A stretch of DNA of 46,411 nt, taken from contig CAZEMH010000002.1 of NCBI GenBank assembly GCA_964513365.1, positions 1 to 46,411 of the forward strand, written 5' to 3'. The notes under the pieces were generated by a model. That model had not been told where the DNA came from and ran no database searches. It saw only the letters and a list, made by a program, of their open reading frames with translations. How positions within the stretch are numbered: position 1 is the first letter of the stretch; every line of letters starts with the position of its first letter. Of this stretch, positions 1 through 46,411 are shown one piece after another. The position numbers and the translations under genes were made by a program. The stretch is from an uncultured Candidatus Saccharibacteria bacterium (lineage in GTDB: Bacteria; Patescibacteriota; Minisyncoccia; UBA6257).

Positions 1-1
1 A

Positions 2-130
2 GATCCTGCAGATCCTGATGATTTTGATGAAGACACAGTTTCTCTTAAAACAGTTGAAGCTATCAATCTCCCATGGTGGAGAGAAATCATTCCTGTATTG
101 CCTGGGTTTTTCAGGGGGATTTGGAGGTAA
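2..130 (+). CDS. 3' end of an unidentified CDS entering from upstream of the window (...DPADPDDFDEDTVSLKTVEAINLPWWREIIPVLPGFFRGIWR*)
   Basis: Frame 2 is open from the window edge to TAA at 128-130 and is followed by a hairpin plus T-run. 42 aa is too short to assign a family. Confidence 0.35.
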   Translation, partial: DPADPDDFDEDTVSLKTVEAINLPWWREIIPVLPGFFRGIWR

Positions 131-168
131 ATACTTGACAAAATATTTTTCTTTGCTATACTAAAGAT

Positions 169-214
169 GCCGTTGTTTTGAGGAGCTTGCTCCAATGAAC
201 AGCGGCATTTTTTT
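169..214. terminator. Hairpin plus T-run between convergent genes (likely bidirectional intrinsic terminator)
   Basis: GCCGTTGTT (169-177) pairs with AACAGCGGC (198-206) with one G-T pair, followed by TTTTTTT at 208-214. It sits between the upstream + strand CDS and the argS 3' end. Confidence 0.5.
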
Positions 215-1943
215 ATATCTCTTTTAACACTTGTATTCCTAATATCTCTAATCCTTTTTGAAGAATATTAGCGATAGTTTTTAGAAGAATAAGCTGGGCA
301 TTTTGCCGGCTTTTATTTTTTTCTTTTAATACAGAGACACTTTCATAGTATTTGTTGGTTAAATCTGCCAATGACAAGAGATAAGTAGCTAAATAATTTG
401 GCGAGTATCTTGCAGCACTGATTTGAATTATTTCTGGAAAGTCAATTATTTTTTTGATGAGAGAAATTTCCAATTCATGAGTTAATAATTTACAATCATA
501 TTTTCCGATTTTTTTAGCTTTTGTGAGAATTTTATTTATACGGGCATAGGTATATTGAAGGTAAACACTGGTGTCTCCGGAAAAATCAAGCATTCTTTTC
601 CAGTCAAAGACAATATCAGAAGCGCGGAATGATTTTAGATCATTAAATTTCAAAGCTCCAAGAGCAATTGTTTGAGCTAATTCTTTTTGTTTCGACAATG
701 GCCATTGAGATTTTTTCTCTTTAATTATTTCTAATGACTTTTCAACTACTTGATTAATAACTTGTTCAAGAGGAATAATTTCCCCTTCCCTGGTAGAGAA
801 TTTTTTCTTTTCTTCTGATAACACTAAGCCAAATTTGATGTGAACCAATTCTGTTTTTTCCTTTGGAAAGATAATCTTTGATAGAGTAAAAAGTTGTTTA
901 AAATGTATATCTTGTTCATTGCCGACAACATAAAGAATTTTTGCAGGATGATATTTTTTAAAACGATATTTTAGTAAAGATAGATCACGAGTAAGGTATA
1001 AACTTGCTTCATCTGATTTTTGAATTAAGGCTGGTGGAAGGCCGTATTTTTCTAAGGGAATAATAAACGCTCCTTTACTCTTTTGCGCCAAATTCTTTTT
1101 TTTCAAAAGATTTATAAGCGGTATTAAATCTTTTTCAAAAAAACTTTCTCCTAAAAGAATATCAAATTTAATATTTAAAAGTTTATATATTCTTTCAAAC
1201 TCTTTTATTGATTCTTGTTTAAACCAGAGCCATAATCTTTTATTTTCTTTGTCGCCTTTTTCTAATTTTTTAAATTCTTCTTGTCCTAATTTTTCTAAAT
1301 CCGGATTATTCTTCATTTGCTCGTGAAATTTTATATATAATGCGAGAAGAGCTGGAATAGGATTTTTTTCTATTTCATTTTTCTTTCCCCATAGTTTATA
1401 AGCGGCAATTAATTTTCCAAATTGAGTTCCCCAGTCGCCAAGATAATTCCAGCGAATAATTTTATAACCTAATGCCTCGTACAAATTAGCCAATGTTTCT
1501 CCTATAATAGTTGAACGTAAATGTCCAATATGCATTGGCTTAGCAATATTAGGCGAAGAATAATCAATTATTATTATCTTATTCTTGCCTATTCTTGAAA
1601 TCCCAAATTTTGTTTTTTGTTTATAAATTATTTCTAATTCTTTTTGAATAAAATTTTTATGAATATAAAAATTAATAAATCCATTTTTTGCCAATTCTAT
1701 TTTTGTTATTTCTTTTGGCAATTTTTTCCGCATTTCTTTTACTAAAATTTTAGCTATTTCATGCGGGGATTTTTTGATATCTTTACTAATGGAAAAAGCT
1801 ATTGTTGTACTATAGTCCCCGTATTGCTCATTCTTTGGTATTTCTAATAAAACATTAGGAATAGAAGAAACAGACCATTTATTTTTTATAGCCGCCTTTT
1901 TACATGATTTTTGAATGAAGTTTCTGATTGTTTGTTTTAGCAT
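213..1943 (-). CDS. argS: Arginyl-tRNA synthetase
   Basis: Class I HIGH motif (PMHIGHLRST) and an ArgRS-type N-terminal region (YGDYSTTIAF). The ORF extends to 1994, but I prefer the internal start MLKQTIRNF (ATG 1943-1941) because the extra 17 codons overlap the uppP 3' end. Confidence 0.9.
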   Translation of the reverse strand: MLKQTIRNFIQKSCKKAAIKNKWSVSSIPNVLLEIPKNEQYGDYSTTIAFSISKDIKKSPHEIAKILVKEMRKKLPKEITKIELAKNGFINFYIHKNFIQKELEIIYKQKTKFGISRIGKNKIIIIDYSSPNIAKPMHIGHLRSTIIGETLANLYEALGYKIIRWNYLGDWGTQFGKLIAAYKLWGKKNEIEKNPIPALLALYIKFHEQMKNNPDLEKLGQEEFKKLEKGDKENKRLWLWFKQESIKEFERIYKLLNIKFDILLGESFFEKDLIPLINLLKKKNLAQKSKGAFIIPLEKYGLPPALIQKSDEASLYLTRDLSLLKYRFKKYHPAKILYVVGNEQDIHFKQLFTLSKIIFPKEKTELVHIKFGLVLSEEKKKFSTREGEIIPLEQVINQVVEKSLEIIKEKKSQWPLSKQKELAQTIALGALKFNDLKSFRASDIVFDWKRMLDFSGDTSVYLQYTYARINKILTKAKKIGKYDCKLLTHELEISLIKKIIDFPEIIQISAARYSPNYLATYLLSLADLTNKYYESVSVLKEKNKSRQNAQLILLKTIANILQKGLEILGIQVLKEI

Positions 1944-2689
1944 ACTTCTATTAAGATTACCATGCTTAAGATTATTAAATAAAGAGAGAACCAAAAATAT
2001 TTTCCTCTTTTTAATATTCTTTCTAAGATTTTTAAACTAATAATTCCTACAAAGAATGAAATTAACATTCCTATTCCGCCTAATAAATAACTATTTTTTC
2101 CTTGTTGTATCAAGGCAGGTAATTGTAAAATAACGGCTCCAGAAATAACAGGAAGAGCCAAAAGAAAAGAAAACCTGTAAGCAATTTCCGGTTTTAATTT
2201 TCTTAATAATCCCGCAGAAATAGTAAAACCAGAACGGGAAATTCCTGGGAAAAGGGCAGCTGATTGAGCAATCCCTATTATTAGAGCGTCAGACCAAGAT
2301 ATAGTATCTTTTTGGGCTTTTGAAAATTTAGTTACTAAAAGAAATAAGCCGGTAATTAGAAAAGACAATCCTATAAATTTTAAAGAAAAGAATGATGATT
2401 CAATTTTTGTTTGAAAGAAAAAACCAAAAACTGCAGCTGGAATTGTTCCAATGATAATGAGTTTAATTAATTTCCAGTTTCTATTATAGAATATTTTCTT
2501 AATTTCTTGCCAGAATACTGCTAATATTGCTCCTAATGTTCCAAAATGAAGAAGTACGTTAAAAGTTATTGAAGTTTTTGGCAAATTCCAGAGGATTTGC
2601 AGTACAGCTAAATGACCAGAACTGGAAATTGGTAAAAACTCAGTTATACCCTGAGTAATAGCTAAAATAATTGCTTGGAATATGTTCAT
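1937..2689 (-). CDS. uppP: Undecaprenyl-diphosphate phosphatase (BacA/UppP)
   Basis: 250-aa polytopic membrane protein with the N-terminal signature GITEFLPISSSGHL and a second PGISRSG motif. Confidence 0.9.
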   Translation of the reverse strand: MNIFQAIILAITQGITEFLPISSSGHLAVLQILWNLPKTSITFNVLLHFGTLGAILAVFWQEIKKIFYNRNWKLIKLIIIGTIPAAVFGFFFQTKIESSFFSLKFIGLSFLITGLFLLVTKFSKAQKDTISWSDALIIGIAQSAALFPGISRSGFTISAGLLRKLKPEIAYRFSFLLALPVISGAVILQLPALIQQGKNSYLLGGIGMLISFFVGIISLKILERILKRGKYFWFSLYLIILSMVILIEVC

Positions 2690-2701
2690 AATATTTATTT
2701 G

Positions 2702-2774
2702 TCAGGCCGGAGGGACTCGCACCCTCGATCTCCACAGCCCGAGTGTGGCGCCTTAGCTACTAGGCCACGGCCTG
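2702..2774 (-). tRNA. tRNA-Pro(CGG)
   Basis: Hand-folded cloverleaf. Acceptor CAGGCCG/CGGCCTG (C1-G72, A73), D stem GCCT/AGGC, anticodon stem CCACA/TGTGG, loop CTCGGGC, T arm GAGGG-TGCGAGT-CCCTC. No encoded CCA. Confidence 0.85.
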
Positions 2775-2777
2775 ATT

Positions 2778-4307
2778 TTAATTTACCCAGTACTTTTTTT
2801 TAATTTCTTTCTCATTTTCTTCTAGAAGGTGTTTGTATTTTTCTTGGGCTATTTTTTGTTTTTTCTTTAATTCATTTTCAGGAAGCTGGTTTAATTTTTT
2901 TGCCTCTTTTTCTAATTGTTTTTTTCTATTTTTTTTTGGATCATCTAATACTTGCTCTAATAAAATACTTAAAATTGCTCCAATTTTAGGACTTGGCTCA
3001 ATATGCAATGTTTTAATTATATCACTCCCATTGATTTTTAATATTTTTAAAGATGGCTGTTGCCCTTCTAATTCTTTTAATACTTTTTCTACCCGGAATA
3101 AAAAGTGGCGAAGGCGAAAAGGTAGAGCTTTGGGGCAACCTGATCCTATTCTATCAGCTTCTCTTACCTGGGCTAATTCCTGGATATTTTCTTTTCCGAT
3201 TTTAACTAATAATCTGCGTATGGCAGCGTCTGTAGTAATTTCTGGTTCATAAACAAAACCATGGCAACGCACTAACTTAATAATTTTTTCTGCTTTATCC
3301 TTAGGAAATTTTAAACGATTTAAAATACGGGCTGTAATTTTTGCTCCCTGCCATTCATGGTTGTAAAAAGTAGAATCTATACCCTCTCCTTCCTTAGTAT
3401 ATGGTTTTCCAATATCGTGGAATAAACTAGCCAATCTTACTTCTAAGCCATATTTTTTTTTGCAAGCATAATCCAAAGATCGCCAAGCATGTTCCCAAAC
3501 AGTATAAATATGATGCTTATTTTGAGTTACTCCAATGCCTTTTTCTAATTCCGGAATAATTTCTTTTAACAGATCATTTTCTTGTAAAAGAAAAATTCCC
3601 TTGACAGCTTGCGGAGAATTAATAATTTTAATAAATTCATCACGAATCCTTTCTTTGGAAATAAAACTAAGAAGAGAAGCATTATTTTTTATGGCCTTTA
3701 ATGTTTGCGGCTCTATTTGAAAATTTAATTCACAGGCAAAACGAATAGCTCGCATTAAGCGCAAACCATCTTCAGAAAATCGTTCATTTGGGTTTCCTAC
3801 TGCTCTGATAAGTTTTTTTTGTAGGTCTTTTTGTCCATTAAAAGGATCAATAATTTTATAACTTGTGGCTGACAACTTATAATTTCTTTCTTTAATTTTA
3901 AGTTTTAAGTTTTGTGTTTTAAGACAAAGAGCCATTGCGTTAACAGTAAAATCACGGCGACTTAAATCCTCTTCAATTGTTTCAGCAAATTCTATTTTGT
4001 CGGGATGGCGCTTATCACTGTATTTTCCTTCTTTTCTAAAAGTAGTAACTTCAATGGTTTTTAAATCTGGGTCTTTTGAATCAGTTTTTATTAAAACAGT
4101 ACCAAATTCATTTTCATAAACGCTCTCAGGGAAGAGTTTTTGAATTTGCTTAGGTGAGGCATTCGTAGTAATATCCCAATCTTTTGGCTTTATAACCGAT
4201 TGGTTTTGTAAAATAGAATCACGAACACATCCACCAACAATATATGCTTCAAAATCAGCTTGATTAAGTTTTTTTATTATTTCTAATACTTCTAAAGGTA
4301 TTTGCAT
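2778..4307 (-). CDS. cca: CCA-adding tRNA nucleotidyltransferase with HD domain
   Basis: N-terminal polymerase-beta-type nucleotidyltransferase motif (AYIVGGCVRDSIL), a tRNA-NT RNA-binding region, an HD motif (LFHDIGKP) and a lysine-rich C-terminus. Confidence 0.85.
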   Translation of the reverse strand: MQIPLEVLEIIKKLNQADFEAYIVGGCVRDSILQNQSVIKPKDWDITTNASPKQIQKLFPESVYENEFGTVLIKTDSKDPDLKTIEVTTFRKEGKYSDKRHPDKIEFAETIEEDLSRRDFTVNAMALCLKTQNLKLKIKERNYKLSATSYKIIDPFNGQKDLQKKLIRAVGNPNERFSEDGLRLMRAIRFACELNFQIEPQTLKAIKNNASLLSFISKERIRDEFIKIINSPQAVKGIFLLQENDLLKEIIPELEKGIGVTQNKHHIYTVWEHAWRSLDYACKKKYGLEVRLASLFHDIGKPYTKEGEGIDSTFYNHEWQGAKITARILNRLKFPKDKAEKIIKLVRCHGFVYEPEITTDAAIRRLLVKIGKENIQELAQVREADRIGSGCPKALPFRLRHFLFRVEKVLKELEGQQPSLKILKINGSDIIKTLHIEPSPKIGAILSILLEQVLDDPKKNRKKQLEKEAKKLNQLPENELKKKQKIAQEKYKHLLEENEKEIKKKYWVN

Positions 4308-4384
4308 ATTTATAGCTTTTTTACTATACTTTGAAAGTTCGCCTGCTTCTTATCATAAAGCAAAACAGCTTTTTTTTCAATCAT

Positions 4385-4458
4385 GCCCTCGTAGCTCAAC
4401 TGGATAGAGTGTGTGGCTTCGAACCACAAGGTTGCAGGTTCGAGTCCTGCCGAGGGCA
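4385..4458 (+). tRNA. tRNA-Arg(TCG)
   Basis: Acceptor GCCCTCG/CGAGGGC, anticodon stem TGTGG/CCACA, loop CTTCGAA, T arm GCAGG-TTCGAGT-CCTGC. No CCA. Confidence 0.85.
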
Positions 4459-4475
4459 CAATATAAATTATTTAA

Positions 4476-4546
4476 GCCCCCATAACTCAACGGCAGAGTA
4501 GTGGCCTCTTAAGCCATTAATCCAGGTTCGAATCCTGGTGGGGGCA
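4476..4546 (+). tRNA. tRNA-Lys(CTT)
   Basis: Acceptor GCCCCCA/TGGGGGC, anticodon stem GTGGC/GCCAT, loop CTCTTAA, T arm CCAGG-TTCGAAT-CCTGG. No CCA. Confidence 0.85.
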
Positions 4547-4558
4547 CAAATCTTTTTT

Positions 4559-4643
4559 GGAGGGGTGGCAGAATGGTAATGCGCCAGTCTTGAAAACTGG
4601 TGCCCGCAAGGGCTTGCAGGTTCGAGTCCTGTCCCCTCCGCCA
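4559..4643 (+). tRNA. tRNA-Ser(TGA), type II with long variable arm, CCA encoded
   Basis: Acceptor GGAGGGG/CCCCTCC, anticodon stem CCAGT/ACTGG, loop CTTGAAA, 15-nt variable arm, T arm GCAGG-TTCGAGT-CCTGT, G73 then CCA at 4641-4643. Confidence 0.85.
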
Positions 4644-4654
4644 TATTTATTAAT

Positions 4655-6133
4655 ATGAAAGATAAAAACAAACAATTAGGCTTAGTTTCACGTCCTCCGA
4701 TTATTGTTGTTTTGGGCCATGTAGATCATGGCAAGACAAGCCTTTTGGATTATATTAAAAAAACAAAAATTGCTGAAAAGGAATCAGGTGGAATTACTCA
4801 ACATATTGGAGCTTATGAAATAGAGATAAAAGGCAAAAAGATTACATTTATCGATACTCCCGGACATGAAGCATTTTCTAAAATTCGTTCACGCGGAGCA
4901 AGGGTCGCTGATATTGCTATTTTAGTAGTTGCTGCTGACGAAGGAGTAAAACAACAGACTAAAGAATCGTTAAAAGATATATCAGAGGCACAAATTCCTT
5001 TTATTGTTGCGATTACCAAAATTGATAAAGAGGGAGCTAATTTAGAAAAGGTAAAAAATGAATTATCTGAAGCGGGAGTATTATTAGAAGGCCGTGGCGG
5101 CGATGTTCCTTTTATTGGCATTTCTTCAAAAACAGGACAAGGCATTGATGAATTTTTAGAACTTATTCTTTTATTATCAGAGATGCAAGAATTAAAAGCT
5201 AATCCAAATAATCAAGCTTCAGGTGTTGTAATAGAATCTCATTTAGATCGTTTTAGAGGAAATACAGCAAGTTTAATTATTATTGATGGCACTCTTCATA
5301 TTAGAGATAATATAAAAGCAGATCAGATCGGAGGGAAAGTGAAAATTTTAGAAAATTTTCAAGGAAAAGCTATTTCTGAAGCAACTTTTTCTTCTCCAGT
5401 AAAAGTGCTTGGTTTTGAAAAGCCAGTACCAGTAGGCGCAAAGTTTTTAGCTGGTGACACAAGAGGAAAAACAGCTGATTTGATTGAAGAGCCAAGAGAA
5501 ATTGGCAAAGGATTAGGAAATAAGGATTCAAAAATTAAAATCCCAATTATTATAAAAAGCGACACATCTGGTTCAGGCGAAGCATTAGAACAAATCATAG
5601 CGCAAATAGGAGAAAAAAATAATTGGTTTTTTTTGCTGTTAAAAAATGAAACCGGTGATGTTTGTGAAAGTGATTTTAAAATAATTCCATCAGGAAAAAC
5701 CATTATTATATGTTTTCGGGTTAAAAAGAGACCAGAGGTAAATAATATTCTTCTATTTAATAAAAATTTATTATTAATTAAAGGAGATATTATCTATGAA
5801 ATTGAAGATAAAATTAAAGAATTAGTGGAGAATGAGTTTATAAAAAAACCAACAGAAGAAATTCTTGGAAAATTAGAGGTTTTAGCTATTTTCAATCCCG
5901 TAAAAGGCAATCAGTTAATAGGAGGAAAGGTTGTTGAAGGTAAAATTCAAAATAAAATTCGCTTTCGTTTATTACGTAAAGAAGAAATAATTAACCAAGG
6001 TAAAGTTTTAAATTTGCAAAAAAACAAGACAGATATTTCTAATATTAACACAGGTGAAGAATGTGGATTAGTAGTTGATTGTTCAGAACAGATAAAAAAA
6101 GGAGATTTGCTTGTATTTTTCAGAAAAATTTAA
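4655..6133 (+). CDS. infB: Translation initiation factor IF-2 (short form lacking the long N-terminal region)
   Basis: The GTPase domain starts about 15 aa from the N-terminus (VVLGHVDHGKTSLLD, DTPGHEAF, TKIDK), followed by IF-2 domains II-IV. Only 492 aa. Confidence 0.9.
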   Translation: MKDKNKQLGLVSRPPIIVVLGHVDHGKTSLLDYIKKTKIAEKESGGITQHIGAYEIEIKGKKITFIDTPGHEAFSKIRSRGARVADIAILVVAADEGVKQQTKESLKDISEAQIPFIVAITKIDKEGANLEKVKNELSEAGVLLEGRGGDVPFIGISSKTGQGIDEFLELILLLSEMQELKANPNNQASGVVIESHLDRFRGNTASLIIIDGTLHIRDNIKADQIGGKVKILENFQGKAISEATFSSPVKVLGFEKPVPVGAKFLAGDTRGKTADLIEEPREIGKGLGNKDSKIKIPIIIKSDTSGSGEALEQIIAQIGEKNNWFFLLLKNETGDVCESDFKIIPSGKTIIICFRVKKRPEVNNILLFNKNLLLIKGDIIYEIEDKIKELVENEFIKKPTEEILGKLEVLAIFNPVKGNQLIGGKVVEGKIQNKIRFRLLRKEEIINQGKVLNLQKNKTDISNINTGEECGLVVDCSEQIKKGDLLVFFRKI

Positions 6134-6148
6134 TATGATTATATTAAT

Positions 6149-6220
6149 GGCCTAGTGGCGAAGTGGTAACGCGACTGTCTGCAAAACAGTTATGCGTCGG
6201 TTCGAATCCGACCTAGGCCT
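6149..6220 (+). tRNA. tRNA-Cys(GCA)
   Basis: Acceptor GGCCTAG/CTAGGCC, anticodon stem ACTGT/ACAGT, loop CTGCAAA, T arm GTCGG-TTCGAAT-CCGAC, T73. No CCA. Confidence 0.85.
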
Positions 6221-6225
6221 CTTCT

Positions 6226-6308
6226 GCCCAGGTGGCGGAACGGTTTACGCGGAGGACTTAAAATCCTTGACTCTTTAGAGTTTGTGGGTTCGAATCCCAC
6301 CCTGGGCA
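6226..6308 (+). tRNA. tRNA-Leu(TAA), type II
   Basis: Acceptor GCCCAGG/CCTGGGC, anticodon stem GAGGA/TCCTT, loop CTTAAAA, 15-nt variable arm, T arm GTGGG-TTCGAAT-CCCAC. Uninterrupted, with no intron. Confidence 0.85.
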
Positions 6309-6324
6309 CTGTAATTATAATATC

Positions 6325-7083
6325 TTGATAAAAATGGGGAATATATTTACTAAAGCCATTAATTCTCATTTCTTTAGAACATGGAATTCAAAAATGAGTT
6401 ATGTTTTGGGTTATATCACAGCCGATGGATGTATAGCTACCGATAGAAGAAGGAAAAATAACCCCCTTACTTTAAACATAACCTCTGTGGAAAAGAAACA
6501 TCTATATAGAATCAGAAAAGCACTTAATTCCACCCATAAAATTAGTAAAAAACCAGGAGGATATTCTAATATAGCTTATCAATTTCAGGCTCGCAATCCG
6601 ATTATCACCCAAGATTTAATAAAGTTAGGTATTTTACCTAGAAAAAGTCATAATTTAGGACCGATTAAGGTTCCGAATAAATATTTTTCTGATTTTGTTC
6701 GTGGATTTTTTGATGGAGACGGAACAGTTTATATTTATAAAGTTAATGGAACGCCACAAATTAAAGCTGGTTTTGTATGTTCAAGCTTGTCTTTTATAAC
6801 AAGATTTAATCAGCAACTTTGCAAAAGTCTTAATATTTCTACAAAATCTATCCATCAGACAGTTGATAAGCGGAAAAATAGGATGACTCAATATAGTATT
6901 TATTTTTATGTTGATGATTGTGAAAAATTAGCTAATTTTATGTACGAGAATAGTTCAGTTTTATTTCTTCCTCGTAAACATAAAATCTTTAAAAAATGGG
7001 AGTCAATAAAAAGACGACATTATGTAAAACAAAATTATCCTTCAAAAGTTGGCTGGCGATTAAATGAAAAAGTTATTGCTTAA
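6325..7083 (+). CDS. Free-standing double-motif LAGLIDADG homing endonuclease
   Basis: Two LAGLIDADG-type motifs (YVLGYITADGCI and FVRGFFDGDGTV) about 100 aa apart. The ORF track starts at TTG 6325; ATG 6334 is an equally plausible start. Confidence 0.8.
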   Translation: MIKMGNIFTKAINSHFFRTWNSKMSYVLGYITADGCIATDRRRKNNPLTLNITSVEKKHLYRIRKALNSTHKISKKPGGYSNIAYQFQARNPIITQDLIKLGILPRKSHNLGPIKVPNKYFSDFVRGFFDGDGTVYIYKVNGTPQIKAGFVCSSLSFITRFNQQLCKSLNISTKSIHQTVDKRKNRMTQYSIYFYVDDCEKLANFMYENSSVLFLPRKHKIFKKWESIKRRHYVKQNYPSKVGWRLNEKVIA

Positions 7084-7157
7084 AAAATATCAAAAAATTA
7101 GCAATTATTCATTAAAAATTCGTCGCCAAAGCAAGATTTGAAATTATATAAAGATAC

Positions 7158-7190
7158 AAAAACACCCTACTGAATAGCAGGGTGTTTTTA
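7158..7190. terminator. Bidirectional intrinsic terminator between convergent genes
   Basis: AAAAACACCCT...AGGGTGTTTTT. Stem CACCCT (7163-7168) pairs with AGGGTG (7179-7184), flanked by an A-run and a T-run. Confidence 0.6.
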
Positions 7191-7216
7191 ATTATTTTAT
7201 TACTAGCAAGAGATGA

Positions 7217-7723
7217 TTATTCTAATATTTCCATTATTGTTTCTTTTATACCAAATTCTTCAGCTGATTTTCTGTCAGCAAACCAAATATCTACTCTTGA
7301 ATTAGTAAAACGCTCGTGCATTCTATCGTCTACTGTAAAGATTTTATCTCTGAACAGTTTAGGAAATCTTACTTTTGTTCCAAATGGTAAAAAATTAGAA
7401 GCAACAATTCCGTCATAAACCCACTCGCCAGAAGCAGTAATAAACGGAGAATCATCTGTTTGGTCAGGAGTAGAAGAATATGCTGTTACAGTAACTTTTT
7501 CTATTGTTTGAACTATAGATTGAGGAGAATTTATTGTTGTAAAGAAAGTATCATTTGAATTATAATATTTTTCATTATCATTACTAACAGCCTCTTGTTG
7601 GGAGTTGTTAATAATAGTGGATGGCGATCCTTCTACTAATAAATCTGACCAAGGACTAAATAAACTGAAGCATAAGACAGCAGAGAAAATCCCGATTTTT
7701 GTAGCTTTATTTAGAATATCCAT
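7217..7723 (-). CDS. Secreted 3D-domain protein (MltA/RlpA-like double-psi beta-barrel, cell-wall associated)
   Basis: N-terminal signal/TM segment, and a C-terminal VTAYSSTPDQTDDSPFITASG...TVDDRMHERF...VDIWF pattern typical of 3D (Asp-Asp-Asp) domains. Confidence 0.7.
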   Translation of the reverse strand: MDILNKATKIGIFSAVLCFSLFSPWSDLLVEGSPSTIINNSQQEAVSNDNEKYYNSNDTFFTTINSPQSIVQTIEKVTVTAYSSTPDQTDDSPFITASGEWVYDGIVASNFLPFGTKVRFPKLFRDKIFTVDDRMHERFTNSRVDIWFADRKSAEEFGIKETIMEILE

Positions 7724-7773
7724 ATTTTTTTTATTTTCGCATTAAAAAACTCCCTTTTCGGGAGACTTTTAAA

Positions 7774-7801
7774 ATTGTAGCATATATATAATTTTTGTCA
7801 A
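7774..7801 (-). promoter_or_regulatory. Sigma70-type promoter for the 3D-domain gene
   Basis: On the minus strand: TTGACA (7801-7796), 16-nt spacer, TACAAT (7779-7774). Confidence 0.55.
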
Positions 7802-8017
7802 GAGTAAAGTTGCATTTTTTACTTCTTTAAGATAAACTTATATTATGTTGATATCTGTTATTTTGTTTGTGTAGCTTGAATAGTATGCTGTCTATTTTTT
7901 AAAATGCCATAATTTAAAGACAGAATAATAATATTTTTTTGAAAATTCTTATCATTTTTATGCCCAGCATTTATATGATAGAATAACTGAAGATTGAATA
8001 AATAAAAATAAATATTT

Positions 8018-8103
8018 GGAGGAGTCGCATAATGGTATTGCAGGAGATTGCTAATCTCTAACGGTGTAAAAGCCGTTTGCGGGTTCGAATCCCGCCTCCT
8101 CCG
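8018..8103 (+). tRNA. tRNA-Ser(GCT), type II
   Basis: Acceptor GGAGGAG/CTCCTCC, anticodon stem GGAGA/TCTCT, loop TTGCTAA, 19-nt variable arm, T arm GCGGG-TTCGAAT-CCCGC, G73. No CCA. Confidence 0.85.
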
Positions 8104-8111
8104 CTAATCAC

Positions 8112-8132
8112 AGCCTTTTAAAAGGGCTTTTT
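8112..8132 (+). terminator. Intrinsic terminator after tRNA-Ser(GCT)
   Basis: AGCCTTT/AAAGGGCT hairpin followed by TTTTT. Confidence 0.5.
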
Positions 8133-8142
8133 ATTTTTAATA

Positions 8143-8171
8143 TTGCTTTAATAAAAAGATTATGATAATAT
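8143..8171 (+). promoter_or_regulatory. Promoter of rpsO (extended -10), predicting a leaderless transcript
   Basis: TTGCTT (8143-8148), 17-nt spacer ending in TGa, TAATAT (8166-8171). The rpsO ATG begins 7 nt downstream at 8178. Confidence 0.45.
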
Positions 8172-8177
8172 AAAAAT

Positions 8178-8438
8178 ATGCTTACTACAAAACAAAAAGA
8201 AAAAATTATTAAAGAGTTTGCTACACATAAAAAAGACACTGGGTCACCTGAAGTACAGGTTGCTTTATTAACAAAAGAAATAAAATTATTAAGCAAACAC
8301 TTAAAAAAGCATCCAAAAGATTATCATTCTAGAAGAGGTCTTTTAGGTATGGTCTCTGGCAGAAGAAGGATTTTATCTTATTTAAAAAAAGAGTCAGTTC
8401 GTCGTCATAACAAAATAGTGAAGAAGCTTGGATTATAA
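8178..8438 (+). CDS. rpsO: 30S ribosomal protein S15
   Basis: 86 aa; [11 protein letters not shown]...[23 protein letters not shown] is the classic S15 pattern. Confidence 0.95.
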
Positions 8439-8441
8439 TTT

Positions 8442-9002
8442 ATGATTATTAGACACAAAAATCAGCGCGTAGCAGTTTTAATAGATGTTCAAAATCTTTA
8501 TCATTCTGCAAAAAATCTTTACGGTGCCAGAGTAAATTTTAAGAATCTTCTTTTGGAAGCAATAGCTGGCCGTCAATTAATCAGGGCAATTGCATATGCT
8601 ACTAAGGCAGATGAACCAGGTGAGGGTTCTTTTTTTGATGCTTTGGAAAAAGCTGGAATAGAGGTTCGATTAAAAGATTTGCAAGTTTATCCTGATGGAA
8701 CAAAAAAAGGGGATTGGGATGTGGGATTGGCAGTAGATGCTGTTAGGCTGTGTAGTAATGTTGATGTAATTGTTTTAGTAACTGGAGATGGAGATTTTAT
8801 TCCTTTAATAGAATATTTAAAAGCATTAGGAAAGCATATAGAGGTAATAGCTTTTGGTAAAACTTCTTCTTTTCGGTTGAAAGAAATAGCTGATGAGTTT
8901 ACTGATTTGGATTCTCGTGCAGACTATTTTTTATTTAAATCTCAGAAGCAAAGTTTTACGAAAAAATTGCCTAATATTATTAAAATAAGGTTAAAAAAAT
9001 AA
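8442..9002 (+). CDS. NYN/LabA-like (PIN-related) putative ribonuclease domain protein
   Basis: VAVLIDVQNLYHSAK..., DWDVGLAVDAV and VLVTGDGDFIPLIEYL acidic motifs typical of the NYN (COG1432) fold. Confidence 0.7.
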   Translation: MIIRHKNQRVAVLIDVQNLYHSAKNLYGARVNFKNLLLEAIAGRQLIRAIAYATKADEPGEGSFFDALEKAGIEVRLKDLQVYPDGTKKGDWDVGLAVDAVRLCSNVDVIVLVTGDGDFIPLIEYLKALGKHIEVIAFGKTSSFRLKEIADEFTDLDSRADYFLFKSQKQSFTKKLPNIIKIRLKK

Positions 9003-9024
9003 AATTGAATTTAAAATTATTGTA

Positions 9025-11157
9025 ATGGAAAAAAAACAGTACGAATTGAAAATTGGAAATAAAATTATTGATGTTGAGTTTTCTAATTTAGCAGAGCAAT
9101 CTAACGGTTCAGTAATTGTAAGAATGGGTGATACTGTTGTATTGGCTTCTGCTGTAATGGGTAAAGAAGATAGGACAGATTTAGATTATTTTCCTCTTAT
9201 AGTAAATTATGAAGAAAAATATTATGCTGCTGGTAAAATATATGGCAGTCGTTTTTTAAGAAGAGAATCCCGACCATCAGAGAGTGCTATTTTGACAAGC
9301 CGCCTTATAGACAGAACTATCAGGCCTCTTTTTCCAGTCAATATGAGAAGAGATGTTCAATTAGTAATTACATGCTTATCTATTGACGAAGACAATGATC
9401 CTGATATTTTAGGGATTATTGCTGCATCATTAGCATTAGGAACTTCTAATATTCCATGGCAAGGGCCAGTAGCAGCATTAAGAATCAGTTGGGCAGAAAA
9501 AACTGGATTCATAATCAACCCTACTTATAAAGAAAGAGAAGAGGCGTTATTAAATACAGTAGTTTCAGGGCCTGATAATGTAATAAATATGTTGGAAGCA
9601 GAAGCTAAAGAGGTTTCTGAAAGCATTATTGATGAAGCCATAAAAATGGCCCAGAATGAAATTGTAGAACTTAATAAACAATTAAATCAGATTATTGCTG
9701 AAATTGGCTCTGCTAAAACAGAAATTGTTTTAAAAGAATACAACAAAGACATTGAAAAAGAAATCTTAATTTTTTTAAGAGGAAAATTAGAATCTGCTCT
9801 TTATATTAAAGACAAAACTGAAAGAAATAATAAATTATTCAACCTAAAGGAAGAATTAATGGACTATCTTAAAAGCAAGAATTTTTCAGATGAAAACTTA
9901 AAAGATGTTAATCCTATTTTAGAACAAGAAATTGATAAAGTTGTACATAAAAATATTTTGGAAAATGAGAAAAGGCCTGATCTAAGAAAATTAGATGAAA
10001 TTAGGCCTTTAGAAATATCTATAGATATTTTACCTCGGCCACATGGCTCAGCTTTATTTATGAGAGGCAAAACCCATGTTTTATCAGTTGTTACATTAGG
10101 TGCTCCGGGAGATGTTTTGCTTTTACAAGGCATGGAAGTAACAGGAGAGAAAAGATTTTTGCATCACTATAATTTTCCTGCTTATTCTTCAGGAGAGATA
10201 GCGCCCTTAAGAGGACCAGGAAGAAGGGAAATTGGGCATGGCGCTTTGGGAGAAAAAGCGATTTTGCCAATGATTCCTTCGCAAGAAAAATTTCCTTACA
10301 CCATTCGTGTGGTTTCAGAAATTTTATCTTCAAATGGATCTACTTCAATGGCAGCTACTTGCGCTTCATCTCTGGCTTTAATGGCTAGCGGAGTTCCTAT
10401 CAAAGAGCATGTTGCTGGAATTGCTATGGGGTTGATAATGGGAAAGGGAGGCGAATACAAGATTTTAACTGATATTCAGGGGCCAGAAGATCATTATGGA
10501 GACATGGATTTTAAAGTTACTGGAACTAAGAATGGAGTTACTGCTTTACAGATGGATGTAAAAATGAAAGGAGTGGGATCACAGGTCTTAAAAGAAATAT
10601 TAGTTAAAGCCAAGGAAGCAAGACTTTTCATATTAGAAAAAATGAATCAAGTTATTTCTGAACCTAGAAAAAATCTTTCTTCTTTTGCTCCAAGAATATT
10701 TACTCTCAAAATAAAACAAGAACAAATAGGCAGCCTTATTGGCCCCGGAGGTAAAATTATAAATAAGATTATTGAGGATACTCAAGCCGCTATTGATATT
10801 AATGACGATGGAACTATTTTTGTGACAGCTCCTGATGAAGAAAAAGCTCAATTAGCTATTTCTAAAATTAAAGAAGCAACTAAAGAATTTTTACCAGGAG
10901 AATTAGTTGATGGAGAAGTTTTACAGATTAGAGATTTTGGAGCTATTATAGGGTTGGGTGGTCGTAAAGAAGGATTGCTTCATATTTCTGAATTAGCTCC
11001 GTATCACGTAACTAAGGTTGAGGATGTAGTCCATCAAGGCGAAATTTTAAAATTAAAGATTAAAAAGATAGAACCTAATGGCAAAATTTCCCTTTCTTTA
11101 AAAGATGTAAGTGATAGCGAGAATTTAAAAAAGGGAAAAAGCATAAATAAGAAATAG
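9025..11157 (+). CDS. pnp: Polynucleotide phosphorylase
   Basis: 710 aa with two RNase PH-like domains, a KH domain (IGPGGKIINKI) and a C-terminal S1 domain (GEVLQIRDFGAII...LLHISEL). Confidence 0.95.
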   Translation: MEKKQYELKIGNKIIDVEFSNLAEQSNGSVIVRMGDTVVLASAVMGKEDRTDLDYFPLIVNYEEKYYAAGKIYGSRFLRRESRPSESAILTSRLIDRTIRPLFPVNMRRDVQLVITCLSIDEDNDPDILGIIAASLALGTSNIPWQGPVAALRISWAEKTGFIINPTYKEREEALLNTVVSGPDNVINMLEAEAKEVSESIIDEAIKMAQNEIVELNKQLNQIIAEIGSAKTEIVLKEYNKDIEKEILIFLRGKLESALYIKDKTERNNKLFNLKEELMDYLKSKNFSDENLKDVNPILEQEIDKVVHKNILENEKRPDLRKLDEIRPLEISIDILPRPHGSALFMRGKTHVLSVVTLGAPGDVLLLQGMEVTGEKRFLHHYNFPAYSSGEIAPLRGPGRREIGHGALGEKAILPMIPSQEKFPYTIRVVSEILSSNGSTSMAATCASSLALMASGVPIKEHVAGIAMGLIMGKGGEYKILTDIQGPEDHYGDMDFKVTGTKNGVTALQMDVKMKGVGSQVLKEILVKAKEARLFILEKMNQVISEPRKNLSSFAPRIFTLKIKQEQIGSLIGPGGKIINKIIEDTQAAIDINDDGTIFVTAPDEEKAQLAISKIKEATKEFLPGELVDGEVLQIRDFGAIIGLGGRKEGLLHISELAPYHVTKVEDVVHQGEILKLKIKKIEPNGKISLSLKDVSDSENLKKGKSINKK

Positions 11158-11163
11158 ATTTTC

Positions 11164-11188
11164 TTGACATTCGTTTTTGTGATATAAT
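11164..11188 (+). promoter_or_regulatory. Promoter upstream of the proline-rich protein/ftsH pair
   Basis: TTGACA at 11164-11169 and an extended -10 TGaTATAAT ending at 11188. The spacing to TTGACA is short (13 nt), so the extended -10 may act alone. Confidence 0.4.
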
Positions 11189-11226
11189 AAATATATGGAA
11201 TCCTAAAATTTTAATTTTTAAAAAAC

Positions 11227-12372
11227 ATGCCAGAAAATTTTTCTTTACCTTCAAATATTTCTAATGAAGATCCTGGGAAAACTCCTAATCAGCAAGAACC
11301 AGGACAAAGGTTTTCTCCTCCGCCTTCTAATGTTTTTATTAGAACATCAGAATCAGATTTAGAAAAAATTAAGTCTGAAGGAGGAGCAATTTCGGGAATG
11401 CCACCACCGCCTGCTCCTCCACCTCCTCCACCTCCTCCATCACCGCCACCTTCAGATTCTTTTGCTTATGTTCCACCTGCAGAACAAACGCCTGATACAC
11501 AGCCACAGCCAAAACCTAGCATACAACCAGAACCAGCTTTTTCTGATTCTGAACCTTCTTTTGCTCCAGAACAACCAGCAGGAATATCTGAATTTCCAGT
11601 TACTGAACCAGAATCTCCACAAAAAAATAAATTATTACCTTTTATTGTTATAGGTGTGTTGATTATAGCAGTTGTTGCATTAGGATATTTTTATCTTTGG
11701 CCTAAATTTTTTCAGGCTGGACCTGTAGTTACTACAACAACTAGTACAAGTATTCAGACAACTACTACAACCTTAGCTGCTTCACCATACCCTCAGATTA
11801 GCGGTCCATTTCAGAAATCTCTTTTTAATATAGAAATTAGTGGTCCAGATGTTGTAAAATCCATAAAAGATGAAGCTACTTCTGAATTAGCCTCTCCCGG
11901 AACTTTTAAAATTCTTGTTCCTAAGGTACATAATGATCCTCTTACAAACGAAGAAGTTGTTCTTTCTCTTGTTCCACAATTGCCAGTGAGATTAAAGCCT
12001 TATATGCTAGCTCGTAAATATTTAATTTACTCTTATTATGGCGAGGTTAATCCATCTCTTGGTTTGATTATTGACATTGGAGAAGAAAGCAAAGAGGAAG
12101 TAAAATCCATTTTCTTGGCTTGGGAAAATAGGCTTGGAATCTTAAATGATTTGAAAGAACTATTCCTTGTCGATATTCCTAAAAAAACAGCTAATGATTT
12201 TAAAGAAACTACTAATGCAGGGGCAGAAATTCGTTACTTCACTTATTCTGGAGAAGAAGCAGCCATTACCTATGCTTTCTTTGGTCAATATTTAATAATG
12301 AGTTCATCCTTAGAATCAATTAATAGCGCTATTTCTCATCTTCAGGGTACAACCGAACCAATCTATCCATAA
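11227..12372 (+). CDS. Hypothetical single-pass membrane protein with a proline-rich N-terminal region
   Basis: N-terminal about 130 aa is Pro/Ser/Glu-rich (PPPPAPPPPPPPPSPPPS), then one TM segment (LLPFIVIGVLIIAVVALGYFYLW), a Thr-rich linker and a C-terminal domain of about 200 aa with no motif I recognise. Confidence 0.6.
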   Translation: MPENFSLPSNISNEDPGKTPNQQEPGQRFSPPPSNVFIRTSESDLEKIKSEGGAISGMPPPPAPPPPPPPPSPPPSDSFAYVPPAEQTPDTQPQPKPSIQPEPAFSDSEPSFAPEQPAGISEFPVTEPESPQKNKLLPFIVIGVLIIAVVALGYFYLWPKFFQAGPVVTTTTSTSIQTTTTTLAASPYPQISGPFQKSLFNIEISGPDVVKSIKDEATSELASPGTFKILVPKVHNDPLTNEEVVLSLVPQLPVRLKPYMLARKYLIYSYYGEVNPSLGLIIDIGEESKEEVKSIFLAWENRLGILNDLKELFLVDIPKKTANDFKETTNAGAEIRYFTYSGEEAAITYAFFGQYLIMSSSLESINSAISHLQGTTEPIYP

Positions 12373-12410
12373 TTGCTTTTTAATTTAGTTTAAGATAAAA
12401 TAGTATTGCT

Positions 12411-14219
12411 ATGAATAAATTAGCCAAGTCTTTTTTAATAGTGCTTCTTCTTTTTTTAGCTCTTTCTTTGTTGTTTTCCGCAATAGAAGGTAACTCTTCA
12501 AAAACAAAAGAAGTAAGTTTTTCTGAAGCAATCCAATCTTTAAAAGAACAAGAAGTAAGTAAAGTTGTAATTCATCCTAGCCATATTAATATTTTTCTTC
12601 AGGATGAAACTATTTTAGTTACAGAAAGAGAATTAAATGTTTCTTTTTTAGAAACTCTCCAAAGTTTTGGATTTTCTCCAGAAGAAATATCTGCTTTGAA
12701 TATAGAAGTTGAAGGAGACAGTACGTCAGCTATTTTTTTCACTATAATACTGCCAATACTTATTCCGATTGTTCTAATAGGATTTTTGTTGTTTTATTCT
12801 CTTCGTCGGGCTAATCAAGGAGCAATGCAAATCTTCTCTTTTTCCAGATCTAATATTAAATTATTTTCTCCTTCTAAAGATAGAATTACTTTTAAAGATG
12901 TTGCTGGATTAAAAGAAACCAAGGAAGAATTAAAAGAAGTTGTTGAGTTTTTAAAAACTCCAAAGAAATTTCATGATTTAGGAGCAAAAATTCCTAGAGG
13001 AGTTCTTTTAATGGGGCCGCCGGGATCTGGGAAGACACTTTTAGCCAGAGCAGTAGCAGGAGAGGCTAAAGTTCCTTTTTTTCATATTTCTGGGTCAGAA
13101 TTTGTAGAAATGTTTGTTGGGGTTGGAGCAAGTCGCGTGAGAGACACTTTTGCTACAGCTAAAAAAGCAGCCCCTTCAATTTTGTTTATTGATGAAGTAG
13201 ATGCTATTGGCAGGGTAAGAGGTGCTGGTATTGGTGGAGGCCATGATGAAAGAGAGCAAACATTAAATCAGATTTTAGTTGAAATGGATGGTTTTGATAG
13301 AGACACAAAAACTATTGTTATTGCAGCAACAAATAGGCCAGATGTTTTAGATCCTGCTTTATTGAGACCAGGGCGTTTTGATAGACGTGTGATTTTAGAT
13401 TTGCCTAGTATTAATGATAGAGAAAAGATATTAGAAATTCATGTTAAAGGCAAAAATCTGGCTCCATTAGTTAATTTAAGAGAAATAGCAGAACGAACTC
13501 CAGGATTTTCTGGCGCTGATTTAGCTAATTTAACAAATGAAGCAGCTATTTTAGCAGCTAGAAGGAACCAAAAAAATATTACACAGAAAGAGTTATTGGA
13601 TTCTATTGAAAAAGTTATCTTAGGGCCAGAAAGAAAAAGCAGGGTTTTAACAAAAAAAGAAAAAGAAATTACTGCTTATCATGAAGCTGGTCATGCCTTA
13701 ATATCTGCTTTACTTCCTAATACAGCCCGTGTAAGAAAGATTTCTATTATAACGCGCGGGAGAGCAGCTGGTTATACAATGCGAATGCCAACTGAAGAAA
13801 AATATATGAAAACCCTCTCAGAATTTTTAGATGATTTATGTGCTCTTTTAGGAGGATATGCTGCTGAAGAAATTAAGTTTAAAGAAATATCAACAGGCGC
13901 AGCTAATGACTTAAAAGAAGCAACAGATATTGCAAGAGGAATAGTAACTAAATACGGAATGAGTAAAAAAATAGGACCAATTTCTTTTGATAAAACAGGA
14001 GAATTGATATTTTTGGGCAGGGATATTTCCACTGAAAAGCAATATTCAGAAGAAACAGCGGCAAAAATAGACAAAGAAGTAGTCAGTATTCTTAAAAAGT
14101 GCTATAATCGTACCAAGAAATTACTTAAGCAGAACATCAATAAGCTGGAAAAAGTCACCAAAGAATTAATGAAGAAAGAAACATTAGAAAAGGAGGAATT
14201 TGAGCAATTAATAAAGTGA
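12411..14219 (+). CDS. ftsH: ATP-dependent zinc metalloprotease FtsH
   Basis: Two TM segments, AAA+ Walker [19 protein letters not shown], a second region of homology, and the zinc site HEAGHAL. The TGA stop is at 14217-14219. Confidence 0.95.
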
Positions 14220-14255
14220 TGCGCACGTAGCTCAGTGGCAGAGCGCCGCCCTTAT

Positions 14256-14437
14256 ATTAATGGTTTGTTTTAATAGCTTGATAAGGATGAAACCATTAAT
14301 ATATTAATTGTCTTTTTGTTTGTGAATCTTTGTTGGGCGTATAGCTCAGTGGCAGAGCGGTTGTCTTATAAACAACAGGTCCTAGGTTCGATCCCTAGTA
14401 CGCCCACCAAAGATTCAGAAGAGGAAACAATCAATAT
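14256..14437 (+). other. Structured intervening sequence in the anticodon loop of the outer tRNA, carrying the nested tRNA
   Basis: Hand-found helices: A 14256-14266/14290-14300 (11 bp, extendable to 14253-14303), B 14301-14311/14427-14437 (10 of 11), C 14323-14332/14408-14417 (10 of 10). Helix C clamps the leader and trailer of the nested tRNA. Confidence 0.55.
14335..14409 (+). tRNA. tRNA-Ile(TAT), complete, CCA encoded, nested inside the interrupted tRNA
   Basis: Acceptor GGGCGTA/TACGCCC, D arm GCTC-AGTGGCA-GAGC, anticodon stem GTTGT/ACAAC, loop CTTATAA, variable AGGTC, T arm CTAGG-TTCGATC-CCTAG, A73, CCA at 14407-14409. Confidence 0.85.
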
Positions 14438-14478
14438 AAGACGGTGGTCGCAGGTTCGATCCCTGCCGTGCGCACCAA

Positions 14479-14551
14479 GGGCACTTGGCGCAGTGGTTAG
14501 CGCGTCCGCTCGACATGCGGAAGGTCATAGGTTCAAATCCTATAGTGCCCA
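14479..14551 (+). tRNA. tRNA-Val(GAC) with C at position 33
   Basis: Acceptor GGGCACT/AGTGCCC, D arm GCGC-AGTGGTTA-GCGC, anticodon stem TCCGC/GCGGA, loop TCGACAT, T arm ATAGG-TTCAAAT-CCTAT, A73. No CCA. Confidence 0.75.
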
Positions 14552-14555
14552 CAAG

Positions 14556-14576
14556 ACGTCTTAAATAGGCGTTTTT
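14556..14576 (+). terminator. Probable intrinsic terminator after the ftsH-tRNA cluster
   Basis: ACGTCT (14556-14561) pairs with AGGCGT (14567-14572), including one G-T pair, with a 5-nt loop. The T-run reaches 14576. Confidence 0.4.
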
Positions 14577-14606
14577 ATTTATTTGTATGTTATAATATAA
14601 AAAACT

Positions 14607-15797
14607 ATGAAGATTTTTTATGCTTTGGAAACTTTTTTACCACATATTTCTGGAGTAACGATTTCTACTGACAGATTGGCTAATTATTTCAGTCAGAATA
14701 AAAAGAATAAAGTCTATGTAATTACTGCTTCTCCTGATGGAGATTTTCAAATTGATTCAGATTCTCATAATTATACTGTTGTACGAATTAAATCCCACCC
14801 TAATCCCATAAGAAAGAAATTAAAGGTTAGTTATCTGGCTCCGTTACACATTAAAAAAATATTAGATGATTTTAAACCAGATATTATTCATATTCAGGAT
14901 CCTTTTTTTATTTCTCAATCCTTGGCTTTAGAAGCAAAAAAAAGAAAAATTCCCGTAATTGCAACGCAGCATTGTTCTTTAAAATTTCCTCTTTCCTATT
15001 TAAAGTTACCTAAATTTTTACAAAGAACAACAACAAAAACAATGGTAAAAATTTTAGCTACTTTCTTTAATAATTATTGTAAGGTTTTAATCACTCCAAG
15101 CGAGTTTATTAAAAAAGAGGTAGCTAAATGGGGAATAAATATTCCAATAGAGGTTATTTCCAATGGAATTAATGTTGAAGAATTTGCTACAAGTCGGATT
15201 TCCGAAGAATTTTTAAAAAAGTATAAAATTGAAGATTTCATTTCCAAACCTATTATTCTTTATAGCGGGCGCATTGATAAAGATAAAAACTTAGAAACAC
15301 TTATTAAAGTCATCCCATTAGTGCTTAAAGAAGTTGATGTTCATTTTCTTTTTTTGGGAGGTGGTGATTTGAAGGAAAAATTAATTAATCAATTAGCAAA
15401 TAGAGACTGTTCTTTTAAAAAAAATGTATGTTTTTTAGGTCCTATTCAACCACAAGATGCAGATTTAGTAAAATTTTATCGATTAGCTGCTGTTTTTGTA
15501 ATACCTTCTCTCATAGAAGCCCAGAATTTGGCAACAATGGAGGCAATGGCTTCTGGTTTACCTATTGTTGCCGCTAAAGGAGGCGCTTTGCCAGAATTAG
15601 TAAAAAACAGAGAAAATGGATTTTTAGTAGAAGCATTAAAACCAGAAAGTTATGCTGAAGCAATAGTAGAAATTATTAAAAATAAAAATTTGAAGAAAAA
15701 ATTGGGGAAAAAGAGCCTAGAATTAATTGCTCAGCATGATTTTAAAAAAATTTCTCAAAAGTTAAAGAAAATTTATGATAAAAACTATAATCGTTAA
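14607..15797 (+). CDS. Family 4 (GT-B) glycosyltransferase
   Basis: 396 aa; C-terminal PSLIEAQNLATMEAMASGLPIVAAKGGALPELV (E-x7-E motif) typical of GT4. An extended -10 TGtTATAAT at 14588-14596 lies only 10 nt before the ATG. Confidence 0.8.
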   Translation: MKIFYALETFLPHISGVTISTDRLANYFSQNKKNKVYVITASPDGDFQIDSDSHNYTVVRIKSHPNPIRKKLKVSYLAPLHIKKILDDFKPDIIHIQDPFFISQSLALEAKKRKIPVIATQHCSLKFPLSYLKLPKFLQRTTTKTMVKILATFFNNYCKVLITPSEFIKKEVAKWGINIPIEVISNGINVEEFATSRISEEFLKKYKIEDFISKPIILYSGRIDKDKNLETLIKVIPLVLKEVDVHFLFLGGGDLKEKLINQLANRDCSFKKNVCFLGPIQPQDADLVKFYRLAAVFVIPSLIEAQNLATMEAMASGLPIVAAKGGALPELVKNRENGFLVEALKPESYAEAIVEIIKNKNLKKKLGKKSLELIAQHDFKKISQKLKKIYDKNYNR

Positions 15798-16731
15798 AGA
15801 GCTTCCTAAGCCAATTCGTTTAGATAAATATTTAAAGCAAGAAATTAAATATATTTCTCGTGAAAAAATTATCCATTATATCAGAGATGGGAAAATAAGA
15901 ATTGAAGGTAAAAATAAAATTAAGCCAAGTTATATTCTGAAAGGAAAAGAAAAGATTTTATTAGAAATTCCTGATTTTTCTAATTCAATTAAAAAACAAT
16001 CATTTATAAAACCTCAATTTCTTTCTCCTGAACCAAAAATTTTATATGAAGATAAAAATTTATTAATCATTAATAAGCCATCAGGCATAATTGTTCATCC
16101 TGGTATTAATAATATTGCTAATCCGTCAATTGCCGGTTGGTTTTTACAAAGATACCCTTTTGTCCTTGATGTAGGTGAGGATAAGTTAAGGCCAGGTATT
16201 GTGCATCGCTTGGATAAAGAAACATCAGGAGTGCTTATTCTTGTTAAGAATAATCTTGTTTTTAGCTATCTGAAAAATCTTTTTAAAGCAAGAAAAATTA
16301 AGAAAAAATATATTGCATTAGTAAGAGGAGAAATTAAAAAGCAGCATGGAATAATAAATTTTCCTTTAATTCGTTCTAAAAAAATACCAATAAAAAAGAA
16401 AGTTGTGATTAAGAAAGATAAAGGCAAGAATGCTTTAACAAAATACAAAGTCTTAAAACGATATCAAGGGTATACGCTTTTAGAAATTTTTCCTGAGACT
16501 GGCCGTATGCATCAAATAAGAGTGCATTTAGCAAGTATTGGATTTCCTGTAGTTGGTGACAAGATATATGGCAGATTAAAAAAACCAGGGGGATTAAATC
16601 TAACTCATCATTTTCTTCATGCTCAAGAAATTTCTTTTGTTTCTTCTGACGGGAAAGCACTTAAAATACAATCACCTTTACCAAATGATTTAAAGAAATT
16701 ATTGCAAGAATTAAAGCCTAAAATTGACTAA
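15775..16731 (+). CDS. rluD: RluA-family 23S rRNA pseudouridine synthase (RluD-like) with N-terminal S4 domain
   Basis: S4-like N-terminus (IRLDKYL...), catalytic HRLDKETSGVLIL motif, and a C-terminal GRMHQIRVHL motif. Confidence 0.85.
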   Translation: MIKTIIVKELPKPIRLDKYLKQEIKYISREKIIHYIRDGKIRIEGKNKIKPSYILKGKEKILLEIPDFSNSIKKQSFIKPQFLSPEPKILYEDKNLLIINKPSGIIVHPGINNIANPSIAGWFLQRYPFVLDVGEDKLRPGIVHRLDKETSGVLILVKNNLVFSYLKNLFKARKIKKKYIALVRGEIKKQHGIINFPLIRSKKIPIKKKVVIKKDKGKNALTKYKVLKRYQGYTLLEIFPETGRMHQIRVHLASIGFPVVGDKIYGRLKKPGGLNLTHHFLHAQEISFVSSDGKALKIQSPLPNDLKKLLQELKPKID

Positions 16732-16777
16732 AGCCATTTATCTGTGTTAAAGTGGTAATAATAGAAAAATATTAATC

Positions 16778-17104
16778 ATGACTGAATTAAAAGTAGAAGA
16801 AATAAAGCCTGGAATGTACGTCAAGATCTCTCAAAAGATTAAAGACGGCGATAAAGAAAAAACGCAACATATAGAAGGGCTTGTAATAGCAAGAAAGCAT
16901 GGTAAAGAGTTAGGCGCTACTATTACTATAAGAAGAGTAATGGATGGAGTAGGCGTGGAATGGATATTGCCAGTTTTTTCTCCGAGAATAAAAAAGATTG
17001 AATTAGTTAGAGCTGCTCGAGTAAAGAGAGCAAAATTGTATTTCCTTAGAGATAAATCTCAGAAACAAATTCGCGCTAAATTGAAAAAGGAAACTAAAAA
17101 GTAA
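16778..17104 (+). CDS. rplS: 50S ribosomal protein L19
   Basis: 108 aa; pattern G..V.I......G.KE..Q...G.VIA....G...T.T.RR...GVGVE...P..SP.I..IE typical of L19. Confidence 0.9.
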   Translation: MTELKVEEIKPGMYVKISQKIKDGDKEKTQHIEGLVIARKHGKELGATITIRRVMDGVGVEWILPVFSPRIKKIELVRAARVKRAKLYFLRDKSQKQIRAKLKKETKK

Positions 17105-17126
17105 GAAGCAAAAAAGTTATATAAAA

Positions 17127-17137
17127 AGCCCCATCGT
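17127..17137 (+). repeat. 11-mer AGCCCCATCGT immediately upstream of a LAGLIDADG ORF (copy 1)
   Basis: Identical to 33805-33815. It ends 3 nt before the ATG at 17141. Confidence 0.8.
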
Positions 17138-17140
17138 TTT

Positions 17141-17395
17141 ATGAAGCCACTAGGTAAAGTTAAAATTAAATGGTCACCGGATTTTGCTTACGCGATAGGA
17201 TTATTAGTAACCGATGGAAATTTATCTCCGGATAATAGGCATATTACTTTTACTTCCAGAGACCTTGAATTCATTCATAAATTTCAGAAAAGCTTGAAAA
17301 TTAATTTTCATATTGGCAGAAAATCAAGTAGTTTTGAGAGCTATAAAAAGTATCATATTGTTCAAATCGAATTTGTTTGTATAGGAAGCGAATAA
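17141..17395 (+). pseudogene. Truncated LAGLIDADG homing endonuclease (N-terminal 84 aa only)
   Basis: FAYAIGLLVTDGNLSPD is a LAGLIDADG motif. The ORF stops after 84 aa and only 47 nt remain before the next tRNA, so the rest of the fold is missing. Confidence 0.6.
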
Positions 17396-17442
17396 AAATA
17401 GAGAAAACTTTAAAAATTAATAGTAAGCAATTATTAAATTAT

Positions 17443-17526
17443 GCGCGGGTGCTGTAATTGGTAGCCAGGCCAGCCTAAGGAGCTGGTGTCCGCAAGGGCG
17501 TGGAGGTTCGAGTCCTCTCCCGCGCA
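17443..17526 (+). tRNA. tRNA-Leu(AAG), type II (A at wobble position 34)
   Basis: Acceptor GCGCGGG/CCCGCGC, anticodon stem CCAGC/GCTGG, loop CTAAGGA (U33, A34 A35 G36, G37), 15-nt variable arm with GCAA loop, T arm GGAGG-TTCGAGT-CCTCT, A73. No CCA. Confidence 0.8.
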
Positions 17527-17550
17527 CCCGGATAATTAGACACTAACTTT

Positions 17551-17586
17551 CTACCATTTGACACATGGTAGTTTTGGGTATATATT
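17551..17586 (+). promoter_or_regulatory. Hairpin after tRNA-Leu(AAG) overlapping a candidate promoter for the downstream island
   Basis: CTACCAT-TTGACAC-ATGGTAG is a 7-bp hairpin (17551-17571) followed by TTTT. TTGACA (17558-17563), 17-nt spacer, TATATT (17581-17586). Confidence 0.4.
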
Positions 17587-17633
17587 TAAAACAGGAAAGT
17601 CGAAGAAAAATAAAATAACTATTAATTATCAAT

Positions 17634-17861
17634 ATGTCTTCATTTAAAAATAGTATTGGTGCTTTTAACAAAGAACCAAGCACAAGTCGAGGTTTAAGCC
17701 AAGGAGGTGGACGAGGACGTCAGCCAGGAGGTTTTGGTTTAGGTCCTTCGGGTTTCTGTGTTTGTCCTAAGTGCGGGGAGAAAACTCCCCATCAAAGAGG
17801 AATTCCTTGCTATCAAATTAAGTGCCCGAAATGTGGTACTCAAATGACTAGAGAAAAATAA
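17634..17861 (+). CDS. Small Gly/Arg-rich protein with a 4-Cys zinc ribbon (resembles the DUF5320-type small proteins that accompany NifX-like genes)
   Basis: 75 aa; GGGRGRQPGGFGLGPSG followed by CVCPKCG-x14-CPKCG. Confidence 0.6.
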   Translation: MSSFKNSIGAFNKEPSTSRGLSQGGGRGRQPGGFGLGPSGFCVCPKCGEKTPHQRGIPCYQIKCPKCGTQMTREK

Positions 17862-17878
17862 ATTTAATAAATAAATTT

Positions 17879-18289
17879 ATGAAGATTTGTATTACTTCTT
17901 CGGATTTAAATTTAAATTCTCCAGTAGATTCACGATTTGGCAGAGCTCAATATTTTCTTATTTTAGACGAGAAGGGGAATTTAGAAGAGACCATATCAAA
18001 TCCTGGAGTTTTAGCAAGTGGAGGAGCTGGTATTGCTGCTGCTCAAAAAATTATCGATCAAGGGGTGAAAATTCTGATTACTGGAAACATTGGACCAAAT
18101 GCTCTCGGTGTTTTAGAAACAACTAATATACAAATATTTTTATGTCCCTTTAATATTAAGGTAAAAGAAGCGTTTTTAATGTGGAAAAACGATAAATTAA
18201 CCCTGATGAAAAAACCTTCTGTTCCTGGTCATTTTGGTCATGGGTCTCCAGGCGGTCGCAGAGGGTTTAATAGAAGAGGAAGAAGATAG
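17879..18289 (+). CDS. NifX/NafY-like (dinitrogenase FeMo-cofactor-binding fold, COG1433) protein with a Gly/Arg tail
   Basis: MKICITS...VDSRFGRAQYFLILD...NPG...GGAGIAAAQKIIDQGVKILITGNIGPNA matches the family pattern. The C-terminus is GSPGGRRGFNRRGRR. Confidence 0.75.
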   Translation: MKICITSSDLNLNSPVDSRFGRAQYFLILDEKGNLEETISNPGVLASGGAGIAAAQKIIDQGVKILITGNIGPNALGVLETTNIQIFLCPFNIKVKEAFLMWKNDKLTLMKKPSVPGHFGHGSPGGRRGFNRRGRR

Positions 18290-18293
18290 AAAT

Positions 18294-19532
18294 ATGGAAA
18301 GTATACTTGGAAAAGGTCAAAAAGCAGCCATAATAGCAGGATTTACTACACTTTTTTTTGCTTTGGCTAAAGGGGTAGTCGGGTTCTTTTCCGGAAGTGT
18401 GGTTCTTTTAGCTGATGCTGTTCATAGTGGAGCTGATTCTTTTTCCACTTTTTTTGCTTGGCTTGGATTAAAAATTGCCCAAAAGAAACCCACTGAAAAA
18501 TTTCCATACGGATATTATAAAGCAGAAAATATAGCTTCACTTTTAATAGCTGTTCTGATTTTGTTTGCCGGGTATGAAATTGTTAAAGAAGGTATCAATA
18601 AAATTTTTATAGAATATCAACTGAATATTCCCTTAATCGCAGTAACTGTTGCTGCTCTAGATGCTTTAGTAATGTTTTCTATAGGAAATTATGAAGTTAA
18701 GATTGGGAAAAAGATTAATTCTCAAAGCTTAATATCTGACGGAACAGAATCAAAAATGCATATATTTTCTTCCTCAATAGTTCTTGTAGGATTATTCTCT
18801 TCTTGGTTTGGAGTTCCGTACATGGAAGGAATTATGGGTATTTTGATTTCCTTCTTTATCTTTAAGGTTGGCATTGAGTCAGTTAAAGATTCTCTATTTG
18901 CTTTAATGGATGTTTCTCCAAGCAAAGAAATGGAAGAGAAAATAAAGAAAATTTTAAGAGGTATTTCTGGACTCCGAGATTTTGATAATTTAAAATTACG
19001 AAAATCGGGCCCTTTTGTCTTTGGAGAAGTTGAAATTAAAATTGGGAAAAACGTAAATATTAAGAGAGCCTCTGAAATCTCTTCTATTGTTGAAAGAGAA
19101 ATAAAAAAGAGAATTAAAACAATAGATTCATTTTTAGTTACTATCTCTTCCTATCAAACCAAAAAACAAAAACTTTGTATTCCGATAAAAGAAGGCAAAG
19201 ACCTTGATTCTAAAATATCAAATCATTTTGGGAGAGCCGAAAAATTTATCTTTATAGAATTAGAAAGCGGGAAGATTAGAAATTATTACTTAAAAGATAA
19301 CCCTTATAGAGAAAAAGAAATAAGGGCTGGCTTGGATGCTTCTCTTTTTGTAATAAAGGAGAAAATTGACTCTATTATAACCAAAGAAATGGGTCCGATA
19401 TCTTTGCATACCCTAAGAGATAACATAGTGGATGTTTATAAAGGAGAAGGGCTGAAAGTAAGAAAAATTATTGAAAACTTTTCTGCTGGTAAATTGAAAA
19501 TTTTAAAAGAAGCGACAAGAGAAAAAACTTAA
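18294..19532 (+). CDS. Cation diffusion facilitator (CDF) metal transporter fused to a C-terminal NifX-like domain
   Basis: CDF TM core (LLADAVHSGADSFST..., FPYGYYKAENI), a CDF cytoplasmic domain, then about 120 aa (nt 19170-19529) with KLCIPI...ISNHFGRAEKFIFIEL...NPY of the NifX-like pattern. I prefer the MESILGK start (ATG 18294) over ORF-track 18234, which overlaps the previous gene. Confidence 0.75.
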   Translation: MESILGKGQKAAIIAGFTTLFFALAKGVVGFFSGSVVLLADAVHSGADSFSTFFAWLGLKIAQKKPTEKFPYGYYKAENIASLLIAVLILFAGYEIVKEGINKIFIEYQLNIPLIAVTVAALDALVMFSIGNYEVKIGKKINSQSLISDGTESKMHIFSSSIVLVGLFSSWFGVPYMEGIMGILISFFIFKVGIESVKDSLFALMDVSPSKEMEEKIKKILRGISGLRDFDNLKLRKSGPFVFGEVEIKIGKNVNIKRASEISSIVEREIKKRIKTIDSFLVTISSYQTKKQKLCIPIKEGKDLDSKISNHFGRAEKFIFIELESGKIRNYYLKDNPYREKEIRAGLDASLFVIKEKIDSIITKEMGPISLHTLRDNIVDVYKGEGLKVRKIIENFSAGKLKILKEATREKT

Positions 19533-19542
19533 TTTTGAAATT

Positions 19543-20397
19543 ATGAAAAATTTGTTTCAAAAGATCCTGGATAATACTAGAAAAGCTCAAAAAATTGTTA
19601 TTACAGGAGGCAAGGGAGGAACAGGAAAATCAACAGTTGCTGTCTTAATGGCCGCTGAATTATTAAGAAAAGGGAAAAAAGTAATTCTCTGTGATTGCGA
19701 TATTGAATGCCCAAATGATTATTTACTGACGGGCCAAAAATTAAAAAAACCGGTAAAAAAAGTTTATGCTGAGTTTCCAAAATTAATTAAAAAAAAATGC
19801 ACCAAATGTGGATTATGTGTTAAAACTTGTCGGAGTAACGCTATTTTTCAAGTACCTGGTCAGTATCCAATTTTTATTAAAAACTTATGTTCTGGTTGTG
19901 GAGCTTGCTGGGCAGTTTGTCCATTTGGAGCAATTAAACCTCAAAAACAAGAAATAGGTCAAATATATTATAATAAAATCAAAAATTTAGATTTGATTAC
20001 TGGAGTAGCGAACCCAGGCATAGAAGAAACAGGGCCAGTGGTAAAAGAAGTAAAAGAATTTACTCTAAAATTTGCCAAAAAGATTAAAGCGGATATAGTT
20101 TTATTTGATACAGCAGCTGGTACTCATTGTCCAGTAATCAATGCTCTCCTCAATACTGACCTTGCTTTTGCTGTTACCGAGCCTACTCCAATGGGTGCCT
20201 ATGATTTGAATTTAGTATTGAGTTTGTGTAAAAAATTAAAAATTCCTGCTAAAATTATTTTAAACCAAGCAGATTTAGGTAAAAAACAAGAAATTAAAAA
20301 AATTGCTAAAAAATACAAAGTAAAAATTGGAAAAGAAATTTCTTATTCAAGAGAAATTGTTAAAGCTTATTATAGAGGGAAACTGTTAAATTTCTAA
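19543..20397 (+). CDS. MinD/Mrp-superfamily P-loop ATPase with inserted 2x[4Fe-4S] ferredoxin domain (COG1149 type), copy 1
   Basis: Deviant Walker A GGKGGTGKST, two cluster motifs CTKCGLCVKTC and CSGCGACWAVCP, then the remainder of the ParA/MinD fold. Confidence 0.8.
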   Translation: MKNLFQKILDNTRKAQKIVITGGKGGTGKSTVAVLMAAELLRKGKKVILCDCDIECPNDYLLTGQKLKKPVKKVYAEFPKLIKKKCTKCGLCVKTCRSNAIFQVPGQYPIFIKNLCSGCGACWAVCPFGAIKPQKQEIGQIYYNKIKNLDLITGVANPGIEETGPVVKEVKEFTLKFAKKIKADIVLFDTAAGTHCPVINALLNTDLAFAVTEPTPMGAYDLNLVLSLCKKLKIPAKIILNQADLGKKQEIKKIAKKYKVKIGKEISYSREIVKAYYRGKLLNF

Positions 20398-20400
20398 AAC

Positions 20401-21285
20401 ATGAGAAATGAAAAATTGAAATTAGTAATAGTTTCAGGTAAGGGAGGAGTAGGAAAGTCAATGCTGAGCTCGGCCTTAGCAATGCTCTTTGCAAAAGATT
20501 TCAAGGTAATAGCGGCTGATTGCGATGTTGATGCGCCTAATTTAGCTATTTGGCTAAACGAAATAGGAAATTGGGATAAAATTGAAAAAATAAGTGTTTC
20601 TGAAAAACCTGTAATTGACAACAGTAAATTAACCCAAAAAGAAGCTAAATTGTGTGTAGAAAAGTGCAAATTTAATGCCTTGGAAGTAAAAAAAGGAAAG
20701 TTAAAATTGAATCCTTTTTTATGCGAAGGATGTGGAGCTTGCGAAATTTTTTGTCCATCTGGAGCGGTAAAAATGAAGCCGGTAAAAAACGGAGAAATAA
20801 AAACAAAAAAAACAAAATACAATTTTACTTTAGTTTCCGGACAACTTTATCCGGGAGAGACAGGTTCTGGAAAGATGGTTACAAAAATTAAACAGCGAGC
20901 GGAAAAACTTAAAGGAAAATTAATGTTAATTGATTCTGCTCCAGGAACCGGTTGTCCGGTTATTGCTTCTCTTCAAGATGCAAACTTCGCTATTTTAGTA
21001 ACCGAACCGACTCCTTCTGGGTTTTCAGATTTAAAAAGAGTTTTGGAAGTAGTTAATCACTTTAAAATTTCTTGGAGATTGGTAATAAATAAATGGGATA
21101 TCAATTCTCCATTGAGTAATAAAATTGAAAAATGGGCTGGTAAAAAAATTTTAGGTAAGATATCTTACGACAAAAAGATTTTTAAAGCAATTGCCAATTT
21201 GACGCCAATTCTAGAAACCAATTTAAATGTTAAAAAAGAAATAATTCAGATTTTTAATAAATTAAAAATTAATTTTAAATGTTAA
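20401..21285 (+). CDS. MinD/Mrp-superfamily P-loop ATPase with inserted ferredoxin domain (COG1149 type), copy 2
   Basis: SGKGGVGKSM Walker A. CVEKCKFNAL (degenerate) and CEGCGACEIFCP motifs. It starts 3 nt after copy 1. Confidence 0.8.
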   Translation: MRNEKLKLVIVSGKGGVGKSMLSSALAMLFAKDFKVIAADCDVDAPNLAIWLNEIGNWDKIEKISVSEKPVIDNSKLTQKEAKLCVEKCKFNALEVKKGKLKLNPFLCEGCGACEIFCPSGAVKMKPVKNGEIKTKKTKYNFTLVSGQLYPGETGSGKMVTKIKQRAEKLKGKLMLIDSAPGTGCPVIASLQDANFAILVTEPTPSGFSDLKRVLEVVNHFKISWRLVINKWDINSPLSNKIEKWAGKKILGKISYDKKIFKAIANLTPILETNLNVKKEIIQIFNKLKINFKC

Positions 21286-21357
21286 ATTATGCCACCTTTG
21301 TGTGGTACTGCTAATGTCAGGTAGTTTTAATCAAAAACAATTTTAGTACTCATTTTA

Positions 21358-23016
21358 ATGAAAAAAGATTTCTCAATTTTAGTAGGAGGAGCAGCAGGAG
21401 AAGGATCTAGAAAAGCCGGACTTATGATAGCCAAATTATTCTCAAATCTAGGTTATAGGATTTTTATTTATGATGATTACCAATCTTTAATTAGAGGTGG
21501 TCATAGTTTTTCCCAGATTAGAGCTTCTAATAAAAAAATCTTAACTCATCGTAAAAAAATAGATTTTCTTCTGGCCCTAGATGAAACTACCATTAGAAAA
21601 CATCAGGCTGATTTAGACAAAAAAGGAGTAATTATTTATAACAGTGATAAGATCTCTATTAAGAACGAGAACGCAATAGGAATAGCCACGGAAACAATTG
21701 TTAAAAAAGCCGACGGGGTTTCTATAATGGGAAATACTGCCTTTATAGCCGGATTTGCAAAAATTATCGGTATTAATTGGAAAATCTTAGAGAAACTTTT
21801 TAAAAAAGAATTTAAAAAATCTAAAGGGGTAAACCTAAAAATAGCCAAGAAAGCCTTTAATGATACAAAAAACTTAATTAAGATTAAAAAGTTGAATCAG
21901 AAATCACTACCTGTTTTGACAGGTAATGAAGCCCTTTCTCTAGGAGCGGTTAAGGCCGGACTTGATTTTTACATTGCTTATCCCATGACTCCAGCTACTG
22001 GAATTTTACATTATTTAGCAGCTCGCAAAGAGGATTTTGGTATCGCTGTAGCTCAGTTGGAAAATGAAGTGGGTATTGTAAATGCTGCTATTGGGGCATC
22101 TTACACTGGTGCTAGGACTATGGTTGGGACTTCAGGAGGCGGATTTGCTTTAATGGTAGAAGGACTTAGTCTAGCTGCTCAAAGCGAAATACCTTTAGTA
22201 ATAGTAGAAAGCCAAAGGATGTCTCCTGCCACTGGAGTGCCAACTTATAGCGGCCAGGGCGATTTATTATTTGCCTTGACTGCTGGACATGGCGATATTT
22301 TGAGGTTTGTCATTGCTCCCGGCGACGCCGATGAGGCTTGTTTCTGGGCAGGAAAAATTTTAAATCTTTCCTGGAAATATCAAACCCCTTCTATTTTATT
22401 AATAGATAAGGAAATTTCTGAAAGCACATTTAGTTTTGATGAAAATATTTTAAATAAGATTAAATATGAAAAACCTTTAGTTTGGAATAAAGACGGGCAA
22501 TACTTAAGATATAAAGATACAAAAAATGGAATTTCTCCTCTTGCTTTTCCCGGAGAAAAAAATGTAATTTCAAAAGCAAATAGTTACGAGCATGATGAGT
22601 TTGGTATTACCGTGGAAGACGAAAAAAGCACGGAAAAAATGCAGAATAAAAGATTAAGAAAATTTAAAGAGATGAAGAAAGAGGTAAATAAGCTTGAGGC
22701 AATTAAAATTTATGGCAACAAGTATGCTAAAAAAGCAATTATTGTTTGGGGCTCAACTAAAGGACCGGCGAAGGAAGCAGCTGAAAAATTAGGAATTAAA
22801 ATGATTCAACCCATTATTCTTGAACCGTTTCCAAAAAAGCAAATGAAGGAAGCATTAAGAGGGGTTAATAAATTAATTTTGTTAGAAACAAATGCATTAG
22901 GGCAAATGGAGAAAGTCTTAAATTGTTATGGGATAAAAATTGATAGAAAGATTTTGAAATATAATGCTAAACCATTTCTTCCTGAAGAGATAGAAAAAAA
23001 ATTATCTAAATTCTAA
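21358..23016 (+). CDS. 2-oxoacid:ferredoxin oxidoreductase, fused gamma-alpha subunit
   Basis: N-terminal gamma-type domain (VGGAAGEGSRKAG...IRGGHS), then an alpha N-terminal domain (LTGNEALSLGAVKAGLDFYIAYPMTPAT). Confidence 0.85.
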   Translation: MKKDFSILVGGAAGEGSRKAGLMIAKLFSNLGYRIFIYDDYQSLIRGGHSFSQIRASNKKILTHRKKIDFLLALDETTIRKHQADLDKKGVIIYNSDKISIKNENAIGIATETIVKKADGVSIMGNTAFIAGFAKIIGINWKILEKLFKKEFKKSKGVNLKIAKKAFNDTKNLIKIKKLNQKSLPVLTGNEALSLGAVKAGLDFYIAYPMTPATGILHYLAARKEDFGIAVAQLENEVGIVNAAIGASYTGARTMVGTSGGGFALMVEGLSLAAQSEIPLVIVESQRMSPATGVPTYSGQGDLLFALTAGHGDILRFVIAPGDADEACFWAGKILNLSWKYQTPSILLIDKEISESTFSFDENILNKIKYEKPLVWNKDGQYLRYKDTKNGISPLAFPGEKNVISKANSYEHDEFGITVEDEKSTEKMQNKRLRKFKEMKKEVNKLEAIKIYGNKYAKKAIIVWGSTKGPAKEAAEKLGIKMIQPIILEPFPKKQMKEALRGVNKLILLETNALGQMEKVLNCYGIKIDRKILKYNAKPFLPEEIEKKLSKF

Positions 23017-23022
23017 TATTTT

Positions 23023-23868
23023 ATGGTTAAAAAGAACATAAATCTAGATACTTATGCTAAAAACACCTGGTGTCCTGGTTGTGGTAATTTTGGGATTTTA
23101 GCTGCTTTAAAAATGGCGATTTCTTCTTTATTGACAAGCGGATTACCTAAAGAAAATATAGTGGTTGTAAGTGGAATAGGCTGTAGCTCAAAAATTATTG
23201 ATTATCTCAACCTAAATAGTTTTTCTTCTTTACACGGAAGGCCAATTACTTCAGCTGAAGGAATAAAATTAGGAAATCCAAATCTTAAAGTTATTGTCTG
23301 TGCCGGAGACGGTGGGACCTATAACGAAGGGATTTCTCATTTAATTCATGCTGCCAAAAGAAATATTGATATTACAGTTTTAATTCACAATAACAGGAAT
23401 TTTGCTTTAACTACCGGTCAATTCACCGCTACTTCCCCAGAGGGGTTTAAAGGAAAATCTACTCCCGAAGGAAGCATGGAAGAACAATTTGATCCCATAA
23501 AAATAATGTTAGCCTCCAAAGCTACTTTTATAGCTCGGGGGTATTCTGCTAAAGCAGAACATCTGAAAAATTTAATTTTGAAAGGAGTTAACCATAGAGG
23601 ATTCTCTTTTATTGATATTTTACAACCTTGTGTTTCATTTTTTGATACATATAAGTTTTATAATGAACGGGTTTTTGAAATGAAATCTGAAAATTTAACA
23701 TCAGAGAAAGAAGCTCTGAAAAAAATTAATCAATGGGGATACGGACAGAAAGGAATGAAAATTCCCATTGGTATATTTTATAAAATCCAAAAACCAACTT
23801 ATGAAAAACGATTACTAAAAGGCCTGATTCCTTCAAGAAGAAAGAAGAAGATTAAGGTAACTATCTAA
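23023..23868 (+). CDS. 2-oxoacid:ferredoxin oxidoreductase, beta (TPP-binding) subunit
   Basis: WCPGCGNFGIL and GDGG...NN..FALTTGQ TPP/Fe-S motifs. Confidence 0.85.
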   Translation: MVKKNINLDTYAKNTWCPGCGNFGILAALKMAISSLLTSGLPKENIVVVSGIGCSSKIIDYLNLNSFSSLHGRPITSAEGIKLGNPNLKVIVCAGDGGTYNEGISHLIHAAKRNIDITVLIHNNRNFALTTGQFTATSPEGFKGKSTPEGSMEEQFDPIKIMLASKATFIARGYSAKAEHLKNLILKGVNHRGFSFIDILQPCVSFFDTYKFYNERVFEMKSENLTSEKEALKKINQWGYGQKGMKIPIGIFYKIQKPTYEKRLLKGLIPSRRKKKIKVTI

Positions 23869-23911
23869 CGCATAACTTAAATTAAACATACTATAAAAAT
23901 AAAATATAATT

Positions 23912-24190
23912 ATGTATAAAATAAATAAACAAAAGTGTACTGGTTGTCAAATTTGTGTTCGGAGTTGCCCCGGAGCGACCAAGATAGGAACCGATGGCAA
24001 AGCAGAGGTTATTAGTCAAGAAAAGCTTGAGCAATGTGGTGGAGAAAATCTTTGTCCAATGGGGGCAATAGAAAAAGATGGATCATTTTCTTATCAATCC
24101 CCATTATCTAAAGGAAAAGGATTAGGCAAAGGGAGAGGTCCAGGTAGGGCTAAAGGAATGGGAAGAAAAAGACGAGGAGTAAGAGGTTAA
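23912..24190 (+). CDS. Small ferredoxin with a C-terminal Gly/Arg/Lys tail
   Basis: CTGCQICVRSCP full motif plus a distal C-x5-CP (CGGENLCP), which suggests a single cluster. The tail is GKGLGKGRGPGRAKGMGRKRRGVRG. Confidence 0.7.
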   Translation: MYKINKQKCTGCQICVRSCPGATKIGTDGKAEVISQEKLEQCGGENLCPMGAIEKDGSFSYQSPLSKGKGLGKGRGPGRAKGMGRKRRGVRG

Positions 24191-24274
24191 ATTATTGTAA
24201 GGCAGTAAATATTAATAAATAATTCTTGATTTTTTCAGAAAAATATGATAAAAGGAAATAGAAGTTTTTAAATT

Positions 24275-25273
24275 ATGTTTTTTTCAGAATCTAATCAAAC
24301 TATTAAAGCAGTAAGAGCAGCTACACCTTCGGTGGTAGCTGTTTTAATGTCTAAAGAGTTGTCAAAAATTAAAAAAGAAATTGGAGCAGATGTAGCAAGG
24401 TATTTAGTTGATGAAAAAGGCATGGTTAAAATAGGTGGATGCTCGGGTTTTTTTGTTTCATCTGATGGTTATATTCTAACAAATCGCCACATTGTTGAAG
24501 ATGAAGAAGCCTCTTACACTGTGGTTTGGCAGAATAAAACTTATTCATGCAAGATTTTAGTCAGGGATAAAATAACTGATATTGCCATTTTAAAGATTGA
24601 TGGTGATAATTTTCCATATTTAAAATTCACTGATTCTTCTCAATTAAAATTAGGCCAGACTGTTATTGCTATTGGTAATGCATTAGGTGAATTTCAAAAT
24701 ACTGTTTCACGAGGGATTATTTCAGGACTCTCACGAGATATAAAAACAGAAATTGGAGAAAATATTCAAGAATTTTTTGGTTTAATTCAAACAGATGCCG
24801 CTATTAATCCTGGAAATTCTGGTGGACCTTTAATTAATCTCTCAGGAAAGGTTATAGGAATTTGTACGGCAGTAGTTTTAGGTGTAGAAAATATTGGTTT
24901 TGCTATTCCTATTAATCAGGCTGAAAGTATTTTGGAAGATATAAGAAAATATGGAAAGATATGTCGTCCAAGTTTGGGAGTAAGATATTTTTTAATTAAT
25001 GAAGAAATGCAAAAACTTCATCATTTTCCTTTTGATTATGGTGCTTTTATTATTTATGAGACAATTCCTGGGCGCGGAGGAATTATTCCTAAAGGACCAG
25101 CAGAAAAGGCTGGCTTAAAAGAAGGAGATATTATATTAGAAATCAACAAAAAGAAAGTAACTAAACAATCTAATTTGTCTCAAGTTTTGGCTTGTTATAA
25201 AATCGGTGATGTAATTAATATCACTTATTGGAGCAAAGGAGAGAAAAAACACATAGATGTTAAGCTTGAATAA
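24275..25273 (+). CDS. htrA: HtrA/DegP-family serine protease with one PDZ domain
   Basis: Catalytic triad contexts ILTNRHIV, DIAILKI and GNSGGPLINLSGKVIGI. A C-terminal PDZ (GLKEGDIILEINKK). Confidence 0.85.
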   Translation: MFFSESNQTIKAVRAATPSVVAVLMSKELSKIKKEIGADVARYLVDEKGMVKIGGCSGFFVSSDGYILTNRHIVEDEEASYTVVWQNKTYSCKILVRDKITDIAILKIDGDNFPYLKFTDSSQLKLGQTVIAIGNALGEFQNTVSRGIISGLSRDIKTEIGENIQEFFGLIQTDAAINPGNSGGPLINLSGKVIGICTAVVLGVENIGFAIPINQAESILEDIRKYGKICRPSLGVRYFLINEEMQKLHHFPFDYGAFIIYETIPGRGGIIPKGPAEKAGLKEGDIILEINKKKVTKQSNLSQVLACYKIGDVINITYWSKGEKKHIDVKLE

Positions 25274-25279
25274 TCTGGT

Positions 25280-27430
25280 TTATTCTTTGTGAATTTTTTG
25301 AGAAAATTCTTGAAAGTTGGCCAACAACAAAGGCCATTTTTTTAATGTTGAATCTTTTTTAAGAAGCTCTTTTGCCTGTTCGTGAACTTTTTCTATGAAT
25401 TCTTTGTTTAAAAGAGAACTCATTACTAAATCAGGAATTCCTGATTGTTTGGTTCCTAAAAACTGTCCAGGGCCTCTTAAAGAAAGATCCATTTCTGCGA
25501 GATGAAATCCGTCATTACATTTAACCAATGTTTTTAAACGATTTGTAATAGCGCTATGTGATGACTCAGAAAACAAGAAACAATAAGATTGATAGTGGGC
25601 TCTCCCTATTCTTCCTCTAAATTGATGTAATTGCGCTAGGCCAAAATGTTCTGATCCTTCAATTATCATTAAAGAGGCATTTGGAATATCAACACCTACT
25701 TCAATTACAGAAGTAGAAACTAAAAGGTTAATTCTATTTTCCTGAAAATTCTTCATTGCTATTTCTTTTTCTTTTGGTTTCATTTTCCCATGTAACATAG
25801 CAATCTTTAAGTCGGGAAAAATCTCTTTGGTTAATTTTTCATATTCTTTTTTAACTGCTTTAACCTCATGATTTAAACGTTCTGATAAAGTAAGAAGATT
25901 ATCACTTTTAATATCAGAGGTTTCTGTTTCTTCAATCCTTGGACAAATCACAAATGCTTGCCTTCCTTTTTTTATTTCTTTTCGGATAAAATTATAAACT
26001 TTTTTCCTGTCTTTTGGGAGGACAACCTTGGTAATTATTTTTTTTCTTCCTTTTGGCAGTTCATCTAATATGGAAAGATCTAAGTCTCCGTAAAAAGCTA
26101 GAGCTAGAGTACGGGGAATAGGCGTGGCAGTCATTGATAAAAGATGAGGAATTTCTTTTTTATTTGCGTTTTTGGCAATAAGTTTTTTTCTTTGTTCTAC
26201 GCCAAAACGATGTTGTTCATCAACAATAATTAATCCCAGGGAATTAAAGCGAATATTTTTTTGAATAAGAGCATGAGTACCAATTACGAGAATGGGATCT
26301 GAAGAAGTAATAATTTTGTTTAATGCTTGCTTGGAAATTTTACCTTCTAATCCATTGTCGTAAATTTTTGTTGTTGAAGATGTTAAAAGAGCAATTTTTA
26401 CTTGAAATGGTTTGAGGGCATCTTTGAATTTATCAAAATGTTGTTTTGCTAATATTTCTGTTGGGGCCATTACTGCTACTTGGTAGTTTGATTTGACGGT
26501 TAATAAGCTTGCGGCAATGGCTACAATAGTTTTTCCAGATCCTACTTCTCCTTCTAAAAGACGATTCATTGGCCTTTGATGAAGATTATTAGCAATATCC
26601 CATATTGTTTTTCTTTGGCATTCAGTAAAAGGGAATGATAATGACTGTGTAAATGATTGAAGTAAAGGAATATCCAAATTGATTTTTGGGGCATTTAAAA
26701 GAGTATTTTTCCTTTTTCTTTTCAGAAGATAAATTTGAGAAAGCAACAAAGATTCAAAAACAAATCTTTGTTTTGCTTTTTTTGCTAATAGCAAAGATGA
26801 CGGAAAATGAATTTGGTTGAGTGATTGTTGAAGGCTTATTAATTTATGTTTTTTTAGTATGAAATCGGGAAGTGTATCTTTTATACCATAAGTTAATTTT
26901 AAAAGTGGTTTAATAAAATAACGCAACGCTCTGGAACTTAATCCTTTTGTTTCTGAATACACAGGAATTAAACGGCCAGTATGCTTAAGCTCTTCATAAA
27001 ATTCTTCTTCTGCTTTTTGCCTGGAGATAATTTCATATGATGGGCTAGAAAGGATTAATTTTTTTCCTCTTTTTTTTACTTTTCCCGATAAAGAAAGAAC
27101 TGCTCCTAATGGTATGTTTTTTAATAAGTAAATTTGATTAAACCAAATTGCAATTATCTGGCCTGTATTATCTTCAATTATAGCTTCAATAATAAATATT
27201 TTCTTTTTGTATGTTCTTCTGACATTAATTTTTTTTACGCTTCCCATTATTGAGCATTTTTCTTCTGGCTGCAGTTCATTTATTTTTTTAATTTTGGAAA
27301 AATCTTCATAACGAAAAGGAAAATACCAAAGTAAATCTTTTATTGTTTTAATTCCTAATTTTTCCAAGTATTTTAAATAACGCGGACCAATACCACGTAT
27401 TTCTGAAACAGGGTTGGAGAGTTTAATCAT
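25280..27430 (-). CDS. recG: ATP-dependent DNA helicase RecG
   Basis: Wedge/OB N-terminal domain, helicase motifs GEVGSGKT, DEQHRFGV and MTATPIPRT, and a C-terminal TRG-like region. The ORF-track N-terminus (to 27583) reads through a tRNA, so I start at MIKLSNPVSEIRG (ATG 27430-27428). Confidence 0.9.
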   Translation of the reverse strand: MIKLSNPVSEIRGIGPRYLKYLEKLGIKTIKDLLWYFPFRYEDFSKIKKINELQPEEKCSIMGSVKKINVRRTYKKKIFIIEAIIEDNTGQIIAIWFNQIYLLKNIPLGAVLSLSGKVKKRGKKLILSSPSYEIISRQKAEEEFYEELKHTGRLIPVYSETKGLSSRALRYFIKPLLKLTYGIKDTLPDFILKKHKLISLQQSLNQIHFPSSLLLAKKAKQRFVFESLLLSQIYLLKRKRKNTLLNAPKINLDIPLLQSFTQSLSFPFTECQRKTIWDIANNLHQRPMNRLLEGEVGSGKTIVAIAASLLTVKSNYQVAVMAPTEILAKQHFDKFKDALKPFQVKIALLTSSTTKIYDNGLEGKISKQALNKIITSSDPILVIGTHALIQKNIRFNSLGLIIVDEQHRFGVEQRKKLIAKNANKKEIPHLLSMTATPIPRTLALAFYGDLDLSILDELPKGRKKIITKVVLPKDRKKVYNFIRKEIKKGRQAFVICPRIEETETSDIKSDNLLTLSERLNHEVKAVKKEYEKLTKEIFPDLKIAMLHGKMKPKEKEIAMKNFQENRINLLVSTSVIEVGVDIPNASLMIIEGSEHFGLAQLHQFRGRIGRAHYQSYCFLFSESSHSAITNRLKTLVKCNDGFHLAEMDLSLRGPGQFLGTKQSGIPDLVMSSLLNKEFIEKVHEQAKELLKKDSTLKKWPLLLANFQEFSQKIHKE

Positions 27431-27432
27431 AG

Positions 27433-27504
27433 TGCCCCTGGGAAGAATCGAACTTCCATCACAGACTCCGCAAGTCTGTATTTTATCCGTTAAACTACGG
27501 GGGC
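27433..27504 (-). tRNA. tRNA-Arg(GCG)
   Basis: Acceptor GCCCCCG/CAGGGGC (C6-A67 mismatch), D arm GTTT-AACGGATA-AAAT, anticodon stem CAGAC/GTCTG, loop TTGCGGA, T arm GGAAG-TTCGATT-CTTCC, A73. No CCA. Confidence 0.75.
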
Positions 27505-27583
27505 TTGCTTTAAAATTATCATGAAATATGTATTTTTTCAAGGTGTTTTTTAATATTTTTCTTTTGTGATATGATAAAATCAA

Positions 27584-28306
27584 ATGGAATATTATTCTAC
27601 TCTAGCTTTTGTTTTAAGGCAAGAACCAATTAAAGAGCATGACCGCCGATATACTTTTTTTACTCAGGAGTTTGGAAAATTAAGTTTATTAGCTCCAGGA
27701 GTAAGAAAAATTAATGCTAAATTAGCTGGGCACTTGGAAGTGCCGGTTTTGGTGCAAATTCAATTTGCTATGTCTCGAAATCCACGACTAATTACTGCCT
27801 TAGAAGAAATTCCTTATACAGAGATAAAGAAGAGAAAAAAAGCCCTTACTATTGCTTTTTGGATCACAGATTTAGTTAATGAATTAATTCTAGACCAACA
27901 GTCTGATTCTGAAATCTGGAAATTACTTTTTGATACATTATATTTTTTAGAAAAAAATATTAATAAATTTCCTGAGATAGCTGATTTTATATGGATATAT
28001 TTTAATATTCAGTTTTTAAAAATCCTTGGTTTTTCACCATTTTTAGATGGATGTATTGAATGTGGCAGTACAATTAAGAATAAATTTTTCAATTTTGAAA
28101 GAAAAGGAATTGTTTGCCAATTACATCACCAAAAAAATGATTGGCCTATTACTAATCAACAAAGAAGATTTTTAGATTTTTTGTTAGATTCTACTTTCCA
28201 AGATTTCTCACAAGTTTCTCGTGTTAGGGAGATATTGAAAGAAAAAAAATATTTTCAAGAGTTTCTTAGAAAATTTACTTTAGCAATAAAATCAGATATA
28301 ATATAG
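27584..28306 (+). CDS. recO: DNA repair protein RecO
   Basis: 240 aa; N-terminal OB-fold pattern (AFVLRQEPIKEHDRRYTFFTQEFGKLSLLA.G) and a Cys-containing zinc region (CIECGS...C). Confidence 0.8.
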   Translation: MEYYSTLAFVLRQEPIKEHDRRYTFFTQEFGKLSLLAPGVRKINAKLAGHLEVPVLVQIQFAMSRNPRLITALEEIPYTEIKKRKKALTIAFWITDLVNELILDQQSDSEIWKLLFDTLYFLEKNINKFPEIADFIWIYFNIQFLKILGFSPFLDGCIECGSTIKNKFFNFERKGIVCQLHHQKNDWPITNQQRRFLDFLLDSTFQDFSQVSRVREILKEKKYFQEFLRKFTLAIKSDII

Positions 28307-28338
28307 TAATATTGTTAACATAAATTACAATAAATAAT

Positions 28339-30078
28339 ATGAAAATAAAAGATTTTTTAAAAACTTTTTGGGGTGGAGCATTAGTTACAATTCTTATCTT
28401 AGCTACTGCCTATTTTGTTTGGAGTTTTGTAAAGAGTGGAGGAATAACTTTTTCTTTTTTAGGGCCAGATGAAGCTAAATCTGGAGAAATAAAAGAATTT
28501 CATTTTGTTTTAAATAATAATTCTAGAATAAGCCTTCAGGAAGTAGAGGCAGAAATTAAGCTTCCAGAAGGAGTAATTGCTATTGATAATCCAGGTCTAA
28601 AAACTATTTTTTATGATTTAGGTGAGATGGCTTCTCGTGATTCAGAGGACAAAGTAATCAAGTTGTTAATTACTGGAGAGCCTAAAACTGTTAAAAATAT
28701 TGAAGCTATTCTACGATATCGTCCCAAAACACTCAGTTCTGTTTTTGAGAAAAAAGAGATAAAAACTGTTTTAATTTCTGGATCTTCTTTTGGACTGGAA
28801 TTAGTGACACTTAATCAAGTTTTTTCTGAACAGATTTTTCCTTTAGAAATAAATTGGGAGAATCTTTCTAGCTATGCATTTGATAATGTTGAAATTAGGG
28901 CAGAGTGGCCATCTGGATTTGTTTTTCAAGAATCTAATCCCGAAGTTTTTTCTGAGAGTTCGGAGTATAATAGATGGGTTTTAGGCGAATTAAATCCAGC
29001 TAGCCATGGAAAGATATTAGTAAAAGGATTTACTACTGGTCATCCAGGCGAAACAAAAAGAATAACTTTGTATTTAGGAATGGTTAAAGATAATGTTTTT
29101 CTTCCTTTGGCTAAAACTGAAGGCTATACGACTTTAATAAAAAATCCTTTATTAATATCATCTTTAGTTAATGATGAAATAACTCATAATGCTGATTTAG
29201 GGGAAACATTAAATTTTGTTATTAACTATCAGAATAATTACTCTACTACTTTAAGAAATTTGACAGTAGAGGTTGTTTTTAATGGTGATGTCTTTGATTT
29301 TTCTTCTCTCAAGGCGCCTAATGGAGTATTTTCTTCGCGTTTGAAAACTTTAACTTGGTCAGGGACAAAAGTACCCCAACTTTATGCGCTTAATCCTGGA
29401 GAGCAGGGAAAGCTTCAGTTTTCTGTGAAATTATTAAAAGATTGGCCAATGAAAAGTTTAGCTCAGAAAAATATAGTTTTGGAAGCACATACTAGTATTG
29501 AAAGTTCTAATATTCCAGAACAGTTGGAAGTTTCTGAATTACCGCGTGCAGCTGCCTTGAATACAATCAAGCTTAATTCAGATTGCAATGTAGCGATTGG
29601 TAGTTATTTTCGTGATGCTTCTTCAAGGATCGCTAATACAGGAACACTTCCTTTAAAAGCTAATGAGTCAACTGATTTTACTATCCATTGGAGAGTTGTT
29701 AATAGTTTTAATGCGCTAAGGGATATAACAGTAAAGACTACATTACCTCTTTGGGCGGAATTTACTGGTCAGATTGCAGGAGATTATGGGCAGAATCCTC
29801 CTCATTATGATTCTGCAACAAGAGAGCTTTCATGGACTATTCCTTCAGTTTCTGCTGGTTCAGGGGTTTTAACTAAAGCATCAGAACTTGTTTTTCAAAT
29901 TAAAGTTACTCCTTCATCATCTCATGCAAATCAGGAAATTGATTTGATTGATAAAACAACCTTTACAGCTATTGATGCATTTACAGGGGAAAATATTTCC
30001 TTTACATACCCTGCTGTTACGTCTACTAAATTAACAGATAAAACTGTTTTTCCTGGTGATGGAGTAGTGAGGCCGTAA
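28339..30078 (+). CDS. Membrane-anchored extracellular protein with about 4 CARDB/DUF11-like beta-sandwich repeats (hypothetical)
   Basis: N-terminal TM (ALVTILILATAYFVWSF). A recurring module 'GE.x.F.x.x.N.S...L..V.x.x.LP.G/W' occurs at roughly 140-aa intervals. Confidence 0.5.
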   Translation: MKIKDFLKTFWGGALVTILILATAYFVWSFVKSGGITFSFLGPDEAKSGEIKEFHFVLNNNSRISLQEVEAEIKLPEGVIAIDNPGLKTIFYDLGEMASRDSEDKVIKLLITGEPKTVKNIEAILRYRPKTLSSVFEKKEIKTVLISGSSFGLELVTLNQVFSEQIFPLEINWENLSSYAFDNVEIRAEWPSGFVFQESNPEVFSESSEYNRWVLGELNPASHGKILVKGFTTGHPGETKRITLYLGMVKDNVFLPLAKTEGYTTLIKNPLLISSLVNDEITHNADLGETLNFVINYQNNYSTTLRNLTVEVVFNGDVFDFSSLKAPNGVFSSRLKTLTWSGTKVPQLYALNPGEQGKLQFSVKLLKDWPMKSLAQKNIVLEAHTSIESSNIPEQLEVSELPRAAALNTIKLNSDCNVAIGSYFRDASSRIANTGTLPLKANESTDFTIHWRVVNSFNALRDITVKTTLPLWAEFTGQIAGDYGQNPPHYDSATRELSWTIPSVSAGSGVLTKASELVFQIKVTPSSSHANQEIDLIDKTTFTAIDAFTGENISFTYPAVTSTKLTDKTVFPGDGVVRP

Positions 30079-30098
30079 AAAATAATAATTAATAATCA

Positions 30099-31472
30099 AT
30101 GACAAAAAGTAATGATTTAATGGAAAAAATTATATCTTTATGTAAAAGGCGTGGTTTTGTCTACCCTTCTTCTGAAATTTATGGTGGATTTGCCAATATT
30201 TATGATTTTGGGCCGACAGGTTCGCTTTTAGCTAAAAATATTCGGGATGTCTGGATTAAAAAAATGGTTCAAGAACGAAATGATATGTATTTAATTGATG
30301 GTTCCATTTTAATGCATCCAAAGGCATGGGAAGCAAGTGGACATACTACCGCTTTTACTGATCCTTTAATACAATGTCCGTCATGTAAAAAAAGATTTAG
30401 GGCAGATAAATTAGAAGGGTGGAAATTAGAAAAAGATAATAAGACGGGAAAATGGAATGTTTTAGAACAAGGAAGTTTAACTTGCCCGGATTGTAATGAA
30501 AATTTAATTCCAGATGTTAAAGAATTTAATCTTTTAATGACAACAGAGGTAGGCTCAATTGAAGGAAAAAAAACGAAGGCATATCTTAAGGGTGAATCGT
30601 GTCAGAATATCTATCTTGATTTTTTGCCAATAAGAGATACTATGGGAGCAAAAATTCCATTTGGTGTTGCGCAAATTGGCAAGGCTTTTCGCAATGAAAT
30701 TACATTAGGTAAGTTTTTATTTAAGGTGAGAGAATTTGAACAAATGGATATTGAATATTTTTGTTCACCAGAAGAAGCTAAAAAAAAATATGAGGAATGG
30801 AAAAATATTAGATTTAATTGGTATGTCGATACAATTGGTTTAAGTAATGATAGGCTTCGTTGGAGGCAGCATTCTTCTGAAGAAAGAATTTTTTATGCTA
30901 GAGATGCGTGGGATATTGAGTACAAATTTTTCAATGAGTTTGAAGAATTAGAAGGAATTCATGATCGTTCTGATTATGATTTAAAGCAACAAGGAAAATT
31001 TTCTGGAAAAGAGCTTGATTATTTTGATCCAGCAAGCAAAACAAGGTTTATTCCAAATATTATTGAATGTTCAGGCGGTCTTCAAAGGACATTTTTAGCT
31101 ATTTTAGCGGAAAGTTATCAAGAGGAAAAAGTAAAAGATGAAACAAGAGTATTTTTGAAAATTAAACCAAGTCTTTCTCCATATAAAGTGGCGGTCTTTC
31201 CTTTAGTCGCAAATAAAGATAATTTAACTGAAAAGGCTAAATACGTCTTTAATCTTTTAAAGCCCGAATTTATGACAATGTGGGATAGCATTGGCAATAT
31301 CGGAAAAAGATATCGTCGTCAGGATGAAATCGGAACTCCTTGGTGTATTACGATTGATTATCAGACATTGGAGGATAATACCGTGACAATTCGTGATAGG
31401 GATACCATGGAGCAGCAAAGAATTAAAATAGAAGAAATTATTGGATGGATAAAAGACCAACTAAATGTATAA
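30099..31472 (+). CDS. glyQS: Glycyl-tRNA synthetase (single-chain class II, GlyQS type)
   Basis: RRGFVYPSSEIYGG.AN.YDFGP.G, FRNEI and GG.QR motifs of alpha2-type GlyRS. Confidence 0.9.
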   Translation: MTKSNDLMEKIISLCKRRGFVYPSSEIYGGFANIYDFGPTGSLLAKNIRDVWIKKMVQERNDMYLIDGSILMHPKAWEASGHTTAFTDPLIQCPSCKKRFRADKLEGWKLEKDNKTGKWNVLEQGSLTCPDCNENLIPDVKEFNLLMTTEVGSIEGKKTKAYLKGESCQNIYLDFLPIRDTMGAKIPFGVAQIGKAFRNEITLGKFLFKVREFEQMDIEYFCSPEEAKKKYEEWKNIRFNWYVDTIGLSNDRLRWRQHSSEERIFYARDAWDIEYKFFNEFEELEGIHDRSDYDLKQQGKFSGKELDYFDPASKTRFIPNIIECSGGLQRTFLAILAESYQEEKVKDETRVFLKIKPSLSPYKVAVFPLVANKDNLTEKAKYVFNLLKPEFMTMWDSIGNIGKRYRRQDEIGTPWCITIDYQTLEDNTVTIRDRDTMEQQRIKIEEIIGWIKDQLNV

Positions 31473-32736
31473 ATTTAAACTTACAAAATTAAATAATGGA
31501 TTAAGGATTCTTACTGTTCCTTCAAAAGAATCACTTTCTTTTCAAATAACAGTTCTCGTTAATACAGGAGCTGATTTTGAAGATAAAGAAAACAATGGAA
31601 TTTCCCATTTTTTGGAGCATATGTCTTTCAAAGGAACCAAGAAGCGTCCTTCAAATTTAAGCATAGTCAAAGAATTAGATGCTGTTGGTGGATATTATAA
31701 TGCTTTTACAAGTGCAGAATATACAGGTTATTATACTTTTGTAGCGCAGCAAAAAAAGGATTTAGCTTTAGATATTATTTCTGATATTTATTTAAATTCT
31801 CAGTTTCCTAAAAAAGAAATAAAGAAAGAAAAAGGAGTAATAATTGAAGAAATTAACATGTACAGAGATGAACCTTCAAGATATGTGTGGGAGATTTGGA
31901 GAAAATTATTATACGGAGATCAAGCAGTCGGGCGTTCTATTTTAGGAACAAAAACAAATATTAAAAATTTTAAAAGAGAGGATTTTCTTAAATATTATGA
32001 ATCTCAATATAGAGCCAAATCTACTCTAGTTGTGGTCAGTGGAAATTTTAATGAAAAACAAATTATTAAGAAGGTAAAAGATTATTTTTATGGTATTAAG
32101 TTAGGAAGGGGCAAGACTAAAGAATTAGTAAAAGAAAAACAAAATAAGCCGCAAGTGTTTATAAAAAATAAAGAAACAGATCAAACTCATTTAATTTTAG
32201 GATTTAGGGGCATAAATTTATTTGATAAAAGAATTTATGCTTTAAAAGTCTTAAACTCTATTTTTGATGGAGGTATGTCCGGTATTCTGTTTCAGACTAT
32301 TAGGGAAAAATTAGGTGTGGCTTATTATATACACAGTAATCTTTCTTGTTTTACTGACCATGGTTTTTGGACAGTGGCGGCAGGAATAGATAATAATCGC
32401 GTAGAAGAGGTAATTAAGTCTGTTCTAGAAGAATGGAAAAAATTTAAAACTAAACCAGTTGATATTAAAGACATGAAAAAAGCTAAAAGCTATATTACTG
32501 GAAAGCTTGCTTTAAGATTAGAAAATGTTCATAATGTAGCTGACTATTTTGCTTTTCAGGAATTATTAAAGAAAAAGATAGAAACGCCAAAAGAATATTT
32601 AAAAAAGATTAAACAAGTTACTGCGCGAGACATTCAAAAAGTGGCAAAAGATTTATTAAAAACTCAATCTCTCAATTTGGCTTTAATAGGTCCTTATAAA
32701 AATAAACAAAAATTATTAAAATTACTCCATGTTTAA
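31465..32736 (+). CDS. M16-family (pitrilysin/insulinase-like) zinc peptidase
   Basis: Inverted zinc motif HFLEHMSFKGT, plus a downstream E (EEINMY). Confidence 0.85.
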   Translation: MYKFKLTKLNNGLRILTVPSKESLSFQITVLVNTGADFEDKENNGISHFLEHMSFKGTKKRPSNLSIVKELDAVGGYYNAFTSAEYTGYYTFVAQQKKDLALDIISDIYLNSQFPKKEIKKEKGVIIEEINMYRDEPSRYVWEIWRKLLYGDQAVGRSILGTKTNIKNFKREDFLKYYESQYRAKSTLVVVSGNFNEKQIIKKVKDYFYGIKLGRGKTKELVKEKQNKPQVFIKNKETDQTHLILGFRGINLFDKRIYALKVLNSIFDGGMSGILFQTIREKLGVAYYIHSNLSCFTDHGFWTVAAGIDNNRVEEVIKSVLEEWKKFKTKPVDIKDMKKAKSYITGKLALRLENVHNVADYFAFQELLKKKIETPKEYLKKIKQVTARDIQKVAKDLLKTQSLNLALIGPYKNKQKLLKLLHV

Positions 32737-33778
32737 AACAACTCAAAATATAGATATTTCCTGGCAAAGTATTCTACGGCTCTATATTATCTTATTAGCT
32801 TTTATCGCGGCTTGGTATTTTCGGCAGGTTATTTTCATAATTCTACTTGGTTTTATTGTGGCTTCGCTTTTGGATAGGCCGATAGATTATTTCGAAGAAA
32901 AATGGAAAAATCGCTGGCTATCAACTTTTATCATTTATTTTATTTTTTTAAGTGTATTAGGATTGATTGCTTATTTATTTATTCCGGTTTTTAATAATTA
33001 TATAGTTGGGTTTTTGGATTTTTTCCCGTCATGGATGGATAAAGGAACTTTTCTTCAGCTATGGCAAGGATGGCAATCTGTAGAGTTTCCAATACAAAAT
33101 TGGCTAAGTTTATTAGGTATTTCTCAAGGTCAACTATCAGAATTTTTGCTTCAGTCTGGTAATTTACTCACGAAGATTTTAGGAGGAGCTTTTTCTGCTT
33201 TTTTTGTTCTTCTTCTGTCTTTTTTCATTAATACAGAAAAAAAAGGAATAGAGAAAGCAATTCGTTTAATTTTCCCAAATGTTTATGAAGATTATGCAGT
33301 CTATCTTTGGGGGAAAACACGTCGCAAAGTCGGAAGTTGGTTTTTTAGCCAATTAATTCTTAGTTGTATAGTTGGGGTATTAGTTTTTATTAGTTTAAAA
33401 ATTTTAGGAGTTCCTCAGGCTGAATTTTTAGCGATATTAGCAGCTTTATTTGATTTTATTCCATATGTAGGTCCTTTAATTATTGGTTTCATAGCGTTTT
33501 TAGTTGGAATAAGTCAAAGCTTATTCCTGGGTATTTCAATACTAATTATTTTTATTGTTATTCAAGCTATTGAAGGTTTTATTAGTCCTGTATTGCGAGC
33601 GAAAACAATGAAGTTAAATCCTTTAGTAATTATTTTAGCTGTCTTGATAGGAGGAAAATTAGCTGGAGTGGCCGGAATTATTATTGCTTTGCCATTGGCA
33701 GCGGCTGCAATCGAATTGATTAGAGATATCCAGACAGGTCGTATTACTGCTTATTTGCCACAGAAAAAACTTCTGTAA
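32729..33778 (+). CDS. AI-2E family transporter (PerM/UPF0118)
   Basis: 349 aa with about 8 TM segments and the conserved FIPYVGP motif (DFIPYVGPLI). Confidence 0.8.
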   Translation: MFKTTQNIDISWQSILRLYIILLAFIAAWYFRQVIFIILLGFIVASLLDRPIDYFEEKWKNRWLSTFIIYFIFLSVLGLIAYLFIPVFNNYIVGFLDFFPSWMDKGTFLQLWQGWQSVEFPIQNWLSLLGISQGQLSEFLLQSGNLLTKILGGAFSAFFVLLLSFFINTEKKGIEKAIRLIFPNVYEDYAVYLWGKTRRKVGSWFFSQLILSCIVGVLVFISLKILGVPQAEFLAILAALFDFIPYVGPLIIGFIAFLVGISQSLFLGISILIIFIVIQAIEGFISPVLRAKTMKLNPLVIILAVLIGGKLAGVAGIIIALPLAAAAIELIRDIQTGRITAYLPQKKLL

Positions 33779-33804
33779 AAATAATCCAATCATATTTGTA
33801 AAAT

Positions 33805-33815
33805 AGCCCCATCGT
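33805..33815 (+). repeat. 11-mer AGCCCCATCGT immediately upstream of a LAGLIDADG ORF (copy 2)
   Basis: Identical to 17127-17137. It ends 2 nt before the ATG at 33818. Confidence 0.8.
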
Positions 33816-33817
33816 AT

Positions 33818-34834
33818 ATGAAAAGTATTTTAATATCAAAAGTTGATTTAAAAGATTTATATTTAAATAAAAAACTCACTACTTATGATATAGCCGAATT
33901 CTATAATTGTTCTCAGGGAACAATATGGAAGAGATTGAAAAGATTTAATATAAAAACGAGATCTTCTTGGAATAAGGTTAATCTTTCTAAGAAAAAACTG
34001 AGGGATTTATATACTAAAGATAAATTATCTACTTGGCAGATAGAAAAGATTCTGAAAATATCCAGGAGCACAATCTATAGAAAACTTATTGAATACAATA
34101 TTCAAATAAGAAATCTGGCGCAATCTCATATTATTTATCCACGAAAGAATTTTAATGGGAATAACACAAAAAAAGCTTATCTTGTTGGTTTCGCAATTGG
34201 GGATTTAAGAGTAAGAAAAGTATATAAAAATAGTGAAACAATTCACATTGATTGTAGCTCTACTAAGAAAGAACAGATAAAACTTATATCAGATTTATTT
34301 AAATCTTACGGAAGAGTTTGGATTAGTAAACCCAATAGAATAAAGGCCGTCCAAATAGAGTGTTCTGTTAATGATTCTTTCAGTTTTTTGTTAGAAAAGA
34401 GAAAATCTTTAGATGGTTGGATTTTAAATAATAAAAGATATTTCTTTTCTTTTTTAGCAGGTTTTACTGATGCTGAAGGATGTATTTCAGTGACATCAAG
34501 AGGACAAGCTTTCTATTCTTTAGGAAATTATAATGATAAACTCCTAAAACAAATAAGAGGCAGACTTATCCGATGGGGAATAGAAGTACCGAGGATGACT
34601 GAAAGCCGAACGCATTTAGGGTATACTACTAAGGAGGGCTATACAATTAATCATATTTATTGGATATTACATATCAATAAAAAACAATTTCTTCTGTTAT
34701 TATTTAATTTAATAAGCCCATATCTTAAGCATTCTGCAAAAATTCGGGGGTTATTAAAAGCTCAAAAAAATATCAAAGAAAGAAATAAAAAATTCTTTAA
34801 TTTAAAACAAAACATAAATAAACGTAATTCCTAA
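33818..34834 (+). CDS. Free-standing LAGLIDADG homing endonuclease with two N-terminal helix-turn-helix repeats
   Basis: Tandem HTH-like repeats (LYLNKKLTTYDIAEFYNCSQGTIWKRLKRFNI / LYTKDKLSTWQIEKILKISRSTIYRKLIEYNI), then LAGLIDADG motifs (KAYLVGFAIGDL and FFSFLAGFTDAEGCI). Confidence 0.75.
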   Translation: MKSILISKVDLKDLYLNKKLTTYDIAEFYNCSQGTIWKRLKRFNIKTRSSWNKVNLSKKKLRDLYTKDKLSTWQIEKILKISRSTIYRKLIEYNIQIRNLAQSHIIYPRKNFNGNNTKKAYLVGFAIGDLRVRKVYKNSETIHIDCSSTKKEQIKLISDLFKSYGRVWISKPNRIKAVQIECSVNDSFSFLLEKRKSLDGWILNNKRYFFSFLAGFTDAEGCISVTSRGQAFYSLGNYNDKLLKQIRGRLIRWGIEVPRMTESRTHLGYTTKEGYTINHIYWILHINKKQFLLLLFNLISPYLKHSAKIRGLLKAQKNIKERNKKFFNLKQNINKRNS

Positions 34835-34847
34835 AAACAAACTTTTC

Positions 34848-36326
34848 ATGTCTAAACCTTACATTTATATTTCCACTGCTATTGATTATCCTTCTAATAG
34901 GCCACATCTCGGGCATGCTTTAGAAAAAATTCAAGCTGATGCTTTGGCGCGTTACTTTAGATTTCAGAAAAAAGAAGTATATTTTAGTACTGGAACCGAT
35001 GAACATGGTTTGAAGATTCAAAAGAGCGCAGAAAAAGTAAAAAAAACACCTCAGCAATTTATTGATGAAATGAGTGGCTATTTTAAGAATCTAGATGAAT
35101 CTTTGAATATTTCTTACGATGATTTTATTAGAACATCTGAATCACGACATATAAAAGTAGTAGAAGAGATAATTAAGAAAATCTATCAAAAAGGAGATAT
35201 TTACAAAGGTAAATATAAAGGTCTTTATTGCGTAGAATGTGAAACTTATTATTTACCAAAAGACACTTTGGATGGAAAGTGTCCCATTCATCATTTACCA
35301 TTAGAACAAGTTGAGGAAGAAACATATTTTTTTAAGATGAGTAAATACCAAGAGAAAATATTAAAATATATTCAAAGGAAACCCAACTTTATTATTCCAG
35401 AAAACAGAAAGAAGGAAATTCTTAATCGCCTTTCTGAACCTATCCAGGATTTAAGTATTTCTCGTAGAAATGTTAAATGGGGTATTCCTTTACCTTGGGA
35501 CAAAGAATTTACTTTGTTTGTTTGGATAGATGCTTTAATTAATTATTTATCCACTTTAGATTATCCAAAAGAGAAATTTAGAAAATTTTGGTCGGATCAA
35601 AATGAAATTTACCATATAATCGGAAAAGATATTATTTGGCATCACAGTGTTATTTGGAGCAGTTTATTGCTTTCAGCTGGTTTGCCTCTGCCTAAAACTA
35701 TTTTTGTTCATGGTTTTATTACTGTTGAGGGAGAAAAAATGTCAAAATCTTTAGGAAATATTATTAATCCTGTAGAGTTAGTTGAAAAATATAGCGCTGA
35801 TGTAGTGCGTTATTTTCTTCTTCGGGAGTTTTCTCCCTTTGAAGATGGTGATTTTTCCGAGACTAGATTAAAAGAACGTTATAATAGCGATTTAGCGCAA
35901 GGTTTAGGTAATTTACTTTCACGAGTTTTAGCTTTAGGGGAACAGTACGGAAAACAGATATTGGTTCAATGTTTGGATACTGATTTGGTTACTAAATCTT
36001 GGAGCGGTTATAAAAAACAGATGGAAGAATTTTGTTTTAATGACGCTTTAGCAACTATTTGGAGTTTAATTTCTTATTGCGATAAATATATCAGCGATAC
36101 AAAACCATGGGAAAAAATAAGCGATAAAAAAGAATTTGAAAAGATTTTAGGTGAATTAATATATATATTAGGAAATATTTCTTTAATGCTTTCTCCGATA
36201 ATGCCTGAAACATCTAAAAAAATACTTGAATTTCTTAAACTACAAAATATATCAAAAGAAAGCTGGTTGTCACAAAAAGTTTTACTTAAAAAACAATCGC
36301 CTCTATTTCCAAAAAAAGAATCATAA
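34848..36326 (+). CDS. metG: Methionyl-tRNA synthetase (short form, no C-terminal tRNA-binding domain)
   Basis: HLGH (PHLGHALE), zinc knuckle CVECETYY...CPIH, and KMSKS (KMSKSLGN). Confidence 0.9.
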   Translation: MSKPYIYISTAIDYPSNRPHLGHALEKIQADALARYFRFQKKEVYFSTGTDEHGLKIQKSAEKVKKTPQQFIDEMSGYFKNLDESLNISYDDFIRTSESRHIKVVEEIIKKIYQKGDIYKGKYKGLYCVECETYYLPKDTLDGKCPIHHLPLEQVEEETYFFKMSKYQEKILKYIQRKPNFIIPENRKKEILNRLSEPIQDLSISRRNVKWGIPLPWDKEFTLFVWIDALINYLSTLDYPKEKFRKFWSDQNEIYHIIGKDIIWHHSVIWSSLLLSAGLPLPKTIFVHGFITVEGEKMSKSLGNIINPVELVEKYSADVVRYFLLREFSPFEDGDFSETRLKERYNSDLAQGLGNLLSRVLALGEQYGKQILVQCLDTDLVTKSWSGYKKQMEEFCFNDALATIWSLISYCDKYISDTKPWEKISDKKEFEKILGELIYILGNISLMLSPIMPETSKKILEFLKLQNISKESWLSQKVLLKKQSPLFPKKES

Positions 36327-36334
36327 AGTTAATT

Positions 36335-37168
36335 ATGTTTTTTGACTCCCATACGCATTTAAATTTAGCTGCTTTTGACGAAGATAGAGAAGAAATAATA
36401 AAAAAGACTCTGGAACAGGGTGTTTTTATGATTAATGTAGGAACTTGTTATGAAACTTCCAAAAAAGCAGTAGAAATTGCTCAACAATATGAAAATTGTT
36501 GGGCTACTGTAGGTTTACATCCTAGCCATACAATACCAACGAAAATAGACAAAAATGAATTAGCAATAAATACCAATGGGAATGTATCTGAAGCAGAAAC
36601 CTTTAATGAAAAATTTGAGCTACTTTTAAAAGAATCAAAAGTAATAGCCATTGGTGAGTGCGGGCTGGATTATAGTTATTTGAAAGATTTTTCTGAAAAG
36701 GACCGAATAAAATATAAAAAAACCCAAGAAGAAGAATTTAGAAAACAAATTCAGATAGCAAAAAAATATAATTTACCTTTATCTCTTCATATACGCGATT
36801 TATATGAAAAAGCTCTAATAATTCTAGAAGAAGAAAAATATAAAGGAGAGGCAGTATTTCATTTTTTTACTGGTAATATAACTCAGGCGCAAAAAATATT
36901 AGAAAAAGGATTTTATTTGGGTTTTTCAGGCATCATTACATATTCAGAAACAATGAACGATATTATTAAAGCTGTGCCGCTTGAAAAGATATTAATTGAA
37001 ACAGACGCTCCTTATGTAGCGCCAGTTCCTTATAGAGGTGATAGAAATGAGCCAATTTATGTAAAGGAAGTAGCTAAAAAGATTGCTGAGATAAAAAAAC
37101 TTCCTCTAAAAGAAATAGAGGAAGCTACGTTTAATAATGCTCTGCGTTTGTTTAGAATTAAATTTTAA
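36335..37168 (+). CDS. tatD: TatD-family metal-dependent hydrolase/DNase
   Basis: N-terminal FDSHTHL, internal GECGLDY, LSLHIRD, and C-terminal ETDAPY motifs. Confidence 0.85.
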   Translation: MFFDSHTHLNLAAFDEDREEIIKKTLEQGVFMINVGTCYETSKKAVEIAQQYENCWATVGLHPSHTIPTKIDKNELAINTNGNVSEAETFNEKFELLLKESKVIAIGECGLDYSYLKDFSEKDRIKYKKTQEEEFRKQIQIAKKYNLPLSLHIRDLYEKALIILEEEKYKGEAVFHFFTGNITQAQKILEKGFYLGFSGIITYSETMNDIIKAVPLEKILIETDAPYVAPVPYRGDRNEPIYVKEVAKKIAEIKKLPLKEIEEATFNNALRLFRIKF

Positions 37169-37177
37169 ATTATTATT

Positions 37178-38881
37178 TTAGATCTCGATAACAATTGGCA
37201 ACACCATTGGTCGGCGTTGTGTTTTTTTAAACAGGAATAAACCAATCTGCTCTTTTAAATTGTTACAGATATAACTTTCGTTAAATGTATTTCCACTAGT
37301 GGAATGGCTAACAACTTCTCTAACCAGTTTTTTAACATGATTTATTAATTCTTTTGATTCTTTCATGTATACAAATCCTTGAGAGATAATTTCTGGATTG
37401 TTGTGAAGTAAACCCGTTTTTCTATCAACTAAAGCAATAACAATAAATATTCCATCTTTAGAAAGGGTCTGTCTTGCTCGAAGCACTACTTCTTTTATAT
37501 CTCCTACTCCTAATCCGTCAACCATTATATAGTTTGTTGGAACGAATTTTTCAGTGGCAGTTATTTTATTTTTTGTTAATTCAATTATTTGGCCATTTGT
37601 TCCTGTTACAATATTTTGTTTGCTAATGCCTAAAGATTCTGCTACTTCGCTATGAAGTTTTAACATAGAAAAATGACCATGAATAGGCATAAAGAAACGC
37701 GGTTTTGTAAGATTAATCATCATTTTTGAATCATCTTGATAGCCATGCCCAGAAGCATGAATATCAACCATTTTATAATGGTAGATACTAGCGCCTTGTT
37801 TTGCTAAATTGTCTTTTAAGTTTTGAACAGCCAATTCATTTCCTGGAACGACAGAAGAAGAAAAGATCACAGTATCTCCTTTTTGTATTCTTAAATACTT
37901 GTGCTCTTTATTTACTATTCTCATCAGAGTGGCTTCATTTTCACCTTGCGCGCCAGTACATAATATTGTTAATTTTTGTGGATTAAGCCGATTTGCTTCT
38001 TTCCAATTGATTATAGTTCCTTTCTTAACACTTATATATTTTAATTTCTCCGCAATAGCTAAATTAGTTCTCATGGCATAACCTTGAATAACGATTTTGC
38101 GATTATATTTTTCTGATAACCAGATAGCTTGCTGAAGCCTGTTAATTAATGAAGCAAATGTGGCTAATATAATCCTTCCTTTTGTTTGCGCAAAAAGAGT
38201 GTCTAAATTATCCATTATGGTTTTTTCAGAAATAGAATGTCCTGGATTTTCTATTCCAGTTGAGTCAGACATTAGAAGTTGTACGCCTTGTGATGCGAGT
38301 ATGGCAATTCGTGATAAATCTGCTGGTTTATCACCGATAGGCTGAAAATCAAACTTAAAATCAGTTGCATACATGATTAATCCATGCGGTGTATTAATAG
38401 CTAATCCTAAAGTATCAGGTATATTGTGGTTTAAATGAAACGGAGAAATTTTAAAGGGACCCAATGTTGTAAATTTATTTGGACTTATATTCTCAATATT
38501 TAATTTATTTAAATTAGGAAAATCTTCTTGTCTTTTTAGAATTATGCCACGGCTTAAAGGGGGAGCATAAATAGTTGGATAATTTAATTTATCAATTAGA
38601 TAGGGTATAGCCCCAATATGGTCATAGTGGGCATGAGTAATGAAAACTCCTAATATTTTTTTCTCAGGATGGCTAGTCAGATATTCGATATTAGGAATAA
38701 TGAAATCAATACCAGGCATATCTTCATCAGGAAATTGTAGCCCCATATCAACAATCAGGATTTGGTTATCATATTCAAAAAGAGTCATATTGCGTCCAAT
38801 TTCCTCTAGCCCGCCTAACGGAATAATTTTTAATGGATTAGAGAGTGTTTTTGTTCTTTTGTAAAATTTTTTGCGTTTCAT
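37178..38881 (-). CDS. rnj: Ribonuclease J
   Basis: Metallo-beta-lactamase motif THAHYDHIG, beta-CASP region, C-terminal domain, 567 aa. Confidence 0.9.
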   Translation of the reverse strand: MKRKKFYKRTKTLSNPLKIIPLGGLEEIGRNMTLFEYDNQILIVDMGLQFPDEDMPGIDFIIPNIEYLTSHPEKKILGVFITHAHYDHIGAIPYLIDKLNYPTIYAPPLSRGIILKRQEDFPNLNKLNIENISPNKFTTLGPFKISPFHLNHNIPDTLGLAINTPHGLIMYATDFKFDFQPIGDKPADLSRIAILASQGVQLLMSDSTGIENPGHSISEKTIMDNLDTLFAQTKGRIILATFASLINRLQQAIWLSEKYNRKIVIQGYAMRTNLAIAEKLKYISVKKGTIINWKEANRLNPQKLTILCTGAQGENEATLMRIVNKEHKYLRIQKGDTVIFSSSVVPGNELAVQNLKDNLAKQGASIYHYKMVDIHASGHGYQDDSKMMINLTKPRFFMPIHGHFSMLKLHSEVAESLGISKQNIVTGTNGQIIELTKNKITATEKFVPTNYIMVDGLGVGDIKEVVLRARQTLSKDGIFIVIALVDRKTGLLHNNPEIISQGFVYMKESKELINHVKKLVREVVSHSTSGNTFNESYICNNLKEQIGLFLFKKTQRRPMVLPIVIEI

Positions 38882-38904
38882 TTTTTTATTTTTTTTATTT
38901 TATG

Positions 38905-38990
38905 TGCCGCAGGTGGGATTTGAACCCACATCCCAAAAACTAGGGACACGGTTCTGAACCGTGCGCGTCTACCAATTCCGCCACCGCGGC
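38905..38990 (-). tRNA. tRNA-Leu(CAG), type II
   Basis: Acceptor GCCGCGG/CTGCGGC (one G-T), anticodon stem CACGG/CCGTG, loop TTCAGAA, 17-nt variable arm, T arm GTGGG-TTCAAAT-CCCAC, A73. No CCA. Confidence 0.85.
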
Positions 38991-38997
38991 AAATTCA

Positions 38998-40650
38998 TTA
39001 TTTTTTATTTATAATTGTACGTTTCGTGTATATATACCAATTTTCAATATCAGTAAATCTTTCTGATGGAATATTGGCATATTGAGTGTTATTTCCCTTA
39101 ACTTTTTGCGGGAGGATATAAAGATAAAATGGGTTATAAAGGAAAAGAGCTGGCTTATCTTCAAAGAACATCTCCTGAATCATTTTCATATCATTTATTC
39201 GCTGTTCTTCATTAAAATCTTGTCGCATTCTTTCTATAAGCTCATCTAAATCTTTGCTTTGATAAGCGGAGAGATTAAGGCCAGGATCAGTTACTTGAGA
39301 AGAATGCCAAAAAGAGAACAGGTCAGGATCTTGTCCAATGATTTCTCCAAAAAGTAATGCATCATAAGATCGAGTTTGGATTATTTCTTTTTCAAGAGTA
39401 GCTAATGGAAGTATTTGTAATTCTACAGAAATTCCTATTTCTTCCCAGTAAGTTGCTAAATAATTAGCCACTCTAATTAGTTCAAAATTATCAGGAAGAG
39501 AAAGGATAAATTTTCTTTGATCTTCATCTAACTGTTCAATAATCTTTTTTGCTTTTTCTGGCGAATATTCTGGTGAAAGATTAAATTCCTCTCCTAGAAA
39601 TCCCGTAGTAAAAGGTCCTCCCAAAAGAAAAGCTTGGTTTTTTAATATTTCCGTGATTAATTCTTGACGTGGTATTGCTAAATCCAATGCTTTACGAATT
39701 TCTTTTTGGCTGAATAAAGATTTTTTTGAATTTAAAAATACTGCATAATAACGAGGAAGAAACAAGGAAGCAATTTGGATATTTTTTTTGTTTTTAAAAA
39801 AATCTACATCTTCAATTAGTATAGGAGAAAGACCATCAACCTCTTTTTTTAATAATCCGCTTTTAGCCAAATCATAATTATCATAAGAGCGGAAAATTAA
39901 TTTAGAAATAAATGGTTCTTTTTGGAAATAGTTTTCATTAGCTGCTAAAGAGTAACTAATTATTTTTCCTGCTTTGTTTTTTTCTAAACTATCAAAAAGA
40001 TATGGCCCTGTTCCAATTGGTTTAAGGTTGTAATCAGCTGATAGAAAATTTCTTGATTCAATATTTTCCCAAATATGTTTTGGAAGTATCTTTAATGTAA
40101 GATTTTGCAGGAAAGGCTGGTAAGGATTTTTAAGATTAAAACGCACAACATGAGTCCCGAGTTTTTCTACAATAACTCCTCCCCAATTTAATCTTAAAGG
40201 ACTTCTTATTCTTGGGTCTTGAATTGTTTCAATTGTAAAGATTACATCATCTGCTGTAAAAGCCATTCCATCATGCCAATAAACATTATCTTTAAGAAAA
40301 ACGATGTATGTCCTGCCATCTTCACTAATTTCTGTTTTTTCTGCTAAGCTGGTAATTAATTTTCCTTGTCCGTCAATTGAATAAAGGCCATCATAAATTA
40401 ATTCTATCAGGTCTTTGTCATAATCATTAGATTGAGCTAAAACCGGATTGATATAAGATGGACGGCCAATAACGCCTAAACGTAAAACTCCTCCTTTTTG
40501 TGGTTCAAGCGTAGTAAATCTGCAGACAAAATTAAAGATTAAAAGAAAAATGCCGGCAAGTAAGAGAAACAAAAACAAGAAGCTGAGAGCTTTTTCTTTT
40601 GATGGTAATTTTAACCACTTTCTAAACAAAGAATTAAAAATGGTTTTCAT
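38998..40650 (-). CDS. Membrane-anchored ABC-transporter substrate-binding protein, family 5 (peptide/nickel type)
   Basis: N-terminal TM anchor. Overall length and patterns (RLGV...INP, YWHDG..FTADDV, LKPIGTGPY) match SBP family 5. Confidence 0.7.
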   Translation of the reverse strand: MKTIFNSLFRKWLKLPSKEKALSFLFLFLLLAGIFLLIFNFVCRFTTLEPQKGGVLRLGVIGRPSYINPVLAQSNDYDKDLIELIYDGLYSIDGQGKLITSLAEKTEISEDGRTYIVFLKDNVYWHDGMAFTADDVIFTIETIQDPRIRSPLRLNWGGVIVEKLGTHVVRFNLKNPYQPFLQNLTLKILPKHIWENIESRNFLSADYNLKPIGTGPYLFDSLEKNKAGKIISYSLAANENYFQKEPFISKLIFRSYDNYDLAKSGLLKKEVDGLSPILIEDVDFFKNKKNIQIASLFLPRYYAVFLNSKKSLFSQKEIRKALDLAIPRQELITEILKNQAFLLGGPFTTGFLGEEFNLSPEYSPEKAKKIIEQLDEDQRKFILSLPDNFELIRVANYLATYWEEIGISVELQILPLATLEKEIIQTRSYDALLFGEIIGQDPDLFSFWHSSQVTDPGLNLSAYQSKDLDELIERMRQDFNEEQRINDMKMIQEMFFEDKPALFLYNPFYLYILPQKVKGNNTQYANIPSERFTDIENWYIYTKRTIINKK

Positions 40651-40671
40651 TAAAATAAATAAACGAAAAAA

Positions 40672-40890
40672 TTAAATCAGGAATGAAATTACTGAGAGAG
40701 CAATAAATAAACCCCCTAATATAATCGTGAATATGAAAATTGTTTTTTCTAAGCCTCTTCGGCTGCCATAAAATTGAGATGATATTCCTCCTAATACTCC
40801 CATGCCTCCGCCACGCTGTTGTAAAAGCACAAGCGCTATAAGAATGACGCCGATAACAATTTGAGCAATAGCTAAATTAAATTGATTCAT
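40672..40890 (-). CDS. secG: Preprotein translocase subunit SecG
   Basis: 72 aa with two TM segments and the central LLQ..RGGG.G..GG motif. Confidence 0.8.
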   Translation of the reverse strand: MNQFNLAIAQIVIGVILIALVLLQQRGGGMGVLGGISSQFYGSRRGLEKTIFIFTIILGGLFIALSVISFLI

Positions 40891-40895
40891 AGTTA

Positions 40896-41246
40896 TTATT
40901 TAATCTTATATGAAAAAGAATTAAAGATACTGATTATAACCGATGCAGCAAACCAAGTAAAATAACTTTCTATTATTAATACTGGCATTAAAATAGAAGC
41001 TGTTTTTAAAAGAATAATGTTAATAACTAAAGCAAAAATACCAAAAGTTATCCAAATAAGCGGGAGGAAAAGAAATCGCAGTATAGGCTTTATTAATAAA
41101 TTAAGAAGCGACAGAATGAAAGCAAAAATAATTAGCTGCTCTAATGTCCCATTAAAATGAAAATCATTAAATAAATAGCCTAATAGCCTAATGGCAATTA
41201 TATTAAGAATAATGCCAAAAAAAAGTTTCTTTAAAAGACGTATCAT
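40896..41246 (-). CDS. 4-TM membrane protein of the DUF360 / phage-holin-4-like family
   Basis: 116 aa with four hydrophobic segments; the pattern ...LLNLLIKPILRFLFLPLIWITFGIF.LVIN... is typical of YvlD/DUF360. Confidence 0.5.
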   Translation of the reverse strand: MIRLLKKLFFGIILNIIAIRLLGYLFNDFHFNGTLEQLIIFAFILSLLNLLIKPILRFLFLPLIWITFGIFALVINIILLKTASILMPVLIIESYFTWFAASVIISIFNSFSYKIK

Positions 41247-41281
41247 TAATATAAATATTATATGTTAATAAAGGGAAAAAG

Positions 41282-42889
41282 TCAAAAGTTTTTAGTAGGT
41301 AATTGAAGTAATGGAATTAAACTTTGCCCTGTCATTTCTGGAGGAATTGGCATGCCGAATAATTCTAGGATTGTAGGAGAAACATCAGCAAGCATACCCC
41401 CAGCCCATTTTTCTATTTCTAAAATTTCTTTTATCGAGCGAGGAGTAGAAAATTTCCATCTTTTATCAACTAGATAGAACGGAACAAGGCTTGCATCATG
41501 TTCTGTTTCTATTTCGCCTGTTAAGGGATTCATCATTCTTTCTAAATTACCATGATCAGCAGTGATGATAACTGTGTAATTTGATTCTTGGCTTTTTTTT
41601 ATTATCTTTGCTATTTCTTTATCAATAATTTTAGCACATTCAATTCCTGCCTTCATATTCCCAGTATGGCCTATTAAATCAGGACTAGCATAGTTGACTA
41701 ATATAAAATCATAGATATTTTCATCAAAAGCTTGAAAAAGACGGGTAGTAATTTCTGGTGTTCTTAATTCTGGGTAATCTTCAATATGCAATGTTTTTAT
41801 AGATGGAATAATGACCCAATATTCTCCAGGAAATGGTTTTTCTTTTAATCCATTGAAAAAATAAGTAACATGGGCGTATTTTTCAGTTTCTGCTAAATGC
41901 AGTTGCCGTTTTCCACCTGAAGAAAGTATTTGAGATAGGCAAGCAGAGATTTTTTGTGGAGGAAATGCTACAGGAAGAAGAAAATCTTTTTTGTACTGAG
42001 TAAATGTGGCTATTTTTAATTCCTTAAAGTTTTTTACAGGAAATTTGTCAAATTGAGGATTAACAAAAGTTTCTACTAATTGTCTCATTCTTTCTTCGCG
42101 GAAATTAAAGAAAACAATACCATCCTGTTCTTTTATAATCTCTGAAGATTCTTGCTGGTTTGGATTGCCAATTAAAATTGGAACAATAAATTCATCAGTA
42201 ATGCCTTCTTTATAAGATTGTTCTAGATATACAAGAGGATCCTTTACTGTCTTACATTTACCAAAAACTAAAGCATTGTAGCATTTAGCTGTTCTGTTAA
42301 AATTATTATCTCTATCCATGGCGTAAAAACGTCCTGATAAACTAGCAATTCTGCCACGCCCTCGTATTTTCAAATCTTCTTGTAATTGAATTATTAACTC
42401 TTTTGCTTTTGTCGGAGATGAATCTCGTCCGTCAGTAAAAAGATGAAGATTAATTTTTTCTATTTTTAAGGAATTAGCTAAATCTAAAAGAGCCATGAGG
42501 TGTTTATAAGAACTATGAACAATATTATCACTAAGCAAACCTGCTAGATGTAATGTGCTGTTATTTTTTTTAACATGATTATAAATTTCTAATAAAGCAG
42601 GATTTTGGAAAAAAGATCCATTTTGTATGCTTTGTGAAATACGAACAGAGTATTGATATAAAATCTGGCCAGTGCCTAAAGTTAAATGGCCCACTTCACT
42701 GTTTCCAGCTTTGTTAAATGGTAATCCTACTGCAATGCCTGATGCTTGTAAGCTGATCATAGGATAATATTTTTTAATCCAATCAATATTTGGGGTACCA
42801 GCTCTATGAATAGCATTTGAAAAATCTTTTTTCCCTATTCCCCAACCATCTAAAATTATTAAACAAATTTTTGAACAGAAACGAGGCAT
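41282..42889 (-). CDS. gpmI: 2,3-bisphosphoglycerate-independent phosphoglycerate mutase
   Basis: LIILDGWG, NSEVGHLTLGTG, ADHGN and related motifs; 535 aa. Confidence 0.9.
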   Translation of the reverse strand: MPRFCSKICLIILDGWGIGKKDFSNAIHRAGTPNIDWIKKYYPMISLQASGIAVGLPFNKAGNSEVGHLTLGTGQILYQYSVRISQSIQNGSFFQNPALLEIYNHVKKNNSTLHLAGLLSDNIVHSSYKHLMALLDLANSLKIEKINLHLFTDGRDSSPTKAKELIIQLQEDLKIRGRGRIASLSGRFYAMDRDNNFNRTAKCYNALVFGKCKTVKDPLVYLEQSYKEGITDEFIVPILIGNPNQQESSEIIKEQDGIVFFNFREERMRQLVETFVNPQFDKFPVKNFKELKIATFTQYKKDFLLPVAFPPQKISACLSQILSSGGKRQLHLAETEKYAHVTYFFNGLKEKPFPGEYWVIIPSIKTLHIEDYPELRTPEITTRLFQAFDENIYDFILVNYASPDLIGHTGNMKAGIECAKIIDKEIAKIIKKSQESNYTVIITADHGNLERMMNPLTGEIETEHDASLVPFYLVDKRWKFSTPRSIKEILEIEKWAGGMLADVSPTILELFGMPIPPEMTGQSLIPLLQLPTKNF

Positions 42890-42942
42890 ATAATAATCGA
42901 ATAATTTAAAATTTGTTTATAGTATATCTTATTTCTTTTTCT

Positions 42943-42972
42943 TTGACAAAGGGGATAGTTTTTTGTTATTAT
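42943..42972 (+). promoter_or_regulatory. Candidate promoter for rny with a long leader
   Basis: TTGACA (42943-42948), 18-nt spacer ending in TGt, TATTAT (42967-42972). The rny ATG is at 43155. Confidence 0.4.
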
Positions 42973-43154
42973 TTATATTGTTCTATACTTAAACTTTAAC
43001 CTAGGCACTATTTATTCTCTTGTGATTAACTTTTCAGAATGTTTTATTTAAGAAATTTTTATAGTATTGTATTTTATCCAATGGAACCAAATCAGCTCCT
43101 AATGGTTTCTTAAATTTATCTATATAGGGAATAATAGGCCTTAAATTAAAAATT

Positions 43155-44681
43155 ATGGCTTTATTAAATATATCAAGTATTGTTTTGTCTATTGGAATAG
43201 GCCTATTTTTGGGATATATTATTCGTCAAAGAATTGCTCAAAGATATGCAGATTCTATAGAAGCTAAATTAAAGGCTCGTATTGAGAAAGTTCGGGATGA
43301 GGCAAGGGATGTTGTTTTAGAAGCTAGAGAAAAAGCTACAAAAATTTTAGAAGAATCTGAAGAAGAAAAGAAAAAGAGGAAAACTCAACTCGACAAAATG
43401 GAAGAGAGATTATTCCAACGAGAGGAGTTAATTGATAAAAAGCAGATTGAGATAGCTGAAGAAGAAAAAGAAAACAAAAGAATTTTTGAGAAGATACAAA
43501 ATTTAAAGACAGAGCTAGAAAAACTTCAAAAAAGCGAATTAGAATCTTTAGAAAAAGTGGCTGGATTATCAACAAAGGAAGCAAAAGAAGAGCTTCTTCA
43601 AAGAGCAGAAAAAGAATACAAGGAAGATATAATGCAATCACTAAAAAAATTAGAGACTATAAGGAAAGAAGAAGTAGAAAAAAAAGCAAAAGAAATAATT
43701 GTTGGAGCAATTCAAAGATACAGTCGTTCAAATGTAAGTGAAATTACTACTACAATAATGAATTTGCCTTCAGAAGATATAAAAGGCAAGATAATAGGGC
43801 GTGAAGGAAGGAATATTCGTCATTTTGAAAAACTCACTGGGGTAGAATTAATAATGGATGATTCACCAAACACAATTATTCTTTCAAGTTTTGATCCAAC
43901 AAGAAGAGAAATTGCCAGGATGGCTTTAGATAAATTAATTCAGGACGGCCGTATTCAGCCGGCAAAAATAGAAGAGAAAATAATTGAAGCGCAAGCAGAA
44001 TTAAGGGAAATAATCAAAAAAGCTGGTGAAGATGCTGTGTATGATGTTGGAATATTAGATTTGCCGCCAGAGATAATCTATTTATTGGGAAGATTAAATT
44101 TCAGAACAAGTTATGGGCAGAATGCTTTAATGCATTCAATAGAGGTTTCTTTACTAAGTGCAGCTTTGGCTTCTGAGCTTGGGGCAGATGTTGAAGTAGC
44201 TAAAAAAGCAGGATTACTTCATGATATTGGCAAAGCAGTTGATCAAGAAATTGAAGGGACTCATCTGGAATTAGGAAGAAGGATATTAAAAAAATATCAT
44301 CAACCAGAAGAGATAATTAAAGCTATGCAGTCTCATCATGATACATATCCTGTTGAGTCAATAGAAGCATCTATTGTAAATGCCGCTGATGCTATTTCCG
44401 CTGCTCGTCCTGGCGCAAGAAAAGATAATATTGAGGCATATCTTAAACGATTAGCTAATCTAGAAGAAATAGCTTATTCTTTCAATGGAGTAGAAAAAGT
44501 TTATGCTGTTTCTGCTGGAAGAGAGATTAGGGTTTTTGTTTATCCAGATAAAATTAATGATCTCGAAGCAATGAAATTAGCAAAAGATTTAGCTAAACGG
44601 TTAGAAGAAACATTAAAATACCCTGGTGAGGTTAAAGTTACAGTAATTCGTGAAACAAGAGTCATTGAAATAGCTAGGTAA
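43155..44681 (+). CDS. rny: Ribonuclease Y
   Basis: N-terminal TM, long coiled coil, KH domain (GKIIGREGRNIRHFE) and HD domain (LLHDIGKA). Confidence 0.95.
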   Translation: MALLNISSIVLSIGIGLFLGYIIRQRIAQRYADSIEAKLKARIEKVRDEARDVVLEAREKATKILEESEEEKKKRKTQLDKMEERLFQREELIDKKQIEIAEEEKENKRIFEKIQNLKTELEKLQKSELESLEKVAGLSTKEAKEELLQRAEKEYKEDIMQSLKKLETIRKEEVEKKAKEIIVGAIQRYSRSNVSEITTTIMNLPSEDIKGKIIGREGRNIRHFEKLTGVELIMDDSPNTIILSSFDPTRREIARMALDKLIQDGRIQPAKIEEKIIEAQAELREIIKKAGEDAVYDVGILDLPPEIIYLLGRLNFRTSYGQNALMHSIEVSLLSAALASELGADVEVAKKAGLLHDIGKAVDQEIEGTHLELGRRILKKYHQPEEIIKAMQSHHDTYPVESIEASIVNAADAISAARPGARKDNIEAYLKRLANLEEIAYSFNGVEKVYAVSAGREIRVFVYPDKINDLEAMKLAKDLAKRLEETLKYPGEVKVTVIRETRVIEIAR

Positions 44682-44757
44682 GTACATATTTGACATATTT
44701 GCTTTATTTAAGCCATGTTGGTATAATAAGGATATTGACAAAGCAAAAGGTCGAACT

Positions 44758-44779
44758 CTCTTTAGGCTAATCTAAAGAG
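44758..44779 (+). promoter_or_regulatory. Perfect 8-bp hairpin in the hup 5' leader
   Basis: CTCTTTAG-GCTAAT-CTAAAGAG, ending 25 nt before the hup ATG. An extended -10 TGgTATAAT lies upstream at about 44719-44727. Confidence 0.4.
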
Positions 44780-44804
44780 GCAAAATATTATAAAAATCAT
44801 TACA

Positions 44805-45077
44805 ATGACAAAAGAAGGTTTAATTGAATCCATTGTTGATAAAGTAGGTTGTTCTAAAGCAGATGCTGGTAGAGCTTTGGAAGCAGTTATTGAGACAATT
44901 ACTAAAAGTTTAACAAATGGAGATTCAGTAACAATAACAGGTTTTGGTACTTTTAGTGCCAGAGCTAGAGCTGCCAGGGCAGGAGTAAATCCTAAAACTG
45001 GTGAAAAGATTCAAATTCCCGCTATGACAGTTCCAAAATTTAAAGCAGGGAAGAGCCTTAAGGAAGCTGTAAGATAA
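44805..45077 (+). CDS. hup: HU-family DNA-binding protein
   Basis: 90 aa; GFGTFSARARAARAGVNPKTGEKIQIPAMTVPKFKAGK is the canonical HU beta-arm. Confidence 0.95.
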   Translation: MTKEGLIESIVDKVGCSKADAGRALEAVIETITKSLTNGDSVTITGFGTFSARARAARAGVNPKTGEKIQIPAMTVPKFKAGKSLKEAVR

Positions 45078-45093
45078 ATACATTCCTTAATTT

Positions 45094-45122
45094 AAAACCC
45101 CGGCTAATTAAGCCGGGGTTTT
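45094..45122. terminator. Bidirectional intrinsic terminator between hup and the S1-like gene
   Basis: AAAA-CCCCGGC-TAATTAA-GCCGGGG-TTTT. Confidence 0.75.
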
Positions 45123-45139
45123 AATAATCAATTTTACTC

Positions 45140-45970
45140 TTATTTTATTTCTTTAGAACTTTTTTCTTCCAAAGCCTTAAAAGATAATGAAATTTTATCA
45201 TCATCAATATTGATAATTTTTGCTTCCTTTGTTTCTCCTTCTTTTAGAATATTTTCTATGTTCTCAGTTTGCTGATTAGAAATTTCCGATATATGCACAA
45301 GTCCGTCAACTTCAGTATCTTCTAATTTTACAAAAGCTCCAAAATCTACAATTTTAGTAATCCTGACTTGTATTTTATCTCCAATTTTATATTTATTTAT
45401 AATGTCTTTTATCTTATCTTTTTCTACTAATTTTTCAGAAAAAATTAATTTGTTAGCAGCAGGGTCAAAATCTAATATCTTTACTTGTATCTTTTTTCCG
45501 ATTAAGAATTTTAATTTTTCTAAGATTTTGTTTTTATTTCCTTCATCTACTTTAGGGTAATGGTCTGCTGATAATTGTGAAGCGGGAAGGAATCCTTTAA
45601 TATTTTCTATGCTTCCCATTAACCCTCCGGCATTAACTTCCGAGATTAATAAAGGGAAGGTTATATTTTCTTTTTTCATTTCTTTTATTTTTTCCCATGT
45701 TTTTTCTTTTTCTAGATTTTGTAAAGCCATTTCTATTAATCCATCTTCATTATTCCAATCAAGGATTTTTACCAGAACTTTTGTACCTTTTTCCAGTTTT
45801 TTAATATAGTTTTTTGTTTCTAGATAGTTTATTCCTTGAATAATACCTGTACCATAAGGAGACAGATCTATAAATAAAGCCCCTTCTTTTTTTTCTAAAA
45901 TAAATCCCTCAACAAAAGATCCAATTGAGGGGAGAGAAATTGAATTATCTTTTTTTACTAAAGAATGCAT
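45140..45970 (-). CDS. S1 RNA-binding protein with three S1 domains (short ribosomal protein S1-like)
   Basis: Three OB/S1 repeats; the last has the canonical VDFGAFVKL....DGLVHISEIS pattern. Confidence 0.75.
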   Translation of the reverse strand: MHSLVKKDNSISLPSIGSFVEGFILEKKEGALFIDLSPYGTGIIQGINYLETKNYIKKLEKGTKVLVKILDWNNEDGLIEMALQNLEKEKTWEKIKEMKKENITFPLLISEVNAGGLMGSIENIKGFLPASQLSADHYPKVDEGNKNKILEKLKFLIGKKIQVKILDFDPAANKLIFSEKLVEKDKIKDIINKYKIGDKIQVRITKIVDFGAFVKLEDTEVDGLVHISEISNQQTENIENILKEGETKEAKIINIDDDKISLSFKALEEKSSKEIK

Positions 45971-45997
45971 TGATTATTTAATTTTTTAAAGTTTATG

Positions 45998-46069
45998 TGC
46001 CTGGGCGGTGAATCGAACACCGGACGCTTTGCTCTTCAAGCAAACGCTCTACCACTGAGCTACCCAGGC
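45998..46069 (-). tRNA. tRNA-Phe(GAA)
   Basis: Acceptor GCCTGGG/CCCAGGC, anticodon stem TTTGC/GCAAA, loop TTGAAGA, T arm CGGTG-TTCGATT-CACCG, A73. No CCA. Confidence 0.85.
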
Positions 46070-46130
46070 TCAAACCCAGATTACCAGTTTAGCATAATAA
46101 ATTTTTAAAGTAAATACTAAAAAGTATTAG

Positions 46131-46204
46131 TGGGCGTGTCCCGACTCGAACGGGAGGCCTTCTGCGTGTAAAGCAGACGCTCTAACCAGCTGAGCTACAC
46201 GCCC
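46131..46204 (-). tRNA. tRNA-Val(TAC)
   Basis: Acceptor GGGCGTG/CACGCCC, anticodon stem TCTGC/GCAGA, loop TTTACAC, T arm TCCCG-TTCGAGT-CGGGA, A73. No CCA. Confidence 0.85.
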
Positions 46205-46212
46205 AAATAATG

Positions 46213-46283
46213 TGGACCCAGTGGGAGTCGAACCCACGACGCCTCTATGCCATAGAGGTATTTTACCACTAGACTATGGGCCC
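46213..46283 (-). tRNA. tRNA-Ala(GGC)
   Basis: Acceptor GGGCCCA/TGGGTCC with the G3-U70 alanine identity pair, anticodon stem CCTCT/AGAGG, loop ATGGCAT, T arm GTGGG-TTCGACT-CCCAC, A73. No CCA. Confidence 0.85.
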
Positions 46284-46313
46284 CTCTGTTCTGTATTCAG
46301 TATTCAATGCTAA

Positions 46314-46342
46314 ATATTATCAGTTTTTCTACTATTTTTCAA
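46314..46342 (-). promoter_or_regulatory. Candidate promoter for the tRNA-Ala/Val/Phe-S1 transcription unit
   Basis: On the minus strand: TTGAAA (46342-46337), 17-nt spacer, TAATAT (46319-46314), about 30 nt upstream of tRNA-Ala. Confidence 0.45.
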
Positions 46343-46411
46343 GAATATTGTAGTTATTTGATTTATTTCGCTGAAAGAATATGCTATTATTAAAGACATG
46401 AGGTGCTCTAT

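Follow-up and report, generated by a model that had tools for sequence, protein, structure and literature searches.

In the window (the whole 46,411-nt stretch of DNA that was analysed) the interval 14221–14477 consists of two tRNA halves with 182 bp between them, and a complete tRNA-Ile(UAU) gene lies inside those 182 bp (Table 1). The probable explanation is that the resident gene was broken up by a site-restricted cassette that brought a replacement tRNA with it, the inner copy being the one that works and the outer halves a young relic. The nested tRNA-in-tRNA cassette recurs in many Paceibacterota genomes and is absent from the literature searched, since full-text searches on nested, interrupted or disrupted tRNA genes in the candidate phyla radiation (CPR) or in bacteria returned nothing relevant. 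If this reading is true, a protein-less, site-restricted insertion enters an essential tRNA gene at its anticodon and offsets the damage by supplying a working gene copy, not by splicing, which would be a third strategy for selfish insertion beside those of self-splicing introns and inteins and of integrases that rebuild their tRNA target.

Table 1. Features of the nested tRNA locus and its neighbours (positions in the window)
Feature	Position	Strand	Evidence
ftsH gene	12411..14219	+	ORF list; Pfam FtsH_ext, AAA and Peptidase_M41 on an identical protein
Outer tRNA-Ile(UAU), 5′ part	14221..14254	+	Sequence; nhmmer 5′-half profile, E = 2e-7
Cassette module 1, 'empty' hairpin (TATTAATGGTTT...AAACCATTAATA)	14255..14301	+	Helix A; perfect 14-bp inverted repeat
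Cassette module 2, left arm (inner-tRNA leader)	14302..14334	+	Inverted repeats I1 and I4; pairs with 14407–14436
Inner complete tRNA-Ile(UAU), encoded CCA	14335..14409	+	ARAGORN tRNA-Ile(tat); Rfam RF00005, 74.4 bits
Cassette module 2, right arm (trailer, ends ...AAACAATCAATA)	14407..14436	+	Overlaps inner CCA; inverted repeats, fold, L012 arm homology
Outer tRNA-Ile(UAU), 3′ part	14437..14477	+	nhmmer 3′-half profile, E = 3e-7
tRNA-Val(GAC), conserved downstream neighbour	14479..14552	+	ARAGORN; Rfam, 70 bits

Outer and inner tRNA genes downstream of ftsH

The stop codon of ftsH lies 1 nt upstream of the start of the outer tRNA, and the gene order ftsH, tRNA-Ile(UAU), tRNA-Val is kept in 68 of 80 related loci. 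Both a 5′ tRNA half next to ftsH and a 3′ half resuming after a gap had been claimed in the original prediction, and both were found. The 5′ part (GCGCACG-TA-GCTC-AGTGGCA-GAGC-G-CCGCC-CTTA) holds the 5′ strand of the acceptor stem, the D arm, the 5′ strand of the anticodon stem and loop nucleotides C32–A35, and the 3′ part (TAA-GACGG-TGGTC-GCAGG-TTCGATC-CCTGC-CGTGCGC-A-CCA) holds U36–A38, the 3′ strand of the anticodon stem, the variable loop, the T arm, the 3′ strand of the acceptor stem, A73 and CCA. The outer tRNA is intact, with canonical D and T arms, an encoded CCA and an acceptor stem that forms seven of seven pairs across the gap. The anticodon stem forms four of five pairs, the exception being a C.A mismatch that is also present in functional L005 orthologues and in the inner tRNA of the L012 nest. 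The outer tRNA, whose halves lie 182 bp apart, is missed by ARAGORN in intron mode; when the halves are joined in silico (the junction then reads GCCGCCCUUAUAAGACGGUGG) the program calls a canonical 75-nt tRNA-Ile(UAU), in agreement with the UAU anticodon originally proposed for the rejoined molecule. Such orphan halves are an annotation trap, as they go unreported by tRNA finders and could be taken for split or intron-containing tRNAs. After joining, the outer tRNA is identical at 74 of 75 positions to the uninterrupted tRNA-Ile that follows ftsH in the relative L005, and the blastn alignment of L005 with the window breaks exactly at 14256/14435. Because both junctions contain TATA, the boundary between exon and insert can be placed only to within about 4 nt. 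The break had first been placed after U36, but other nests put it after A35 (CTTA on the left, TAA on the right), and this is the boundary used here. The minimum-free-energy fold of 14221–14477, a check proposed along with the original prediction, contains both cloverleaves (–91.6 kcal/mol, z = –5.8), and none of 200 shuffled sequences folds as well.

A second canonical tRNA within the gap, as predicted, is called by both ARAGORN and Rfam (a segment of it reads GGUUGUCUUAUAAACAACAGG), and the 18-nt D-region identity that had been noted between the inner and outer tRNAs is present where no match is expected by chance. The inner tRNA matches the resident tRNA-Ile of a more distant relative, L010, at 75 of 75 positions; identity between the L010 genome and the window is only about 77%, and closer relatives have other tRNA-Ile alleles. 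Judged by these alignments the inner tRNA is a foreign allele, and the uninterrupted L005 gene and the outer tRNA are orthologues. The inner tRNA is also identical in L001–L003, with no change between strains. It is presumed to be a working gene, having a canonical cloverleaf, a high Rfam score and conservation among strains and relatives. It should be noted that tRNA-Ile(UAU) alleles, chiefly in their anticodon stems, differ sharply among close Paceibacterota relatives.

Composition of the insert

The 182-bp insert consists of two tandem modules, each bounded by inverted repeats. Terminal inverted repeats are present in both (TATTAATGGTTT / AAACCATTAATA and TATTAATTGTCT / AAACAATCAATA), and in the nest region sites matching the terminal motif with 0–1 mismatch occur only at 14255 (+), 14290 (–), 14302 (+) and 14425 (–). 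The 3′ terminal motif, ATCAATA followed across the junction by TAA, is common to the window, L012, L014, L104 and L137. Module 1 is homologous to the arms of the L012 cassette (score 59 versus 31 ± 4 for shuffles), as are the arms of module 2, and on the strength of this homology module 1 is an internally deleted copy of cassette arms. The left and right arms of module 2 fold into one long helix, pairing in register at 11 of 12 positions and flush with the acceptor stem of the inner tRNA, an arrangement specific to nested tRNAs (p = 5e-7).

These repeats account for the three helices that had been described in the insert. Helix A is a perfect inverted repeat (14253–14266/14290–14303, 14 bp, no mismatch) but not a conserved structural helix: it belongs to an internally deleted cassette copy, and strain L002 has lost part of it with no compensating change. 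Helix B forms 10 of 11 pairs when read directly from the sequence, and helix C is part of a 22-nt repeat (14320–14341/14399–14420) that is 91% complementary. The order that had been seen in the insert is explained better by a pair of tandem inverted-repeat cassettes than by the fold of an intron. Comparison of sense and antisense folding gave no clear G.U bias, the sense strand folding better in 11 of 16 cases (Wilcoxon p = 0.2); a first impression of such a bias on the transcribed strand, gained from seven nests, disappeared in this larger test.

No known class of intron could be recognized. Rfam cmscan of 14150–14600 at E ≤ 10 matched no intron family, neither the group I core (RF00028) nor group II, and a scan of 15 other nest loci at gathering threshold found only tRNAs, with no ribozyme or other family in the inserts. 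Wherever the boundary is drawn within the TATA ambiguity, the last base of the insert is A or T (...CAATCAATA followed by TAAG), and the same is true of other nests, leaving no candidate for the omega-G of a group I intron. For group II there was no match to domain V or to a domain I–VI structure, and the insert is just 182 nt long. Enumeration of bulge–helix–bulge (BHB) motifs (a pair of 3-nt bulges separated by 4 bp) up to 9 nt on either side of the junctions gave none in 8 of 13 nests and inconsistent ones in the rest, none being conserved at the junctions. The original prediction had likewise seen no group I fit, no terminal G and no BHB, and the covariance scans it proposed agree with it.

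The events that would produce this arrangement can be ordered as follows. A 182-bp insertion would have split the resident tRNA-Ile(UAU) downstream of ftsH between anticodon nucleotides 35 and 36. It would represent two tandem members of one inverted-repeat cassette family, of which the member at 14255–14301 appears to have lost its cargo and become a bare hairpin, and that at 14302–14436 would carry the foreign-allele tRNA-Ile(UAU) between complementary arms that extend the inner acceptor stem. Transcription may run through from ftsH, with the arm helix keeping the inner cloverleaf apart from the homologous outer halves, and the inner tRNA could then be freed by RNase P and 3′ processing, possibly after an RNase III cut in the arm helix. 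AUA decoding would be supplied by the inner tRNA, and the outer halves would be non-functional and still a young relic. Recombination between the directly repeated halves would later delete one or both outer halves, and deeper nests may arise by re-invasion of the inner copy. The cassette would be restricted to this one anticodon loop and would spread among genomes by recombination at the homologous site.

Nests and relics in related genomes

About 20 further nests and relics were found in Paceibacterota (CPR) genomes and metagenomes, always at anticodon position 35/36 and up to three levels deep; pattern scans of viral contigs found no nests. The shared architecture (outer 5′ half ending in CTTA, hairpin and/or armed tRNA, TAA or TAC opening the outer 3′ half) was seen in L012, L014, L015, L020, L081, L090, L098, L102, L104, L106, L121, L130, L137 and L139; in L130 the nesting goes three levels deep, and L015 shows a stack of two 5′ halves. 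L059, with the order full tRNA, spacer, 3′ half, is a one-sided relic, as are L065 and L129. A tRNA-Ile split only by a hairpin, with no tRNA inside it, was not seen. If the cassette reading is true, it explains both the sharp differences between tRNA-Ile(UAU) alleles of close Paceibacterota relatives and the nests three deep.

The inner and outer copies fare differently. All 19 inner tRNAs are canonical, whereas 10 of the 21 outer levels are defective or incomplete and 11 intact (Fisher p = 5e-4), although these counts of intact and decayed copies are biased because metagenome nests could be detected only with an intact outer 5′ half. Not one of the 10 defective copies is an inner one, and purifying selection on the outer copies is not comparable to that on the inner ones. 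The defects comprise mosaic halves (L090 and L102), an acceptor mismatch (L012), an extra 52-nt insertion in the D loop (L014), T-loop mutations and missing halves; the acceptor stem is broken in the outer copies of L012 and L102, and in L090 it keeps seven of seven pairs though the anticodon stem is mismatched. In L020, L081, L098, the middle level of L130 and L137 the outer halves match each other and differ in sequence from their own inner tRNA. In L104, L106 and L139 the inner and outer copies are identical, which does not fit a simple invasion by a foreign allele and requires in-situ duplication or gene conversion. Similar nests in tRNA-Val(UAC) (L025, L066 and L071), which are partly parsed with the 3′ junction unplaced, have heavily decayed outer copies, and permuted tRNA fragments lie nearby in L042.

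The same tendency can be seen between strains. Two strains that are 99.2% identical differ by three substitutions and a 6-nt deletion in the outer 5′ half and module 1 together, where about 0.5 changes are expected, and by none in the inner tRNA. In strain L002 the outer 5′ part carries two C>T changes, both of which keep pairing as G.U, and the 6-nt deletion in module 1 is the uncompensated one referred to above.

Alternative readings and known systems

Three possibilities had been raised for the locus: a new kind of intron or processing pathway, an outer gene disrupted by a tRNA-carrying insertion, and an assembly artefact. The disruption is the best supported of the three, because the outer tRNA is the L005 orthologue and the inner one the foreign L010 allele, and because in the roughly 20 nests the inner tRNA is always intact and the outer often mismatched, mutated or half-deleted. 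The artefact, in which two tRNA-Ile alleles of co-occurring strains were joined in assembly, would suit a metagenome-type assembly, where tRNA repeats can mislead assemblers, but its probability is negligible and we reject it, as three independent assemblies produced from different samples and with different pipelines (ENA, JGI and Logan; source samples ENA ERZ1742239, JGI 3300033150 and SRR6823441) agree in layout and one of them, a variant strain 99.2% identical, has strain-specific differences; moreover 107 bp of arm and hairpin sequence are foreign to the normal flanks of either allele, nests akin to this one are present in dozens of further assemblies, and many other MAGs have partial or related forms. 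A new kind of intron or a cis-encoded split tRNA, with the inner tRNA excised by RNase P/Z and the paired outer pieces trimmed and ligated (e.g. by RtcB), is unlikely. The outer tRNA of the window is perfectly canonical once joined, and as the L002 changes keep its pairing nothing in the window's own copy proves that it is dead; matched halves are kept in the five nests named above despite divergence between inner and outer copies; the arms hold the outer pieces together much as complementary leaders and trailers do in archaeal split tRNAs; and the unpaired junction is exactly the seven nucleotides of the anticodon loop. If the outer tRNA could be matured, however, the two copies would be redundant and either could decay, yet clear defects occur in 10 outer copies and in no inner one, with mosaic or missing outer halves in L012, L090, L102, L059, L065 and L129. 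A cargo tRNA with the same anticodon is always present, as a non-splicing insertion needs, and the search for BHB, group I and group II signatures gave nothing. Nor do the helices of the insert favour the transcribed strand, and a sister strain has lost part of helix A with no compensating change. We accordingly find no support for the intron pathway, and hold it quite unlikely that the outer tRNA is alive in the sense that, after RNase P and RNase Z have removed the inner tRNA, the arm-held pieces are trimmed and then joined to make a second tRNA-Ile(UAU). Were it so, bacteria would splice tRNAs, or join split ones, by a protein-dependent route, with a tRNA gene for an 'intron'. The locus is a concrete test site for bacterial tRNA ligation (junction 14254/14437).

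A further reading treats the modules as ordinary MITEs (e.g. IS630/Tc1-like with a TA target) served by a transposase in trans, the tRNA having been captured by chance and the site reflecting a TA/TATA preference plus selection. Terminal inverted repeats (TAT...ATA), modules abutting in series with TA or TATA at each junction and the existence of both empty and loaded versions are all consistent with it. The junctions do carry TA or TATA throughout, but the target TTATAA is itself palindromic, and blunt insertion at 35/36 fits all junctions equally well, that of L081 included. No copy of the cassette was found outside the nest in the 46-kb window, 21 arm and hairpin blastn queries against about 1.3 Mb of related loci hit nests only, always in the tRNA anticodon loop, and there is no transposase or integrase gene near the nests or in the 6.7-kb block that follows tRNA-Leu, which contains only metabolic genes. 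L102 and L130, moreover, have in common a block of about 150 nt (cassette plus adjacent outer anticodon stem) that is 100% identical, in flanking genomes that are 71–79% identical; as the block takes in flanking tRNA sequence it points to homologous recombination rather than transposition, and we consider the MITE reading rather improbable. Less probable still is a role at the RNA level beyond decoding, with the outer fold serving as RNase P/Z punctuation between the ftsH mRNA and the tRNAs or as a control of inner-tRNA dosage. The start of the outer tRNA immediately after the ftsH stop codon, its intact acceptor and T arms and the many outer copies that, like L090, keep a complete acceptor stem despite a mismatched anticodon stem would suit such a role, but most relatives have no nest, the inner tRNA alone gives the same punctuation, and outer halves are freely lost (L059, L065 and L129) or have a broken acceptor stem (L012 and L102).

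The cassette, read as an insertion with its own replacement tRNA, resembles several known systems in part. Integrative elements (phages and islands) insert at the anticodon loops of tRNA genes and carry a copy of the tRNA segment that they displace; their integration sites in tRNA genes were reportedly surveyed by Williams in 2002. As here, the target is the symmetric anticodon stem–loop of a tRNA, a working gene is kept and an orphan tRNA fragment is left, and the one-sided relics of the L059 type look exactly like an attL/attR pair. The insert differs in being only 0.1–0.2 kb long, with no ORF and hence no integrase or any other protein gene (the neighbours at the locus are ftsH and a glycosyltransferase, and no integrase gene occurs there), in carrying a whole tRNA and not a 3′ segment, so that both target halves are orphaned, and in being bounded by inverted, not direct, repeats and nesting recursively. 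Archaeal tRNA introns can also harbour an RNA gene, a box C/D RNA being encoded in the intron of pre-tRNA-Trp. The archaeal systems share with the nests an RNA gene within the tRNA anticodon region, complementary leader and trailer sequences that join halves, introns that act as mobile units and permuted fragments nearby (L042). The nests differ from them in having no conserved BHB at their junctions, in their site (35/36, not 37/38), in their occurrence in bacteria, which are not known to possess the splicing endonuclease, and in the lack of upkeep of the outer copies. Published accounts cover the BHB introns, split tRNAs and permuted tRNAs of archaea (PMC4090602, PMC10714607).

Correia-type MITEs and rRNA intervening sequences are, like the cassettes, small co-transcribed hairpin inserts at the tips of stem–loops. 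Some of these inserts are removed by RNase III without re-ligation. The cassettes differ in being confined to one tRNA site, not dispersed, and in having a complete tRNA as cargo. Intervening sequences occur in CPR rRNA genes (PMC11270868), and mobile group I introns sit in the anticodon loops of bacterial tRNA-Leu UAA, tRNA-fMet, tRNA-Ile CAU and tRNA-Arg CCU (PMC3984707). With the latter the cassettes share a bacterial tRNA anticodon loop as one homologous site (35/36 in all Ile nests) and a homing-like lateral spread in which the L102/L130 transfer block includes the flanking target or exon sequence. The cassette however lacks an Rfam ribozyme core and a terminal G, is too short once its tRNA is subtracted, and brings a replacement gene with no splicing, the interrupted copies decaying. 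Free-standing homing endonucleases are found in tRNA gene clusters, for example SegB of phage T4 (PMC2330249), and here too tRNA alleles in a cluster are replaced between relatives, but no nuclease gene is encoded in or beside the nest.

As also in SegB-type systems, an ORF adjoins the tRNA: a conserved HTH ORF, of which one example spans 5896–6570 in L004, is wedged against tRNA-Ile in many relatives. It was considered as a LAGLIDADG homing endonuclease, but no nuclease fold could be detected in the family; Pfam sees only an HTH domain, neither the protein nor its profile matched PDB sequences, and its AlphaFold model (pLDDT 85) had no significant Foldseek match. In hhalign against the LAGLIDADG_3 fragment family the motif aligns, at a probability of just 0.07%. 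The LAGLIDADG_3 fragment of the window itself adjoins tRNA-Leu, 3 kb downstream of the nest.

The nest and the make-up of its insert

Two halves of one tRNA gene around a complete inner tRNA-Ile(UAU), as the original prediction had it, are borne out by the sequence, by ARAGORN, by Rfam and by joining the outer parts in silico, which yields a canonical 75-nt tRNA-Ile(UAU). The outer acceptor strands are paired at 7/7 positions and the anticodon stem at 4/5, the single C.A mismatch being present also in uninterrupted orthologues. The predicted 18-nt D region common to both tRNAs is there, inverted-repeat analysis and reading of the sequence confirmed helices A, B and C, and the fold of all 257 nt has one cloverleaf nested in the other (−91.6 kcal/mol, z = −5.8). 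An assembly artefact, one of three explanations originally offered, is rejected because the same nest stands on each of three contigs, one each from ENA, JGI and Logan, that code for an identical FtsH protein. In the JGI strain (99.2% identity to the window overall) the outer 5′ part differs by two C>T substitutions, and helix A by one change in its loop and the loss of 6 nt from one strand; no change affects the inner tRNA, the outer 3′ part or tRNA-Val.

Features of the window and of related loci (L numbers)
Feature	Locus	Coordinates (strand)	Details
ftsH ORF	window	stop end 14219	read from sequence 14100-14640 and ORF list
Outer tRNA 5′ part	window	from 14221	GCGCACG TA GCTC AGTGGCA GAGC G CCGCC CTTA
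Module 1 (helix A)	window	14255-14301	bare hairpin, terminal motif at both ends
Module 2 (helices B and C)	window	14302-14436	two arms around inner tRNA, terminal motif at both ends
Terminal motif TATTRATNGTTT	window	14255 (+), 14290 (−), 14302 (+), 14425 (−)	
Inner tRNA-Ile(UAU)	window	14335-14409	complete; ARAGORN call; Rfam 74.4 bits
Outer tRNA 3′ part	window	from 14437	TAA GACGG TGGTC GCAGG TTCGATC CCTGC CGTGCGC A CCA
Region most divergent from L002	window	17099-17230	just upstream of tRNA-Leu
84-aa ORF	window	17141-17395 (+)	truncated LAGLIDADG_3 gene, 46 nt upstream of tRNA-Leu
tRNA-Leu	window	17442-17529 (+)	anticodon AAG (A34); focused scan 47 bits
6.7-kb block	window	~17600-24250	directly after tRNA-Leu
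224-aa HTH ORF	L004	5896-6570	also L006, L011, L025, L038, L042, L053, L071, L073, L143-L154
Permuted-looking tRNA fragment	L042	6150-6255	right after tRNA-Ile
tRNA-Val(UAC) nests	L066	6140-5830 (−)	
	L071	6430-6745	
	L025	9520-9300 (−)	
Palindrome CCTGCCTGCCGGCAGGCAGG	L025	9472-9491	
	L066	5940-5959	
	L041	187-206	
	L080	6006-6025	
80-nt hairpin	L011	6634-6714	between tRNA-Ile and tRNA-Val

From its four terminal motifs the insert can be read as two serial modules, each bounded by an inverted repeat. Both are homologous to the arms (complementary leader and trailer) of the tRNA-carrying module of the related locus L012 (z ~6 vs shuffles), so helix A is this cassette with its interior deleted and not an intron helix, which fits its uncompensated deletion in the sister strain. 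Sense and antisense strands of the insert helices fold with about the same stability, so these may be palindromes of the DNA no less than helices of the RNA. The view that neither a group I intron nor a bulge-helix-bulge intron fits was upheld: covariance models found no intron family (a permissive Rfam scan of the locus gave only two contiguous tRNAs and chance matches, and 15 further nest loci only tRNAs), the last nucleotide of the insert is A or T rather than G, direct enumeration at the junctions gave no consistent bulge-helix-bulge arrangement, and ARAGORN in intron mode did not call the outer gene.

Recurrence in relatives and origin of the two alleles

An FtsH-based scan of species-representative genomes yielded 80 Patescibacteria/Paceibacterota loci, with wide conservation of the order ftsH, tRNA-Ile(UAU), tRNA-Val; most close relatives have an uninterrupted tRNA-Ile. 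Orphan tRNA-Ile halves flank a complete tRNA-Ile(UAU) in L012, L014, L015, L020 and L081, and one-sided relics occur in L059, L065 and L082, together 8/68 species-level loci having tRNA-Ile(UAU). Metagenome contigs scanned for the pattern gave in addition L087, L090/091/105, L098, L102, L104, L106/132/133, L116, L121, L129, L130, L137 and L139. The nests share a plan in which the outer 5′ part terminates in CTTA, one to three abutting modules follow without spacers, each bounded by a TAT...ATA or similar inverted repeat and one of them holding a complete tRNA-Ile(UAU) in the orientation of the outer gene, and the outer 3′ part starts TAA or TAC. The L081 sequence (CTTA|AAAC ... GGATA|TAC) places the insertion junction after nucleotide 35. 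Nesting order differs among genomes (Y[X] in L098, Y[Z] in L102); L130 has three levels, X[Y[Z]], with matched halves at each, and L015 has two stacked 5′ halves. Leader pairs in register with discriminator plus trailer at 11/12 positions or more in 10/18 nested tRNAs, with unrelated sequences, against a mean of 4.1/12 in un-nested tRNA-Ile genes (p = 5e-7). Of the predicted helices, helix C co-varies between nests, as compensatory change would have it, and the behaviour of helix A is not that of a conserved helix. The searched literature yielded no account of bacterial tRNA genes nested in this way, the nearest work being on insertions in CPR rRNA genes (PMC11270868) and archaeal tRNA introns.

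The joined outer tRNA matches the uninterrupted gene of L005 at 74/75 positions and the blastn alignment of L005 with the window breaks exactly at 14256/14435, so the outer tRNA is the resident, ancestral gene of the locus. The inner tRNA is identical (75/75) to the resident gene of L010, a genome with only ~77% identity to the window, and relatives nearer to the window have other alleles; it therefore is an allele from elsewhere. Among relatives L004-L017 (FtsH 81-93% identical) tRNA-Ile(UAU) has at least seven different anticodon stems with acceptor and T arms alike, and the tRNA-Val(GAC) genes, too, are of unrelated alleles. In this cluster one tRNA allele seems often to be replaced by another.

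Selection on the copies and spread of the cassette

The remaining explanations are a new splicing or split-tRNA route and a dead outer gene, disrupted by a tRNA-carrying insertion, whose function the inner tRNA has taken over. All 19 distinct inner tRNAs are canonical, whereas of the outer levels 11 are apparently intact and 10 defective (Fisher p = 5e-4). The defects comprise an acceptor mismatch (L012), halves of different alleles (L090, acceptor 7/7 and anticodon stem 2/5; L102, 4/7 and 5/5), a 52-nt D-loop insertion with a changed anticodon (L014), a mutated T loop (outermost level of L130) and missing halves (outermost level of L015, second 3′ half of L020, L059, L065 and L129). Were the outer gene able to mature, inner and outer copies would do the same job and decay could strike either, yet decay is seen in outer copies only. 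Moreover, every nest carries a same-anticodon cargo tRNA and the metagenome-contig scan revealed no hairpin-only interruption of tRNA-Ile, as is needed when an insertion that does not splice sits in an essential gene. The outer copy in the window is still intact, but nothing was found in support of a new processing route for it and we regard that route as improbable; a dead outer gene with a replacement inner tRNA is the best supported account of 14221-14477 and a likely one. We place the nest among tRNA-gene-targeting mobile insertions; it matters to students of mobile DNA and of tRNA.

L102 and L130 share a block of ~150 nt, 100% identical, that covers the outer D-stem and anticodon stem, the arms and the inner tRNA; identity of the flanking genomes is 71-79%, and the distal outer-tRNA parts differ. 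This is the pattern that transfer by homologous recombination with short co-conversion tracts would leave. Since no arms or hairpins were found outside tRNA anticodon loops in the window or in ~1.3 Mb of loci, the cassette behaves as a site-restricted insertion of the homing type; a transposon would be dispersed. That the halves form direct repeats would account for the tandem expansions in L139 and L106 and, by unequal crossing-over and deletion, for the one-sided relics.

Neighbouring genes and other tRNA-linked features

A 224-aa ORF with an N-terminal HTH domain and a LAGLIDADG-resembling motif, a candidate partner of the cassette, lies between ftsH and tRNA-Ile in 12/80 loci and likewise in thousands of database homologues, its stop codon (TAG) being U8-A9-G10 of tRNA-Ile(UAU) itself; its family has >2600 database homologues, all from CPR. 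It is absent from the window, and none of the tests supported an endonuclease fold. Paralogues are placed likewise before tRNA-Val(GAC) in L058 and near tRNA-Gly in L057. The window's 84-aa ORF has a classic LAGLIDADG motif, FAYAIGLLVTDGNLS (Pfam LAGLIDADG_3, 22.7 bits vs cutoff 22.5), and looks like a decaying homing-endonuclease gene, as 18/18 database homologues are short fragments (48-141 aa). The adjacent tRNA-Leu, missed by the first Rfam pass, has anticodon AAG vs GAG in relatives, and just upstream of it is the stretch where the window and the variant strain L002 diverge most. The 6.7-kb block after this tRNA-Leu has genes for two Fe-S P-loop ATPases, a cation-efflux protein, a ferredoxin and 2-oxoacid:ferredoxin oxidoreductase subunits; no integrase was seen in it. 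L005, L010 and L012 lack the block at that position and become syntenic with the window again at 24270.

In L042 a 3′ half (T arm, acceptor, CCA) precedes a 5′ half, with AAA between them and complementary outer ends (GGGCGGG / CCCGCCC), an arrangement that looks like a circularly permuted tRNA fragment. Similar tRNA-Val(UAC) nests have a complete tRNA-Val between complementary arms (CCCCGTYAGATTT / AAATCTRACGGGG) after a 5′ half ending TTTA, and heavily decayed outer copies. A 20-bp GC-rich palindrome is identical in four genomes and in L025 and L066 lies inside loops of decayed tRNA halves (D arm, variable region); other small hairpins are inserted in D and T loops of relic halves in L014 and L066. 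The ends of the L011 hairpin (GGGCACT...AGTGCC-A) resemble acceptor strands of window-type tRNA-Val with the interior replaced.

Follow-up and report, generated by a model that had tools for sequence, protein, structure and literature searches.

Eight open reading frames, all on the plus strand, follow one another from 17634 to 24190 in the window, by which we mean the whole stretch of 46,411 nucleotides that was analysed. The ORF check found them at the coordinates given in the first-pass annotation, with intergenic gaps of 17, 4, 10, 3, 72, 6 and 43 nt when p3 is started at the ATG at 18294, a start that fits the N-termini of 14 homologues. In near-identical contigs, gene callers put the p3 start upstream, overlapping the preceding gene. 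Except for details of p1, the ORF and domain searches agree with the genes, gaps and domains that had been described, and the expected profile matches (PF02579; CbiA/ParA with Fer4; PF01545/PF16916; the POR families) were all obtained.

A tRNA-Leu(aag) gene at 17442–17529 lies just before a segment (17551–17586, plus strand, motif scan) in which a hairpin (17551–17571, then a T-run) overlaps a sigma-70-like match, TTGACA-17-TATATT, at 17558–17586. The latter had been put forward as a candidate promoter. It agrees with the consensus at 11 of 12 positions and is the top match in the 8.7 kb scanned, but promoter-like sites in that sequence number 34 against 29.8 ± 4.5 in shuffles, no excess, and the ~65-bp segment with the motif is absent from the close relative L086, whose cluster proteins are 85–97% identical.

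p1 (17634–17861, plus strand), a metal-binding-type Cys6-His protein of 75 aa, was characterised by conservation, an AF2 model and profile searches. Its N-terminus is disordered and Gly/Arg-rich and its C-terminus is a Cys6-His knuckle domain, formed with C42, C44, C47, H53, C59, C64 and C67. It had been called a Cys4 zinc-ribbon; the alignment instead gives six Cys, invariant in bacterial and archaeal homologues, plus one His. No Pfam or NCBIfam model was found for the domain (zinc-ribbon matches were all sub-threshold), and PF17253, which had been expected, gave no match at E ≤ 0.01 and has precomputed matches in only 4 of 85 homologues. In the AF2 model residues 41–75 have a pLDDT of 83–90 (10-residue block means) and look like a zinc-ribbon or rubredoxin knuckle, with no significant match in the PDB. 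The domain family comprises 553 clusters at E ≤ 1e-10; among its top 150 representatives, 18 carry the domain in one polypeptide with NifX-fold domains and one carries it fused to a rhodanese domain.

p2 (17879–18289, plus strand, 136 aa) matches PF02579 (1.4e-17 in the profile search) and joins a globular NifX-fold part of pI 6.2 to a cationic Gly/Arg tail of 28 aa and pI 12 (GHFGHGSPGGRRGFNRRGRR). Most of 69 neighbouring p2 orthologues bear Gly/Arg(+Phe/Trp) tails of the same kind, 14–56 aa long, and related Gly/Arg tracts occur on DUF5320 neighbours (GRGWGRGW repeats) and some ferredoxins; in the window, cationic tracts are confined to p1, p2 and p8. Gly/Arg tracts also bind nucleic acids. 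The Cys of the HFGxC position, present in 48 of 70 family members, is absent from p2. Among solved structures MTH1175 comes closest to p2 (1.7e-18), and the orange protein (ORP) of D. gigas matches at 8.8e-11.

p3 (18294–19532, plus strand, 412 aa) joins a CDF transporter to a NifX-fold domain in one chain. It consists of a transmembrane domain (PF01545, 8e-44), a cytoplasmic dimerisation domain (PF16916, 6e-12) and a tail-less C-terminal NifX-fold domain (PF02579, 1.5e-13, aa 305–397), and scores 208 bits against TIGR01297 (cut-off 82). This three-domain architecture is kept in all of the best 120 of 823 homologues, and fusion transporters of this type are found in Patescibacteria, DPANN and methanogens. 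The candidate transport-site residues H44, D48, E152 and H156 are invariant. Set beside YiiP/FieF, MamB and MamM, p3 has the full CDF architecture, dimerisation domain included, and its site positions align (with D47, D51, H155 and D159 of YiiP), but the quartet is H-D/E-H in place of D-D/H-D and the NifX-fold domain is additional; the quartet fits no characterised CDF specificity class. The CDF part scores best, sub-threshold, against MamB and MamM models (143 and 133 bits), with FieF next (104). The TM2 motif LLADAVHSxAD is common to p3 and magnetosome-cluster CDFs, at an overall identity of just 19–24%. Characterised CDF transporters export metal out of the cytoplasm.

p4 (19543–20397, 284 aa) and p5 (20401–21285, 294 aa), ATPases 1 and 2, both on the plus strand, are paralogues of 37% identity, each with a CbiA/ParA P-loop and Fer4 inserts. 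p4 is a P-loop ATPase of the MinD/Mrp type (GKGGTGKS). It carries a 2x[4Fe-4S] ferredoxin domain as an insert, with eight Cys that are invariant in the family alignment, and has two more conserved Cys, C56 and C196, in its ATPase fold. In p5 the ATPase fold has conserved C41 and C185, and the second Fe-S motif is intact; the first is degenerate in this genome, with L77 and A82 replacing two Cys that 40 of 57 family members keep. Homologues of p4 number 3664, the best 120 listed being 66–97% identical, mostly about 70%. The p4 AF2 model (pLDDT 81.6) resembles MinD, FleN, ATPase-type HypB, ApbC, BchL and NifH in fold; we found no solved structure of its architecture, a P-loop ATPase with an inserted ferredoxin domain. 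With Mrp/NBP35/ApbC and ATPase-type HypB/CooC the pair shares the SIMIBI P-loop fold, the deviant Walker A motif GKGGxGKS/T and conserved switch-region Cys, but it lacks the C-terminal CxxC and has a complete ferredoxin domain inserted instead.

Downstream on the plus strand lie the gamma-alpha fusion subunit of a 2-oxoacid:ferredoxin oxidoreductase (OFOR), p6 (21358–23016; POR, POR_N and PFOR_II; 548 bits against TIGR03710, cut-off 483), the OFOR beta subunit, p7 (23023–23868; TPP_enzyme_C and PFO_beta_C; 286 bits against TIGR02177, cut-off 262), and p8 (23912–24190; Fer4), a 92-aa ferredoxin with six conserved Cys that is likely the electron acceptor of the OFOR. p8 ends in a cationic Gly/Arg/Lys tail (residues 59–92, pI 12), a type found in 4 of 13 sequences (the window and 12 orthologues).

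For synteny 80 related genomes were compared, with adjacency counted in species-representative genomes that have the fusion transporter. Beside it are found the NifX gene (58 of 68), ATPase 1 (50 of 60), ATPase 2 (33 of 43) and p1 (at least 36 of 59), which bears out the earlier remark that NifX-fold proteins, COG1149-type ATPases and small Gly-rich proteins recur together. The five-gene core, p1–p5 (17634–21285), recurs in Patescibacteria, DPANN archaea and Methanosarcina, with the identical set present in Methanosarcina barkeri; the idea of a conserved metal/Fe-S module thus holds across Bacteria and Archaea, and the synteny may in part reflect shared ancestry, not independent retention. In many relatives a DUF5320 protein and a DUF134 putative regulator join the core.

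The OFOR and ferredoxin had been taken for probable clients of the module. They adjoin it in just 4 and 9 of 43 loci, respectively, and the OFOR is missing beside it in the nearest species-level relatives, L085 (82% identity) and L005 (74%). We read them as Fe-S-dependent metabolic neighbours in or beside a variable slot and outside the machine. Most occupants of this slot, which lies between the two ATPases, are uracil-DNA glycosylases (UDGs) with four conserved Cys, as in the family-4 UDGs that contain Fe-S, along with thioredoxins, metal transporters (ABC-3 and ZIP), ferredoxin and OFOR; glutamate and isocitrate dehydrogenases also occur in it.

The closest known relatives of the core are the Desulfovibrio ORP complex and IssA, a protein of iron-sulfur storage in Pyrococcus; neither parallel appears in the first-pass annotation. 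In the former, two ferredoxin-insert MinD-type ATPases and a NifX-fold protein (Orp3-Orp4-Orp8) co-purify and accept Fe-S clusters in vitro, passed to them by MrpORP (PMC6345978). The complex has been tied to cell division, and the cluster bound by the orange protein is of the Mo-Cu and not the Fe-S type (PMC6345978, PMC8359166). The neighbourhood had been said to have no assigned function: its ATPase/NifX pair is in fact that of a complex studied biochemically, while the role of ORP is still called ‘still unclear’ by its authors (PMC6345978, PMC8359166). Common to both systems are two paralogous MinD-type ATPases with [4Fe-4S] ferredoxin motifs beside a single-domain NifX-fold protein, a further protein ending in a C-terminal NifX-fold domain, and confinement to anaerobes. 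That second NifX-fold domain sits on an Mrp/NBP35 ATPase in the ORP complex but here on the CDF transporter (NF041136 at most 47.5 bits, cut-off 450); the window also differs in its Cys6-His protein and Gly/Arg tails, and no sigma-54 activator was found in it.

With IssA of Pyrococcus furiosus and the ‘IssX’ clade, p2 shares the NifX fold (IPR003731/PF02579) and an unstructured, high-pI Gly/Arg tail with aromatics. The tail, 70 aa in IssA, is kept in character and not in sequence, and p2 may be termed IssA/‘IssX’-like by its domain and tail. IssA is not known to act together with ATPases, a Cys6-His partner or a CDF transporter. The defining description of IssA/‘IssX’ fits Gly/Arg-tailed NifX-fold proteins, and the IssA authors assigned MTH1175 to the IssA clade (PMC5524996).

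In magnetosome clusters where a MamB/MamM-type CDF is followed by an FmpB-like PDZ-NifX protein, CDF, NifX-fold and Cys6-His domains stand side by side as they do here, the Cys6-His signature CxCxxC-5-H-5-C-4-CxxC is common with p1, and the loci serve iron mineral formation. Three large proteins joining the p1 domain to NifX-fold domains were examined, and each has a CDF gene as its neighbour within a magnetosome cluster that includes MamI, LemA, trypsin and PDZ (MreB-like in one, FeoA in another). This link of the Cys6-His domain to NifX-fold/CDF magnetosome loci is new. There the domains are strung in PDZ proteins of 600–1500 aa and the CDF is separate; MamI, MamQ and MamK are all missing from the window. 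FmpB (PDZ and NifX) influences magnetosome number (PMC4287615). The PF02579 fold family also includes the nitrogenase cofactor-precursor carriers NifX, NafY and the C-terminal domain of NifB, but p2 and p3 are nearer MTH1175-type proteins, and nifHDK, nifEN and nifB were not found, in line with the earlier statement: none of the 30 other ORFs of ≥90 aa in the 46-kb window, nor one 84-aa ORF scanned with them, was identified as a nif, suf or isc gene.

Iron and Fe-S material are most likely what the core stores, moves or gets rid of. To a narrower reading, in which the core is a buffer and transfer point for iron or iron-sulfide/Fe-S species at the cytoplasmic membrane face of strict anaerobes, we give about an even chance. 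This narrower reading is favoured because the synteny spans Bacteria and Archaea, the tails are IssA-like and the ORP complex offers a parallel; because p1-domain::NifX fusions adjoin CDFs in iron-biomineralisation loci; because the best-scoring models for the CDF part of p3, MamB and MamM, are iron transporters; and because the slot families are mostly thematic. Added to these are the rise of IssA homologues of M. voltae on pyrite (PMC8516115) and the standing of PF02579 as a strong marker of anaerobes (PMC13386939). Counting against this reading are the H-D-E-H quartet outside every known class, the low identity to magnetosome CDFs, the missing HFGxC Cys of p2 and the affinity of Gly/Arg tracts for nucleic acids, as well as the Mo-Cu ligand and cell-division link of ORP.

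The first-pass annotation had proposed a self-contained system of Fe-S carriage and ATP-dependent insertion, with OFOR and ferredoxin as its probable clients, perhaps replacing or supplementing SUF/ISC in a minimal genome. All eight proteins are Fe-S- or metal-related, the slot often holds likely Fe-S proteins (four-Cys UDG, OFOR, ferredoxin), and the window has yielded no suf, isc or nif gene. MrpORP passes clusters to Orp3/4/8 and IssA reconstitutes ferredoxin, both in vitro (PMC6345978, PMC5524996); by the title of one paper, Methanosarcina acetivorans, whose genus carries the module, can do without minimal SUF. Yet a 46-kb window is too small to show absence of SUF, and the proposal looks unlikely with no sulfur donor (no cysteine desulfurase) or U-type, A-type or SufB-type scaffold in the cluster, with known CDFs exporting metal, with so few OFOR-adjoining loci, and with presumed non-Fe-S proteins in the slot too (both dehydrogenases, thioredoxins). 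We are equally doubtful of a homeostasis or metallochaperone operon for divalent metals (Zn, Mn, Co, Ni), in which a NifX-fold sensor would control CDF export and the ATPases would be insertion NTPases of the HypB/CooC/UreG kind. An ANME-2a paper takes this neighbourhood to serve nickel uptake and an F430 shuttle (PMC12622379). The slot repeatedly holds ZIP and ABC-3 transporters, zinc and cadmium pumps are among the solved CDF relatives of p3, and the p4 model resembles ATPase-type HypB and ApbC besides MinD, but the ferredoxin inserts have eight invariant Cys and the top-scoring CDF models are iron transporters. To our knowledge Patescibacteria have no methyl-coenzyme M reductase, and an F430 role therefore cannot be general. 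NifX-fold domains are known for binding Fe-S-based cofactors, not simple ions (PMC5524996).

A MinD-like positioning or cell-division system, as for Desulfovibrio ORP, with the ATPases placing a protein assembly at pole or septum, strikes us as quite improbable: what constantly accompanies the ATPases is a metal transporter plus NifX-fold proteins, and no linked MinC, MinE or FtsZ genes were found in the loci scanned. The ATPase fold is nearest MinD, FleN and FlhG, and ORP proteins have been proposed for cell division, with MrpORP polar (PMC6345978, PMC3897727), a role about which the ORP authors are themselves unsure (PMC8359166). Hardly probable at all is the handling of Mo, W or Cu thiometallate clusters, for example for detoxification or storage in sulfidic habitats, on the model of the S2MoS2CuS2MoS2 cluster of Orp8-type proteins (PMC6345978). 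p2 does match the D. gigas orange protein, but is nearer MTH1175, and neither the window nor the 25 commonest slot families gave molybdate transporter or molybdopterin genes. Molybdoenzymes are, as far as we know, few in Patescibacteria.

If the core does buffer iron and Fe-S species, the globular domain of p2 would bind an anionic Fe-S species and the cationic tail would wrap it, compare IssA with thioferrate, while p1, with its similar Gly/Arg stretch, may be a partner or adaptor docking on NifX-fold domains. p4 and p5 would pair as a nucleotide-dependent (hetero)dimer, as SIMIBI ATPases do in general, and their [4Fe-4S] inserts, together with the two further conserved Cys, could use ATP to load, unload or reduce the bound species. 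p3 would then export Fe(II) in excess, or a divalent metal akin to it, and the NifX-fold domain at its C-terminus would act as sensor or as hand-over point from the stored pool to the pore.

The eight plus-strand genes at 17634-24190 are present and co-directional as the first-pass annotation gave them, with intergenic gaps of 17, 4, 10, 3, 72, 6 and 43 nt given a transporter start at ATG 18294, which agrees with the N-termini of homologues. They encode a 75-aa Cys6-His protein (p1), a 136-aa NifX-fold protein (p2), a 412-aa CDF transporter fused to a NifX-fold domain (p3, CDF::NifX), two MinD-type ATPases (p4, ATPase 1; p5, ATPase 2), the gamma-alpha and beta subunits of a 2-oxoacid:ferredoxin oxidoreductase (OFOR; p6, p7) and a ferredoxin (p8). 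Pfam and NCBIfam upheld every earlier domain call. The cluster is thus a real observation, and the interpretation attached to it is partly supported. Named homologues of its proteins carry the labels Wolfebacteria, Portnoybacteria, Parcubacteria or Patescibacteria.

Homologues of CDF::NifX are detectable in 823 cases, and all of the best 120 have the same three-domain architecture. A one-genome-per-species scan with p3 gave 137 relatives, of which 80 loci were kept; these cover Patescibacteria, DPANN archaea (Woese-, Aenigmat-, Parv-, Iain-, Micr- and Nanoarchaeota), Methanomassiliicoccales, Bathyarchaeota and Methanosarcina. The eight window proteins and three proteins known from relatives were mapped onto the loci, and adjacency was counted over assessable loci, with distance and side set for each gene. 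A free NifX-fold gene lies within 1.5 kb upstream of the p3 homologue in 58 of 68 loci, ATPase 1 within 2.5 kb downstream in 50 of 60 and ATPase 2 within 9 kb in 33 of 43; a p1-family gene is nearby in at least 36 of 59. OFOR and ferredoxin are nearby in only 4/43 and 9/43, so that the conserved unit is p1-p5 (17634-21285). OFOR and ferredoxin are accessory neighbours of this unit and were rejected as core members.

The usual gene order is DUF134, DUF5320, p1, NifX, CDF::NifX, ATPase 1, then after a space (the slot) ATPase 2 and DUF134. No DUF134, separate DUF5320 or uracil-DNA glycosylase (UDG) gene was found in the window, whose own arrangement recurs only in two loci (L087 and L088) from essentially the same organism. 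The ATPase 1 homologues listed, several of which carry the label Parcubacteria, mostly share about 70% identity; identity of CDF::NifX between bacteria and archaea is 34-47%, and the five-gene core is also found in Methanosarcina barkeri. Judged from these sequence comparisons, the module is real, strongly conserved and under strong constraint. In many relatives a gene for a putative DNA-binding protein, DUF134, lies beside the module (e.g. 16512-16787 in locus L001). About 15 of 40 copies are extended at the C-terminus by a six-cysteine stretch, a possible sensor of metal or redox state.

Co-directional genes, 108 in all, occupy the slot in 34 of the 52 loci having both ATPases. By family they include UDG (24), thioredoxin (9), ABC-type metal transport (5) and ABC-3 (4), with three genes each for ZIP, thioredoxin-reductase-like, CMD, OFOR and ferredoxin families. 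The UDG has four conserved cysteines, presumably like those of the Fe-S-containing family-4 enzymes, and lies between the ATPase genes in 24 of the 34 occupied slots (loci L005-L084). A UDG gene lies within 9 kb in 20/28 bacterial-type loci, versus only 1/15 archaeal-type loci. In the window, p6 and p7 form a two-subunit OFOR, as had been proposed (TIGR03710, 547.7 against a cut-off of 482.75; TIGR02177, 286.3 against 261.9), and p8 is confirmed as a ferredoxin.

The central protein, p3, was correctly described as a CDF transporter with a dimerisation domain and a NifX-fold domain. CDF membership is clear (TIGR01297, 208.2 bits against a cut-off of 82.35; PF01545 and PF16916 also match), and p3 aligns with YiiP/FieF, the transport-site positions H44, D48, E152 and H156 being invariant in the family. 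Its CDF part scores highest with the MamB and MamM models (142.7 and 133 bits), and the TM2 motif LLADAVHSxAD is common to p3 and the CDFs of magnetosome clusters, at an overall identity of only 19-24%. Assignment of p3 as MamB/MamM was nevertheless rejected, the scores being below the cut-off of 350 and magnetosome gene context being absent; no MamI, LemA or MamK-like gene was found in the window.

The smallest member, p1, had been taken for a Cys4 zinc ribbon of the DUF5320 type. It has instead six invariant cysteines and one histidine, and does not match DUF5320 (PF17253) at E <= 0.01, a precomputed match existing for 4 of 85 homologues; true DUF5320 is a separate neighbouring gene in relatives. 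The predicted model is confident over residues 41-75 only, a zinc-ribbon/rubredoxin-like knuckle, and a fold search with it returned only non-significant zinc-ribbon/rubredoxin-like matches (E > 0.3). A p1-family profile was searched against 1.84 billion representative proteins and found 553 clusters at E <= 1e-10, most with 60-110 residues. Among 200 instances of the domain, 170 show the signature CxCxxC-5-H-5-C-4-CxxC, and our literature search found no paper describing the domain. Among the best 150 representatives, 23 exceed 300 residues and have two to five domain copies, and in 18 the domain alternates in arrays with NifX-fold domains along one polypeptide. PDZ domains occur in 7 of the 10 Cys6-His and NifX fusion proteins scanned with Pfam. 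Other fusions include one with rhodanese, one with trypsin and PDZ, and small NifX-p1 fusions.

All three large fusion proteins for which context was retrieved are encoded in metagenomic magnetosome gene clusters (L089-L091), beside a CDF gene. They are 600-1430 aa long and combine PDZ (in one, rhodanese) with alternating NifX-fold and Cys6-His domains. A MamB-like CDF gene immediately precedes the fusion gene in two clusters and precedes it at one gene's remove in the third; a trypsin-like protease gene lies directly 3' of it in all three. The clusters contain MamI, CDF, LemA (MamQ-type), trypsin, PDZ proteins, an MreB-like gene and FeoA, with two CDF copies in two clusters and one in the short third contig. 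In Desulfovibrio magneticus, the PDZ and NifX protein FmpB is required for normal magnetic particle number (PMC4287615). This unexpected domain-level link to magnetosome loci suggests that iron handling at CDF transporters relies on a shared protein toolkit. P0333 fuses Cys6-His to trypsin/PDZ and MamE-like proteases flank magnetosome proteins, and for this reason the HtrA-like trypsin-PDZ gene downstream of the cluster (24275-25273) was considered as a partner of the module; it was rejected, with HtrA nearby in only 1 of 84 loci.

The free NifX-fold protein p2 matches PF02579 at 1.4e-17. Among solved structures it is closest to MTH1175 (1.7e-18), followed by TM1290 and by the orange protein of D. 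gigas (2wfb, 8.8e-11). The globular domain has a pI of 6.2, and the 28-residue tail (residues 109-136; GHFGHGSPGGRRGFNRRGRR) a pI of 12, with 25% Gly and 29% Arg+Lys. Gly/Arg tails, 14-56 residues long and frequently containing Phe or Trp, are found in most of 69 neighbouring p2 orthologues, bacterial and archaeal. Similar tracts occur at the p1 N-terminus and in 4 of 13 ferredoxins, including p8, while DUF5320 neighbours have GRGWGRGW repeats and one invariant Cys. Among 39 scanned window genes, unstructured Gly/Arg tracts are restricted to p1, p2 and p8, three other matches being incidental.

Both p4 and p5 (20401-21285) are CbiA/ParA-type ATPases with Fer4 inserts, as expected, and are 37% identical to each other. 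p4 has a deviant Walker A motif and all eight of the invariant ferredoxin cysteines. In p5, L77 and A82 replace first-motif cysteines kept in 40 of 57 family members, so one of its two [4Fe-4S] sites is probably lost. Outside the insert the only conserved cysteines are C56 (after switch I) and C196 (in GTHCP) of p4, and C41 and C185 in comparable places of p5. C196 is seven residues past the Walker B Asp, which we take to be the spacing of the NifH cluster ligand Cys132 after Asp125. Unlike Mrp/NBP35/ApbC proteins, which have a CxxC after switch II bridging a cluster in their dimer, p4 and p5 lack a CxxC pair. Our search found no solved structure with the p4-type architecture, a ferredoxin-insert ATPase.

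Two known systems resemble the module. The first is the Desulfovibrio ORP system: by domain make-up, the paralogous pair p4/p5 matches the MinD-type ATPases Orp3/Orp4, which have two [4Fe-4S] ferredoxin motifs apiece, and p2 the single-domain NifX-fold orange protein Orp8. In D. vulgaris, an Orp3-Orp4-Orp8 sub-complex co-purifies and takes Fe-S clusters from MrpORP, in which an ATPase is joined to a NifX-fold domain (PMC6345978). No MrpORP is found among the eight proteins here, however (best NF041136 score 47.5 bits, against a cut-off of 450), and the second NifX fold is on the CDF transporter rather than on an Mrp/NBP35 ATPase. The ORP operons are divergent and sigma-54/OrpR-dependent, whereas the genes here are co-directional; Pfam scans of window genes found no sigma-54 activator domain. 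The second is the IssA/IssX family of iron-sulfur storage proteins, with which p2 shares the IPR003731/PF02579 globular domain and an unstructured, cationic, Gly-rich C-terminal tail with aromatic residues and high pI. Thioferrate binding and nanoparticle formation also characterise that family. MTH1175 has been assigned to the IssA clade, and the uncharacterised mesophilic relatives called 'IssX' are matched here too (PMC5524996). In Methanococcus voltae, levels of two IssA homologues are raised on pyrite (PMC8516115), and NifX/CbiA genes of Archaeoglobus show high constitutive expression (PMC3949148). What sets the module apart from the ORP and IssA systems is its CDF::NifX fusion, together with its Cys6-His partner. 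It also differs from the NifX/NafY carriers of nitrogenase cofactor, which sit with nifHDK, nifEN or nifB: as first noted, none of these is among the scanned window genes, and they are also absent from the gene tables of five inspected loci (L001-L004, L085). We found no paper on the CDF::NifX fusion or on the module in Patescibacteria or DPANN; the neighbourhood is noted only in an ANME-2a annotation study, with speculative nickel uptake and F430 shuttling (PMC12622379).

From composition, conservation, synteny and fusions, which are observed, we give an even chance to the reading that the module buffers iron or iron-sulfide/Fe-S species at the membrane. The NifX-fold proteins would bind anionic species, stabilised by the cationic tails, and the Cys6-His protein would partner the NifX fold, the step for which the recurrent fusions give the strongest support. 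The two ATPases may dimerise in a nucleotide-dependent way and, as a dimer, load, unload or reduce the species, and the CDF would export surplus metal, its fused NifX-fold domain perhaps serving as sensor or hand-over site. The first-pass annotation had proposed a self-contained Fe-S insertion system, whose clients would be OFOR and ferredoxin. These two neighbours occur in few loci, and the closest relatives, L085 (82% identity) and L005 (74%), have no OFOR beside the module; we regard that system as unlikely. A general divalent-metal homeostasis or metallochaperone operon seems to us equally unlikely.

The AlphaFold model of p4 (pLDDT 81.6) resembles MinD, FleN, FlhG, ATPase-type HypB, ApbC, BchL and NifH; we consider a MinD-like positioning system very improbable. 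p2 is like orange protein, which carries a Mo-Cu cluster, and closer to MTH1175, and handling of thiomolybdate or copper clusters is the least probable of these alternatives. A bolder reading we hold only as a long shot: Patescibacteria, DPANN and some methanogens may have in common a so far undescribed system that makes and mobilises an intracellular iron-sulfide store (thioferrate-like or FeS nanoparticle), from the magnetotactic MamB-associated toolkit of CDF, NifX fold and Cys6-His. In genomes lacking SUF/ISC, such a store might allow Fe-S proteins to be supplied directly with Fe(II) and sulfide from the environment. The module bears on the uptake, storage and distribution of iron and sulfur in strict anaerobes with very small genomes. 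M. barkeri has the same five-gene core and is therefore a cultured organism in which the hypothesis can be tested; genetic tools exist for Methanosarcina species.

Upstream of p1, the promoter proposed earlier is the best match in its region, although such sites are no commoner than in shuffled sequence. About 65 bp (about 17549-17613), with a hairpin, a T-run and TTGACA/TATATT, are present here and missing from L086, a relative with cluster proteins 85-97% identical to those of the window. The segment looks like an inserted terminator-plus-promoter unit. A conserved promoter was dropped as a candidate, the motif sitting in this indel and the site count being at shuffled level. A mobile or horizontally acquired island has no support either: GC stays uniform at 0.29-0.36, housekeeping genes flank the cluster, and L086 and L088 have the same flanks.

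The window as a whole is about 31% G+C and has housekeeping genes throughout. An Rfam search of it returned tRNAs and no other RNA family; the 15 tRNA genes in 46 kb are partly in small clusters (4385-4643, 6149-6309 and 45997-46283). A free-standing LAGLIDADG endonuclease gene (6325-7083, +) adjoins tRNA-Cys and tRNA-Leu(taa). An 84-aa ORF (17141-17395, +) between rplS (L19) and tRNA-Leu(aag) has a LAGLIDADG-like motif and no Pfam match; L086 has no room for it, since its L19-p1 interval is only 137 bp. Two further ORFs, of 381 aa (11227-12372, +) and 168 aa (7217-7723, -), have no Pfam match at E <= 1e-5. Translation initiation factor IF-2 (4655-6133, +) is only 492 aa long, presumably much shorter than that of E. 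coli. The RecG ORF (25280-27583, -) in its long version runs at the 5' end through tRNA-Arg(gcg) (27432-27504, -), and the wedge domain starts at residue 61 of this long ORF; translation probably begins instead at the ATG at 27430 (MIKLSNPV...), immediately downstream of the tRNA gene.
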